Below are positions 1 through 64,000 of a stretch of 64,000 bases of DNA, one piece after another; positions within the stretch are counted from its first letter, which is position 1, and each line of letters begins with the position of its first letter. A program made the position numbers and the translations under genes. Source of the DNA: Trichoplax adhaerens (lineage: Eukaryota; Animalia; Placozoa); NCBI RefSeq assembly GCF_000150275.1, contig NW_002060961.1, positions 124,001 to 188,000 on the forward strand, given 5' to 3'. The notes below the pieces were generated by a model. It ran no database searches. It saw only the letters and a program-made list of their open reading frames with translations, and was not told the DNA's origin.

Positions 1-209
1 ACTCATCGATGTTACAGTCTAATTAAATAGATGGAGAGTATTAAGTGTCAAATTAAGAAATTCATGCCCTTAAGTTGTTAGAATAAACACACTATAAACA
101 GAAGATATCGAGCTGCACGTTAAGAATCCAATTAAAATGAAAGAGTCCATTATCTTCGCTTTAGATGATGTAGAACCCTAATTCTTGTTTAATTTCTTAT
201 TGATCCTAG

Positions 210-1079
210 TTTGAAAATTGGCCTGAAGTTTCATTATTGGAATTTACTCGCATTGGCGGCCAAGAAAAACGTGCCACTGACCATGCTAAAGAAGACGAAA
301 CCAGGAAGCATTTAGTTGATCAAGATATAACATATGTTACCGATCCAATCGAACGAGGCGATGCCATCCAAACGGATGAAAAATGGCATAGTATTGGTAG
401 AGGGAATCTCATGAGCTGTAGTGATGCAATAGGGCCAGAAGACGTTGTAGATGATGTTATTCTCGATGATAATATCGACGTTGGAGATAAAGAATCATTA
501 GAAAATCAACCTATGGTCCATGATGGAATGTATAGTTGGACATCACGTCATAATTTGGATGATATTTACGACTACATACATGACGGTGACGAAAATCCGC
601 ATGGTAGTATACCAAACATGGAAGTGCTAAATATACCGAACGATAATGAATCTTATACGCAGACTAAAAGTCCAAAGAAGCAATTACCAACTAAAGCAAA
701 TATCTTTGATTCGTCCGGTAAACGACGTACGATGACCATGGACTTAGCTCAAAGGCCTACAATTAGGAAAGCTAATTCCTCTGGAGGCATGCCTGCTCAT
801 TGGAATAGTCTAGGGCGCACTGTAGCATCACCAAATAAGCAAAGCAACGTTGAATTAGGTATTACAAACCTAAATCCTCCAGAAGTGCGACGCCAATTAT
901 CTTATTCTCCAACAGATTTTTCTCGATTTATATCTGTAGATAGGACAGTTAATACGAGTAAATCACAAGTGAATGGCAGATGTGCTAGTCCCTTGCTAAC
1001 CCGACCAGCTAATTTAGAACCGAAAAGGTTATTATCCACTAGCCAAGTTCTACTACAAACAGATGAAACTATAATCTGA
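210..1079 (+). CDS. Probable last coding exon of an unidentified gene (low-complexity, D/S/P-rich, likely disordered C-terminal region)
   Basis: The frame is open from an AG acceptor (ttgatcctag, 208-209) through FENWPEVSLLEF... to TGA at 1077-1079. The track start at 237 is a TTG, not a real initiator. An ATTAAA follows at ~1090. No recognisable domain. Confidence 0.55.
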   Translation, partial: FENWPEVSLLEFTRIGGQEKRATDHAKEDETRKHLVDQDITYVTDPIERGDAIQTDEKWHSIGRGNLMSCSDAIGPEDVVDDVILDDNIDVGDKESLENQPMVHDGMYSWTSRHNLDDIYDYIHDGDENPHGSIPNMEVLNIPNDNESYTQTKSPKKQLPTKANIFDSSGKRRTMTMDLAQRPTIRKANSSGGMPAHWNSLGRTVASPNKQSNVELGITNLNPPEVRRQLSYSPTDFSRFISVDRTVNTSKSQVNGRCASPLLTRPANLEPKRLLSTSQVLLQTDETII

Positions 1080-4000
1080 ATGAAAATTTATTAAAACCTG
1101 TGAATGAGTAAAGTAATGACCTGAAAATATAGGCTAAACACTGCATCCATTGGCTGATATATTAGTAGCTGTAACCTGTAAATATTCCTCAGGACATTGG
1201 TAATCGGTATACACCTGAGATTAACCTCTCAGAAAACAAGATTAAATTCCAGAATGATAGCGATGATTTTCTCTGCCTGACTACAGCTGCAGTCACCTGG
1301 AAGGGTAATGCATATTAAAATCTAGTCCTCTTTATGTCTAGTACGATAACATTGATTCTTTTACTATCAATCTTAGTGATCTGTACAGTACATCAGAGAA
1401 TTTGAAACTATTTATCTCACAGCTGCAAATAAAATGGTATCACGCTTGATGCTGCTTGCCAAGCCTTTTTATCTATCTAGCATTATCGTTATTCTTCATA
1501 ACACTTGATATTCAACCTAAACTGCGTAGATTGTATCAATCAGGCTTAAATATCGAGAAGGATAGATACTTCTCCCATTGTCCGCTACGATATGTAAGCA
1601 ATCTGTAGCTTTCAACCGCTAATTAATGCGTACTCAACACTTCCTTGGCAAAGCAAATCGGATCATAAACGGGACCAAGTACCTAACACCTCTCCATTTG
1701 GCACATCAACAGCTAAAATGAATTGTTCTGTTGAGAATGTAGGACTGTCTTAAAGACATTTATTATTCGATACGTGACACAATTCGTGAAGATGCCAATC
1801 GTATTGTTTCTTAACTATACTAGATCCGAAAAATTAGAAGACCGAGCTGGTATGAGCAATTCATTGTAAATTTTCTAGTCTCTTGCTCCAAGAATGACTA
1901 TAAATGATTATATTGAAATGATTATTAATTGAAATCGTTCTAAATAAGTAATTCTAATAAAATTGATTATTTTAAACCATAGCGATTACTTAAATTAACA
2001 TAAGCTTCATAAAATTGAATTCATAGCCATCCTATGTAATAAATAAATTATAACTAAACCATCATAAAAACTTTCTTTCGGCGTGCAAAGCTAATCGATC
2101 TAATGTAGCCAATTGTCGTCTCTAGATTATCCAACTATGATTTGACGTTTTATATCTGTCTATTTCAAAATCGTCTTATAGCTAAATATCGATTAGTATT
2201 AATAGCCAATTATTTTTACATTTATTCATAGTTTTATTTATTCTTCAAGTAACAAAATATCTATAATTTAATGGATTAATACAAGTATTTACCATGCTAT
2301 GGATAAAAATAATCATGTAGCACCGTTATTATCATACTCGCAATGTAATATGAAGATGATAATATCCCGTTGCTAAAGTATAGCATATTCTACGATATTC
2401 CTTGTTTTCATTGCAAGTCCTCTAGAATTTCATATCTACCAACTCAAAATATAATTGCTTTCAAAATTTTTCATAAGTAATGAAGCAGGTCTCTAAAAAT
2501 AAATTACCGGTGCCGAGTAATAACTTTATATATTGTAGTATTAGGCAGACATGTCTATAAAGTATAAGCTCATCTATACGGACTATGAATAGCAAACTGC
2601 TTATTAAAACTGATTTATTATAGCAGTAGAACAAAATGAATCGTCATGATAATAAATTCAAAATTCCTATCTATGATTCAAATGGTTTCAAAATTACTTC
2701 ATGATACATATTAATACTAAAACTGTTTTACTTGGTAAATATACTATTTTTAATCGATTGTTGAAAATTGGTATGCTCCATTGCAAATTTACTAGAAGCT
2801 ACTGATTAAGTATAGGCAATGATCAACGTGACCATGTAGTGTAAGCAAAATGTTATCCATATTTTGGATATTTGTTTTACGCTAGTGAAGAGAATTTTGC
2901 AATAAAATAGCGTTACTTTTAAGCTGAAGTAAACATACAAGTATACTATACGACGTATAAGCAAGGAGTTATTTCTGCTAGTAAAAAGCCACGAAACTAC
3001 TAAGTGAAACTAGAATTGAAATGATTGTATTACTCTGTAGTCTCGGCAACGTTGATGCGAAATATACTCTAGATATACGATGATAAGATACCAGTAGTAG
3101 CATATTGTAATAAAAATTTAATTTGGTCTGTCTACGTTAAAAACTTTATGAGAAATACATATTTTGTATTAAAAGTAATTAAAGACTTATTACTAGTGCA
3201 ATATATTGCCAGATATTGATAATTCTATGTTCGCTGAGCTTTGCTGGAGAAGGGCGATTAGCAGATTACGAATGCAGTTATATGGAATATTGTAATGCAG
3301 AGTGCTGCATGCTCTATCCGATTGGTATTTTGTAAAATTAGAAGTGAATTTCGCTACAAGTATTCTATGTTGACATCAATTATATATCGATAACATCTTC
3401 TATCCCTCAACTGAAAGTAAGTATGTAAGAATTATAATGTAGATTAAAAAACTTAAAAATAGAGAATGTACAATTGGAATTGGATTTATTTAGGTCAATT
3501 TTAGAGAGGATAAACGGGGATTTAGCCGCTCACAAGACTACGTTAGCGTAATTTATACTATTGCATTCCAGCTATAAACTATTCGTAATAAACTGTTATC
3601 GTCTATTGCAGATTAGAACATACTAATCGTGATAATAGCGGGCGTAGAGGTAGATTTATTGGCGTATTATTGATTAAAATTTAGCTTACTCAAAGTACCG
3701 GTATCCCTTATAATCGATTGTGCCAAGATGATAAGCAACAGAATCGAGATTAGGCACTTTAATTAAAATTAGAATTTCTTGATTGAGTAAATATTAATTA
3801 CACGAAGCATTCGCTGATATGGGATCAGTAATAGTGCTTCCTTATAGTTTAATAGGGCCTGCTATACAATTTTTTAATATAATCATCATCGGCATAAGCT
3901 CCATCACGTTAGAAAAATGCAAAAATTAATAATTTATCATAACTCATCATTAACTCAACTGTTATTTATCTATTATCTATCAATATCAAGTTTTGACAAC

Positions 4001-4124
4001 ATATTTTACTTAGTTGATTGCAACTTTTAACCTATTCTCATTTTCATGAAGATAGCTTAAAACTAGTTTGTTACTAAAATTTAAATTTTGGATATTTGCA
4101 TCGCCCATAATATTAGTCCTTCCA

Positions 4125-7100
4125 CTAAGTCACAATTGGTGTAAGATCACTCATTTCCTCATTCTGCTTGCGGTGAAAAGAAATGCTATCACAATTAAGA
4201 AAAGTAATCCAATTTGAGCATGACCTAAATATGTTACTACTACTCAAGTAGTATAACAATGTAAATAGGATACCACCATATATCAATTTACAGCATGAAA
4301 TTATAGTTGCAAACGAGTTTCATTTACATAACCTCGTAATATACAATTATTGAAGCGCACTTGCAGTAACAGGTTTATTCAATACAGCTAGAGTTTTTAA
4401 TACTTACCTCATAAATAATACGTTTTTCCTATTATTACGCCAAAAGACTAATAAGCGAGTGCTTAAGGTACATATTATGAAAGCTGAAACCACAATAACA
4501 ATGATAGTAACATGATTTCTAGCTTGATCTCGTGATATTCCAGTAGTATTATCTGTTGCTGTTATGACTGTGCCATTAAGATTTTTAATTTCAGAGCTGT
4601 AAATAGTGGTGCATGGATAATAGTTTTAGAACTTAATTTTAAAAGTTAGAGAATCAATTGATTCATTTAGGCTATACAGATTTAATACTATGCATCACGT
4701 AATGTGTAGCACTATTTTAGCAGTAAATATGTTATGGCACGATCGAATATTAATTTATTATATAAATTAAGCCATCAAATTGAGTAAATCTGTATCATTT
4801 TTACTTACAAATAGCAGGCTAACAAAGTTGGCCAGACTAAAATGTATTTACAATCTTGAGATTCGTAAACAAAGTTGGGCTGGCCCTATTATTTTAATAT
4901 GAAGAATATTATTAATAGCTCAAATTCTTAATGGTTCTTTTCGTTTCTTTGTAATGATTATAAATGCTTAAGCATCATTTCAGGATCGATGATTCTATTT
5001 CAAGGTTAAAATATTTCTTGGCTTAATAGCGATTCAAATAATGAATTGCTCATATCCTAGAATAATACTGGATGCATGTAAGTTCTACGTAATACGATTG
5101 CAAAAGAAACCTGACTTATTTGAAGATAGAAACAATCGGTCAGAGCATAGCCATGTTCTGATTAGCATCAGTCTTAAGAATTCAAAGAAGGACGGATTTT
5201 ATTTACGTGGTAAGCTACAGTAATTGTGGAATTTCATTCTTTACTATGTCTTATAAGCTATATTTAATTCAATTAATTCATTCTTAGTTCCTCGTTTTGG
5301 GTCGTAAACATGCTAAGAATAATTGGAAAGTAGCTAAATTTTCTCAATGAGGTTCATCCTCAAAGCTATGATCTGCAATTGTGGAAATTGTTGACGAGAA
5401 CCAATAATCAGCTCTGTTACTCTAAATCTTTCGCAATTAAAATTGTTGATAAAATTAATGATAGATTTACTGCATTCCTGTTAAATTAGGCTACGAACTA
5501 CTACATCCAACTTAGGATAAGTATATTAGCAAAAGTACAATATGCTAGTAAATATCATAAATCATTGATAATTATGTCTGTTACGGTACTATTCGATAGC
5601 CATTAACTTTTCAGTTTAGTCTGGTTATAATCGAAAATTGCAATCATTTGATTCATGTATAAAATTGAGCTGCTTTTGTTATGATATACTATGAAATTAG
5701 TCGTGTGGGCTTCTATCGCAAAGTTAACTATTCTAATCTATCAGCCGTACTGATTGCCGAATATAACTATCACCAGATTAACTGCACTTGTAAATACAGG
5801 ACACTACAGCTACAATACCTCTTTGCTGCTAATTATTTAATTCTCTCCAAACTAGCTTAATTTAGCCAAAATGAGATATGCTACTTACTTTCTTTTACCC
5901 CAATGATTACACAGCTGTATACTAGCATACTAATATGATTTAAGGATACTTAATAGATTGACTATGTATTAATATCGATGCGTAACTTCCCTAACAACAA
6001 CTCAATTTTAAAATTAAATTTCATTCAAACTTGAGGCATTAAATATATGTATCAATCGTTCTGTATTGGACTCAATCAGCATGGAATTACTTCTTTTAAT
6101 CTATCACAAAGTGGCACAGCTTAACCTTATATTATAGTATTTTGTATTATGGTATATCATTTCATAGTAAAAGAGAGAAAATGAAATAAACCTCGGCTGT
6201 TTTGCTCATACCAAATATTGGTCAGGATCACACCGGAAGAATATAACCGTTGTAATAGTTTTATTAGTGCCTGGGCGGCATCGATGTTTTGTTGGTAAAA
6301 TCATTTCTAGTATATTATGATTTCGCATATAGAATTCTCTATGCATGGTACTGCTACCAATTTGATGATGAATTCCATCACTTTCGACTATGCAGGCACT
6401 GCTATCTACGCAAGAGCTATTCCGATTTAATGCGTTCAAATTCTTGCAGACATTAATAAATAATGTCGAATTTTTACCATAATTTGTAGTTACCGTGATA
6501 TTCCAGTTATTTGACGGCAGAGCAAAATCGTTGGCGTTAAAAAATATTCCAGTCTGCTGATCTACAGTGATGATGCAATCGTTATCCGGCAGTGGTCCAT
6601 GCTGTCTTTTACAAGCAAGAATAGATGGCCATAGAAATTGAGCACGACATTTCGTCATGTCAAATTGAAGAAGTTTCGGTTTACTAATTCTAGAATCGCA
6701 ACTAAAGTGAATTGCTGTTGTTGCTGACTGATTTCTACGTTGGCATAATGGTGCTCCGAAAGCATAAGAAACTGTCACTACCGATTGATCCCTATTAGAT
6801 GGAGAAAAATTTCGTGACCAGGTTAATCCAAGTGTTTCAGTATTTATTTCATTTCTATCTTGCATGCAAATTGCAGCTGACGGTAAACAACCTTGAGGTC
6901 GATTACGGATTGGATCGCACAAGTTAAGCCAATATCGATTACCTTTAGCATCTACCCATTTCCAATCTGACCCCATAAGAGAAAATGGGCTTAGATCAAA
7001 TTGACCGTTACGATTTCTAATCGTGCATTCATTTTGATAATGCAAGGAACAAGCATATTTGGTTTTCCATATAAAATTAAATTCACAGGAATCATCATCT

Positions 7101-10100
7101 TGAGTTATAAGAATCGGTTTACCATTTCCGCCATTTTTATCACATATCAATATAATTGTAGTAGAAATTCTTTGACTAGAATTTTTAGAGCATACTGATC
7201 CGTTAAAGTATTGTAATGTTAATATATCCCGATCGAGAATCGTTAAAAGACTACTATCGACTGAGCCTAACGAAAGAGAGCTACCATTCTGTGCTAAACA
7301 GACACTAGCTCCAGCACATTCGGACTTTGACAGAGCTAAGTTTTGAACGGTATCGCATATACGAAGATAGATCAAGCCGTAGGATGATTGAATAACGTAA
7401 TGACTCTCACTGAATTGATTTAGACGAGATAAATTGTACATGGAATTAGTGATTGCATTGTGGATCCAACAGCTATTCCATTTACTTTGTTTGCTAGTGC
7501 AAGCACGGTTGGTTCGCCACCAAATCGTATCCTGGCATGAATCTGATCGATTCAAATCTAAAACTGGATAGCCAATAGAGCCCATTCTGCAAGTGAAGAT
7601 GATTAAAGTACTTCTGTTTCTGGAGGTATCCGCAGAACACGGACTACCTTGGGCATACCTCAAGATGATGGAACCATCTGGATCTATTTTAGCGGGATGA
7701 TCAAATCCACCAAGATTAACTGTTAAGTTAGATCGTGGTAGTATAGCACAAGCGGCAGATCCTGCGGGGCATCGTAGGTTTTCAACCGGATTCAGAGCTT
7801 TGCAAATATTAATATAAATTTTCTTGTCGATACCTATCGAATTCTGAACATTATAAACTTTCCAGCCTCCCTGATTTCTGGTCAAGGGAGATAAATCCAC
7901 CATTGAACCATTTGGATTTGTGGCTAGGCATTCCGTCTGCTCTTCACAAGCAAGTTTGGTCGGCCAAATGAACGAATAGACACATTGACGGCTTTCATTA
8001 ATAAAAATAGGTCGCCCAATAGTAATGTTTGGCGAGCATATAAAAGTGATGATTGTACTTCGATGATGGAGTCCATGGCATAAATCTCCATCAGAATAAT
8101 TGAAGAATAACTGCCCAGCATGATAGTAGAGTATTTTATTAACACGTCCACAATTATACCTTAGGGTGTGATTCGTTTGATAGAATTGGCAATTTGCTGA
8201 CTGATTACTGCAATAATTGACATTTAATGGACCACAAACATTGATATTGAAAGCATGTCCTTTGCGATCAGTCACGATATAGTCTTGATTCGGATTATAT
8301 AACGAATTTAGATTAAATATATGACCAGATAACGGATTTTTAATCCTACAATTTTCTCCAGCTGCTGACTGAACAGGGCAAGCGGCTTCGTGGATCCAAA
8401 GGAAGTAATAATGGCAATGATTTTCATGACTGATGAATACAGGAGCATTCTATGGTTATATAGTAAATTATTGAAATCTCAATAGTAGTAAAACTCTAGT
8501 TGGTAATTAAATTAAATCATCAATATATAATGTTATTTAGATTGAATGATGGAGCAAAGAAGAGCAGTTTATATTAAAATAACTGAATAGAGAATACAGT
8601 AGTATATCGCGGAGATTTATGTAATATATCGAAAATCATAGAGATGCTAACATGATACACTGATGTTATACCTACTTTAACTCCATATTTGCATGTAAAC
8701 ATTATCCTGGTGGTCTTTCTGCTAGAACCGTCTGAGCAAATATCGCCATGCGTATAAAATAAACTTAATAAGCCATTTTCGATCTTAATACCTTTGCTTA
8801 TTCTTCCGAGATTATGAAATATTCTAGAACCATACATCATTAAAGTCAGGGAAGATTACATTAATAATTTCATGTTTATTTGCATCATCATCTCTAGAAC
8901 TTTTAAATCAACTTCATACCTCGATTTATTTTTACCCTGTTGATTAATTATCAGGCAAGATTTTGAGGAATTTGGACAACCCATTACGCCTTGTACAGAT
9001 CGACAAACGTTGATATAATAAATTTGATTCGACGGAGATTTTGCGTTTACAGCTAACCAGCCACCGTTCGATTTGACCAAGCTGCTTAGATCGTACTGTT
9101 TGCCAGTATTTTGATCTGTTATGCTCATTTGGCAATGGTATAATTGCGCTGAGGAGCAAGCAGCAGAAGTATACCATCGAAATTCATGCATACAATTGGG
9201 CCATCGTTGAATAAAAATCGGCCCAGAGCCAATGATGTCGCCCGTCAAATTGCAATAAAAGTGAATTAAAGTTGATTCCCGATTTTCCAAAGATAAATCA
9301 CATTTATTGCCATGGGTGTAACGTAGAGTTAAACGATTTCGTTCATAAATTAAATTACCATTATTCATGCCAAGTGATTTTACTGCCTGTGTTCCTAATG
9401 TAACGATGCGGTAGAATTTTATAGTTTAGAATTATTTAGCAAACATCTTTAATGAAATTAATCTTATTTGCAGAAAAAATCACAAATGTTAATACGTTTA
9501 CTTCTGATTACAGTAGCGCTAAAATCGTAAAGAGTTTATATTACGAATAAGTAACATACATGTAGAGCAATAAAAACTATTTCTTTGGTTGTTTGTAGAT
9601 ATTTTATAGAATAATAAAAAAATTGCTGATCTAAAATTTTTAGTTTAGAAGAGTTTGGGCAGACATCATCGAGATCAATCCGGTTATAGAAACATTACAC
9701 AAATGCTGATGCATTTGTTTCTGATCACAGGAGACTTAAATTGCAAATAATTTGCTGTTACTAGTAAAATGATATATTTAAAGCAGTCAAAACTACTTCA
9801 TACGTTCTCTATGGATATTTTATAGTTGCATGTGATCATTGTTAATCTACCGCGGCTACCTTTAATCCTAAATTACTGAAAGTCCTATAGATTTGATTTA
9901 ATGCAATATTGTTTCAGAAGCAATACGTAAGGTTTCATAAAGGATCATGTATCCTTTATTTTCTATTAATAGTCAATTAAACCAACCTTTATTATAACTG
10001 CAGGCTCCACTCGATTTATCAGTTCCACATGGCACCACTAAAGGCTGGCAAATATTCAGCCTATAGATAGTTTTATTACTGACCATGACATTATAATCGC

Positions 10101-13100
10101 TTTTAAAATTTGAAAGTGACGATAAATCATAATAATGATGAAATGTAGGATCAAAGGCTTGGCATTGCTGACCAACAGTTGATGGAGTTGGACATGCTGC
10201 TGGAGTTTGTAAGAAGAAAATATATTCACATTGGTAGGTTTCGTGAGAAAATGTTAGACGACCCTAGCATTGAATCAGAGAGCCAATAAGATCAATATTA
10301 TGTAGCTTAATAACATAAGCTTTCGCAAGAAGTAAACTCTATAGCTAATTTTTGGGAGGATACAGATTGTGTGGTTTATCAAGACATGTTGCGAGGTCTA
10401 TGAGCTATAGGTGCGATGGAAATAGCCGCTATGAATGTTATTACCTAATACGATCTACTACAGTTTAAGAGATGATGAGTTACTTTAGGAACTTAAATTA
10501 AGGTGCCGTAAATTTATTTATAGGTAATAGTGCTTACACGAAGGTCGCCATGGAAATAAGCAATAGAAATGGATATAATTAAGAAAGCCGGCAAGTGCAA
10601 ATATACCATACAAAACTATCAGCTAGACTTTAGCATGCAATTTATAGAATGGTTATTCGGAAAGTTCTAATAGGACAGGGAGTAAAGAATTAAAATTAAT
10701 GACTACAGGGTCACATGCACTTACAATTGATGAGTATTTAAACTAAGCTCGATTGCGCTAATATAAACAATATAGCTATGAGTGAGATCCATGGAAAGCC
10801 TATTTGTTAATATAGCAAATAAAAAGTCAAAGTGATGAAAATAGCTCCAACCTCAACATCGGAGCAAATCAGCTGAATGGTTGTACTCCTTCTATATCGG
10901 TGATGGCATAGATCGCCATTGATATAGCGAAGATAAATACGATCGTTCTTGAAGATAGGTGGTGATGCAATGTAGCCAATGTTATAACTAATATTGTGAA
11001 CTGTGTCGACTTGACAACCACCTAAAAATGGTGTGGAGGTAGAACAGAAAGGTCCATCGACAGGATTAACAGGGCCGCAAATATTGATGTAATATCTAAA
11101 CTGGATATGGTAGCGACGTTCAGTAGCATCCCAATTATTATTAGACCTATAAAGATTCGACAAATTGTAGTGATTTCCAGCACTGTCTTGTACATAGCAT
11201 GAAGTGGATCGAGGTGGGCAAGCTAATGGAGTAGAAACATTGAATACATAATTTCCGCTTGATGTCAATTGGTAAAAAATTATTCTTGCACTATTAACGT
11301 GAATAGCATGGAGATCGCATTGAAATAATAATGTTGTACTGGGATAATCTTGTCCAATTGAAGGATAATGCAATTGTAGCTGATTATCTTTGCTAATTAA
11401 AGTATCCAGTTGTCCTTGTGTCCTACCCAAAATCATCTTATCCTTGCAAACGCTAGCTACACTACTATTAGAAGTAGTCAATAAAAACATAGAGGTATTA
11501 TTATTCGATATCTTTTTGACTAATGCAAAGTTTTAAAATATGGAAAACCTTTTATGAAATCTAGATAAAACAATGTAGTTTACATGAAGGACTTACCTAG
11601 AATCAGAATCTCTGCACGCAGAATGCCAAAGTCGGTTGCAAATATTGAATTGTACCGTTTGATTGTTCCCTATTTTCACTTCATATCTGCTAAATATCCT
11701 CCGTAAGGGGATCATGTTATAAACAAATCGATTCAAAGGGTCCTTGTAACTACAATAAGGTGGAAATGCTGTACCAAGCTTTCTTTTACAAGCGAATTTT
11801 GTCGACCAGGATATAAAATAGGTACAGGAATCTTCCTCATGAAAGAATGGAATACCTATATTTTCAAAAATGTCGCAACGAAATAAAATAACAGTCGATC
11901 GATTTATTCCATTACGACAAGATGATCCATGATTATATATTAAAGTCAGTTGATTATCCACATAACGTAGTTTCATGTACTTGAAATCGCCACCTCGATA
12001 TTCTTGATGGATACCAGCATCATGAATTTGACATACGGCGTTAGATTTCGATTGATCTCCATTTGCTGTACCACAAGCAGGCAAATTAGAAGGACCACAT
12101 ACGTTAAAATAGATAGTAGAGTGAGTCTTATAATTAGTTACTCGATAATCATGCTTGGAATTCATGAGTGGATTTAAATCAAAATAGTAACCATCGGCCA
12201 TAGTAAAACTGCAATTATTCTTTATTAGCAAATTTTTCACCGGACAAGCATATTCAGTCACCCACTCTATAATATACCGACATGCACTACTTGAATTAAT
12301 CAGTCTAGGACCCGGATTCTAATGGAAGGAATAATCTAAATTTAAATCTTATTAATTTGAAACTTATATTTAGGATTTATTTTATGATAAGATGGAATAT
12401 CATTCTTGTATTCACTAGTATATTATATCTTAATATTATCGTTAATGAATTATCTTGATTAATCGAATTTTAAATGAAATGATGCAAAAACTAAACAGTC
12501 ACCTGCACTGATTTGTTACAACGAAAAATAATTTCAGTTGTAATTGGCCGCTGCATACATGCTGAATAGTTTTGCTTAGTCACATAACTCAGAAATATTT
12601 TGCCATTTCGATATTGCGGTGGATACATCGGCTCACCGATATTTATTGGACTTCTGTTGCTGTCACTGTTGATTATACAAGCACTAGATTGGGCTGGGCA
12701 GCCATAATAACGATCGAAAAGTGATCTTATTCGTATATTTCTACAGACATTAATATAAATTTGCTTCTGTGTTGAGTTTTGTACCAAATAGCCACCTGCA
12801 ATAGCGTTAAGAATAATAAGATTAAACACACAAACACAAAGCAAAAATCAGGAATAAATTTAGTATAGAATATATGAGTATAGCAAATGAATTAAAGCCT
12901 TGATTTTCTTATAAATATAGTTACTGTCGTGGCTATAATCATGACTAGGTGTATTTTTAAGTAAAACTTTTAGCTTAATATGAAGAGTATCTGCGAGACG
13001 AAATAAATGCTTCTCGACAAGTACACGCAAAATAAAATAATCATCGTCAAAATATTATAAATAAATCATTTGTTTAGAGTAATAATATCTGTATGTGACA

Positions 13101-16100
13101 TAAAGTTTCAACCTTTGTGCAAATATTTGCTAATATAATGACAATTATAGCTGTCATTTCTTAGCGGAAAATCATTAATTTGGAAAAGAGGATATCGAAC
13201 GCATAGTAGAATAATTTAGTACCTGTACAAACTAAATTCTTAGCAAACCTGTTAGTTTAATTAAAGGGCTCAAGTCTCTCTTGCGGTTAAATTCATCGTA
13301 AACGTAGCAGGGAACTTCAGTTTTAGAAAACTTACTGGATACATAAGCACATGCCCCTGATGTAATCCATTGGAAGTAGAAAGTACAATCAATTTCATTA
13401 ACGAATTCTGGCGAGCCCTAGGATAAAATAGTACGGATGTTTTAATATTAGCGGGGGTAAGAATTTATCTAAACTAAACTTATATACTGTATATTCTTAT
13501 TATGATTTAATAGAATCCAGATGAATTTATAGCTATAATTAGGCAAAATAGATGATAAAACTTGAGCAAAATTCGTCAAACTCTCCTTAAGATCGCAATT
13601 ACAAAATAAATTGTTTGCTATACGTGCTATAAGATATGAAAGTCTTTTTATATAGATTTTGATAGCTTTTTAGATTTTATGTTGAATTATTGTTATCAAA
13701 GAAATCAACACTTAAATCCACTTATTTTTGAGTTAAAAAACAACTCACTGTTAGACATGGATTAAAGGTATAATTTCAAATTCATGCTCTAACACCAGAC
13801 CTCTAACCTGCTACATTTATAAGATACTTTTTACCAAAAACGCAGCTTTTCACTCATAATAATTCATAGACTTACTAATATACATCCGCGTGTGAATAGA
13901 ATGGTAATATTTATTTACTTAAGGTACATAATTTTAAATTCATGCTGTAATAAATTATGTGCGATAATCATTAAAGTTGCAAAAATATTTTTGTTCCATA
14001 ACCATTTTGTATCATTCTTGATGTACGGTACCGTAGTTAAAATACTGTTACATGCTATAAATCGCAATTTTTTGTTATCCACGGAATGAAAATCTCAGAA
14101 TAAAGAAGAAGAGATTAAACTTTGACTAATAACGCTATGTATAGAGATACAAAGCTGTTGCTATTTAATATTTTTAATATTTTTACTAATAGCGTTACTG
14201 GTCACATACCGAAATATGCAGAGCTCTAAGCTATTCCATTTATAGGATAATTTATACTTAAGATGCAACATTTCATTCATACTTATGCATAAACTTACTA
14301 GTGTATTTCCGCATCGAAATAAGATAGTTGTATTTATTTTTGTGCCAGGACGAAATTGGCAACTTGTCGTGCTCCGATATGTTAGGCTGAATCCGTGGCT
14401 GCTATCATTTGTCAAACTAACGATTGGATTGAATGTATAACTGCCAATATCTTCGGACACAGGTGCTGATATTTTGGATACGATGCGGCAAACTGCTGTA
14501 GCAGGTGGACAATCAATCGTTGGTTTAGTATGATTATTTAATCCGCTGCATATATTTATTAGAAACATTTGATTTGATGGTGAAGAACATTTCCATGTCC
14601 TGTTGAAACATATCCATGGTATAAAGAGTAAATTTACATTTAATTTCTTATATCCTGAAATTAACAATCTTTTAACCAACAAGAATATACAATTAATCTA
14701 TTAACGCCGAATCAATTTGTCAGAGCTTGTTTGTGTATTTAATGCTTGCTAATTCTTAATCTTGTCATAACATAATTCAGAGCTCTTTGAATCGACATTT
14801 TAAATTGAATATTAGGCAAAGTGAATTTAGGATTTTACAGTATGCTCATAAAACTATAGTTTAGTATTGATTACATCCATAACAGTCAAGCACAGTATCT
14901 AGAGTCGTAAGATTATGGAATATTCTTAATTAGTGCACTACCTATTTTGACTAATGGATAGCAATAATGATTTCGATTTGTGTGATTTATTAAGCAAGCG
15001 AGCATGATAATTTAACTATTAGCTATAAAAGTAGATTCAGAAGTAAAACTGCTTATCGATTTTGATATAAATTAAATTTCCGTATGTCAGCCAGTAACGA
15101 TCTCTTTCTTATTTTATCAAATCACATGATTTGTATAATATTAATTCTACTATGATAGATTAGATAAACCTTTATATTAAAGGAAAATAAAATAAATAAA
15201 TAATACTACAATATCAAGACAAATATCCCTAAACTCTTATTATTGAATCGACTACTAGAATGCTCAATCTACCAATTCCAGTTAAAATCTACACATTGTT
15301 CTAGTCTAGCACATAAGACCTATTAAGCCATGCACATAAATAATATATATTGGATATGTGCCATACATATGTGCAAGCTAAATATAAACAGCGAATTGAG
15401 TTGATGTCTGTAGTTAAAAAATTTTATGGAGCAAGCTCATCTGCTTTCAAGATAATATGTCCAGCTCTTTAATATTCAATTTCAAACCCTGAACTCAAAA
15501 ATTTAATCAAAAAATATCTGGTGTTCCAATCTTGTAGTATGCATATAATTTCAGTTAAACAATCAATGATTGAATGCAGTATATCTGTTGTACAGTAGTT
15601 GAATTAGTGGATTTAGTTCATGTCCATGGATACGAAAACCTTAATAAACTAATCTATTCATATACCACACTAATGCAAGCAACTCGCCTGAATTGAAATA
15701 AAATTAAAAAAGACGGCACTATTCTCGAGATCTGATGCATTTCATGAAGTCAATCATTGCTTAAATAAGATTTCTAACAAAATAATCCTTCCTTATATCT
15801 AATAACATATTTGGATTAGTTTCGGCTTTAAACCAGAAGAATATATTGCCTTAATAAATTGACTAGCTATTGCCTTGAAAAATTATCAGATTTATGCGTA
15901 AACTGAATCGAGATGTAAGATATGGCTTGCCGATAGTAAAATTTGAATAGATTATACTAGTTTATTTCTGTGTGAGATAAAAATATGAGAAACTGCTAGC
16001 TAGCAAATAGAATATAAATTGTGAGAACGCCTATACTGCATATAGTTCAGACCATTCAGATAGTAATTTGCCATAATACGTATTGTTCGGTTAGCAGCTT

Positions 16101-16825
16101 TAGGCATAATACCATGATAATGAGAGCATTTCGAATTTTAGCCGCATTTTAATATAGGAAATCCCATATGGTACTTTTCAAGACAGTAAATTGGAGTGAA
16201 GATTGCATTAATATAATCTAATTCTCTCATTCAGGCGCAAAATTTTCAAGGAATAAATATGATTTCTGCAGTGCATAACACCAAGCTAACATTCATATCT
16301 TCCCGCTGGCTTTTATCAAGCTGCGGTGATAATTGATCGAATGTTAGACTAAAAATGACAACAGACTTTTGAAATTAGCGCTAATTAAAAGTATTACGAT
16401 CGCCAAGGCGACAATTACTGAGTTTTAGTGTTAATTTCTAATATCGATTCTTTTGCATACTAAAAGGAACTAGAGCAGAGACTTTAACTGGCATGTTGAT
16501 ACAGTATGAACTAGTTTAATATAGATATCTTCTTTTCCGCCAAAAAATAAAAAGTACAGAACCGCAATATCAGAAACTGTAACATTAATATCATTCAGAG
16601 GTTTATGATGAGGACGTAGCTAGACCAATATAAATGCTCTTGTAAACTTATTTCTAGAAAAGCCGAGTCGCTAATAGTAGCTAAACGGAAACAAACTTAC
16701 CCATTAAGATAAGATAGGTATTGGTATTTGCTCGATAGATTATTTATGAGACAAGTTTCATGTGCTTTAAAGATAGCTAAGGATAGAATGATCCATAATA
16801 CGATGATAAATTGGCGGTTTAGCAT
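4125..16825 (-). CDS. IGF2R: Cation-independent mannose-6-phosphate receptor / IGF2R homologue, 13 exons, ~1904 aa: signal peptide, 12 MRH (CIMR) domains, TM helix, short tail
   Basis: Exons spliced by hand at GT-AG sites with consistent phases: 16825-16701, 14599-14299, 13417-13249, 12795-12503, 12318-11597, 11452-10852 (alternative in-phase acceptor ~11464), 10263-9987, 9394-8920, 8823-8676, 8449-6212, 4885-4809, 4596-4408, 4224-4125; total 5715 nt. Signal peptide MLNRQFIIVLWIILSLAIFKA. GSPEFVNEIDCTFYFQWITSGAC...EVPCYVYDEFNRKRDLSPLIKLTGGYLV closely resembles the vertebrate IGF2R domain 1/2 junction. Repeated C..YDLSxL..YINVC..STxIxFxC..CxYxFxWxTxxAC units. TM segment VTIIVIVVSAFIICTLS. Confidence 0.93.
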
Positions 16826-19800
16826 CGTTGTAACATGAAGGAAAGTTACGTAAAATCTGCTTTTTTGCGTTCAATCTGCCGTTAATTAGAAATTACTGTC
16901 AACATTAACTGCTGCAATCTCTTAAAGTACCATAGACATACGAACAATGCTAAAAGTGAATAAATGAACCTTAGTAGTTTTTGGTCTTGGTAGTTATGTA
17001 GCAATAATGATAAATTATTAGGCGGAGTTTGGAATGTGTCCAAGAAATGTTGTGACAGTTCTGCAATGTAATAACAGATTTGTTCCTAAAAGCCATAATA
17101 TTATGACGAATTCCATAAATATTATTTTTAGGTGTGAAATGAAGGGCAGTTTAAACTCACAATTCTCGCAAGTTGATGTTGTAGAATTGCTTATAAAAAT
17201 AATGTATAATAAGTGGAGAATAAACATTTCAGTATATACGCTTTAATAGAATATAAGAGAATATAAATGTTTCGACAAATAGTTTATCCTTACCTTGGCA
17301 CGAAATCACATTTATTGAAGATTATTATTAATAGTAAATAATGGCCGTAAAGCTATTTCAAAGATGCTAATTGGATAAATTGATACTTTTTACCTAGTCC
17401 TATATCATCAAGCATGGCCTTGATCTCTATGTTATGTTTTAAAAGTACGGTAATACACAATTAAATGTTTAAAATCATAGCTATAAAAACTTTGCAAACA
17501 AAGTCAAAAGAAGGAATTTAGATTATGATCTCTAATGCTGTATAGGCAGGTGTCAGCTTCCTCTGTCTATGTTATACTGTGTATAATCTGTAGTAGATTG
17601 CTTAGGTGATATATCTAACTTTACCAAATAAGCATGGTATAGTATTAAACTGCCGATCACATATGATTTTGTCCCATTTCCTTTCTGATTCAATATTAGC
17701 AATCATCATTTGCTGCCCCTAACTCAGGTGCCACCATGTAACTTCTTGATGGCATGTCGTATGCATCTAATATCAGTTAATGATTTATAACACGAATATC
17801 ATTGTTATTAATGGCGCTGCTAAGGTTAAATGAAACAGTATAATAGATTTAATTTTACATCTGGTAGGTGTATAATCATGGTTATAAGATATTGTACTAT
17901 ATATACTAATATCTGATAGCTTTTCTGAAGTAATTTCAATTATTTGTGAAGACAGTTGATGAGTTCTGTAAATATAATTGCCTCCAGCTGTTAGAAAATA
18001 TAGAATATTAATCCTACTTGTAACTGCACTGAATAAACTTGGCGCATTATAGAAGCTACTATAGCATACAGTTGTAGCATGATTCAAACCCTACATAATT
18101 TGGCTCCAGGTAGGTAAGCTTTGTGATAAAACAAAAATCAGCTTAACTCTACCAATTTCCATCAGAACGATCAATAAGGCCTGCATGACTTCTATCTTGA
18201 AGTCAATTTTCCGATATTACTACACCATATGTGATTTACTGCACGTATACGGGATACAATGCTATATTATATTCCAATGTGGCGTAATAAATTCTTGCAG
18301 AAAATCACACTTCTCCTTTTACACTATTCTATTGTGAAAATATACTTTGAAATGTTACGGTTAATAGAAGTAGATATGTACATGCCTTCTAAACGGCATC
18401 ACTAATTCTCGCAGATTATTAATGGCTTTATTAATTGATCAGCCGACATCTTACTGGTTAATGGTGCAATATGCTATCTTTCTGTAAATGTTTGCCAACT
18501 AATTACCTGGCACTAAACAGAATTACTAAGATTACACTGGATAAATTTCATAACTTAAAGCTCCCTTAACGCAAACTAGCATGCAACCATATTACAGTGA
18601 TGATAAAGTTATGGCATAGATATTCTAACTTTATCTGACTATAAACTAAGATAGTTATTGTTAAATTCAATTCCAGGATATTATTGCCTTGATTGGCCAT
18701 TGAGCTATATAGTGAATATTTCTTCGAAATTACCATGATTAATGGTCAATAAGTATGGAACCTGATAAAAAAGTCAATGCCCAGTATCTATTAGACAGCT
18801 CTATCTTCTATCCGCCTCCATATTGATAGCAAAAATATGGTATTTAGCTAGCATTCGCTCTAGAAATTCAATTAGTAATCCCAGAATGGACAAGTTTGAC
18901 TCCTTTAGAAATAATTCAGAAATATTTTATTGTTTAAATTAATTACTGCATAGAGCTCCCTAATACGACTAGTAAACAATGAGACTACGATTACCATTAT
19001 TATGAAACAGTAAAATAATTTAGGCGAGTCTGCCATCTTTTGGCGACATTCTCGGACGGTGTCAAATACAATGATAGCTAATATTCAATGTTCAAATTAT
19101 CAAGCACTAGGCAATCTTAGGTAATAGCACAATATCTTGTATATTAGATAATCCACCTATTCATTATCAAGATGTTCAAAATAATTCGTGATAAGAGAAA
19201 GACGAGCCATAATCAATATGCCGACAAATATGTGAGCCGACCTAGATTAACTTCAACATTTTAGCTGATACATGTTCTTCGAAAATCTATTATTATTATG
19301 GTGCCGTTCGCACATAATTCGATCAAAGCTTGAACATCTGTCAGAATAAACATCTATGACTAACAAGTTTTCGATATATAATACCATAAAGGTACATATC
19401 TTGGCGCATTGATACGGTCATCCCACCCCTTTCCCGCCCTTGGAGAGCTCGGCAAGCTTTATATACTTCCTCGGAGTTGCTCAAGTCATAGTTTGCTAAA
19501 CGACTCACATTCCGACATACAAAATCAACAATTTTTGCCGTCGAGAGATATATTCTAGTATATTATGATAACTGGCTAGTTATGAGTGCTTTAAAATGAG
19601 CGTGGGCAACCTATTCGCTCCAAATAAAGCAAATCAATAGAATATAGAACTGCAATGATGTTGGAATCGGAAGGAAATTACTTTATCAAAATTTTAGTAT
19701 GGAGGCGAGCACTTCTGAAGATAAAGTTTCTGGAAGAACAGAAATCCTGAAATTCAACTTTGTATACGTAAATTGTCAAGCTTTGAGCAAGTGCAAACAG

Positions 19801-21042
19801 AAAATTTTAAATCATTTACTGTAGTTAATAGCACCTATCAGTGTGATCCTAAGCTATTTTGTATGCCAACTGTTATATTATTAAAATTACTATAATTAAA
19901 GCTATATCCTCGAGATGACAAATGCAATTTTTTAAATATATTTGCATTATATCAACTTGAATACGTAGACAACCTACTCTAGCAAATAATATGGCAATAT
20001 CACTAATAACAGCTAGGTAGGTATAAACTAATCGCAATCAGATTTTGTTGAACACAACAGCTAAACAGACTTCAATGCATTTCGTGGCATAAAAATGCAA
20101 ATGTTATAGAATCCAAAAGTCTGATTAGTACCAAACCGATATCTAAATACGGTACATTATTCTGAGAAATTGAAAAGATACAGAAATGAATAATAATAAG
20201 AGATAAAACTTTGTAATGAGGCATAATAATAATAAAATCTTGATAGCTAGCATTACCGAATAGAAATAATCTGACATTCGTATTACAGTTTGCAAAATCA
20301 GGTAAATAAAATTCACCGTAATAACTGACAAAGGTAAGTTAATCACGAATTGGAAAGAGGTTTTAAAGTGCTACTGCGATACGATGTATTGATAAGTAGC
20401 GCGAGTAGTATGATTCTGTAATCAACAATAATATCGTAATAAGCATGATAAATTATCTTACTACAACGTCAAGTTGTTATAGTCGAAACGATTACATGTG
20501 CAGCACATATCAATGGGTTTCTAATTAATATTACTTTATAAACTTTCATGCAATATAATAGTGTATAGTAGATCCCGCACCATCCCAACAGGATGGAATC
20601 GATATCGTCCATCATTCGTTACTTATACTAATTTTGAATAGGAGACAACAGATATTAGTGAAAATTCTTGCGATACTTATTAATATCGTACATTAAGGAT
20701 CATACAAAATCTTGACGAATTACGTACTAGTAATAGCCTAGTATCCTTAGGCAGTCACTTTAGGAATATATGATTACAGTTTTGGGGACTGCATTTATGC
20801 AGAAATAGATATATCATGTGCATATTCTATATGCTGCTAGAGCAATTAAACAACTCTTCCGAATATTCTAGTATTATTTTTCGGAATATTCATATGTCGA
20901 ATAATAGACCAAAATAAATATCTCTTTTCATGTTAAGTAACCATCGTCGATTTAACTACATTGGCTACCTATATGACAGAATTTTTTTAACTATTTTGAT
21001 ATCGAATGTTGACTAAGCATATTCATTTTATGAAGACGCTAT

Positions 21043-22272
21043 TTAGTAGTACTGATTATAGGCATCTTGGCACAATGCTACATATTTTTCATATTCATCA
21101 CTAGTCATCTGATCGATGATTTTTTGATCAATATCATCTATTGAATAAGTTTCTCCATTGACTACCATTTCAAAATTGCTTTCTTCTTCCACACCATGAG
21201 GTTCATCATCGACAAAATTGCCACCAATAGCTTCTTCATCTTGGTCGCCGCTCACCCCGACACCTTTAAAACGATCTTCCTTTGCTGTTGGCTTATTGTT
21301 GGACGCTAGCTCATGGGCTAGCAACTCTGGCAATATACCCGTATCATGTTCGTGGCCAGTTTCACGGGTGGGTTGAGAATCGACTGCCTTATAGAAATCG
21401 GGCTGATCAGTAGAGTTTTCATCGTCTTGTTGATCAATGACAGTACTTTTGGCCATCCAGCTTGGCTTTTCCATTTTAGGTTTATCGTTAACGTTGTCTA
21501 ATTCACCTTTAACATTCACTCCTACAACTTGTTCATACATATTGTCAATTGATGGCATATTAGGTTTAGAGGATCTGCTAGTATTTGATCGGTAATCGCG
21601 ATTATTGGTTGGGGCAACATACGGTTCGGGCTCAAGTATTTCCGGAGCAAGGTTAATGTTATCGGCTGATTTTAGAATATCGAAAATTGGGCGATGTTGC
21701 TCATTAAAACTAACCAGGCTGCTGGTTCTCACTTTACTAGCTTCAATTTCGCTCGTATCTTCTTCAACTGGTGTAGAACAGTACGAGCACAGTAGTTTCT
21801 GTTCGATGGGATCTAACAACTGGCCAACGTCCGTATCTTCGTAACGATTATTACAGAAAGGGCAATAAAATGACGGTCTGTTTCTGGAAAAACTTTCTTC
21901 ATTTTGTATTCTTTTCCTAATGTGATCTAATTTATACTTGATAACATTGATAAGTACTTTAAAATTGATGTAATGGAATGTATAGCGGCTGGTACGGCCA
22001 TCAGCTGTTTCATTTAATTGCTTACTTTTAATAATTTTGTCCCTTTTTAAAACTGCCAAAATCAACCTTAACTGTTTCTGCTCCATTTTTAGCAATTCAC
22101 GAATATCATCCTCTTTGATACATGGCTTTTTAATTAAAAGATCAACAACGATATTTTCTTCTGGGCTATAGTAAGAATTCATGACTGTCTTTACCAGCTT
22201 GATCAATTTCTCTGGTACTTCTTGAATCACTTCATTGCTAGGAGCAGTTTGATTGATTGATATCTCACTCAT
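21043..22272 (-). CDS. GTF2E1: General transcription factor IIE subunit 1 (TFIIE alpha), single coding exon, 409 aa
   Basis: Winged-helix N-terminus (PCIKEDDIRELLKMEQKQLR..., YINFKVLINVIKYKLDHIRKRI), zinc ribbon CPFC...CSYC, FNEQHRPIFDILK, KPSWMAKSTV, acidic C-terminal domain VNGETYSIDDI...MTSDEYEKY. An acceptor-like ctacag lies one base before the ATG, implying a 5'UTR intron. Confidence 0.95.
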   Translation of the reverse strand: MSEISINQTAPSNEVIQEVPEKLIKLVKTVMNSYYSPEENIVVDLLIKKPCIKEDDIRELLKMEQKQLRLILAVLKRDKIIKSKQLNETADGRTSRYTFHYINFKVLINVIKYKLDHIRKRIQNEESFSRNRPSFYCPFCNNRYEDTDVGQLLDPIEQKLLCSYCSTPVEEDTSEIEASKVRTSSLVSFNEQHRPIFDILKSADNINLAPEILEPEPYVAPTNNRDYRSNTSRSSKPNMPSIDNMYEQVVGVNVKGELDNVNDKPKMEKPSWMAKSTVIDQQDDENSTDQPDFYKAVDSQPTRETGHEHDTGILPELLAHELASNNKPTAKEDRFKGVGVSGDQDEEAIGGNFVDDEPHGVEEESNFEMVVNGETYSIDDIDQKIIDQMTSDEYEKYVALCQDAYNQYY

Positions 22273-23456
22273 CCTGTAGCCTACTCTATCGATTTTAGGT
22301 GGAAGAAAGCAGTAATAAGAAAGAGCTTATGCGAATAGCTATAATATCATACACTGGTGGGTAAACCTTTTCAATAGTATTTTCGATGACCTACTAAAGG
22401 ATGTGTAGGGTTTATTTTACATTTGATACCTTTATGCAGTATAGTACGAATAACTACGACAAATTTGGTATCAATTGATCACTATTAAGTTAACAAGCTT
22501 AGTTCCAGTCCGTACTATTGAATTATGGCAATCTATTCTAGTCGTCAATCCAGTATCACGATCATTGACTCGCTACGGTCTTTTCTATGTCCTTCAATTA
22601 ATGCTACATTGTAAAGATGGAAATAATAACGTTTATGGTTCACTGATGAAGACGATGTACTGTACAAATCAGGATCGGTCAATTTTCTTGTACTGCAGTA
22701 GTCCATGGTAAGGTTATAACGACTAATTTTTAAAGACGATGTGCAATATTCATATACGGACGTGATCTGTTTGCAAGTGCAAGTTGGCTATCATGAATGT
22801 CCTAATTTACTCAATGCTATAATCATGCCCTATCTTATAATAGTCGAAATAAAGTGCTAGGATGATCTAACGCTTAAAGGTATTTTTCATTCAGTAGTAA
22901 GCAATTGTACTCGTCTAGATGACTACAGTAAAGGTTATGAATAATGTTGTAAATGCAAACAAACTCTATCTTACTTGCAACTAATATGGTATACTCTCTA
23001 CATGAATGGGAATATGGCTGACAATTGGTCGATAGAAGGAATTATTCCACCGATCAAAGAGTAAGCCTATCTTTCTTCAACCTTATCCTGATAACAAGAC
23101 GGATTACACTTTGCTCCTTCCATAACGAGTGAATAATTTAAAAAATCTAGACACCTATAGCATAATGATGGTCTTCATGGATGGAAATGACATGAAAATA
23201 GTCGACTTGGGTTCAAATTCATCTTAATCACCTTAAGAAGGAAGAAATTGGACAGCCTATCCATTCTCCCTCAATATCGACAGTGTACAAGTGTCTATTC
23301 AGCTACACTTGTGCAACTATCATGGCTAGTATCATACTGTCAAGTGTATTAGGCATGAAAGTCAATTTAACTAGGAGACATAATCCTATTGCATTGACTG
23401 TTGATGAATAAGATATCGATCGAGTTGATGGTTAACGTTAGACGATGAAGATTTAC

Positions 23457-23623
23457 CTTGAATTTTTCAAAGATGGCTGCAAAAGTTGGCCAGAACGATT
23501 TGGTTGCCAAGTGAAATAGTTCAAGCAATATTTGCAAGAGAATAAGATGGAGCATCAGCTGTGTCTTGCTACTCAGACGCTATCACCAAGTCTATAGTAG
23601 ACTGTATAGTTGTTCTTCCAGCG
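23457..23623. promoter_or_regulatory. Putative compact bidirectional promoter / paired non-coding first exons for GTF2E1 (-) and PCNP (+)
   Basis: Outward-facing splice donors: AAG|gtaaat on the - strand (exon end 23457) and GCG|gtaagt on the + strand (exon end 23623). Both flanking genes have AG acceptors just upstream of their ATGs. Confidence 0.45.
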
Positions 23624-23636
23624 GTAAGTTCGTATC

Positions 23637-23740
23637 TACAGTGTACAGTCTTCGTTGTTAGAAGCATCCTGTACTGTACACTGTAATAAGTACAGTACAG
23701 TGTACAGTGTACAGTACTCTATACTGTAACACGGTACTGA
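23637..23740. repeat. TACAGT(G)/ACTGTA short-repeat cluster containing a perfect 15-bp inverted repeat
   Basis: gtactgtacactgta (23671-23685) is the reverse complement of tacagtgtacagtac (23703-23717); further tacagtg units at 23637 and 23696. Confidence 0.75.
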
Positions 23741-24540
23741 GTATTGTAGACACTTTTGGTAAAGAGTCCTACTGTAAAGAATCCTGCCGGCAATATCTGA
23801 GTGTATAGCGCGCATTCACCAGCCCAATTCCCATACGTGCCCATGTTAATCGTATTGATATCCAAGTCTTGTATGGCAGAAATAAGCAAGATGCAATCAT
23901 TATGGCTGCTGCATGGTGCCCACTTTTAGCTGTAGGTTGAAGAGATTTTTCCCATCACGACAGCTGAAACTATTCTATAGGATAGTTTAGAGTCCCTGTG
24001 CATACTAATAGAGGTTTCTCACAGAAAATTCTCTTATTGACAATACTGTAGAAGGCCCTGTTAACCTTTGAACAGCTTTACGATGGCAACGTAACGTGAC
24101 CATCACTCCTTTTTTCTGTTACTCAATTGAACTACTCGATGCAATATTTACGTGGAATTAGAAACAACGATAGGCTTTGGAGGCTATTCGATGTTTTATA
24201 TGTAATTTACATGAGATACTGCATCGAATGGTACTATACTTGAAGCTGAAATTCGTTCGGTATTGAAGATATTGCCAAAGAAAATAAAGAAAAGTTTTTA
24301 TACTCAAGATTTTCGAGAAAGACATTACTGAGATCAAAGCCCGAGTCCGTCCGTTAGCCTACCGTATACTATAAGATGACTGTCATTGTACCCATACAGT
24401 ACAGTACGGTGTAGTTAAGTATCGTACGGTGGGACTATTGCAGGCAGTATTTGGATATCCTTCATCAGTCGCCCCCTGGTCCACTCCAATTGCTCAAGTG
24501 CAATCTAATTTGTTGAACTTTTATTTCAGTTTGCATCACC

Positions 24541-26001
24541 ATGGAAGCCAAAGAATCCAAAGACAAGATCGAAACCAATCGAGGTTGTCATTCTGCTCTT
24601 TAGCCATGCTATATAGCAAGTAGACATTGATACGGTATCTAGCGCCAGTGGTTGAGTAGTAATACAGTAGTGTCATTTTGCCACTTGGCGTCTTGTACTC
24701 TGCTGACTAGCATGTATAACCAAAAATATTCGTGTATAACTGAACCTGCAAGCCCTGCTGGCATTTATTAGATGACGAGACTCAAAATGATCCAAAAAGC
24801 AGCGATAAACGATCAGACACGACCAATACCAATCCAACTTCTGATCAATCCAGTTGTCCAAGCAGCGAGCAAAATGTAAAAAAACCAATCATGAAAACCA
24901 AAATTAAAGTCAGCCTAGCCCAAGCGAAACGCCCGCCAAGTGCAGTCGATCGTGTAGGTGTTTTTGCTTATGGCTGCTTATCATGGCGCATGGACCATGA
25001 TTACTTGTTAGATAGACTGCAAGATGCCTATAGAATTGTACAAGCTGTAGTGATGATAAATAAACTAATCTTCTACTGCAATTATAGGCTACCAACGTTG
25101 TTGCCAAGAAAGTCAAACCGAATGACTCCAGCCGAGTGTCGGTGGCCAAGGCTTTCCAACAATCGGATGAGGTTAACTACAATGAGAATAAAAAAATATA
25201 TTAGAAAGTCGTAACAAATGAGATGATAAAATTTTATGTATGTTAATTATTGGATGATAACAAATAAATAATAGCCTTACAAAGAGTGATTCCCTATGCA
25301 ATTTGCCTCATTGCTAGAGCGAAGAGGAAGAAATGCCTTTAGAAGCAAAGATAAGAATGAGGAATGTCGGACGGTAATTGTATTACTCAAGTAACCCTGC
25401 CATGAGCAACCATGTTACCTTTTTACTTTGTGCTGCTGATGCCAATCAGTGCATGACTACTGTATTTTTCTTTGCTAAAGTATAGCGTGCAATATTTATA
25501 ATGTATTTGTATGATATTGATCTGTTATGAATTTCTGCAGTAGCATTGTCTAAATTCTCATCAAGGAGCAACGCTTAAGGCACGAGTTGCTTCCGGATTA
25601 TTCGTATAACAAATAGGAATGATACGTGTACTAACAGCTCTGTAATAGCTTGTTCTATATATGGATATACGAGCACATTATAGACCTAGTTTCTATTTCA
25701 ACAGTGTTGCTCAACTTGCATTAGCGTTATAATCATCAGAACTGAGATGTAGTTTAGATCATTGCAATCCGAATCTGGTATCCATGACATGCTACTATCT
25801 TATACTTGTATAGAACATAGCTGATAATACAGGGATCTTCCACGCCAATGATAAATTATGCTGTGTATTGTTACCTTTAGTTTCACACCTACGTCTTCCG
25901 GACCCAATTCATTTGGCAAGACAAATCAGGGATTTGTTGACACAGGACGATTATGGAAGAAGAAGATGGAAGATATCGGTAAAGACGTAAATGAGAAATA
26001 A
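24541..26001 (+). CDS. PCNP: PEST proteolytic signal-containing nuclear protein, 5 coding exons, 161 aa
   Basis: Exons 24541-24583, 24772-24953, 25088-25171, 25318-25373, 25881-26001 (486 nt, in frame). The spliced product contains VAKAFQQSDESEEEEMPLEAKIRMRNVGRFTPTSSGPNSFGKTNQGFVDTGRLWKKKM, matching the PCNP signature EEMPxEAKxRMxNxGRxTPTSxGPNSF. Only fragments of it appear in the ORF track. Confidence 0.93.
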
Positions 26002-26541
26002 AGACTATCCTCCATCATTAAAGTTCTTGCCACTAAGCAACGTCATGGTACTCAAACTATGGTCTACGTCTCTCGTCTACTTTACTGTATAGAATTAATT
26101 TTTACATTGGTTATTTGTAGTTATCGCATCTTTATAGACCGTACTGCATAACGAATTTGAAAATAGATAGCATCATTATCCTTGTGACGCTAAACAGTAT
26201 TGCAAATTAAGGAGATGTACTAGAATGGGCATCAACAATTACTTTTAAATGTCATTTCGTAAATGGTATAGTGGTTTACTAGTATTATATTATATTGCAG
26301 ACGCTCAAGTCAGCAGTATAAAGATAGCAATTATATATTTGATAATGAAAGCAATTGGAATTTGCCTAGTTGTTAAACTTCTATAAATAGAAGCTCCATA
26401 TCAACTACCGGAAGCTATACCTTTTAGGTATAGTGCATTGGTTAGTTGATTGCATTTTACTAAATTTGACTAGGTTATACTATATTGAAAGTTCCGCTAT
26501 TTATAAACTAAACTTAACTTTGCTCGTTTGTATTTGCTCAC

Positions 26542-27396
26542 GTAAGCATTCATATGTAGATGGTTTGCTTCTTTCTGCTCGGTATCAGGCAGGCTATAAT
26601 TCTTCTCAATTCTAGTAGTATTTGTATCAGCAGGGATTGGGGTAGTATTCACAGTCATCATTCGATGTGAATCATCCATGGGAGCAACTACAGTAATATA
26701 TATATTTTAATATTTGTAATATGAATTTCTTACTGTAAAATTCCTCTATATTATATTTGCTATGGACACCAGCATATCTTGAATTAAAGTCGATTTAAAC
26801 CACTGTCTTATTTAATGATTTCGATTGTACTGTGGCATACTGTGGTAATATTTGACATAGATTGAAACCATGTAATGAAGCAATGCAGCAATTTCAAATG
26901 CTTCATTGGAGTCATAACGTGAAATGCTGCTATGTTTATTTCAGTTATTATTATTTCTTAATCTATGCTTGTAACACATACGCGTATGTAATTTTGGAAA
27001 TGATAGGCGAACCAAGTATAGTATATGGATATCCTAATAGGGTAGTACTCTTGCATGTTAGCAAAGCATCATAAGGAGATACCTCAATTCGCAAATAGAT
27101 TGGTAAATAGCGACAAGGATAGATATCTCTATTCGTAGAGTAAATTATTCTTTATATCTCTGCAGAATAGTAAGCTTTAACATTAAGAATTGATAAGTAG
27201 TTTTTATCGAGTAACCGCAAAGTGATATACTAAAATTAAAGTCTAGTAAAATCATTGTCTCCCTGATTAAAACTTTCTACATATTCTGCAAGAAAGCCCC
27301 ATAGCAATTGAAATGTCCTTGCAACTGGAGTTCTTACAGTAGTTTACCATCTTGACTTGGACAATCGGACGTTGGGACGACACTGGTCGAAATCAT
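26542..27396 (-). other. Candidate small spliced gene or lncRNA divergent from WDR3
   Basis: TATATAAAA on the - strand at ~27481-27489. ATG exon 27396-27348 ends at G|gtaaac and joins in phase to exon 26687-26542 (acceptor ctgtag, donor gtgagc), giving MISTSVVPTSDCPSQDVAPMDDSHRMMTVNTTPIPADTNTTRIEKNYSLPDTEQKEANHLHMNAY. No homology recognised. Confidence 0.3.
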
Positions 27397-27666
27397 TGAG
27401 CATGTGCTTGCAAGCCTTCATACGGAACTCCCTTGCGTATTCTTCGTACTGTACAGACCGGCTTTGCAAATTGGACAGAGTTTTATATAAGTACTGAGTC
27501 TCGCTTGAGCCCGTGCTATTACGCTTAACTGGCCAGTGTCGATAGGTTTTGCTAAGGATGGCTGCTTAGCTTGCACAGTTAATTAATGAATGTGCTGCAT
27601 GCTCAAGCAAACCGTCATCGAGTGGAGATCTAAGAACAGTTTTAGTAACTTTACATTGCCTTAAGT

Positions 27667-30600
27667 ATGGTCTTAACTAAATCTTACCAACGCTATCAGC
27701 CTGCTGGTGTATTTGGTGTAATTGCTAGTCCTAACGCCAACATCTTAAGCTATCGCGATCAATCCAATGTTATTGTTGCACCAGCTCTGGAAGACGTCTA
27801 CATTTGGGATATTCGATTGGGTCGTAAGGTAGGATCTAGTTAGTAGGCAATGAGATATAATTCATCGATTAGATATTTCATGCTTTGTTCATCAATGATT
27901 TTACTCGTTCTTAGCTAGCGGTATATCATGGAGATCAAAATGCAGAAGTAACCGCTCTTGCAAATAGCTCAAACTGGGTCCACATTGCAGTAGGGTAATT
28001 AATTAACTATCAATATTGTTAGGCCGTATACAGGGAAAAGAGATTAGTCAATGATACAATTGGTTACGTTGACAACGATACCGTAGCAAATTGACCTATT
28101 GCTACAAAAAAAATCATTTGATCATCAGTTGCAAAATAGCAAATATTGAAGGTTACTTATACTTGTTGCAATAACATAGTTGATACTATTCGTCTTTATG
28201 CATATCCAGCTACAATGATGGCACCATTAAATTATGGAATACAAATGATGGCAGCAGCAAAGTCACTTTAAGGTATGCTATGCAAAATGAAGATAGACTA
28301 ATTTTATACAGTAATAATACAACTATAAATATTGCATATAACGATAGCTGCAGCTACGATTATATCTCTTTTCTGACGTACTCGTGTGCGTATTTAGCGG
28401 GCACAAATCTGCTATAACGGTATTAAAGTACGATACGACCAATACAAGGCTGGTTAGTGGCAGCAAGGTAAAATAGATTTTGCTTTCCTATCTAGACTTT
28501 TGTAATCGTATAGCACTTTCAGGGATCGTTAATAAATTAGTAATAATATAGAAATACATACTTACTTGATTCCAAGTATTTTCTCGTATATGGATATTTA
28601 AATGTAAGCATGTAAGGATAAATTCATAATTGGCTTTACTAACAAATCTCAAATATAGGACAGCAATGTTATATTATGGGATGTTGTCAATGAAACAGGA
28701 TTATTCCGTTTAAAAGGTCATAAAGATGCCATTACCCAATGTTGCTTTCTACGGAATGCAAATGTTCTCATTACCAGGTATCACCAAGTTGATATGATTT
28801 ACTACTATCCTTGTATCCACAATAGATCAGTTGAATGTCAAAGCTACTAACTAACATTATCTTTACTTGATATTATAGTTCCAAAGATTCAATGCTTAAA
28901 TTTTGGGACTTAGATACGCAGCATTGCTATCATACTTTACTTGGGCATCGTAGTGAAGTTTGGGATTTTGTTTTGCTTCGTAATCAAACACGTCTGATAT
29001 CTGGATGCAGCGATAGCCAACTCAGAGTATGGGATCTCGTATATAATAAGCACGATCAGACTAAGGTTTGAAATTACCCTTTACTAATCTAATCAATTTA
29101 TCCGAAATTTTGCTGCATATTAATTCTATGTATATGTCACTGCCTAAAGATGCAACATGAAGGGAATCAAGAAAGTAAAAAAGATGAGGAAACCGTGAAT
29201 GGTGCTGTTGCCTGCCAATACAAGGGATCTTTGATGAGGCAGAGTAAAGAGAGACTAATAACAATCTTATCTGATGAAGCAGTACTAGGATGCCTGGTAA
29301 TTGTGATACATTTAGAAGTGATCAATAAAACACTTTTGCAAGCATATGTTTTCTTTCGTGATAATTTCCTATAGGCCGCTGATGCACAACTGGAGATATT
29401 TAGAATTCGTAATGATCAAGAAATCAAAGCGCACGTTAAAAGACGTATGAAAAGGATTGCTAAAAAATCAAAGTAGGTGACAATATATAAATTTTAATCC
29501 CATGTAAATCGATAACTAAAAAGCAACGATATCTCTCCATGATTATTTTTTGCTAGGGATAATGCCGAATCCTCTGAAGTGGTATTTCTTTAATGCTGAT
29601 TTATTAGCACTACTACAATAATTTCCTTACACATATGTAATCGATACTTATTTTTAGACTCTTCTGCAACCGACCTTAGAAGATGAATATTACAGAATAT
29701 ATGCTATCCGCTGTGATGCTAAAATTAGGTTTGTCAAACTGATATGTAACATTTATTATAATATTCGTGAAATTAACGGGTCATTTTACTTCTAGATCGT
29801 TCCTTTTGCTGCCAGATGAAGCAGTAGACAATAGTTTAAAGGTAATCAACTTATACCAACCAATAAATAAATTATCAATTATGCATTATACAGTATATGC
29901 ATTTATCTTGGGGAATAGGTTTTATTATTACTAAATAACAATAGCTTAGAAATTCAACAAATTAATTACGGAGTAAAAGCCATTCAATGCAAGGTTACAA
30001 ATAATTTACATGCTCTTGGCCACAGAACAGTTATAAGGTAAACTCGAAGAAATACCGCTTTTATGTCGTATTAATTAATATACTTATTCCCATTTACCTT
30101 TGGCACGCTAGGTCAGTAGCGTTTAGTGGTGATGGTCGATACGTTGCTTCTGGCGCTTCAGAATCTGTCAAAATCTGGAACAGGTAAAGCAAGTGTCTGA
30201 ATATAATCGATACAAAATAATAGCAGCCTGTTGTATATAGTTCTAATAGCGAGAATTTCGGGCATTTTGTCAATCTAGTTCTAGTCATCAAAGTATACGA
30301 ACATTACCTTCGGGTTACGTTTTAAGTATGTTCTTTGCACCTGGCGATAGGCAAATAATTGTTGGAACAAGGGTAAGCAGGATTTGACAAACTGAATTTA
30401 ATAAGTGTATGAGGTGAGCATTGACTGTATAAGTTTTAATCATCCAACATTAGAGTGGCGAAATACAAATTTTCGATATAGCTTCTGGTTTAATGTTGGA
30501 AACAGTTCAAGCTCATTCCAAGAATGTTTGGTCGATGTGTTTAAATCCTGACAAGGTTGGAACGACAAACATTTCTTTTTAGCAAGCTATTATTTAATTA

Positions 30601-33369
30601 TTAATTCTTTCGCCTTCGATATCATCAGAGGGGTTTCGTTTCTGGTGGAGCCGATCAAAATGTTCAATTTTGGGAATTTGAACTTATCTCCGATGAAAAG
30701 TTTTCCAGTTCTAGGTTATTTTAATCGTCATAGTTATCTCTGTACAACTTTCAAGTAATTGAGATCAAGAAATCTAATATTCCTATTATTTCAATGATGT
30801 TATAGTAAGCGATTGTCCATCACGCTAATCAGAACTTTGCAAATGTCAGAAGATGTTCTGGCCGTGAAGTACAGGTAGTGAATCATCATATGTAGGTCAT
30901 TCTAAGTCTTTATTTAACGATATTTTTATTTGTTCAGCCCTGATCAAAGGCTTTTAGGTGTTGCCCTTTTAGATTGCACTGTTAAGATATTCTATTCGGA
31001 TACCTTAAAGGTAACGTCCCTATAGTTTATTGTGCAATAGAATTATTTAATTAGTAACTCCTTGTTGTCATGTTTTAGTTCTTCCTGTCGCTATATGGCC
31101 ATAAGCTACCCGTCTTGTCTATGGATATATCTTCCGTAAGTGAGACAGGATGATTATTTTGGTGTAGCTGCCTTTCTGTAGTCACTCTTGTCATAGTGAT
31201 CTCATTATACCTAGGATAGCACGTTAATCGCTACTGCATCTAGTGATAAGAACGTCAAATTATGGGGTTTGGATTTTGGTGATTGTCATAAGTCGATCTT
31301 TGCTCATGATGACAGGTACAATATTGTTGCTATCTCTTATATTCGTTCCTTGTATTATTCAGACTGTACTTCTTCTTCTCTTTTCTTTCATTACTAGCAT
31401 AACAACCGTGCAGGTAAATTTTTTGTTGTTTACTGGTTCAGCGCTATCATTCATAAAAAAATTAATAATCAAAGGCCTCTCCTTATCTTATCTAGTTTAT
31501 TCCCCGAACTCACTTGTTTTTTACTGCAAGTAAAGATCAAACCATCAAGTACTGGGATGGTGATAAGTTTGAATATATTACTGCTATGAAGGTCTATCTT
31601 ATTTATACAATTTTATTTTACATTTGGATTCGAAAATAGGAAGAAAATTACATCTTATAGCTTTACTAAAGTGAAATTATCGCATTATTTACGTTGTTAC
31701 AGGGTCACCATGGTGAAATCTGGAGTATAGCAGTTAGTCCAAATGGCAATTTTTTGGTTAGTTACTTCATTATAAGTTATGGATAGAGTTATTGCTAATG
31801 ATTTTACAACGGATAACTTTAAATTTTAACTTATTCAATTGTTTAAATTTAGGTTAGTAGTTCCCACGACCGTTCGCTACGCATGTGGGAGCGTTCCGAT
31901 CAGTTAGTTTTCGTTGAAGAAGAGAGAGAGTTAGAAAGGGAAACAATGTTCGAGGAATCAACATATAATGAATCATCTGATAAAGTGGTAAGAAAATGAA
32001 AAGATGCTGTTGTTATCTATAATATTCTAAGTGTATTAGAATAACAAATATGTATGTCAAAACAGATACCTGGAGAAACATCAACCGAAGTTGCAATGGC
32101 TAGCAAAACAACTATCGAAACTGTAAAATCGGTATATTTATTTGGCTTTATTTATCCGTAGTTTGCAAATCTATTGGTTACAACTGTTATACCAATCTAA
32201 TTTACTGGCCTCTCTATGTAGGCTGAGCGTATTATTGAAGCTATTGATATCTACGAAGAAGAGCTGCGTGAAAGGGAAAATTCTCCAAACGTAGGAAAAA
32301 CCTAAATTCAATTCTAATATCATTCCTTTACTCCTATAGCGCATTAATGTATGATTTCATTATGACCTATATGTATAGCAAAACGGCCCATTTAACCAAA
32401 TTTTAAAAGCTCTTGGAGATATTAAGGTTAGTGTTGCAGAACTAATGACTACATGACTCTATCAGTATTTGCAACGCTTAAAAAACAATGAATTCGATAT
32501 CATTAGGCAGAAACTTACGTTTTGAACACCCTAAAAAAGATTAAATCCAGGTTGGAGGAATTTAGTCAAATTGAACTAATTCGATATGCCATTTACGGCA
32601 CTGATTATAGTTTACCGGGTTTAAGTATGCACCGAATACGGCTGATATATATATCGCACATATTAATATTAAAATAGCGAGTTAGAAGAAGCACTATTGG
32701 TACTACCATTTGGTAAAGTATTGAAGTTCGTGAAATTGACGAATGACTGGATAAAGGTACACAATTTTTGTAAATTATAATCTGTTCCGTTATTAGAATA
32801 AGTTTTGGCGTAGTTAAGTATTTATGTTACCGTATAGTCACCTTGGACAAACGATTTTTCAGTTAAAGATATCGTAATGTTAATTGCAAACCTTCTTTAC
32901 ACCATATAGAATGATCAGGAATTAGAGTTGGTTTGTAGATGTTTAATATTTTTACTAAAGTAAGTTTCTATATCTGTGAACATTTTATATGCTCCGGAAT
33001 TAATTTAATGTTTTATACGTCTGCGATTGTAAATTTAAGAATTTTTTCCACAGAGTTAATCATCCACAGCTTGTTGCTAATAAGGCATTAATGTCAACAT
33101 TGGACCATCTAAAAGATATCACCGTGAAAAAAATATCATCACAGCGAGTAAGTTGTCCGTTTCCTATGGTAATGTTGCATTACTGTACATTGTAACGTCT
33201 ACTTCTCTTCGCTTAGGATTTATTAGGATTTAATTTAGCTGGATTACAACACATTAAGAGAGAAATGGAATCGAATGATATTACCTTCTTTGTCGACAGC
33301 GATAAAAAACTACGAGAAATAAAAAAACGTCGAAAGGTTAAGCGTTACATTCCGCAATTCCGTTCGTAA
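27667..33369 (+). CDS. WDR3: WD repeat-containing protein 3 (Utp12/Dip2, SSU processome), more than 25 short exons
   Basis: First exon 27667-27828 [26 protein letters not shown].... Internal exons give [41 protein letters not shown] and [53 protein letters not shown]. Utp12 domain [11 protein letters not shown]. Last exon 33217-33369 [16 protein letters not shown]...QFRS*. Confidence 0.95.
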
Positions 33370-34539
33370 TATTACGTCCATTCTACACAGCAATTGCTAT
33401 AATAGCGTATTTAAGATGGAAGTATAGGTGTATTTTGTGGATATTGAAATTGTCATATAGAAATTGTATGAAAATTGAAGCACTGAATAATCTCGGATTT
33501 TAGTTATTCGATATTTTATTATCGAACTTTCAACTGGAGAATTTGCCCTCTGCATTTAAATTTAATCAGTGAGATTATGTTTTATCCGTATGACTTTAAT
33601 AAAGGTCTATTATTAATTGATTAAGAAAAAATACCGAGTAACTGAAACGTATTATGTTGATCTTTATAGCTTGAAATATTCTTTGACTATTCGTTTTCTG
33701 CATTTATGGATATACAAGTAGATCGAAAGGAAACAACGATGAACATCGATAGCATATAAAATGAGAAAGATTTTATATTATTTTTAATTCTGCTTCCTTT
33801 GGTTTAATATCGCTAGCTGGCGTCTTGCGTTAAATTAGTTAACTCACAAATAATAATTCATATATAGTGTGTGTTAGAAGAGTGCTAAAGGAAGACGACT
33901 AGACCGTTCAAATACTGCAGTAGATCAACAGTAGTTGATCTGATCTGCATTGCTCTCTCAAATTAGCAGAATATTTCAGGTTCCATGTTCACGTTGCTAG
34001 GTTACTACGTAGGGAAATATATCCTTCAGTAATCTTTGATATTATACGTGCATTCCATAACTTGAAGCGTACGGTCGTATTGAAAAGATAAAGACAAATC
34101 GTTTACCGTATAGTAACTTACAGGAAGTTTTTATTCAATTAGAGGGTTATATTGCAACTTACGAATATTCATAGCGGTAGTTACCCTATCATACGCAATT
34201 GAAAGTCCATATACATTTAACTTGAGAAGAAAAACTTGACTCTAACACAATAATACTCTTAATACTCTACCGTAAATAAAGGCGCAGGAAAAATAATTTG
34301 CAGTGAATGAACGAATTACCACAAAGTCTAATTGGCAAAAGTGAGTAAAACATATATTCAAGATTTATCTCTACATTATCCTAGACGTAAGAAATTGACC
34401 AGTGCTTTAATTCTTGCCTATCACAGCAGTTATCTCGATTACATTTAAAATTTCGAGCTAGGAAAAGGGTGTGATATCATCAAATAAGAAGCAAGATTGA
34501 TATTCATCTTTTAAATCGTATTCCATCAACATCTTAAAT

Positions 34540-35450
34540 GTCTCTCCTCCGTAGTAACAGGGTCTGTCACTCATAATGATAGCAATATCACCCTTAATTT
34601 CCAAGTGCCAGCTTTCTCTACTTTAACTATAGAAGCCATTGCTGGCTTGTTATTAATATAAGCTCAAGGGATAGATTGGGTTTCTTCCTCATTTTTAGGT
34701 AAAGTTACAATCTGATCTTTCAGTAATGGCTTTTTGTGAATCCTTTCCCTCTTTAGATTCTCAGCTATCCAAATCATCAAGATCACAAATAGAAAAATAA
34801 GCTGCCTTGGACAGATCACACTTGTAATAAAGTTGTTACCATTCCATTAAAATTGGATATCATCTCTAACCTTGTAAATTATACTCGTAAACAATTTGAT
34901 AATCTTGACTTTCATAAACAAGAAGGTGATGTTTGGATGGAATAAAAGTGATATCGGATTCACCATCATAAATGTTAATTTTTAATATCATGACTGGCTT
35001 GCCCATCATAAATAATGGCTATCTGCCGCTAAAAGATTCTAGCAATATCACATCCTATGATAGCGACTGCTAATTTAGTAGCATCTCTTCGAGGTTCCAA
35101 AGCATCAATAACATGCTTAGCTTTGCATCGATGTTTATGTTGTGCAGTCTTACTAATCACAGTATGTAATGCTTTAATAGAGCTTGTAACTGCTGATCCA
35201 ACTGGTATAAGAGAACAGCATCTTCGTCTAAACTAATTACAGTATAAAGTGCATCCGCTTTTTTACCAGATTTAGGATCAAATTTTTAGTTCTACTATTT
35301 GAAAGAATGTTTACAACTTGCATATAAATTGTTGGATGAATGCAGTCAGGAATTGTTGAATTTTAGGACCATTAGGACTATCAAATTGCTCTGGCCGATT
35401 AGCCATAGCTTTCTTAACATTTGTTTGAATGGGATAGAATAGTGATGGTT
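34540..35450 (-). pseudogene. Decayed, apparently intronless coding remnant of unknown family
   Basis: Protein-like stretches broken by stops and frameshifts: ...PKIQQFLTAFIQQFICKL*TFFQIVELK / DPKSGKKADALYTVISL / CCSLIPVGSAVTSSIKALHTVISKTAQHKHRCKAKHVIDALEPRRDATKLAVAIIGCDIARIF*RQIAIIYDG (TAG at 35029-35031). Confidence 0.4.
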
Positions 35451-35732
35451 ATTGCCATATGGCACCAGTGGTTGTTATATGTCTTGAAGTTTTAGATTAT
35501 TATTATTGCGTCAATATAATAATCCCACAATAACTAGGCGGGTAGTTCTGAAGTGTAGCAATTTTCTTTATGACTTATCTTTAACATCAAAAAGGTATAT
35601 TAGCTATAGGACAATGATTCTAATAATAAATTAGTATTTCCTTCTTCCAAAAGACTTACTCGGTATTAATTTGAATGTTTATTTTGCAATATTTAAAAAT
35701 AATCAATCATGAGGTAGTTTGTACGCATTATG

Positions 35733-35865
35733 TTTTTAATGTTATGCCTTGAAGAAAGCTACAGCTGGTTAAATTATTTTTTTAAATAGAATATATTCTA
35801 TTTTTTAATGCTATACCTTGAAGTAAGCGAAAACTGACACAATTATATTTGTTAGCATAGAATAT
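35733..35865 (+). repeat. Diverged tandem duplication, ~69-bp period
   Basis: tttttaatgttatgccttgaagaaagctacagctg...aatagaatat (35733-35796) versus tttttaatgctataccttgaagtaagcgaaaactg...catagaatat (35802-35865). Confidence 0.7.
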
Positions 35866-37844
35866 CAGAGCATCCGTTTTATTATTTTTGTGAATAAAAA
35901 GTAAAAAGTATGTAATTAAATCCTAATACAATAACATTTTACTATTTTTTTACATAGTTCAATAAACCTGTACATACAGAATTAGTAGCTATTATGTAGG
36001 TTAACACAAAATCTTTTAGCAGAAAGATAGAACCCTTATTGAGTGTTGTAATTCATATTAGTCTGAAGATAGTTATTGCAGATCATCGAATACTATAGTA
36101 CGTTTATAGTTTACACCGTGAGTATGGAAGACTATAAACACCGGCACCCATTTCTAAGTACCTCTACGATGCAGCTTAATGTACTGTACCATTAATTAAT
36201 AAGACCAACAGCTAATGGAGAGATATTACCTAATGCTAATTCTAGCCATAAAATAACGTTAGATTATTAACTTCTATGTATTGAGTTATTGATACACCTT
36301 TAAGGCTCGTATTGCGAAGAGACAAGTTTTCGAAAAGCATAGATCTAATCAAAACCGGATGTAATTCTCTAAAAATAAATTATCAAGGTCTATATTGGTG
36401 AAGTAATCATTCTTTTATTTACATCTGTCTCATTATTCCCGAAATTGATGACTGTCTAAAAAATATAAGATATTCGACTGTAGTCATCGATTATTTTAAC
36501 GATCGCAAATCAAAATACCGAAGACGACAAGTTCACGAGTGGTTACTTCTGTAATTTTCAGAAGTTTCAAGAATAACTATCCTATAATGGCAAAAGCTTC
36601 CCTTTATGAAGTTTCCATTGGATTTAGTTTTCTGGCTTATTCTTTGTCGGTTGATAAAACGAAGCAGAAAGAAGCATATTGTTACTTTGGTACAATAATC
36701 GCGTTGAATTAAAATAATAGCATCATCGATATATCTTAGTGCATGAAAATTTTATTCCATTTATAATGCAATATATTCGCTTAATAAATATGGCTACTGA
36801 GCCCATTGTTATAAACATGTGTTCATAATTTTTACTCTTCTTTCATCGTCAACTGCGATTGAATGGTATATAAACCTGTTTATTACCTATATCCGTACAA
36901 ATTTGCGTCAACATCTTTGTGTTACCAGATCAACATCTTTCATAAAAAAACAGTTATTTAATTCTCCTAAAGCCAATTAAGAATATTCTTTCCAGTTTCA
37001 TTAAGTCTTAGAAAAGAAAATGTATAGTTTGGTAAACTTTTATTACCTTAATTCTATCATAAAGTTAGCATGACTATATAAAAACAATAACTGTTATAAT
37101 TACACTATGAATTATTTTGGTAACTCCTACTCAAGTAATTACTAAGACCATATTAGCGGTATTTTTTAATAATAGCATGTTGCACATTAAATTTTCGATA
37201 TTTAACACAACAGAAATGTTGATATTACCCTTATCAATAAATATTCAATAAATGCTATCAATGACTCATCTAATGACGATATTTTAAGCTACTTTCTTAA
37301 GAAATAATAAATGTCTTTAATTTACAAAATACAATGGCCATCTGACATATACAAGCTAGGAAGTCTGGTGAAAGAAAAAGTCCATAATAAAATATCATCC
37401 ATCACTTGACAATGTTCTAATTAAATAACTTGAAAATTATGGATAGTATACTAATATAGGATTGAAAGTGATATTGTAGTCCATAGTAACGTGTAGAATC
37501 TAAAATATAAGTGAAGAATATATTAATTCATCAAAAATTTTTATTTAATTTTAGGACAGCTTGCTGGCTAATTTTCATATCTAGAGTTTGTCTATGAATA
37601 ACAATTACAATTGTACAAATGCATGTAAATAATAATCCTGGACTAATTATAATCATTTAACTTATGTATATGTATTATATAAAAATATTTGCTTACTCAC
37701 TCATAATGTACATAAAAATTTAATTTGATTTTTAAATTGAATATATAATCAAGTGCAACTATTTCAAAGAATTAGTATCAGGTTTTCATTTCATTATCAA
37801 TCTGTTAATTTGCGCGTTAGGAATCAAACAACATTTCATTTATC

Positions 37845-40800
37845 ATGCAACTAAGTATGAAAAAATGGATAGCTTTCGTAATTTTTGCCTTTCAGCTACT
37901 ATTTCAAGGTAATAGCAAACTACGTTTGTCCTTTACTAAATTATATTTAGCAATAAAATTTATTTCCTCTAAACTTTAGCACAATTTCTCCTTGAATTAT
38001 TAACATTACATCATATTCATATGAATTCAGTTAATGTAACAGACAAATATACAATTTATTTTTCCAGATGTCAATGCTTTATACTGTGATAATTCAAATC
38101 AGCAGATTCCAGTGGGCCATTTCTGCGATTGTACTGTCCATTGCCGTAATGGAGCTGATGAAGAATCCTGTAGTAAGTATAATTCAGTAATCAAATTTCA
38201 CAAAGATCTCAGTTAGTTTACTTATATCATACTACAGAATTTTAGATATTGAATAGTTAGCAGCAACGATATCACATAATCCAATAATGTACTTAAGAAA
38301 TTTAAATTCGATTGTTGCATCAGTTTCAGCGTAAAATATTAAACTAATATTAAATATGACTATAAAAAAGAATTTTACTAGCTTTATTTTGGAAAAGGTG
38401 TATTCCCAATTAACAGCATGGCAAAATATGCATCAGCAGTTCTATTAAAATGATGCTTTCGAGTTCTCTCTTTATAACGTTTTATTCGAATTAATATTTT
38501 TAAAGGCGAATTATATCATAAGTACATGAATATACTTTTAAATTTTCTGTATTAATTCATAAATGATCACAGCCGCGCAAGATAACAACTCAATTTTATG
38601 TTAAGCAATCATACTGACATATACACTATTTAACACATTGCATAAATTCAAAATTAGATTAGATATATTAGTGTACATTTCTAACTAGCTCGGTTTAGAG
38701 ACGAACCTAAAAGAGTAAATTTTATTATTAATTGCATAGATTCTTCAAAATTTTCACAGCAGGCTTGTTAGAAATCTCAATATTATTTCGAAATAATGAA
38801 AAATTTGTTTTTTAGGGGAAAAGGCAATATACAAATTTGAACTATTATTACGTAATACTGCATTATTATCATGATTGACGGGTACAGGGAAATTGCTACA
38901 TATTATCCAAGATAGCCAATTTATCGCTTCTAGTATCATGTCGACAGGGTCAAAATAATTACTTCCATTGCTAACAAATAAACGCTAAGAACTTTAATGT
39001 TTTCAGTTTTTTGTTATTTCCCGGTATTTTGGGAGTTATTTCGATAAATAAAAGTATATCGTGAATTCATGATATAGCAAAATCAATTATCTTGTGCATG
39101 ATAATTAGCTTAGCTAGAATTACATTTTATTAATTATTAATTGAGATAAAGCCATTAATCCTAACTAATCCTTTATTATGTACTTTTTTAAAAATCAACT
39201 TGTCTGTAAGCCAATATTCTACTGGCATATTATTAGAAAGGACTGTATTAGCTAAGGCAGAGTTAACATATATACATGAGTAACTTTAATTACTCTAATA
39301 GTGTTACTAATTCTATGCAAATATCTGATTTATCAACAACTTCAGTCCCATTGGATATTTCAGTGGTCAATAGAAGCATGCCAAATTGCATCAAGACCAA
39401 CTGTACCTCTAATTATGTTATTGAATATAGAAGCGGTTTGTTTGAAACTTGAATACAACAAAATGTATCTGTATATGTTGGTGAAGATTTAAAATGGAAT
39501 TGCTTTTAATCTTACGTACAGAATGTAAGACGCTATCTTGTGCAAACTGGAAAAATCTTCAATCCACACCTTCAACTTCAAATAAACAACAATGCGGTAA
39601 GTTTATTTTACCAGTGATAATTATACAACCTCTCAACTTAAGTTTGTTTCTTCTGCTCTTATGGTGAGGAAAAAGTAAAGTATAATGGAATTTGTTTGCT
39701 ACCTTCTTGTATAGCTCTGTCTAATATCTTCTAGAACTGTATTACATTTATGAGTTATAAACCCTCAGACATAATCTCCATAATCTTTACAAACTCTAAT
39801 AGTTCGATTGCTAAGCATATTCTTAAGTCTCCATATTCAACTTATATATGAGCTAAGAATTCAGTCAAACATTACTGTCATTATACCATAGAGATCAATG
39901 GCTGATTAAGCCGGAGGCTTAAGGTTATCTTATTGTTTTACGGCTTGCTATCAAAACTATTTCAGTAGGTGAATTATTATACAACAAGTTCATGGAGTAG
40001 CTTGATATCAGTTTTCTTATATCAGCATTGATCACCACAACGAATGGAATAGTGTAGTGAAATCACATTAGCTAATTACAAGCCCTACCAATGATGAGAG
40101 AATATACATTTCTACGCTTGAAATTCTCGTTTTTTTCTCATTTTTCTCATTCGTGAAGGTAACTTGTGTTGCCATCTATGACTATGGATCTAATATTAGA
40201 ATAATGCTCTATACAGCTATACCACTAATTAATCATCAGAGCCATACTTGTAATCTATGATACTACTTTTGATTAATTGATATTTTCTCTTTATATATAT
40301 ACGTAACATGCTGTTAAGACAAAATAAGTATGCCATGTATGGAGAAATGCGATTGTAGTCCTACACAAATGGAATGTTATCAAAAGCAATTACATCATGT
40401 TTTACAGGGAATGATTTGGCCCTATCCGTCGATGTAAGCTTGTAACAAATATGATAGCAATTAGTAAAGAATATTTATCATTGTCAACCTGGTCGTCACA
40501 ATTATTCAGCTTTATCAGATATTCTGTATTCAAAGCCAAAAATTAATTTCTGTTCTTTATATGTATGTTTACAGTATATACGATAGTCTAATGCAATATT
40601 AGACATTTACAGCATCTATGTTTATTGCTAAAATTTAGATACGACTAAATATCAATTCAAAAAAATCATGTCATATATTTGACATGATAAGATTCAAACG
40701 ATGCTCAGGCTAATGTCTCAAAATTATTTCATTTATGGCATATTTTTACAGAGTTTTAGCAAGTAATATATTTATGACCTTTCCAATCGATACTACACTC

Positions 40801-43800
40801 AATCAGCCATGGATTCTTTCATTGTAGGTTCATATTTTTTGTAATAATGATCGAGTTTAACTCTGATACAACGGCATAATGAGATGATTATCGAATCGCA
40901 TTGTAGCACCATAATTACAATTGTTCCTATCCAGCGGCATAGCCAAGACGTTGCCTTTATAGTATTAATATTATACTGATATAATTTTGCATATGTTAAA
41001 ACACAGCAATATTTAGACCATAAAAACATTGAAAAAGAGACTGTAATCTCGCTTAAATGTATGCTACGGTACAAGCTTTTATTCTAATAGATCAACCATA
41101 AATCATATAAGAAAAATATACCCTGTGGCGACTTTGAGCTACTGTAGCTACAATTACTGAGTACAATAATTCCACTCCTACAGTATAGTAAATATCTTGT
41201 TTCAAGCTCTATCAGAAAAAAATATAATTTCTTTGTGGTCAGTCCATTATCATATATGAAATGATTTTATGATGAGATGAACGCAATAATTGTAATAATT
41301 CATCTTCAGGAATGCTATGTAAATGTTACAACCTCATTTGCAGTAAAGATATGCAAAAAACTTTAGTATAGATATAAAAATTAGACTAATTCCCCAATAT
41401 CTACAGTCTTTGTGTGGACGATACATAATTACTCGATTTATTGACTGTACTCCACAGACAACTAATGAATGACTACACCTTTTCTTCAAGTTACGAATCC
41501 TGCACTCTTCTTAGGCAATTACTACTTTTATTTTATAACCATATGCGCTTCAATAGATTTCTGCAGTGAGTTCTAATGTTGATTTGCACGAATGTAAGCG
41601 AGCACATGTTACTGTAGTGATGCACCCGTATTTGGTTATTAGGATAGCTATATTTGATATAGTTAGGTTACTCTGAATGTATATTATCGTGAAGCTAATA
41701 TTAGATGATTGCTATCTACTATATTAGAAATTGTTGATGACTAATATTAGCCAGTTGACTAATTATGGTACAAGATTTGTGTGGCTAGAACTCTGTGGTT
41801 ATTAAGATGCTCTTCGGAGAAAGGGGCTTGCACGGAAGTGATGCTAAGTCATATTGATACTGATACTAATAGTGTAATAGAGCTCGAAATACTTTAGATT
41901 TTAGATTAGATTCATGTAGTAGTTAATTATTATTCTACCATTTCTAAAACCTTGTAATAAAAGCCTTTTAGAAAATACCATTTGACTAAGATAATTATTA
42001 TGAGACCCATTTATTACAGTTACGTGAACTCATATTTACAATTATTAAATAGATATGAGCATGTCAAGATTCTGGAACTTAAAGGTTAAAACGTTTATTC
42101 TCCGTTTATATACGGTTCGATTGTTAGAGCCTAGTGCGCCTTTCAATCTACAATAAATTAAATTGCAATAGTTTGTATATTATATCCCGATTTTACTATC
42201 AAAGCATTAACTACAAATCCTGCAAAATTAAACATCAAACATAGCATATGACCTCATCTAGATTATTCTAAGCCATTGATTAATCCCTAATCAATAATTA
42301 GTTGTCGGTAACACAGTAATTTAGCAATAAAATAATGCTCTTGTCGACTTCATTGATTTTAGATTTTTATAGCTATTACGTTTATGGACATTTAGCGACA
42401 ATATGATCAGTAGTAATTCAATTTAATTGATGCTCAGAATATTGTCACCTATTTATTCTATATTTTATCCAAAATTTATAAAAATATCTAGAGATATATC
42501 TACAAATCAATTAACAAATACTAATTTACCGTCTACTAAGCTGAAAAATATTCCTAATCTACGCGCTTTGTAAGTAATAGTCGTAAATCTAAGATATATT
42601 CGTACAAAATTCTAAATTTAATATCAAAAAATAAATAAAAATATTGAAATAAATCTAATATAGGGATATGAGGTACAATCTATTGACCAATATACAGAAT
42701 AACATGTTCAGAAATTTTAAAATGTTGCAAATATTGTAAGTTATTGCCTACAAGAAAATTTATCGAAATAGTTCTATTTTAACTTTATTTCAAATCTATA
42801 TGGCTGCTAATTTTAAATTAATTACATAGTACTGCAAGTTAATGATAAATTAAATCGTTACTATTCATATGTTCTAAGCAGATTGCTGAATGGGAACAAG
42901 ATAACTATGATTAGCGAAAGTGGATTTAATGAATTGAATAATCTAAAGATATTGTAAGTATTTTGTTAACGGTAACATACACCAATTTCATTAGATTAAA
43001 TTTTTACGAGATACAGCAGCTAAAATTCGATTAAATAAATTCAACACATCATAACTATAGGAATATAAGAAATAATCCAATCACACAGCTCTCCAGCAAA
43101 ATCTTCTCACCGCTACCAAAACTAACAAATTTGTATGATAATGCTCTTTGTAGTCTATAACTGAGCATCCATTGACTATAAATGTCCAGTTTCATCATAT
43201 ATAAAGTGAACATGAACTTAAACAAAATTACTGATCAATTACATCAATATTTCGCGCGATAATTTTAGTAACGAATCATGATTATTTTCTTTATATCCTT
43301 TTACTTGTAACGTTTTGCTATCGTAAGAATATGGGCAAATATTTCTGAATTCTAATGATGTAATGAAACATTACCATAATTTCTAATCAGAAATTTGGAA
43401 ATGACCCTAATCCAATCATTAGATGCTGATATTTTTCGCTACGTTCCTGACTTATCGATCTTGTAAGTGCTTCGGTCTGAATGAAGATATATAGGTGCTA
43501 GCTTATTTTGAAATCCTAATTTTAAAGCCAAAGAAATAATTCCTAAGACGGATTGCTATTAGTGTATAAAAATAGCTCATAAACTGTAGATAATCAAAGC
43601 TATCAAGTACACTTAATGATTGACTATTTTTGCTATATGTTTGTTTTGAAAACAAGAACACTGGGAAAATCTCACCTTCTTGAGATAAAAACTGGCACTT
43701 TCGAAAATCTGAGAAAATTAAAATTCTTGTACGTTTTATCTAGGAGCTTTGTAAATTATTCCTGCAATATATCAGATTTATCAATCAAAGAATTTCAGAA

Positions 43801-46800
43801 ATCGTATTACTATTACCGCTAGCAGTTTAATATCCTGTATGTAGTACTTTTAGTAATAAACTTACAGTAGATCAGATACCGTACTGAATAAAACTTATTA
43901 AGGAAACCATTCTACAATTAATCGATTTTATTCACATCGTATATGAATTTTTAGATCTTTAGAATCGAACAAGATCCGGTCACTAACCAAAGATTCGTTC
44001 CGTGGATTACAGAGCCTCTCCATACTGTACGCATACTTAATGCTAAAAATAGGTCAATTACCAGTAGACAGTGATCGACAGAGCATCAACCAAGCAATTT
44101 CAAATTGCAAATATGTTCTTACAGACATAGCGATCCTCCACAAAGTTATATTATCTATATAATTACTATACTGTAAATAGAGATTTACGACATATAGAAA
44201 TGAATATACTTTTCTTTCTTGATATAGTATACTTTAGTTTATATAATATCATACCCATAAACTGTATACCCTATACAATTGACGATTTTCATTCATAGAA
44301 GGCCACTGTTAATACACTTCTCTATCTAGACTTCCCTGTGACCCCATGTTACCATATAAAGTGATATTAATCAAGTAAATAACAATGACGTGAAAATTTG
44401 GATAAACGAATTTTTTATGCTATTAATCACAGGATCATTAGAGGCAATCCAATAGAGAAAATAACAAAAGACTTCCTACAGGAAATGCCTATGATCAACT
44501 ATGCGTAATAAATATATACAACTGTAATTTAAACTACCTTAACTTGAACCAATTTCTTGAAACTACTACCTACGAGCAATTGATAAATCAAATAGTATAT
44601 GTTAAAATTTATTAGTAGATAAGATTAATATATGACAAAATTTTTTAATTAGAAACATCGACAACATCGAGAATGAGCACTTTGAAATAGGATCTTTCCG
44701 TAAACTTAAACATCTTTTTCAACTGTTAGTATCATAATACATGAGTAAAAGGTTGTAGAAATATTTACAAATTTTGATAGAACCAGCGTTTGGTTATGAC
44801 AAGACAAGAAGGCGAAAATAGATTAAATTTCTTTTGACACTTAATCCTATGATGACATTCCATTCTAAATTTTTCGAACTACCTATTTATTATTATGCCC
44901 ATGTTAGAGATATATCGTTCGGTTTTATTCAACACTTACAATGTGGAATCATGTCAGATCTGACTAGGATTCAGAAACTGTAAGTCCAGAGGTAGTAATA
45001 ATGTGCGACGAAAGGCATAATTGCCAACAATCCGAATATGGTATCATTTTTATGCCAGCATTAACTAAAACATTAATATTTAACTATACAGGACAAATTC
45101 ATAACTTTTAGATATTAAAATATTGCTCATCTGCGGTAGCACTCAGAATATTTACGATGTATTCATTTGATATCAGCAGTACAATTACTACATTTGCAAT
45201 ATTTAAATCTATTATGTTTAGATTCTCCATAAATGATGCTGTTGTTACTATACCAGTTCTATCACATTTTATGAGCTATTTTTCACTAATTGTCAATTGC
45301 TTAGATTTAGAACTTTATATTTATCATTTAATACGCATATTAAAAATTATCACAAGATAGAAATTTACGATTTAAGATTATAGTATTAACAAGACTGAAC
45401 AAATTACTGCAAAGCATTAAAATTATTATACAGCAATATATAGATTCAATACCAATTATTCAGCGAAATATAAAGTGCAATAGATTACTATACTTCATAT
45501 GATAATTTATAAAATCTCTAATAATATCTTGTGGCAAAGCTTGTTATTGCTTTTATGATATTATATATGACCGAATTTAAATTATGTCTATGGCTATTAG
45601 AGTTTAGACTGAATTCATACGGCGATAATTTATGATAGGAGCCTCAAGCAAAGCAAGATTGATAACATTTGTAATGGAGCATTTGAAGAGCTACGGAGTT
45701 TGATAGTGTTGTAAGAAGAAATAATAATCTTTGATCGTGTATACTTGAAATGATTGAGTTCTTGTATAAACTTGCATTATATGGAATAAAATTAGTACAA
45801 GCATTTCTTATATATTCTCTATGTAGTTCAAAACGCCAGTATTGAAACTAGCATGTGATTATTATAAGAATGAAAGGCTACAGTAAAAATGAATAAAGTC
45901 ATTTTCTTTTCATTTAAATGTTTCAGAGATCTATCCGAGAATTTCTTGCGGAATATAACCAAAGGCATATTTAGAGGATTGTCTTCCCTAAGACTACTGT
46001 AAGATTTCATTACCATTATATTCGACATCTTATCACGGAGCTAATGCACTGCTACTGCAGATCTAGAATTGTTTTAACAATTAGTTCAACTGTAATTAAC
46101 ACAGATTTACGCCGCGCATGTAAAATTTAGATCGTGAATCTGTGTGAATGTCTGTTCAAATTTGCCAGAGTTCTCTTTGCATGCTGTGCCTTATATTGCA
46201 TAAAGTATTTAGCTACATAATATCCTAGTATAATGCAAGTACACGTAAAGCTATCAAAGTTACAGCTGAATGCTAATAAAAATTAACCCTATTAAATACA
46301 CCATGCCATGATAGGGTGTGCTATTACATTGTTATACACGTACTCCATATTTTTATTACAGCCTACAACTCTATATTAGATAGTTACATGTGATAAGTGT
46401 CATTTTCAGAGTCAATTATACTTTTATTCTTATAAATCGAATTAAATCTACGAAAACGAACAATTTCGATCCTTACTAAGATTGATACTGAAGATTTTTA
46501 ATAATTTGTGATTATACAATCTTAAAATTTCATTAATTACCTAAAATACGTTAATCTTTTTTGCATTTGCTTAACATAAATTCATGTCAATCAAATCTAT
46601 GCATTTAAAAGTTTACTTGTATATTCTAGAATTTTAAGCAATAATGGAATTAGCCAATTATCTCAGGGATCATTTTCCGAGCTCCAGTCATTACGAACAT
46701 TGTAAGGATTTGAATTATAAACAACGAAATTTTGCGTAAATCCACATATATAATTTATATCGAATAATGATCTCTAATATATATAAAATATCAGCGTTAT

Positions 46801-49800
46801 TATAATTTTAATGCATTAAAAATTCATACCGACACTATCCGATCGTAAGAGTATTTTAGCTAATAGAAAAATTTCGAATTATAACTGATGAAATCATTAT
46901 TTAACTTCTGCGACTTACCTATAAAGTTTATTAGTCAAGAAGTTTCATAAATTTGGCATTTTAATTCATACTTACAGTAGTTTGTCAATAATTTTCTTCT
47001 TAAACATTATAAAATGATTTTAAAAGAATTTTTTACATAATTTCTTTAAATTCGTCTTACGTGCGATTCATTACATTTACAATACGAGAAGGATTTACTT
47101 GCATTTATTGGACCCTTGAGATTGTACCACTTTCCGATATCAGGTTCAGTTAATCCGTTGGGAGATGAAAATTAAGCGGAGAATCAACTTATTAAAAATA
47201 TTTAATAAAGCAATAACTGTACATCAAAGACAAAGAGCATGTAGGAAAATTGTAATACAACTAAATTCTTAACTATATTGCTTATATATTTTCGGAGTTA
47301 CGGCATACGGAATACTTCACATATGTAAGAATAACACTAGTAACAGGAGTATGTTGCGCAAGATAACAATGTACTGTAAGTAGTTCATACTGTATCGAAA
47401 GAGGCATATATAGTATACATTTAAACATATGGTAACTATAATATGAATAACATAATATGGTCTAGTAAAATACGATATAATAGTTATGTAGTGCAGCCCC
47501 AAATATAGCTCAGATTACGATCCAAGATTGTTCGAGAATAGCTTAAATTGTACGTTAGAGTGTAAGATTGTAATTAGTACCTATTTGTAGAAAACGTTTA
47601 CAGTACGTATTATTGCAATTATACAGAGATATTTTATTTGCGAGGCTTTAAATAGATTCGCAAATTAAGAATAGATCGCGCGATGATGAATTTAGATCTG
47701 ATCTGGCGTCTTAATTGGCAAGATATAATTGTGCAGATGAACTGTATACTGTAACTAATTTTTATGTTTATCGTGAATTTTGCTGTAATAATTTCGATTG
47801 TCAGATTGTAAGATAGTCTGATTGTAGTTAGATATTCCTTAATAGTTGTTAGACCAACCCAATTTATGTGATAAAGTGAAGTTTACAAAAAACTGTGGTT
47901 CTTGATTTATTGTTTGAAGATCATTTTATCACAACTTGATATATGGGACTATAAGAAATAGCAGCAACAAAATGAAATGAAAGAAAATGGCAATAAAATC
48001 ACATAAAATCCCACTTGTTATTGCTTTTGTATTTCGTAAAATCTATATTCATTTTTCTTACTTGCTTTAGGATCCTGAATAGGAACAACTTTGAACTTAT
48101 AGATCCAGAAATATGCAATGGTCCTCAAAATTTACTATATCTGTAATGGGAGTAATTTATATTAAATTAAAGCTTTATAACTATGATATTGTTTATCTTA
48201 TCAATTATCTCATCAACACGAGTATTTATCCACACTAAACTATGTAGACTACTTGTTACTGTTACTACACATCACATTTTCTTATATAAATTTTACTTAA
48301 CGGTCATCACAGTTAACAATTAATATCTTCGCTGTCATGTTGATGAAGATATTAGGAATAATTATAGTGTAAAATATTCAGATACATTAACTTTCTAAAG
48401 TTTAGAAGCTTGTACTTTTTACGTATGATTAATTAAATTAGTATAAATACGTATGCACGTCTAGTTATATTCCTCTGATTGTAATAAGATTGGTAATTAA
48501 GATTCTGTAATGTTAACAGAAGTAATTTTTTTAATCTTAAACGTATAAGCCTTAAGATTAGTTATTTCTGTACCACAATTATATGACCGTTTATAACTTC
48601 AGATACGATATCTCTGTATAACCTTTGTCTTATAAGTATTTTCACATACACTATATTGTAAGGCTCTTATCATTATTTTACGACACCCTAACTACTTTTT
48701 ATATCTGCCACGTGTTCTTTAAATGAATATATACATTTACTACTAGCTCGATATTACAGTAATAGCTAACATGCATGGTATCGATATTGCAGGGTTTCGA
48801 ATAGAGACGAAATCAAATCTTAAACTATTTCAGTTTTATGATAGAGTACAGTATGCCATAATATAGATATTCTCTTAGTAATGAATTAAAAAGTACTGTA
48901 CGAAATTACTTTCAAAGAAATTCCTTAATTGTTGCCTAGGGACTTAAAAGAAAATAAAATACAAATAGCCAGTGGGAAAGCCCTGTCAAACTGTTCACAC
49001 AGTTTGCAAGCCGTGTGAGTGTGCATATTTCTTAACTAATGACTATAAATTTATGACAGAATCACCTAATTTCATAGATCATATTTCCTCTAGAAATTTC
49101 GAAGTTAATGCAATCTCAACGCTTGATACTGTGTCACTTTCAAGTCTAAGAAAATTAAGATCCCTGTAAGAAATAATCTGTCATATTTTTAAACTAATAC
49201 ACAATCTTACATAAACTTACCAGTAATTTTAATAATCGCTAGCTACATGACGTCTAGCTTATGTAGCTATTCGTAAATTTCCAACTGCATATTCCTATAA
49301 TCAGATCGTAAAATTGAGAATTTGTAAATTTGCAATAGAATAGTGGGTACTGATATAAGTAATTGCAAAACTTTAAAGTCAACTTCTTCCAACAGAACAC
49401 TAAACAGTAATCCAATCTCGACTATCTTGTATAACGAATCATCTGCACCTCTTCCTTATTTCCGAAAACTGTAAATATTATAGTTATTAAATCTCGACTT
49501 ATTCATTAAAACTACAGTATGTAAAGTTTTAAAAGTGCTAGTTTTAAAGCAGCTATCATAAATTTAAAATGAACAGCAGACAGGCTATTTACATAACTCA
49601 CTAAATTAAACATGCATTAATAGTCAATATAATGCAGTAATGTCATATTTTCATTCTTCAGGGATCTATATACTAATTTCCTAGCAAATTTGACAGAAGA
49701 ATCCCTAAATATCTTCAACCAGTCAACAGATATGTAAGTAAACTTTAAACAATTAAGATTTGTTTAGAATATTGAACTACTTCACTTATGTAGAAATTTT

Positions 49801-52800
49801 CATGCCGTTATGAGCATATCATTTGAGTTATTAATATCTACTGAAGTCGCTATTACAGGACCCATTTTAGTGACTTCGTACTCAAATCGTAAACCTTAGT
49901 AATATCTTCACTGTTCTGATAGCGTTCTTTATAAATAGTGAAGTAGTTGAACGTAATTATTTGTACTATACGAAAAAAATTAAAAATTTGTATGAGAACA
50001 AATGATGCGTAGAGATATTAAGGTGTACCAGTGATGTTCTTTACCGGTAGAATCTTCTGCGACAATCATATAAAAAATTACAAACTTCCATCAATTAAGA
50101 GGAATGGAAAAATCTAGAGAATTCGAGCAAAGCATATTCCAATCTTGAATATGCTGTAATATCTATAATTTGGAGTGATCTTGATTTAGTGAAAATTTTT
50201 TTAACGAAAACACAGACACATTATCTATTGCAACTATAACAAAAATAAGAAAACATAAGGTCTAAAGTAATTATATGCTGTATTATCTGTAGTTTAATCT
50301 ATTCTAGTGTCGACATTGGCTTTTAATCTAACACTACTAGTAATGTTATATACTAACGATCACATAAATACGATTTGTTTATCTTTGCTTTTTCCCGCAC
50401 CCTTTTGCGTTTATTGGAATATATAATCAATAAATCAATCGAATACTCTCTTTCTAACCTGCTATTCAAATGTGCTAAAAATATTGTAAATACATTTTTC
50501 GACTCTTTATCATGTATGTGGAACCATCTTCTAGTAAATTTTCATTATCACACTCCGTCCATGATGTCACAAACACCTCTGTCACAACATTAATGTTTCC
50601 AAATCTCCAAGTTTTGTAAGCAATTATAATAAACCGAATAATTAAAAATTAAGTATCAAATTTATAAGCAATCTTAGATTGTTATGCTTGTTAAAGCTCT
50701 ACAATCCACTATTAATGGAGACTACTATCTTAGGTTATGGTACTATCCAGAAATAACAAATGATTATATACTAATACCTCATTAGTAAACACTCGACCTA
50801 ATACTTGCTACCCTTTAAACTTTAATATACGGATAAAGTTCCCTAGCTATAGTCTTCAGTTAGTTTTTAAATCATTATAAATGTTTTCAAAGTAGGCCAA
50901 AGGCAATTTCTGAACTAAATTTTACTTTTAAATCGCGATTTAAAGTAATCTACTTATTATTTTACCTAGGGATTTTAGCGACAACTTCATCCATCCGGAT
51001 TATAATTACAGNNNNNNNNNNNNNNNNNNNNNNNNNNNNNNNNNNNNNNNNNNNNNNNNNNGTACGCATATCTTAATTTGTGGACTACATTATGAATTTA
51101 AATAAACAGCTCAATTACCAACTCAAAAATTGCGGATAAGCCATATATTATTAAACGGACAAACTTCAGAGGATTGCATAAGTTGAAAACTTTGTAAGTT
51201 TAAATGCTTTATAAATCAGCTTGCTAAGCCGAATCAAATACATCAATTACAAGAAAAATGATTTCTATATGAAGTGATTTATCTTGGCGAGCATAAATAT
51301 GGCGTCAATATTCAATTCTATGAATCAGCTGTAAATAAATCTACTTTAAGTCCATTGCTTTAGTCGGTAGTTAAAAATTTTTAGTGTAATAATGTTTTAC
51401 TGCGATGAAAAAAATGTACTATTTTAACCGGATGTGCGAAAGATAAATTTAAATTATATAGATTATCTATATTAACATTGAAATGATTTTACTATTTTCT
51501 AGATATATTAGACGGAATCGGGTCCAGAGAATTAGTAACGAAAGCTTTCCGTTTCTACCTGCGTTACAAACATTGTAATCAACTTTTCATGATAAAACGG
51601 AACTGATTTAATAATGATATTGTTAAAGGAATAATAGAAAACTTATTATCATTTATTCATTTTTACAGAGATTTGATTTTTAATGCAATCAGTACAATAC
51701 AAGAGGATGCTTTTCGTTCGATTTCTGGGTTGCAAAATTTGTAAGCATGATTATATGACTATTGAAAACATGTAATATTGATATCAAAGTTAATTCATGC
51801 TTATAGTCGCTTTATAGTCCTGTCACTAAGAAGCAAATCGCACAATAACATAGCACTTTATCTAATTGTAAAGAATAAAATTTACCGTTTTTCTTATATT
51901 GTGTGCCCGTAGCTCATATTAAACACTATAAAAGTTAATAGTTGATCGTTCTAATATTTCATTCCATAATAGCTGTAATGAAGATTATGTTTATATGTGA
52001 TGATATGGATTAAAATTTTAAACATGTATAGAAAATTAGAGATTTATTTCTTCCACACTACATCGTTATTTAAAGACATCGTTCCACATAGCTCTACTCT
52101 AAATGAAATACCATTACTAGGGGACCTTAGAAATAAATATTCAAAGGTCTATCATTGTATGTTAATATTCTTCCCCTCGAACGTTTATACCTACAATTCG
52201 CATGGCAATATCCTATCTTACTGTAGAAATTTTTAGCCTATAATTAGCAACATAGGGTATATTTCGGTAAGCCAGTTGTATTCTTGCCACAATTACAGGG
52301 TGACGTATACTCAGAGCCATTAATTATTATCCGCTGATAAAAGCACCGAAAATTATCTATCTTAATATGCATAATTTGATTTATTGATCTATTTTCATCA
52401 CCACCAATTATTGCAGCTAAGCTATTATGCTATATTTGGATCATCGATGCTGTAGCAGAGTACGGTATCTTCGTACGTCGAACTTCCTAGTTTGTAACTT
52501 TATGCAAATATTTTTGGTTATCTACTAGTTAAAAAGATCAGAAATCATCAATAGCCTTATAAACGATTTGATTTGCCACCTATTTCACTAATATCAACCT
52601 TAGTAACTTAATTATCATACTGCATTATGATCACCTATACTCAAGCAGAGTATCAACACACTTCGAGTTCCATAATCTATATAGTACTATTATAACCATG
52701 ACTAAGAATCTAAAATCCAAATTGAGCTATGGAACAGCAGCACTGTAGGATTTACGAATTTTTGTTGGCAACCGAATAAGCTCGCTATGATGATAAATGG

Positions 52801-55800
52801 AAGACGACATCTATTTATTTTCTTCATAAATACGATATACGAGTATATGTTTAGGAAATTTTACTTCTATAGTACATCATGATACTACGTTAACTCTTTG
52901 ATACCTTTTAAATATGTTCCTATGAACGTTGGAAACATTTACATATTAAAGCAAAAGTAATTGCATGCATATTTTTCCTTTCTCTCTTTTGATAATCGGT
53001 AATAAATATTTAGTTTAATATCCACAGAAAGCGTTCTTTTTCTTTTATAAGAGTCAGCCTGGCGGATACTTACGGCACACTACGTACACTGTACATGTGC
53101 AGTTTGTAACACTATCACTGGCTAATTTCGTACGGGATATTATTTACTTACGATAGTAAAGATTTCTCTCACCTTACGCCTGTCATTGATCAAGAATAAA
53201 CTTTAAGACTAAATTAAGATTGTCTAGAATAAATTATTCAGTACTATATTGTTGTTTACTGCAATGATGCTGCACCATGTACACTAGCTCCCATTATAAT
53301 CGAGGAGCACAAAACTCTAATTTCTACTTAGAATGGATCCACCAGTTGGATAGTGCTAACTAATAAACTTAAATTAGCTCGAACATATCATTAAAAATCA
53401 TTTGCTTTTTAATTTAACGATAATTTTATAGGCCAACCAATGTAATTTGCGGCGTAAAGTTATCAATTAAAATGTTTGAACGTAGTCGGTGCAATCCAGT
53501 ATTAATTTGCTGTGAAAGCCTTTTTTTGGAGGATAGGCTTTTGCCAAATCATCATAACCAAATTCGAGCCTATAATCATAAACAAAAAATTGTTTCTGAA
53601 ACATTAATTAAGCAAAAATCAACCTTAACATTTGACGTATGTTTCAGTATTAATAAATAATATCCATCGCATTCATTTCTATTCAAATTTATTATCTTTA
53701 CTTAGATCGTTAGCTCATAATAAGCTCACAAAGTTGTCTGAAAACCAGTTCCGGTTCTTAACTAATCTACGAACATTGTAAGTATTTGTATGAGCGCAAT
53801 AGTTTAATAGCATATAAATATTACCTTCAATAATCCTGTAGTCATTGAAAGCTTCACCTCCTTTTTTGAATTTAATAGAAATTTAACATGCAACCTAATT
53901 GTCAGCATTGAACCATACTCATTCTTGGATTTAAAGTCCTTACATTGGCTGTAAGATCAGAAATGTTCTGTATTTTCTTCTTATTAAGAATTTAATCTTG
54001 TAAACATCTACATTACCAAGGATTGAAACGATCTTTCTATCACGCAACTATAGTTTCTTAGATAAAAATATGATATCCTCAGTGCCTGAGAAGAGTTTTG
54101 CTGGTATAACAAAAGTAACGGAGATGTACGTTGCATAGAAAATTAAGCTATAATATAAAATAGCCATATACAGTACCTGTTTCGTTAACTAAATAATTAT
54201 TGATTTATTTCATCTAAATTCATGTAACTAATTAAGCAATGATATTTATGCCATTTTTTCATTCTCAGTAAATATTCATATGATTCTTGCATTACGCAAA
54301 TATCGTTATGTATGTGTCTATCCTATAAATGTCCAGTCTACCGTTATAACCAGTGTATCAAGAATGTCTCCTACTTAATAAGGAAGTATTATGTGCATTA
54401 TGCCCCCAAACCTATCTGTCATGATGTTTAATAACAATTAATTGATATCAATTTGGAAAAGTTAAACCATAAAAATTTGCAAATTAAAACGTAGAAAGGG
54501 AAGTTTTTATCTAGGAAAGTAAAATTTATAACATATGGAGTGATCACATACAGCACCTTTCGTTTCACTGTTGCATACTATAGTATTAAATTTTTTAATT
54601 TGTTATCCAATTATTATTACATACCTTTCGCTTAAAAATATTTTATATAGATTAAGCAAGAACAATAACTTTATTCCATCTACTATCTCCAAATTTTAAT
54701 ATAACTATGTGATATATACCAATCTCGAGATTCCAAATTTTAGAAAAATAAGGGCTTTATTGAATCTTATACAAAGATTAACAACACACAGCTCTACTCT
54801 AGCCGAATACTACTAAAGACTTCTAGAACGAACTAACTGAATAATCTAAAGATGTATGCTTTTATACTTTCCGTAGCATTCGCAGCTACAATCCGCATGG
54901 CAACCTTTTACCTTATTTTACACATAGTTGACTTATTCTCAGTAAGACTATTCTACTGCGGACCATCATTAATCCAATATGGATACGACTACAGTACTTA
55001 CGTAGACATTATTCACACCAGCCAAAGTACAATGAATTAACTATATCCTAATATATGATTTACAGTTCTATTTTTACCTATAGCCATATTAGTAACTCAA
55101 CAGCTTACTGTATATAGTCATCTGTACTCTAGCATAGAGTCTCTACCACTATAGTCTATAGTTATAGCTACCAAATATCTCTTAAGATAAATATCTACCG
55201 TACATTATACTAAACATGGCTAACAGTCTACAATCACAATACTAAGTTACATTACAAACTACTTTTAAACATTTACTCTATAGTATATGAATTAATGCTT
55301 ATGATAACATACTAATAAAGCCCTATTCTTTTCCTTACCCCATTAGCCACCTTTCTCAGAATCTCGTTCAAAGAATTGACTTGAGTGTGTTTGATGAAGT
55401 GCCATTGCTCTATCTTCTGTAAGATCGTAACATTTTTACTGCTGTCATAAATATACTTCCAATATTTATTTATTAAAAATTATAGCATTACTTGTATTGA
55501 ACTTATACAAATTCCTTGTTGTAAAAACAGTATGCTTACGGTATTCCATTAATCATCCTCTTCTTATGCTGTCTTAAAACATAAAAAAGGTGTAAAGTGA
55601 GATGTACTTCTATTTCTTTAGTACAGTTGTCGCGGTAGTAAATCTACCGTGATGAATGATATCTTACTTAATTTAGACATGTATATGTATCACGATAAGT
55701 TAGTTATTAATTTAGATATGTGCATGAATTATTTTAGGACTTAATATAGCCGATTCAAACCTGTTCCTAATACAGGTTAAATTATACTAAATATAGTATA

Positions 55801-58800
55801 AGAGTTGTTATGGTAAATTCAAAATAAATCCTGTTAATTATAAGCTAGAGAAAACATTAAGTTAATCTACAGTAATATTAAAAATTCATTGGATTAGACT
55901 AGGAATAATTTAATGTATTCACGAAGTCTTATTGGTCGAAATATATCACACATCGTAAACCGGTTTTATAGCTAGAAAAGCTATTTGAATGATTGATTTT
56001 GAATATTAAATTAGACTTGCATTTTCTAGAATAAAGATATAGTTAGAAGATTTCGAAAGTGCATTTCTCAGTTATTGTTACTTATCTAGGGTAATCTAAT
56101 TAGTTTAGATTAGGCAAGTTTAGTTAAGCAACAACAATATAAAATCTGTCGTTCTTTACCTTCTCAATTAAAGCCAGTTTGAATAAACTAGATAAAAACA
56201 CCTGGCTAGTTTGAAACACAAAGTACTAACGTAGTGCTTGGGTTTTACAACCCCTTAGGTTCGCAATTGTATAACTCAAAATCTGAGTTATTAAAATTAA
56301 GTAAATCTCTAATGTGACATAAGATCAGGCAAACACCGTGTTTATCCTTAAAAGTATACGTTTATTAATAAAGCGCTTGACAAGAGAAGAATCCACTTTT
56401 CTTCCCTCGTAATAACAGTCGAAAGTAGCTAAGATAAACCGGATAATCAACTTCGTCTCCACGATAACAACTCCATATTATCTAACAATTGTATTAAAGA
56501 TATTGCATAAAAACATTACCTTATATAGCCGACTACTACGGCCTTATGCACACGTAGTGCGAATAGTATAAGTACACCGTTTCATCATCAGTAATCATGA
56601 AATTACATTATAAAGGTGGTAGAGTATTCTACTTTTTAATGCTACCCTATTTCATCTACTATTGTAATTAGCTGGAACTAATACAACTAAACTCGATGCA
56701 AACTGTGCAAAAATATATCCAGATCCTAAGTGTATCATATAAATGTGTAACTTAGAACTAAATGTTGTCCATTCGTACAGTACACAAAATTTGATTGTCC
56801 TATAACACTATGAAGTTTTCAGAGTAATAATTATCATGACAAGCTTCCAGCCAGTGCTGTTTCCTAACACATATTGTGTACCCAATCCAGATTATGTTAC
56901 ATATCTACAGTTTGTCACAGTTATTAATAAGCCAGTTTTTTATTATTCAGCAGCATATGTATCCCTCTTCGACCGTACAATATATAGACTTTACATATTA
57001 GAGTTATGGACAATAAAAATATTAAATTTATTGCTAACAAGCTTTTAACGCTTATTGACCTTATCGATATCATTATTTAATCAGAGATTTGAAGGACAAC
57101 GAAATAAGAAATATTGATTTCCAAGCTAGAAATCGAACTGATCAGCCTCCTCATCATATCCGTATATTGTACATCATTGTTTTTATCAAAAACTAGTGTC
57201 TTATGAGAAGTTCTTAATTATTTAATCTTCATGTTTGAATGTATACTTTAAGGTTATATTCTAAAATGCTATAATTTATTTGTTTCGGCTCCGCCGATAA
57301 ACCAATAGCTTCTCAAGTGGTAACAAAATCGATCGCGAAGATTTAAGAAAAATTAAACAAATTGGAATACTGCATCTGTAAAGATCAATCCTGAAATTAT
57401 CGCACTGACACATACTTATAAGTAGTATTTGTACAATTTTTAATTTTAACGTAATACAGTTCGTAATAACAGAATTTATCAATCTTTAGGTCATTCTAGT
57501 AGCTCATTTCCGATTAGTTATATTAAATTCTTAGCTTATAATTAGATATACCATAGTAATTATAGTAAGCTATAACTTGAGGCAATTAGGATACTTTTCT
57601 TTGAAGATAGAAGCAGTAATGTTGAATCTAATAATTTTATGTTAATATAGGATAATGCGGTATTTTACTATAATATTTTCATGTTATTCATAAAAGAGGC
57701 TGAAGTTGATTGATCTATAATATTAATTGACAACTGCATTATATCCTAAATAAATCTTATATTCATACCTTTAGAAATTACATAAAAACGGGTTTAAAAG
57801 ATATAAGAGCATCCGATATCAGCCTTTCGCTAAATCTACAATATCTGTAAGCTGTAATATCGATTAAAATTTGCGTTAAATTTACGAAGCTTTTCCTACG
57901 TAAACTTAGTGAATATCTCACATATCCATTTATTAATATTTGAATCCTAACAATATATATGCACTGCTATTGTCCATTTTAAAGAACCCCATGTACTGCG
58001 TCATAAACATTAAACTAATCTATCAAAATTGAGAAAATTTACCATTACAGTGATATTATCTCACTTGGATCTCTATTACACTTGTTTTTTTATGCGCACA
58101 ATTTAGGCTATTAATTAATAACTTAATAACTGTACTCCCGCCAGATTTGTTCAAAAATTTAAAGAACTTAGTTTACGCGTGAGTAACTTGAGATATTTGG
58201 AATACAATTAGAATTTTATTTAACTCCATTACTTTTAAAACCTTCAAAGTGTCGCAAGTACTTCAATAATGATAATTAAAAATATGGTATTTGATTTAAT
58301 AATGGTTAATATAGCTCTTAGCCAATAATTTCTTGTATAATATTCTGAACAATCCTAACTGATATATTTGTAAGATTAAGTAACATTGATTGCAAAGCTA
58401 TTGCTAAGGTATTATCGAATACGGAATTAGTTCGTGAGCTTCAAATATTAACTCTATTCCGCTTTTTTGTTGTATATCAGATTTTTGCACTATTCTACTT
58501 ATATAACTTCCAGATCGAATTAGTAGCCTTATAATTTTTATAAACGTTCACCGCTGTAACATATATGTCCAACTACTGCATTTACGCGAATAGTTCTGAC
58601 ATAAAAATATATACATTTAATAGGATTAATAAACTTAAGTTGCAAAGTTATTGCTACTTTAATTAAGTACGTCACATCCTTATTAGTAGACAGAACTTAC
58701 TATCAATGTTTCTCTTTATATAACAAATAGTAGCTTCCAGACCGCATCCAAACGTACATTATCAACTGCTATAATTATGAAAATGTTTTATATTTACAAC

Positions 58801-61329
58801 AGTCTTTGTTCCTATTTCAATTTAAAAATAAATAATACTTCTATAAAAGAAATGGACTAAAAATTCCTTCTACGGCCTAAAATTATAGTGAATTATCCAT
58901 TAATGGCATAAGAGAACTTGATTTCAATATATTCAAGTACACTCCTAAATTACTGTACCTGTAAGTATAATTCTCTGATTTATGTAATAATTTCTGAGCA
59001 TCATTATTTAGTACTTTTACGTCTAAAATTTTCATCGATACCTAAACCAGATATTTATAGATGTATAGGAGCTCATTCATAAAGCGCTGTATCATAAATG
59101 CAAGGCAAAAAAATATATTTAATTTGCAATATTCCTACAAAATAGGCCTATAAATCAATTCTCATTCCATCAAAATCTTTTGAATTAAAAGTCTTTAAAT
59201 TACTTTAATGAGATTAAAAGAATACATATACTTGGTTTATAATCTATATGTATACAGTANNNNNNNNNNNNNNNNNNNNNNNNNNNNNNNNNNNNNNNNN
59301 NNNNNNNNNNNNNNNNNNNNNNNNNNNNNNNNNNNNNNNNNNNNNNNNNNNNNNNNNNNNNNNNNNNNNNNNNNNNNNNNNNNNNNNNNNNNNNNNNNNN
59401 NNNNNNNNNNNNNNNNNNNNNNNNNNNNNNNNNNNNNNNNNNNNNNNNNNNNNNNNNNNNNNNNNNNNNNNNNNNNNNNNNGAAATAAAGAGATTTAATA
59501 GTTTACTTATTAATTACACTATGTTTGTGTCAGATACAACAATTATATTACTTTTGATCTTCAGGTTTCTAAATGGAAATCGGCTGACTAGTTTACTGGA
59601 TAATTTCTGCAACGGTACACTTTTAATTAGATTGTAAGTTTCCTGTGTCGATTATGTAAAGTCATATACTTAAATGCAAACTTGAAAAAAGTGATAAACC
59701 TATTATTTTTAGTGAAGCGAACAACAATTTTATCCAAAAGCTGCGTCGTTCCCAATTTTCTGGCTGTCAATATCTACAATTCGTGTACGTACTAGCATAT
59801 ATCAAAATTTTGTAAAATTTATCGATATACTGGCAAGTAAATCATTTTAAACACTCTAGTTATCATATCTACATTGATTTATTTAATTAAAGTTATGAAT
59901 CCAAATTTATTAACAGCAATCATTAGTATTTAATATGCTCGCACGATGCAATCATACAACGAAGTACTGGTATAATAGGATAAAAACATATTATCATCAG
60001 AAAAGCGAACTAACACTAATTAATTAACTTGCTAAATAAATAATTCATCATTTTAAATACCAATATAATTAGTCCTAATGCTTGAAACAAGAATTATTGA
60101 TTAATGTAAGAAATTGAATGCAATACTTATTTAATTTAATAATCCAGTTTTAATTCAGAAGCGTCACTCTAGTCTTTAAATGTTTACTTCTGCTTTGCAA
60201 CAATAACTACTAAGCTATAATTATAATTATGCTTGCTTGGCAAATAGATTTTAGATTTTATATGAAATTGTTTTGTTAAATTTCAGTATGGTACCTTAAT
60301 ATAGCTATGATGGTATGCCGTAATAAGCCATATATTGTTACACAAGATTACTTACTCAAATTAAAATTCCTCCTATCTGTTAATGTGTTAATGTGAAGCC
60401 AATAATAATATAGTGCTTACTCAGATTAGCCTTATGAATTTTTTAATCATTAAATACTCAAATATGATTAGGTAGAAATATTTCAATGTAATAATTGAAG
60501 TTGGATTTTGATTTAATTTAGTAGACCAATCAATTTTGTAGTTATTTGATATCTATCAAGTGATCATTTGCTTTAGATAAATGCGTGAAAAGGAAAAGAT
60601 CAACATATAGATAAAAAGCTATCTAAATAAATTCTTGTCTCATATTGCGGATTATATTATTTAGTTTGTAATAATCATTTAGTAAGACAAGATTCCGATT
60701 AGTATCCGTAATATGATGACATACGCCGATTTCGTCATTATTGTTCTCTTGATAAAAGAGTTTCAACAGAGAGATGAAATAAATATTTCTATTTCCTTTA
60801 TGTTATCTAAAGAACAAATTTGCATAATTTATGATATAGTATGAATTATTAACGCGATAGCTTTAATTGGGCTATAATGATATTATTAAATGACTAGCAT
60901 GCCATCGGTCCATTATATATTATTCTCGTTACTCTGCAGCGGAAGAATTCAGAGTCGAAGTTTATTGAATATACAATTGCGTATTAGTCGTAAATGTACA
61001 ACTACACTTACCAAAATCTTATTAGCAACGCAATAACTTATTTGCGAACGTATCGATTATCAATGGCATGATAAATTTAAAGACAACCTATGATGCAATT
61101 GATATAGTATGGCAGCATTTAAATATCGAAATGCGCAATACTATATTACTAATCCTGCTTTAAAAAATATTGAAAACGGGGGTCAAAATGCAATAAAATA
61201 TTATGAATTGTCTACGGAAAGAAAAGAATAAAATTTTCTCTTATCTTACGTTAATAGGGATCTTTCTACGAACAATATTTCATCCCTCGAATCCAACCTG
61301 TTTACCGATATGAAATCACTGAAAGAAAT
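37845..61329 (+). CDS. Large LDLa + leucine-rich-repeat cell-surface protein (LGR type C / RXFP / GRL101-like architecture), partial; no stop codon or TM region found in the window
   Basis: Signal exon 37845-37908 (MQLSMKKWIAFVIFAFQLLFQ); LDLa-like exon 38068-38172 (YCDNSNQQIPVGHFCDCTVHCRNGADEESC); Cys linker 39522-39596; LRRNT 40319-40433 (PCMEKCDCSPTQMECYQKQL). Then 35 LRR exons starting at 40752, 42492, 42664, 42882, 43061, 43391, 43657, 43955, 44433, 44653, 44908, 45639, 45927, 46630, 48071, 48940, 49094, 49396, 49662, 50535, 50970 (runs into a gap), 51110, 51503, 51669, 53706, 53879, 54054, 55347, 57085, 57775, 58107, 58889, 59565, 59713, 61258. Each complete exon is 69-84 nt, phase 2-2, reading xLxxNxIxxIxxxxFxxLxxLxxL. 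GPCR identity is inferred from architecture only. Confidence 0.85.
51012..51061. other. Assembly gap (N run) interrupting an LRR exon
   Basis: N run inside the exon beginning at 50970 (DFSDNFIHPDYNY...). Confidence 0.99.
56240..56620 (+). repeat. Diverged intronic duplicate, copy 1 (copy 2 at ~61760-62150)
   Basis: Collinear matches: caaccccttaggttcgcaa / caaccctaggttcacaa; actcaaaatctgagtt / actcaaaatttgagtt; ttcttccctcgtaataacagtcg / ttcttcccctcatgagaacagtcg; taagataaaccggataatc / taagataaacgggataatc; ggccttat; cgtttcatcat. Confidence 0.75.
59260..59481. other. Assembly gap (N run)
   Basis: Run of Ns; could hide further LRR exons. Confidence 0.99.
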
Positions 61330-61678
61330 GTAGGTGAAACAGATAACATATTTATCAACCTAAAGTTTAGCTGACAACCTATTAGAATGCAAGTGCTTGA
61401 TGTTGAACTAGATAATCATTGCTAATATTATTTTTCAACATGTATGAGACTTATGAAACTCTTAATTGCTTCTTACTATAACGTAGCACTATATCTCTTC
61501 CTATCGTAATTTAAAAAAGAAAGCAAAATTACTTCTAAAAGAAAGCCATCAATAGGAAATAACTTATCGCTAAAATATTCAATCTTTTAGTAAACAGTAT
61601 TAATCTTACTGATAAGCGCTTATTTTAATGAAGACTGCATTACACAAAACATTCATTTATCCATACTACTTTATACAG

Positions 61679-61748
61679 AGCTATCATAATAAGCTTCAAT
61701 ACTGATTGATTCTCGCCCTCAATCAAGACTTAAAATGCAGCAAATACT
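61679..61748 (+). pseudogene. Frameshifted LRR pseudo-exon (70 nt)
   Basis: Bounded by tacag and CT|gtagta like the functional LRR exons. The 5' part reads SYHNKLQ and the 3' part reads ILIDSRPQSRLKMQQIL in a different frame; stops occur in all frames. Confidence 0.45.
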
Positions 61749-61759
61749 GTAGTAAATGC

Positions 61760-62150
61760 GCCCTCAACCCTAGGTTCACAACGATGACTCAAAATTTGAG
61801 TTGCTAAAATAGAGCAAATCGCTAATGTATCACAAATAATCATCACCATTTCATGGACTTTCAAAGTGACATGGATTGCATCTATCTGTTGGAGAATATT
61901 CTAATTTTCTTCCCCTCATGAGAACAGTCGGTAAATGCGTTAAGATAAACGGGATAATCGATGTTTAAGCTCTACGATACTAATTTCATATAACTGGTAT
62001 AAATTACTATCAAATATTCTTTTACATGGGAGTCATCAATCACATTAGTACATTGCTAAACATCAGCACGTAATTATTAAGGCTATCATGGCCTTATATA
62101 ACATACAAAAAATGTGAATCGTTTCATCATACTAGTCATAATCAACACTT
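61760..62150 (+). repeat. Diverged intronic duplicate, copy 2 (copy 1 at ~56240-56620)
   Basis: Same collinear blocks as copy 1. Confidence 0.75.
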
Positions 62151-62995
62151 ACTTTATTAAGATATACAGTTATACACTCATAACCACTGAAATTAGTTAA
62201 AGTTACTACGGGTATAAAAGTGCTTGCTGATTTTGTTTAGCAATTTACTAAGTTTGCTCTTGTAACATTTAATTATTAGTTATGTATGACATAGGGTTTA
62301 ATGATTAAGTGGAAGTAGATTTAATAGCCATCTAGAGATTTACGCAAACGCACTCAGTAAGAAAATAGATTCTTTATCATAAACCGCAAGTATGAGGTAG
62401 TTATCGTATAGCAGGGCGTAAGCTGTCATGAAGAAGCGTAAGAACAATTGACTCTTTGATATTTGAAACTAACTAAATCTGAGGAAGAAATAGCTAGAGT
62501 TTATAGCTTTGAAGATATACCACATGCACAGAATATGATTGTAGTGCTAAACATAGTTTATACCATAATAGTTTTATACGGTAGAAAATAGCGAAGACTG
62601 TAAGTTTTGTAAATATCTAAGCTTGGCAACCTTAATTATCGACCGCGCGAAAATGTTGTAAAGATGTCTATATTTAAGGACCACTTAGAATGCCTATGCT
62701 AAGTAAATGCTACAAACACAATATAATCTTTATGCACTGCATTATGGTAGTGAAAAGTCATCACCGTATTCCTTATTCAAACTCAATGCTAGAAACTACC
62801 TTAAAACTAAACAATCTCATTACGGTACAACATATTTCTAGAAAAACACGTATGGATTGTGGTTGTTGTATAACTTTATCGACGAAATAGCTTTTTAGTT
62901 ATTCAAACCAAAAATCAACTTTCACCAACTAAATTGGTGCGTTAATAGCAATACTAATGCAAGTATAGGAGATGCAGTTTATCTGAGTCCCAGAT

Positions 62996-63045
62996 NNNNN
63001 NNNNNNNNNNNNNNNNNNNNNNNNNNNNNNNNNNNNNNNNNNNNN
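62996..63045. other. Assembly gap (N run)
   Basis: Run of Ns. Confidence 0.99.
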
Positions 63046-63303
63046 ATACCTCGAAATAATAAGAATGACAAAGAAAAGGGCATAAATCATGAACAATTTG
63101 ATCAGTTATGAAGTCATGTATCATGTGTGGGTATTGCAAGCAACACTAATTAGATTGCTCTATTCAGCTAGAACAAATATCAAGTCTGTTGATTGCTAAT
63201 CCATGTCCATGAATCCTTACATCCACGTATTCATACATACTATATTACAAATGTCTTTTCAATTGTGTGTCTGTCAGTGCGTAAAACGTGAACATTTATT
63301 CAT

Positions 63304-63458
63304 GCTGCATGCTAATTCAAAATACACAATTCTGCTGTGTTGTCGCCATTTATCCGTGAGCAGCACAAAATTTGTCTGTGCATAAAACAGTTGCATGCTA
63401 TCCAAAATATAAATTATTCTACTGTATGGCCGCCATTCATCCGTGTGTAGCACAAAAT
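63304..63458 (+). repeat. Tandem ~87-bp duplication upstream of the Helitron coding remnant
   Basis: cgccatttatccgtgagcagcacaaaat (63344-63371) versus cgccattcatccgtgtgtagcacaaaat (63431-63458); similarity extends upstream (tgcatgcta..caaaata..attct.ctgt). Confidence 0.75.
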
Positions 63459-63459
63459 G

Positions 63460-64000
63460 GAAACTAGAGGTGACAAACCAGGTTATTCGAAAACGAGGTT
63501 AATGCCAAGGACAGCATGCTGCACGATTGGCACAAGATTGGGAAAGACATGCCTTTCATAGACAAAATGAAAAACAGGAGAAGAACGCGTGACACGATTA
63601 TCACTAGACAGAGAAAGACGCCCTGCTCAAAGACAGAATGGAACAGAAGTAGGCATGTAGTGCGACTATTACAAAATGCACTGATGCAATCCATACGAAG
63701 GAACTTGGGAAACAAGGAGCAACAGCCATGCCGTAATGCATGACCTGGACAAGCTGCAATATTGCTTTAACTAACAGATCGTCATGAAATCGGCCAATGG
63801 AATAAAAAATGCCCCAATGCAATGCATTTATATTCACTAAAGAGAAAGTCGCCAAATCAAGCCTTGGAAATTCACGATTCCAGCTCCGTTGTAAGAAAGG
63901 GAAAATTGAGCTACCGCTAATTCGATCTCCACCGTCTCAATACTTGGCGCTATTAACGGAAAGTTCAGAAGAAGCAAAGCATTTTCGTACATGCGTATAT
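63460..64000 (+). mobile_element. Degenerate Helitron Rep/helicase N-terminal region (runs off the window)
   Basis: Broken charged repeats (QHAARLAQDWERHAFHRQNE; TRLSLDRERRPAQRQNGTE), then, with a 1-nt frameshift at ~63812, DRHEIGQWNKKC/PQCNAFIFTKEKVAKSSLGNSRFQLRCKKGKIELPLIRSPPSQYLALLTESSEEAKHFRTCVY. This matches the Helitron zinc-finger consensus (H.lG.m...C..C.A.....E.........F..CC..GKi.LP....PP..l..LL......akhFr..ir). Confidence 0.8.

Follow-up and report, generated by a model that had tools for sequence, protein, structure and literature searches.

A stretch of 64,000 nt from the genome of Trichoplax adhaerens, referred to here as the window, contains a long series of exons that each encode a single leucine-rich repeat (LRR), which raises the question of whether these exons are cassettes for assembling variable receptors or consecutive parts of one receptor of fixed design. 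The original prediction, made from the letters alone, favoured the former and placed the locus in an early-branching animal, as Trichoplax indeed is. Here we document the exon anatomy, reading frame, domain identities, family context and positional conservation of the array, and consider it likely that the source gene is a T. adhaerens LGR belonging to the placozoan-specific expansion of these receptors, with the array forming the ectodomain of a single, very long, hormone-receptor-like GPCR gene.

Organisation of the LRR exon array

The array comprises 34 secure one-repeat LRR exons on the forward strand (40752–61329), all in phase 2-2 and each bounded by an AG acceptor and a GT(A/G)AGT donor. 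Each exon thus consists of one nucleotide, whole codons and two nucleotides, and the codon split by the introns occupies the L4 position of LxxLxLxxN. About 28 of the secure exons are 72 nt long, with others of 69 nt (1), 75 nt (2), 78 nt (1), 81 nt (1) and 84 nt (2), and any subset stays in frame because all are in phase 2-2 and multiples of 3. These exons confirm the predicted one-LRR-per-exon array of symmetrical phase, and the predicted minimum of 35 was about right, given two to three doubtful extra exons (53028–53090, 57309–57377 and the pseudo-exon 45311–45382). A fixed detector run on the forward strand in phase 2-2 returned 28 hits in the 20.7-kb array; its yield fell to 3 when the opposite strand was read and to 1 in each of the remaining frames, and the upstream 37 kb held 3.

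The first exon (40752–40823, 72 nt) is followed by one of 78 nt (42492–42569) and by exons 3–7 at 42664–42735, 42882–42953, 43061–43132, 43391–43462 and 43657–43728. Exon 8 (43955–44026) matches Pfam LRR_8 (E = 0.0019), as do exons 13 (45927–45998; E = 0.003) and 24 (53706–53777; E = 0.0015). Between exons 8 and 13 lie exon 9 (44433–44504), exon 10 (44653–44724), with a weak consensus, exon 11 (44908–44979), with a counterpart in paralogues p1, p3 and p4, and exon 12 (45639–45710), together with the LRR-like pseudo-exon (45311–45382), which is kept outside the model and whose terminal TA would form a stop with the G of the next exon. Exons 14 (46630–46701) and 15 (48071–48142) precede two exons of 75 nt, exon 16 (48940–49014) and exon 18 (49396–49470, retained in Trichoplax sp. 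H2), which are interleaved with exons 17 (49094–49165) and 19 (49662–49733). The degenerate exon 20 (50535–50615, 81 nt) and the 84-nt exon 21 (51110–51193) lead to exon 22 (51503–51574), which gives the top paralogue match (score 81), and to exon 23 (51669–51740), whose donor is GT here and AT in H2. Beyond exon 24 are exons 25–27 (53879–53950, 54054–54125 and 55347–55418), exon 28 (57085–57168; 84 nt, degenerate in its second half), the possible extra exon of 69 nt (57309–57377), which is left out of the 48-exon count and differs from H2 at 6 nucleotides with only 2 residue changes, and the degenerate exon 29 (57775–57846). Exons 30 (58107–58178), 31 (58889–58960), 32 (59565–59633, 69 nt) and 33 (59713–59784) complete the series up to exon 34 (61258–61329), the last LRR exon in the window.

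Two assembly gaps fall within introns of the array. The first (51012–51061) has a true content of ~104 nt: two independent DNA runs each yield a single 7294-nt contig that crosses it, and in these contigs 104 letters replace 52. The second (59260–59481) lies in an intron, so that the reading frame is kept whatever its length. Because a conserved exon (..NYI..IEDGFF..) occupies precisely this place, between the counterparts of exons 31 and 32, in four paralogues (p1, p3, p5 and p6), one LRR exon is probably unread here, with the gap hiding it or marking its loss; a search of the read flanks of this gap returned no ..NYI..IEDGFF..-like exon.

Gene model and membrane anchor

Three forward-strand exons precede the array. 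Exon 1 of the gene (37845–37908) supplies the start codon and signal peptide (MQLSMKKWIAFVIFAFQLLFQ), as read from the sequence, and ends in phase 1 at the donor gtaata. Exon 2 (38068–38172; YCDNSNQQIPVGHFCDCTVHCRNGADEESC) encodes an LDLa-like module lacking the consensus cysteines C1 and C3. All 37 of its PDB matches are LDLa modules, the best being those of RXFP1 and RXFP2 at a weak E of 0.035, while a Pfam search gave no match. An LDLa module ahead of the array had been predicted; the LDLa-like module present lies outside the span originally proposed and is degenerate. Exon 3 (40319–40433; CMEKCDCSPTQMEC...) runs from phase 1 to phase 2 and encodes an LRRNT cap, again without a match in a Pfam search. 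Paralogous copies of both modules recur upstream of paralogous arrays, with nine copies of the LDLa-like exon in the genome.

Extension past the window, which had been proposed as a way to find an anchor, revealed at least 14 further LRR exons (L002:1048–7491) and a single hinge and 7TM exon (L002:7628–8786, stop at 8787–8789) in which the array ends. This exon encodes 385 aa within an open frame of 393 codons, holds the whole 7TM domain without introns and contains the DRY, CWxP and NPxxY motifs. It matches Pfam 7tm_1 (2.8e-25), and in the PDB this rhodopsin-type 7TM is nearest to known LGRs (RXFP1, 5e-33; LHCGR, 2.5e-30; TSHR, 1e-29; FSHR, 2e-26), with the next class at 1e-10. Before TM1 is the LGR-type cysteine hinge motif CxPxPDxF..CxDIL; the hinge aligns with the 'PDAFNPCEDIMGY...LRVLIW' region of LHCGR/FSHR, and CQPLPDQFTLSTCTDILSHTLLRVFIW aligns with the end of their hinge. 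The expectation of an LGR-type receptor that begins with an LDLa-like module was right.

The predicted gene extends over ~35 kb, with the LRR span of the window as its middle part, and its summed exon lengths give a model of 4950 nt that is in frame from ATG to stop. The chain of 48 exons has 47 junction codons, every one of which specifies a hydrophobic residue (34 L, 6 I, 3 V, 2 A and 2 F), with no stop among them, a result far above chance. The 48 phase 2-2 exons continue in frame into the last exon, which in the gene model places the LRR ectodomain N-terminal to the 7TM. The predicted product of ~1650 residues would comprise a signal peptide, the degenerate LDLa-like module, the LRRNT cap, ~48–49 LRRs, an LGR-type hinge and the intronless rhodopsin-type 7TM. 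The public model of this locus, TRIADDRAFT_31783, covers the 7TM part only (353 aa), and no long protein model of the gene was found in the protein collection searched.

Positional identity of the repeats

The genome contains at least 90 LGR-like 7TM matches, and five close paralogues of this gene have 37–45 detected one-LRR exons each. Exon by exon, the array is collinear with all five (z 6.6–9.7; the observed score was reached in 0 of 300 shuffles), even though their 7TM domains are only 52–59% identical to that of this gene; the identity of each repeat is therefore old and fixed by position. The best exon score within the gene (54) is below the best between paralogues (81). A search for direct repeats found none, and sensitive self-BLAST yielded only three weak pairs, all intronic, with no likeness among exons at the DNA level. 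The exons are thus not interchangeable, as had been supposed, and comparison of exon order across paralogues, which had been put forward as a check, returned collinearity rather than shuffling. Among positional counterparts, concave-face residues are the least conserved (20% identical vs 31% on the convex face). At least 6, and probably ~10, Trichoplax LGRs share one fixed architecture of signal peptide, degenerate LDLa, LRRNT, 40–50 LRRs and 7TM.

Comparison with Trichoplax sp. H2 and alternative interpretations

The orthologue in the H2 assembly is broken: 13 kb of the locus is missing, including TM1–TM4 and part of the loop before TM5, a repeat element abuts the middle of the 7TM exon and one donor site is lost. 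In the H2 annotation, what is left appears as two separate entries, an LRR protein of 278 aa and a fragment with 7TM sequence. Across the 15 exons compared between the present genome (H1) and H2, pN/pS was 1.04, structural positions were not spared (6 of 23 changes, vs 29% expected) and exon divergence approximated intron divergence in two of four segments. The locus is fast-evolving and its H2 orthologue looks broken, and this gene copy may therefore be under weak constraint. Since H2 lacks 13 kb of the locus, germline turnover does occur, at the level of whole gene copies. As a separate observation, the contrast between H1 and H2 shows that these LGR genes turn over fast.

The broken H2 copy, the pN/pS value, the unspared structural residues and the intron-like divergence all favour a decaying locus, in H1 as well as H2, namely a recent pseudogene or a gene that is being lost, with exons open only from lack of time; the pseudo-exon at 45311, the degenerate exons and one RNA run without coverage of the gene add to this case. 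We nevertheless regard decay as unlikely, as in H1 every one of the 48 LRR exons is open and has AG/GT sites, the junction codons are hydrophobic, the model is in frame and the 7TM exon keeps its 393-codon open frame and its three motifs. In addition, if the H2 branch is neutral, it can by itself account for much of the pN/pS, and a repeat may have been collapsed in the assembly of H2 from short reads (PMC6057997). The divided H2 annotation would also fit two genes, one for a secreted LRR-only protein with its end near 61329 and another for a shorter LGR that begins near 65048, as would the 3.7-kb interval between the exon groups, with its gap (62996–63045) and GC-richer open frames. The collinear chain, however, crosses this intron (61329–65048), with exons 61258 and 65048 having consecutive partners in p1, p5 and p6, the interval is free of any further exon for a signal peptide, LDLa-like module or LRRNT and has no terminal exon or stop, and the H2 split coincides with the mutated donor and the deletion; a division into two genes is thus extremely improbable.

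The original prediction, by comparison, saw a combinatorial receptor, in which symmetrical LRR exons would be skipped or chosen by alternative splicing, or shuffled somatically or in the germline, to give an ectodomain repertoire. The uniform phase and the lengths in multiples of 3 that keep any subset in frame, the low conservation of the concave face and an H1–H2 pN/pS of about 1 are in its favour. The symmetrical phase is, however, a family-wide legacy of exon duplication, and optional or shuffled cassettes would not keep an exon order and identity conserved with five old paralogues, which point instead to a fixed, old architecture. Sets of alternative exons that resemble one another, as in Dscam, are absent from the array. 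The layout recurs in at least five paralogues, so that diversity is encoded by gene copies, and H1–H2 changes fall equally often at structural and variable positions, a pattern more in keeping with drift than with selection for diversity. Combinatorial diversification accordingly found no support and we judge it very unlikely, and the same small probability attaches to the ~48 LRR exons serving as optional cassettes that yield many ectodomain variants from one placozoan LGR gene.

We favour instead a single LGR of ordinary mode of action. In this scenario, the family would have grown, long ago, by duplication of a phase 2-2 LRR exon, which would account for each LRR being one exon, and every repeat now has a sequence of its own and a set position that the paralogues share. 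All repeats would be spliced in constitutively to form one long LRR solenoid, probably of two turns, whose concave face may bind a protein or peptide ligand, with binding passed via the hinge or the LDLa-like module to the 7TM domain.

Relationship to known receptors

The domain order of RXFP1/RXFP2 (LDLa-type module, LRRNT, LRRs, hinge and rhodopsin 7TM) is like that of this gene, and RXFP1 is the best solved relative of its 7TM. The array is, as predicted, far longer than theirs (~48 LRR exons vs ~10 LRRs, with ~7–10 LRRs typical of type C LGRs), and the LDLa-like module here differs in lacking C1, C3 and a Pfam match. The vertebrate LHCGR, FSHR and TSHR genes have, as a family trait, one LRR per exon with introns in phase 2, and one large exon for the 7TM. 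Their hinge–TM1 junction can be aligned with that of this gene, but they have ~9–11 LRRs, no LDLa and a long hinge insert. NCBI names the H2 orthologue and the paralogues 'GRL101-like' after Lymnaea GRL101, and such receptors combine LDLa, LRRs and an LGR 7TM, much as this gene does with its LDLa-like module; GRL101 has many LDLa modules and few LRRs, whereas this gene has a single degenerate LDLa-like module and LRRs in great number. The cassette idea resembles Dscam1 exon clusters and lamprey VLR cassettes, which are likewise modular, with LRR units in VLR. Those systems, however, draw on groups of alternative units that are alike or on donor cassettes at their flanks, whereas each exon here differs from the others and keeps its order and place in the paralogues. 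Some RXFP/LGR3-type genes have phase-1 introns in TM2 and TM5 (PMC11863921), in contrast to the intronless 7TM of this gene.

The closest counterparts come from T. adhaerens itself, in which Hauser, Koch and Grimmelikhuijzen (2022; PMC9545775) described 46 LGRs, of which 41 are specific to placozoans and carry unusually large numbers of LRRs. This gene, a T. adhaerens LGR with an unusually high LRR number, resembles that class, including Tadh-LGR-15, in its LGR 7TM, own cysteine hinge, unusually long LRR ectodomain and lineage-specific expansion. It differs in having ~48–49 LRRs, compared with the 34 quoted for Tadh-LGR-15, and in its degenerate LDLa-like N-terminal exon, which is not mentioned for the class (PMC9545775). 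The gene table of that study uses TriadITZ ids only and contains no XP or EDV id of this gene.

A placozoan LGR expansion with unusually many LRRs is thus already published, and current views are not overturned by this gene. Its LDLa-like exon and RXFP1-like 7TM offer a hint that the placozoan-specific expansion descends from type C (relaxin-receptor-like) LGRs. If cassette use were true, then, with a dozen similar paralogues, the genes would form a repertoire for variable recognition in an animal that lacks classical LRR immune receptors. The correction of a public 353-aa 7TM stub to a predicted gene of ~1650 aa reveals a badly under-annotated locus, and the predicted GPCR solenoid of ~48 repeats would rank with the longest known LRR ectodomains.

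Gene structure around the LRR-exon array

The window is AT-rich (GC ~0.30), contains three N runs and holds, between 40752 and 61329, a series of short forward-strand exons flanked by AG and GT(A/G)AGT. Each encodes one leucine-rich repeat (LRR) in phase 2-2, the first nucleotide closing a codon and the last two opening the next, and the codon split by the intron is the L4 position of LxxLxLxxN. A generic LxxLxLxxNxL scan in all six frames gave no enrichment, as the motif is divided by the intron, and exon-aware scans took its place; an HMM trained on 22 seed exons was too narrow and recovered its seeds only. A fixed exon detector yielded 28 matches in 20.7 kb on the strand and in the phase of the array. 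Control counts were 3 for the reverse strand, 1 for every other frame and 3 for the 37 kb upstream, showing that the array is real and far above chance. The exon-aware scans and detector controls therefore confirm the array of the original prediction, and its count of at least 35 is roughly right: 34 exons were accepted within the span, with further candidates that are plausible (57309–57377), doubtful (53028–53090) or a pseudo-exon (45311–45382, in which the junction would create a stop codon). An isolated LRR-like open stretch (18504–18563, + strand; 13.8 bits against the exon HMM) lies distant from the array.

Searches of the T. adhaerens assembly (105.6 Mb, 1414 contigs) indicate that the array forms the central part of a single, longer gene. 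Upstream lie a signal-peptide exon (37845–37908), a degenerate LDLa-like exon (38068–38172; YCDNSNQQIPVGHFCDCTVHCRNGADEESC) and an LRRNT exon (40319–40433; CMEKCDCSPTQMEC...) leading from phase 1 to phase 2. Extension into the next 20 kb (L002, in which position 1048 corresponds to 65048) revealed 14 further LRR exons of the same type and the anchor sought there, a terminal large exon (L002:7628–8786). This exon encodes a final, incomplete repeat followed by a cysteine hinge and an entire rhodopsin-type 7TM that includes DRY, CWxP and NPxxY. The exon lengths (64+105+115+3507+1159) sum to 4950 nt and are in frame from ATG to stop, as checked from this sum and the junction codons, with exons searched singly; LRR–LRR junction codons are hydrophobic in 47 of 47 cases (Leu in 34).

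The terminal exon matches 7tm_1 in Pfam, and its closest solved structures in the PDB are RXFP1 (5e-33), LHCGR, TSHR and FSHR; scores drop to 1e-10 for the receptor class that follows. The hinge end, CQPLPDQFTLSTCTDILSHTLLRVFIW, aligns to the PDAFNPCEDIMGY...LRVLIW hinge region of LHCGR and FSHR. The LDLa-like exon was picked up by a cysteine-density scan; a strict LDLa regex gave no match and a Pfam search of this exon was also negative, while a PDB search returned LDLa modules only, headed by those of RXFP1 and RXFP2 (E 0.035). The exon lacks LDLa cysteines C1 and C3, which normally form a pair, and is therefore considered a degenerate LDLa. The proposed LDLa-LRR LGR identity is borne out, the N-terminal module being LDLa-like.

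TRIADDRAFT_31783 of T. adhaerens, a 353-aa model, matches the 7TM exon at 100% identity, so the public model covers the 7TM part alone; a search of the protein collection for a long model of this gene returned 7TM-size or partial models only. The two sequencing runs holding the 7TM exon best (X1 and X2) proved to be genomic DNA, a third (X5) gave unspliced, scattered pieces at low depth, and coverage of the locus by RNA run X9 was confined to a high-copy repeat at 54708–54899.

Exon order across paralogues

The original prediction read the array as interchangeable cassettes of a candidate combinatorial recognition receptor, and the LRR exons are indeed phase-symmetrical. The exons are unlike each other, however, and each has a positional counterpart in paralogues. 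No direct repeats of at least 40 nt were found in 40000–64000, and sensitive self-BLAST of the whole gene gave just three weak pairs, all intronic; top exon match scores reach 81 between paralogues and 54 within the gene. Exon order is collinear in five paralogues, with z-scores for the top-scoring monotonic exon-pair chain of 9.7 (p1), 6.6 (p3), 9.3 (p4), 7.6 (p5) and 6.8 (p6), the observed score being reached by none of 300 order shuffles; the chain starts at the second exon and ends at the last. This order is kept at a paralogue 7TM identity of 52–59%, which a fixed, fully used solenoid would predict; with optional or shuffled units, exon order would not be expected to persist. Identity between positional counterparts is 70% at consensus, 31% at convex and 20% at concave-face variable positions (50, 10 and 9%, respectively, in random exon pairs), as is usual for LRR receptors with paralogues that differ in what they bind. 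The combinatorial reading is thus not supported, and the phase symmetry is a legacy of old exon duplication. A 3.7-kb interval, 61330–65047, separates the last LRR exon of the window (61258) from the first beyond it (65048). Consecutive partners of these two exons in p1, p5 and p6 argue against a gene boundary there and for an intron.

The sole sizeable diverged duplicate in the array (56248–56478 and 61765–61991; 69% identity over 240 nt) is intronic. Within the 3.7-kb intron, a GC-richer stretch (62400–64000 and L001:2207–2750) carries several open frames of 60–85 codons on both strands and includes the third N gap (62996–63045); the frames appear transposon-like by eye, a Pfam search of them gave no match, and the stretch is possibly an inserted-element remnant.

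Assembly gaps

Gap 1 (51012–51061) lies in the intron between exons 50535–50615 and 51110–51193 and is spanned by one 7294-nt contig in each of two independent DNA runs, otherwise without differences, so its flanks are continuous. In the spanning contigs, 104 letters replace the 52 of the window; a hidden exon is unlikely, although 104 nt could just hold one. Gap 2 (59260–59481) lies in the intron between exons 58889–58960 and 59565–59633, and since the flanking exons are all phase 2-2 the frame is kept regardless of its content. Paralogues p1, p3, p5 and p6 share a conserved exon (..NYI..IEDGFF..) at precisely the place between their counterparts of this pair, and none like it was found in the read flanks of the gap, suggesting that one LRR exon is probably unread here, or lost. 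The predicted content of the gap is one 72-nt phase 2-2 exon of this type, probably adjacent to a 458-nt repeat copy. The unplaced 1064-nt contig C85 was ruled out as gap 2 filler, because it is one more copy of that repeat and its flanking sequence is unrelated.

Comparison with Trichoplax sp. H2

The orthologous locus in H2 (L005) was reached through the protein fragment RDD41878.1 and aligns to window positions 49315–59259 with identity falling from 98.5% to 94.7%. After 59259 the H2 locus has 452 nt of dispersed repeat, and alignment restarts mid-7TM exon at 72302 (by BLAST; letters are identical from ~72296) with 99.3% identity. Consequently, 13 kb are absent from the H2 assembly, comprising ~17 LRR exons, TM1–TM4 and a portion of the loop that precedes TM5. 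As that assembly was made from short reads (PMC6057997), a collapsed repeat is possible; collapsed or not, the 7TM exon is abutted by a repeat in H2. The donor of exon 51669–51740 is AT in H2. Over 15 shared exons, pN/pS between H2 and the genome studied here (H1) is 1.04 (24.5 non-synonymous and 6.5 synonymous differences), 6 of 23 changes fall at structural positions, matching chance expectation, and exon divergence is similar to intron divergence in 2 of 4 segments. This pattern resembles drift in one lineage or both and fits gene birth-and-death within the LGR family, as exemplified by 7TM fragments with stops in the genome. The change from the declining identity along the array to that just 3′ of the gene (72302–84000) is sharp and local, and may be an instance of the divergent-haplotype pattern known from the H1/H2 lineages.

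The dispersed repeat at the H2 deletion junction (~458 nt; L005:9460–9911), right after the gap 2 position, is 96–97% identical to the copy on C85 (C85:146–611, L006), with weaker partial copies on ~10 other contigs, and may be the cause of the H1 assembly break at 59260. A further 550 bp (54706–55256) are present in the window and missing from the H2 locus. Their core (54708–54899) belongs to a repeat of very high copy number and appears in all four runs, the RNA run among them, with a summed contig depth of ~1.8e5 compared with ~50 in the flanks. A copy with 60% identity lies at 52085–52460, and the 550-bp stretch probably represents a young intronic insertion of a mobile element.

Placozoan LGR family

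The 7TM exon has at least 90 genome matches, about a dozen of them at 50–59% identity. In the 20–40 kb upstream of six close paralogues, one-LRR phase 2-2 exons were detected in five (37–45 sense, 0–4 antisense). Nine paralogous copies of the LDLa-like exon were found; those that could be paired with a paralogous 7TM exon lie 20–28 kb upstream of it, and contig C1357 presents LDLa-like, LRRNT and 7TM exons in that order. Together, these arrays and exon copies indicate that the architecture is a subfamily trait. At least six 7TM exons of the same subfamily lie on a single contig (G000:C1394:138000–351000), some with stop codons (267716–268441, two TAG); the long LRR-exon arrays between them identify this group as a tandem birth-and-death cluster.

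Hauser, Koch and Grimmelikhuijzen (PMC9545775) counted 46 LGRs in T. adhaerens, 41 of them specific to placozoans and exceptionally rich in LRRs, and already described this class of placozoan receptors, tabulated by TriadITZ ids. The gene is probably a very long yet conventional member of that published expansion, and would act by binding a ligand along a single long solenoid coupled to a GPCR.
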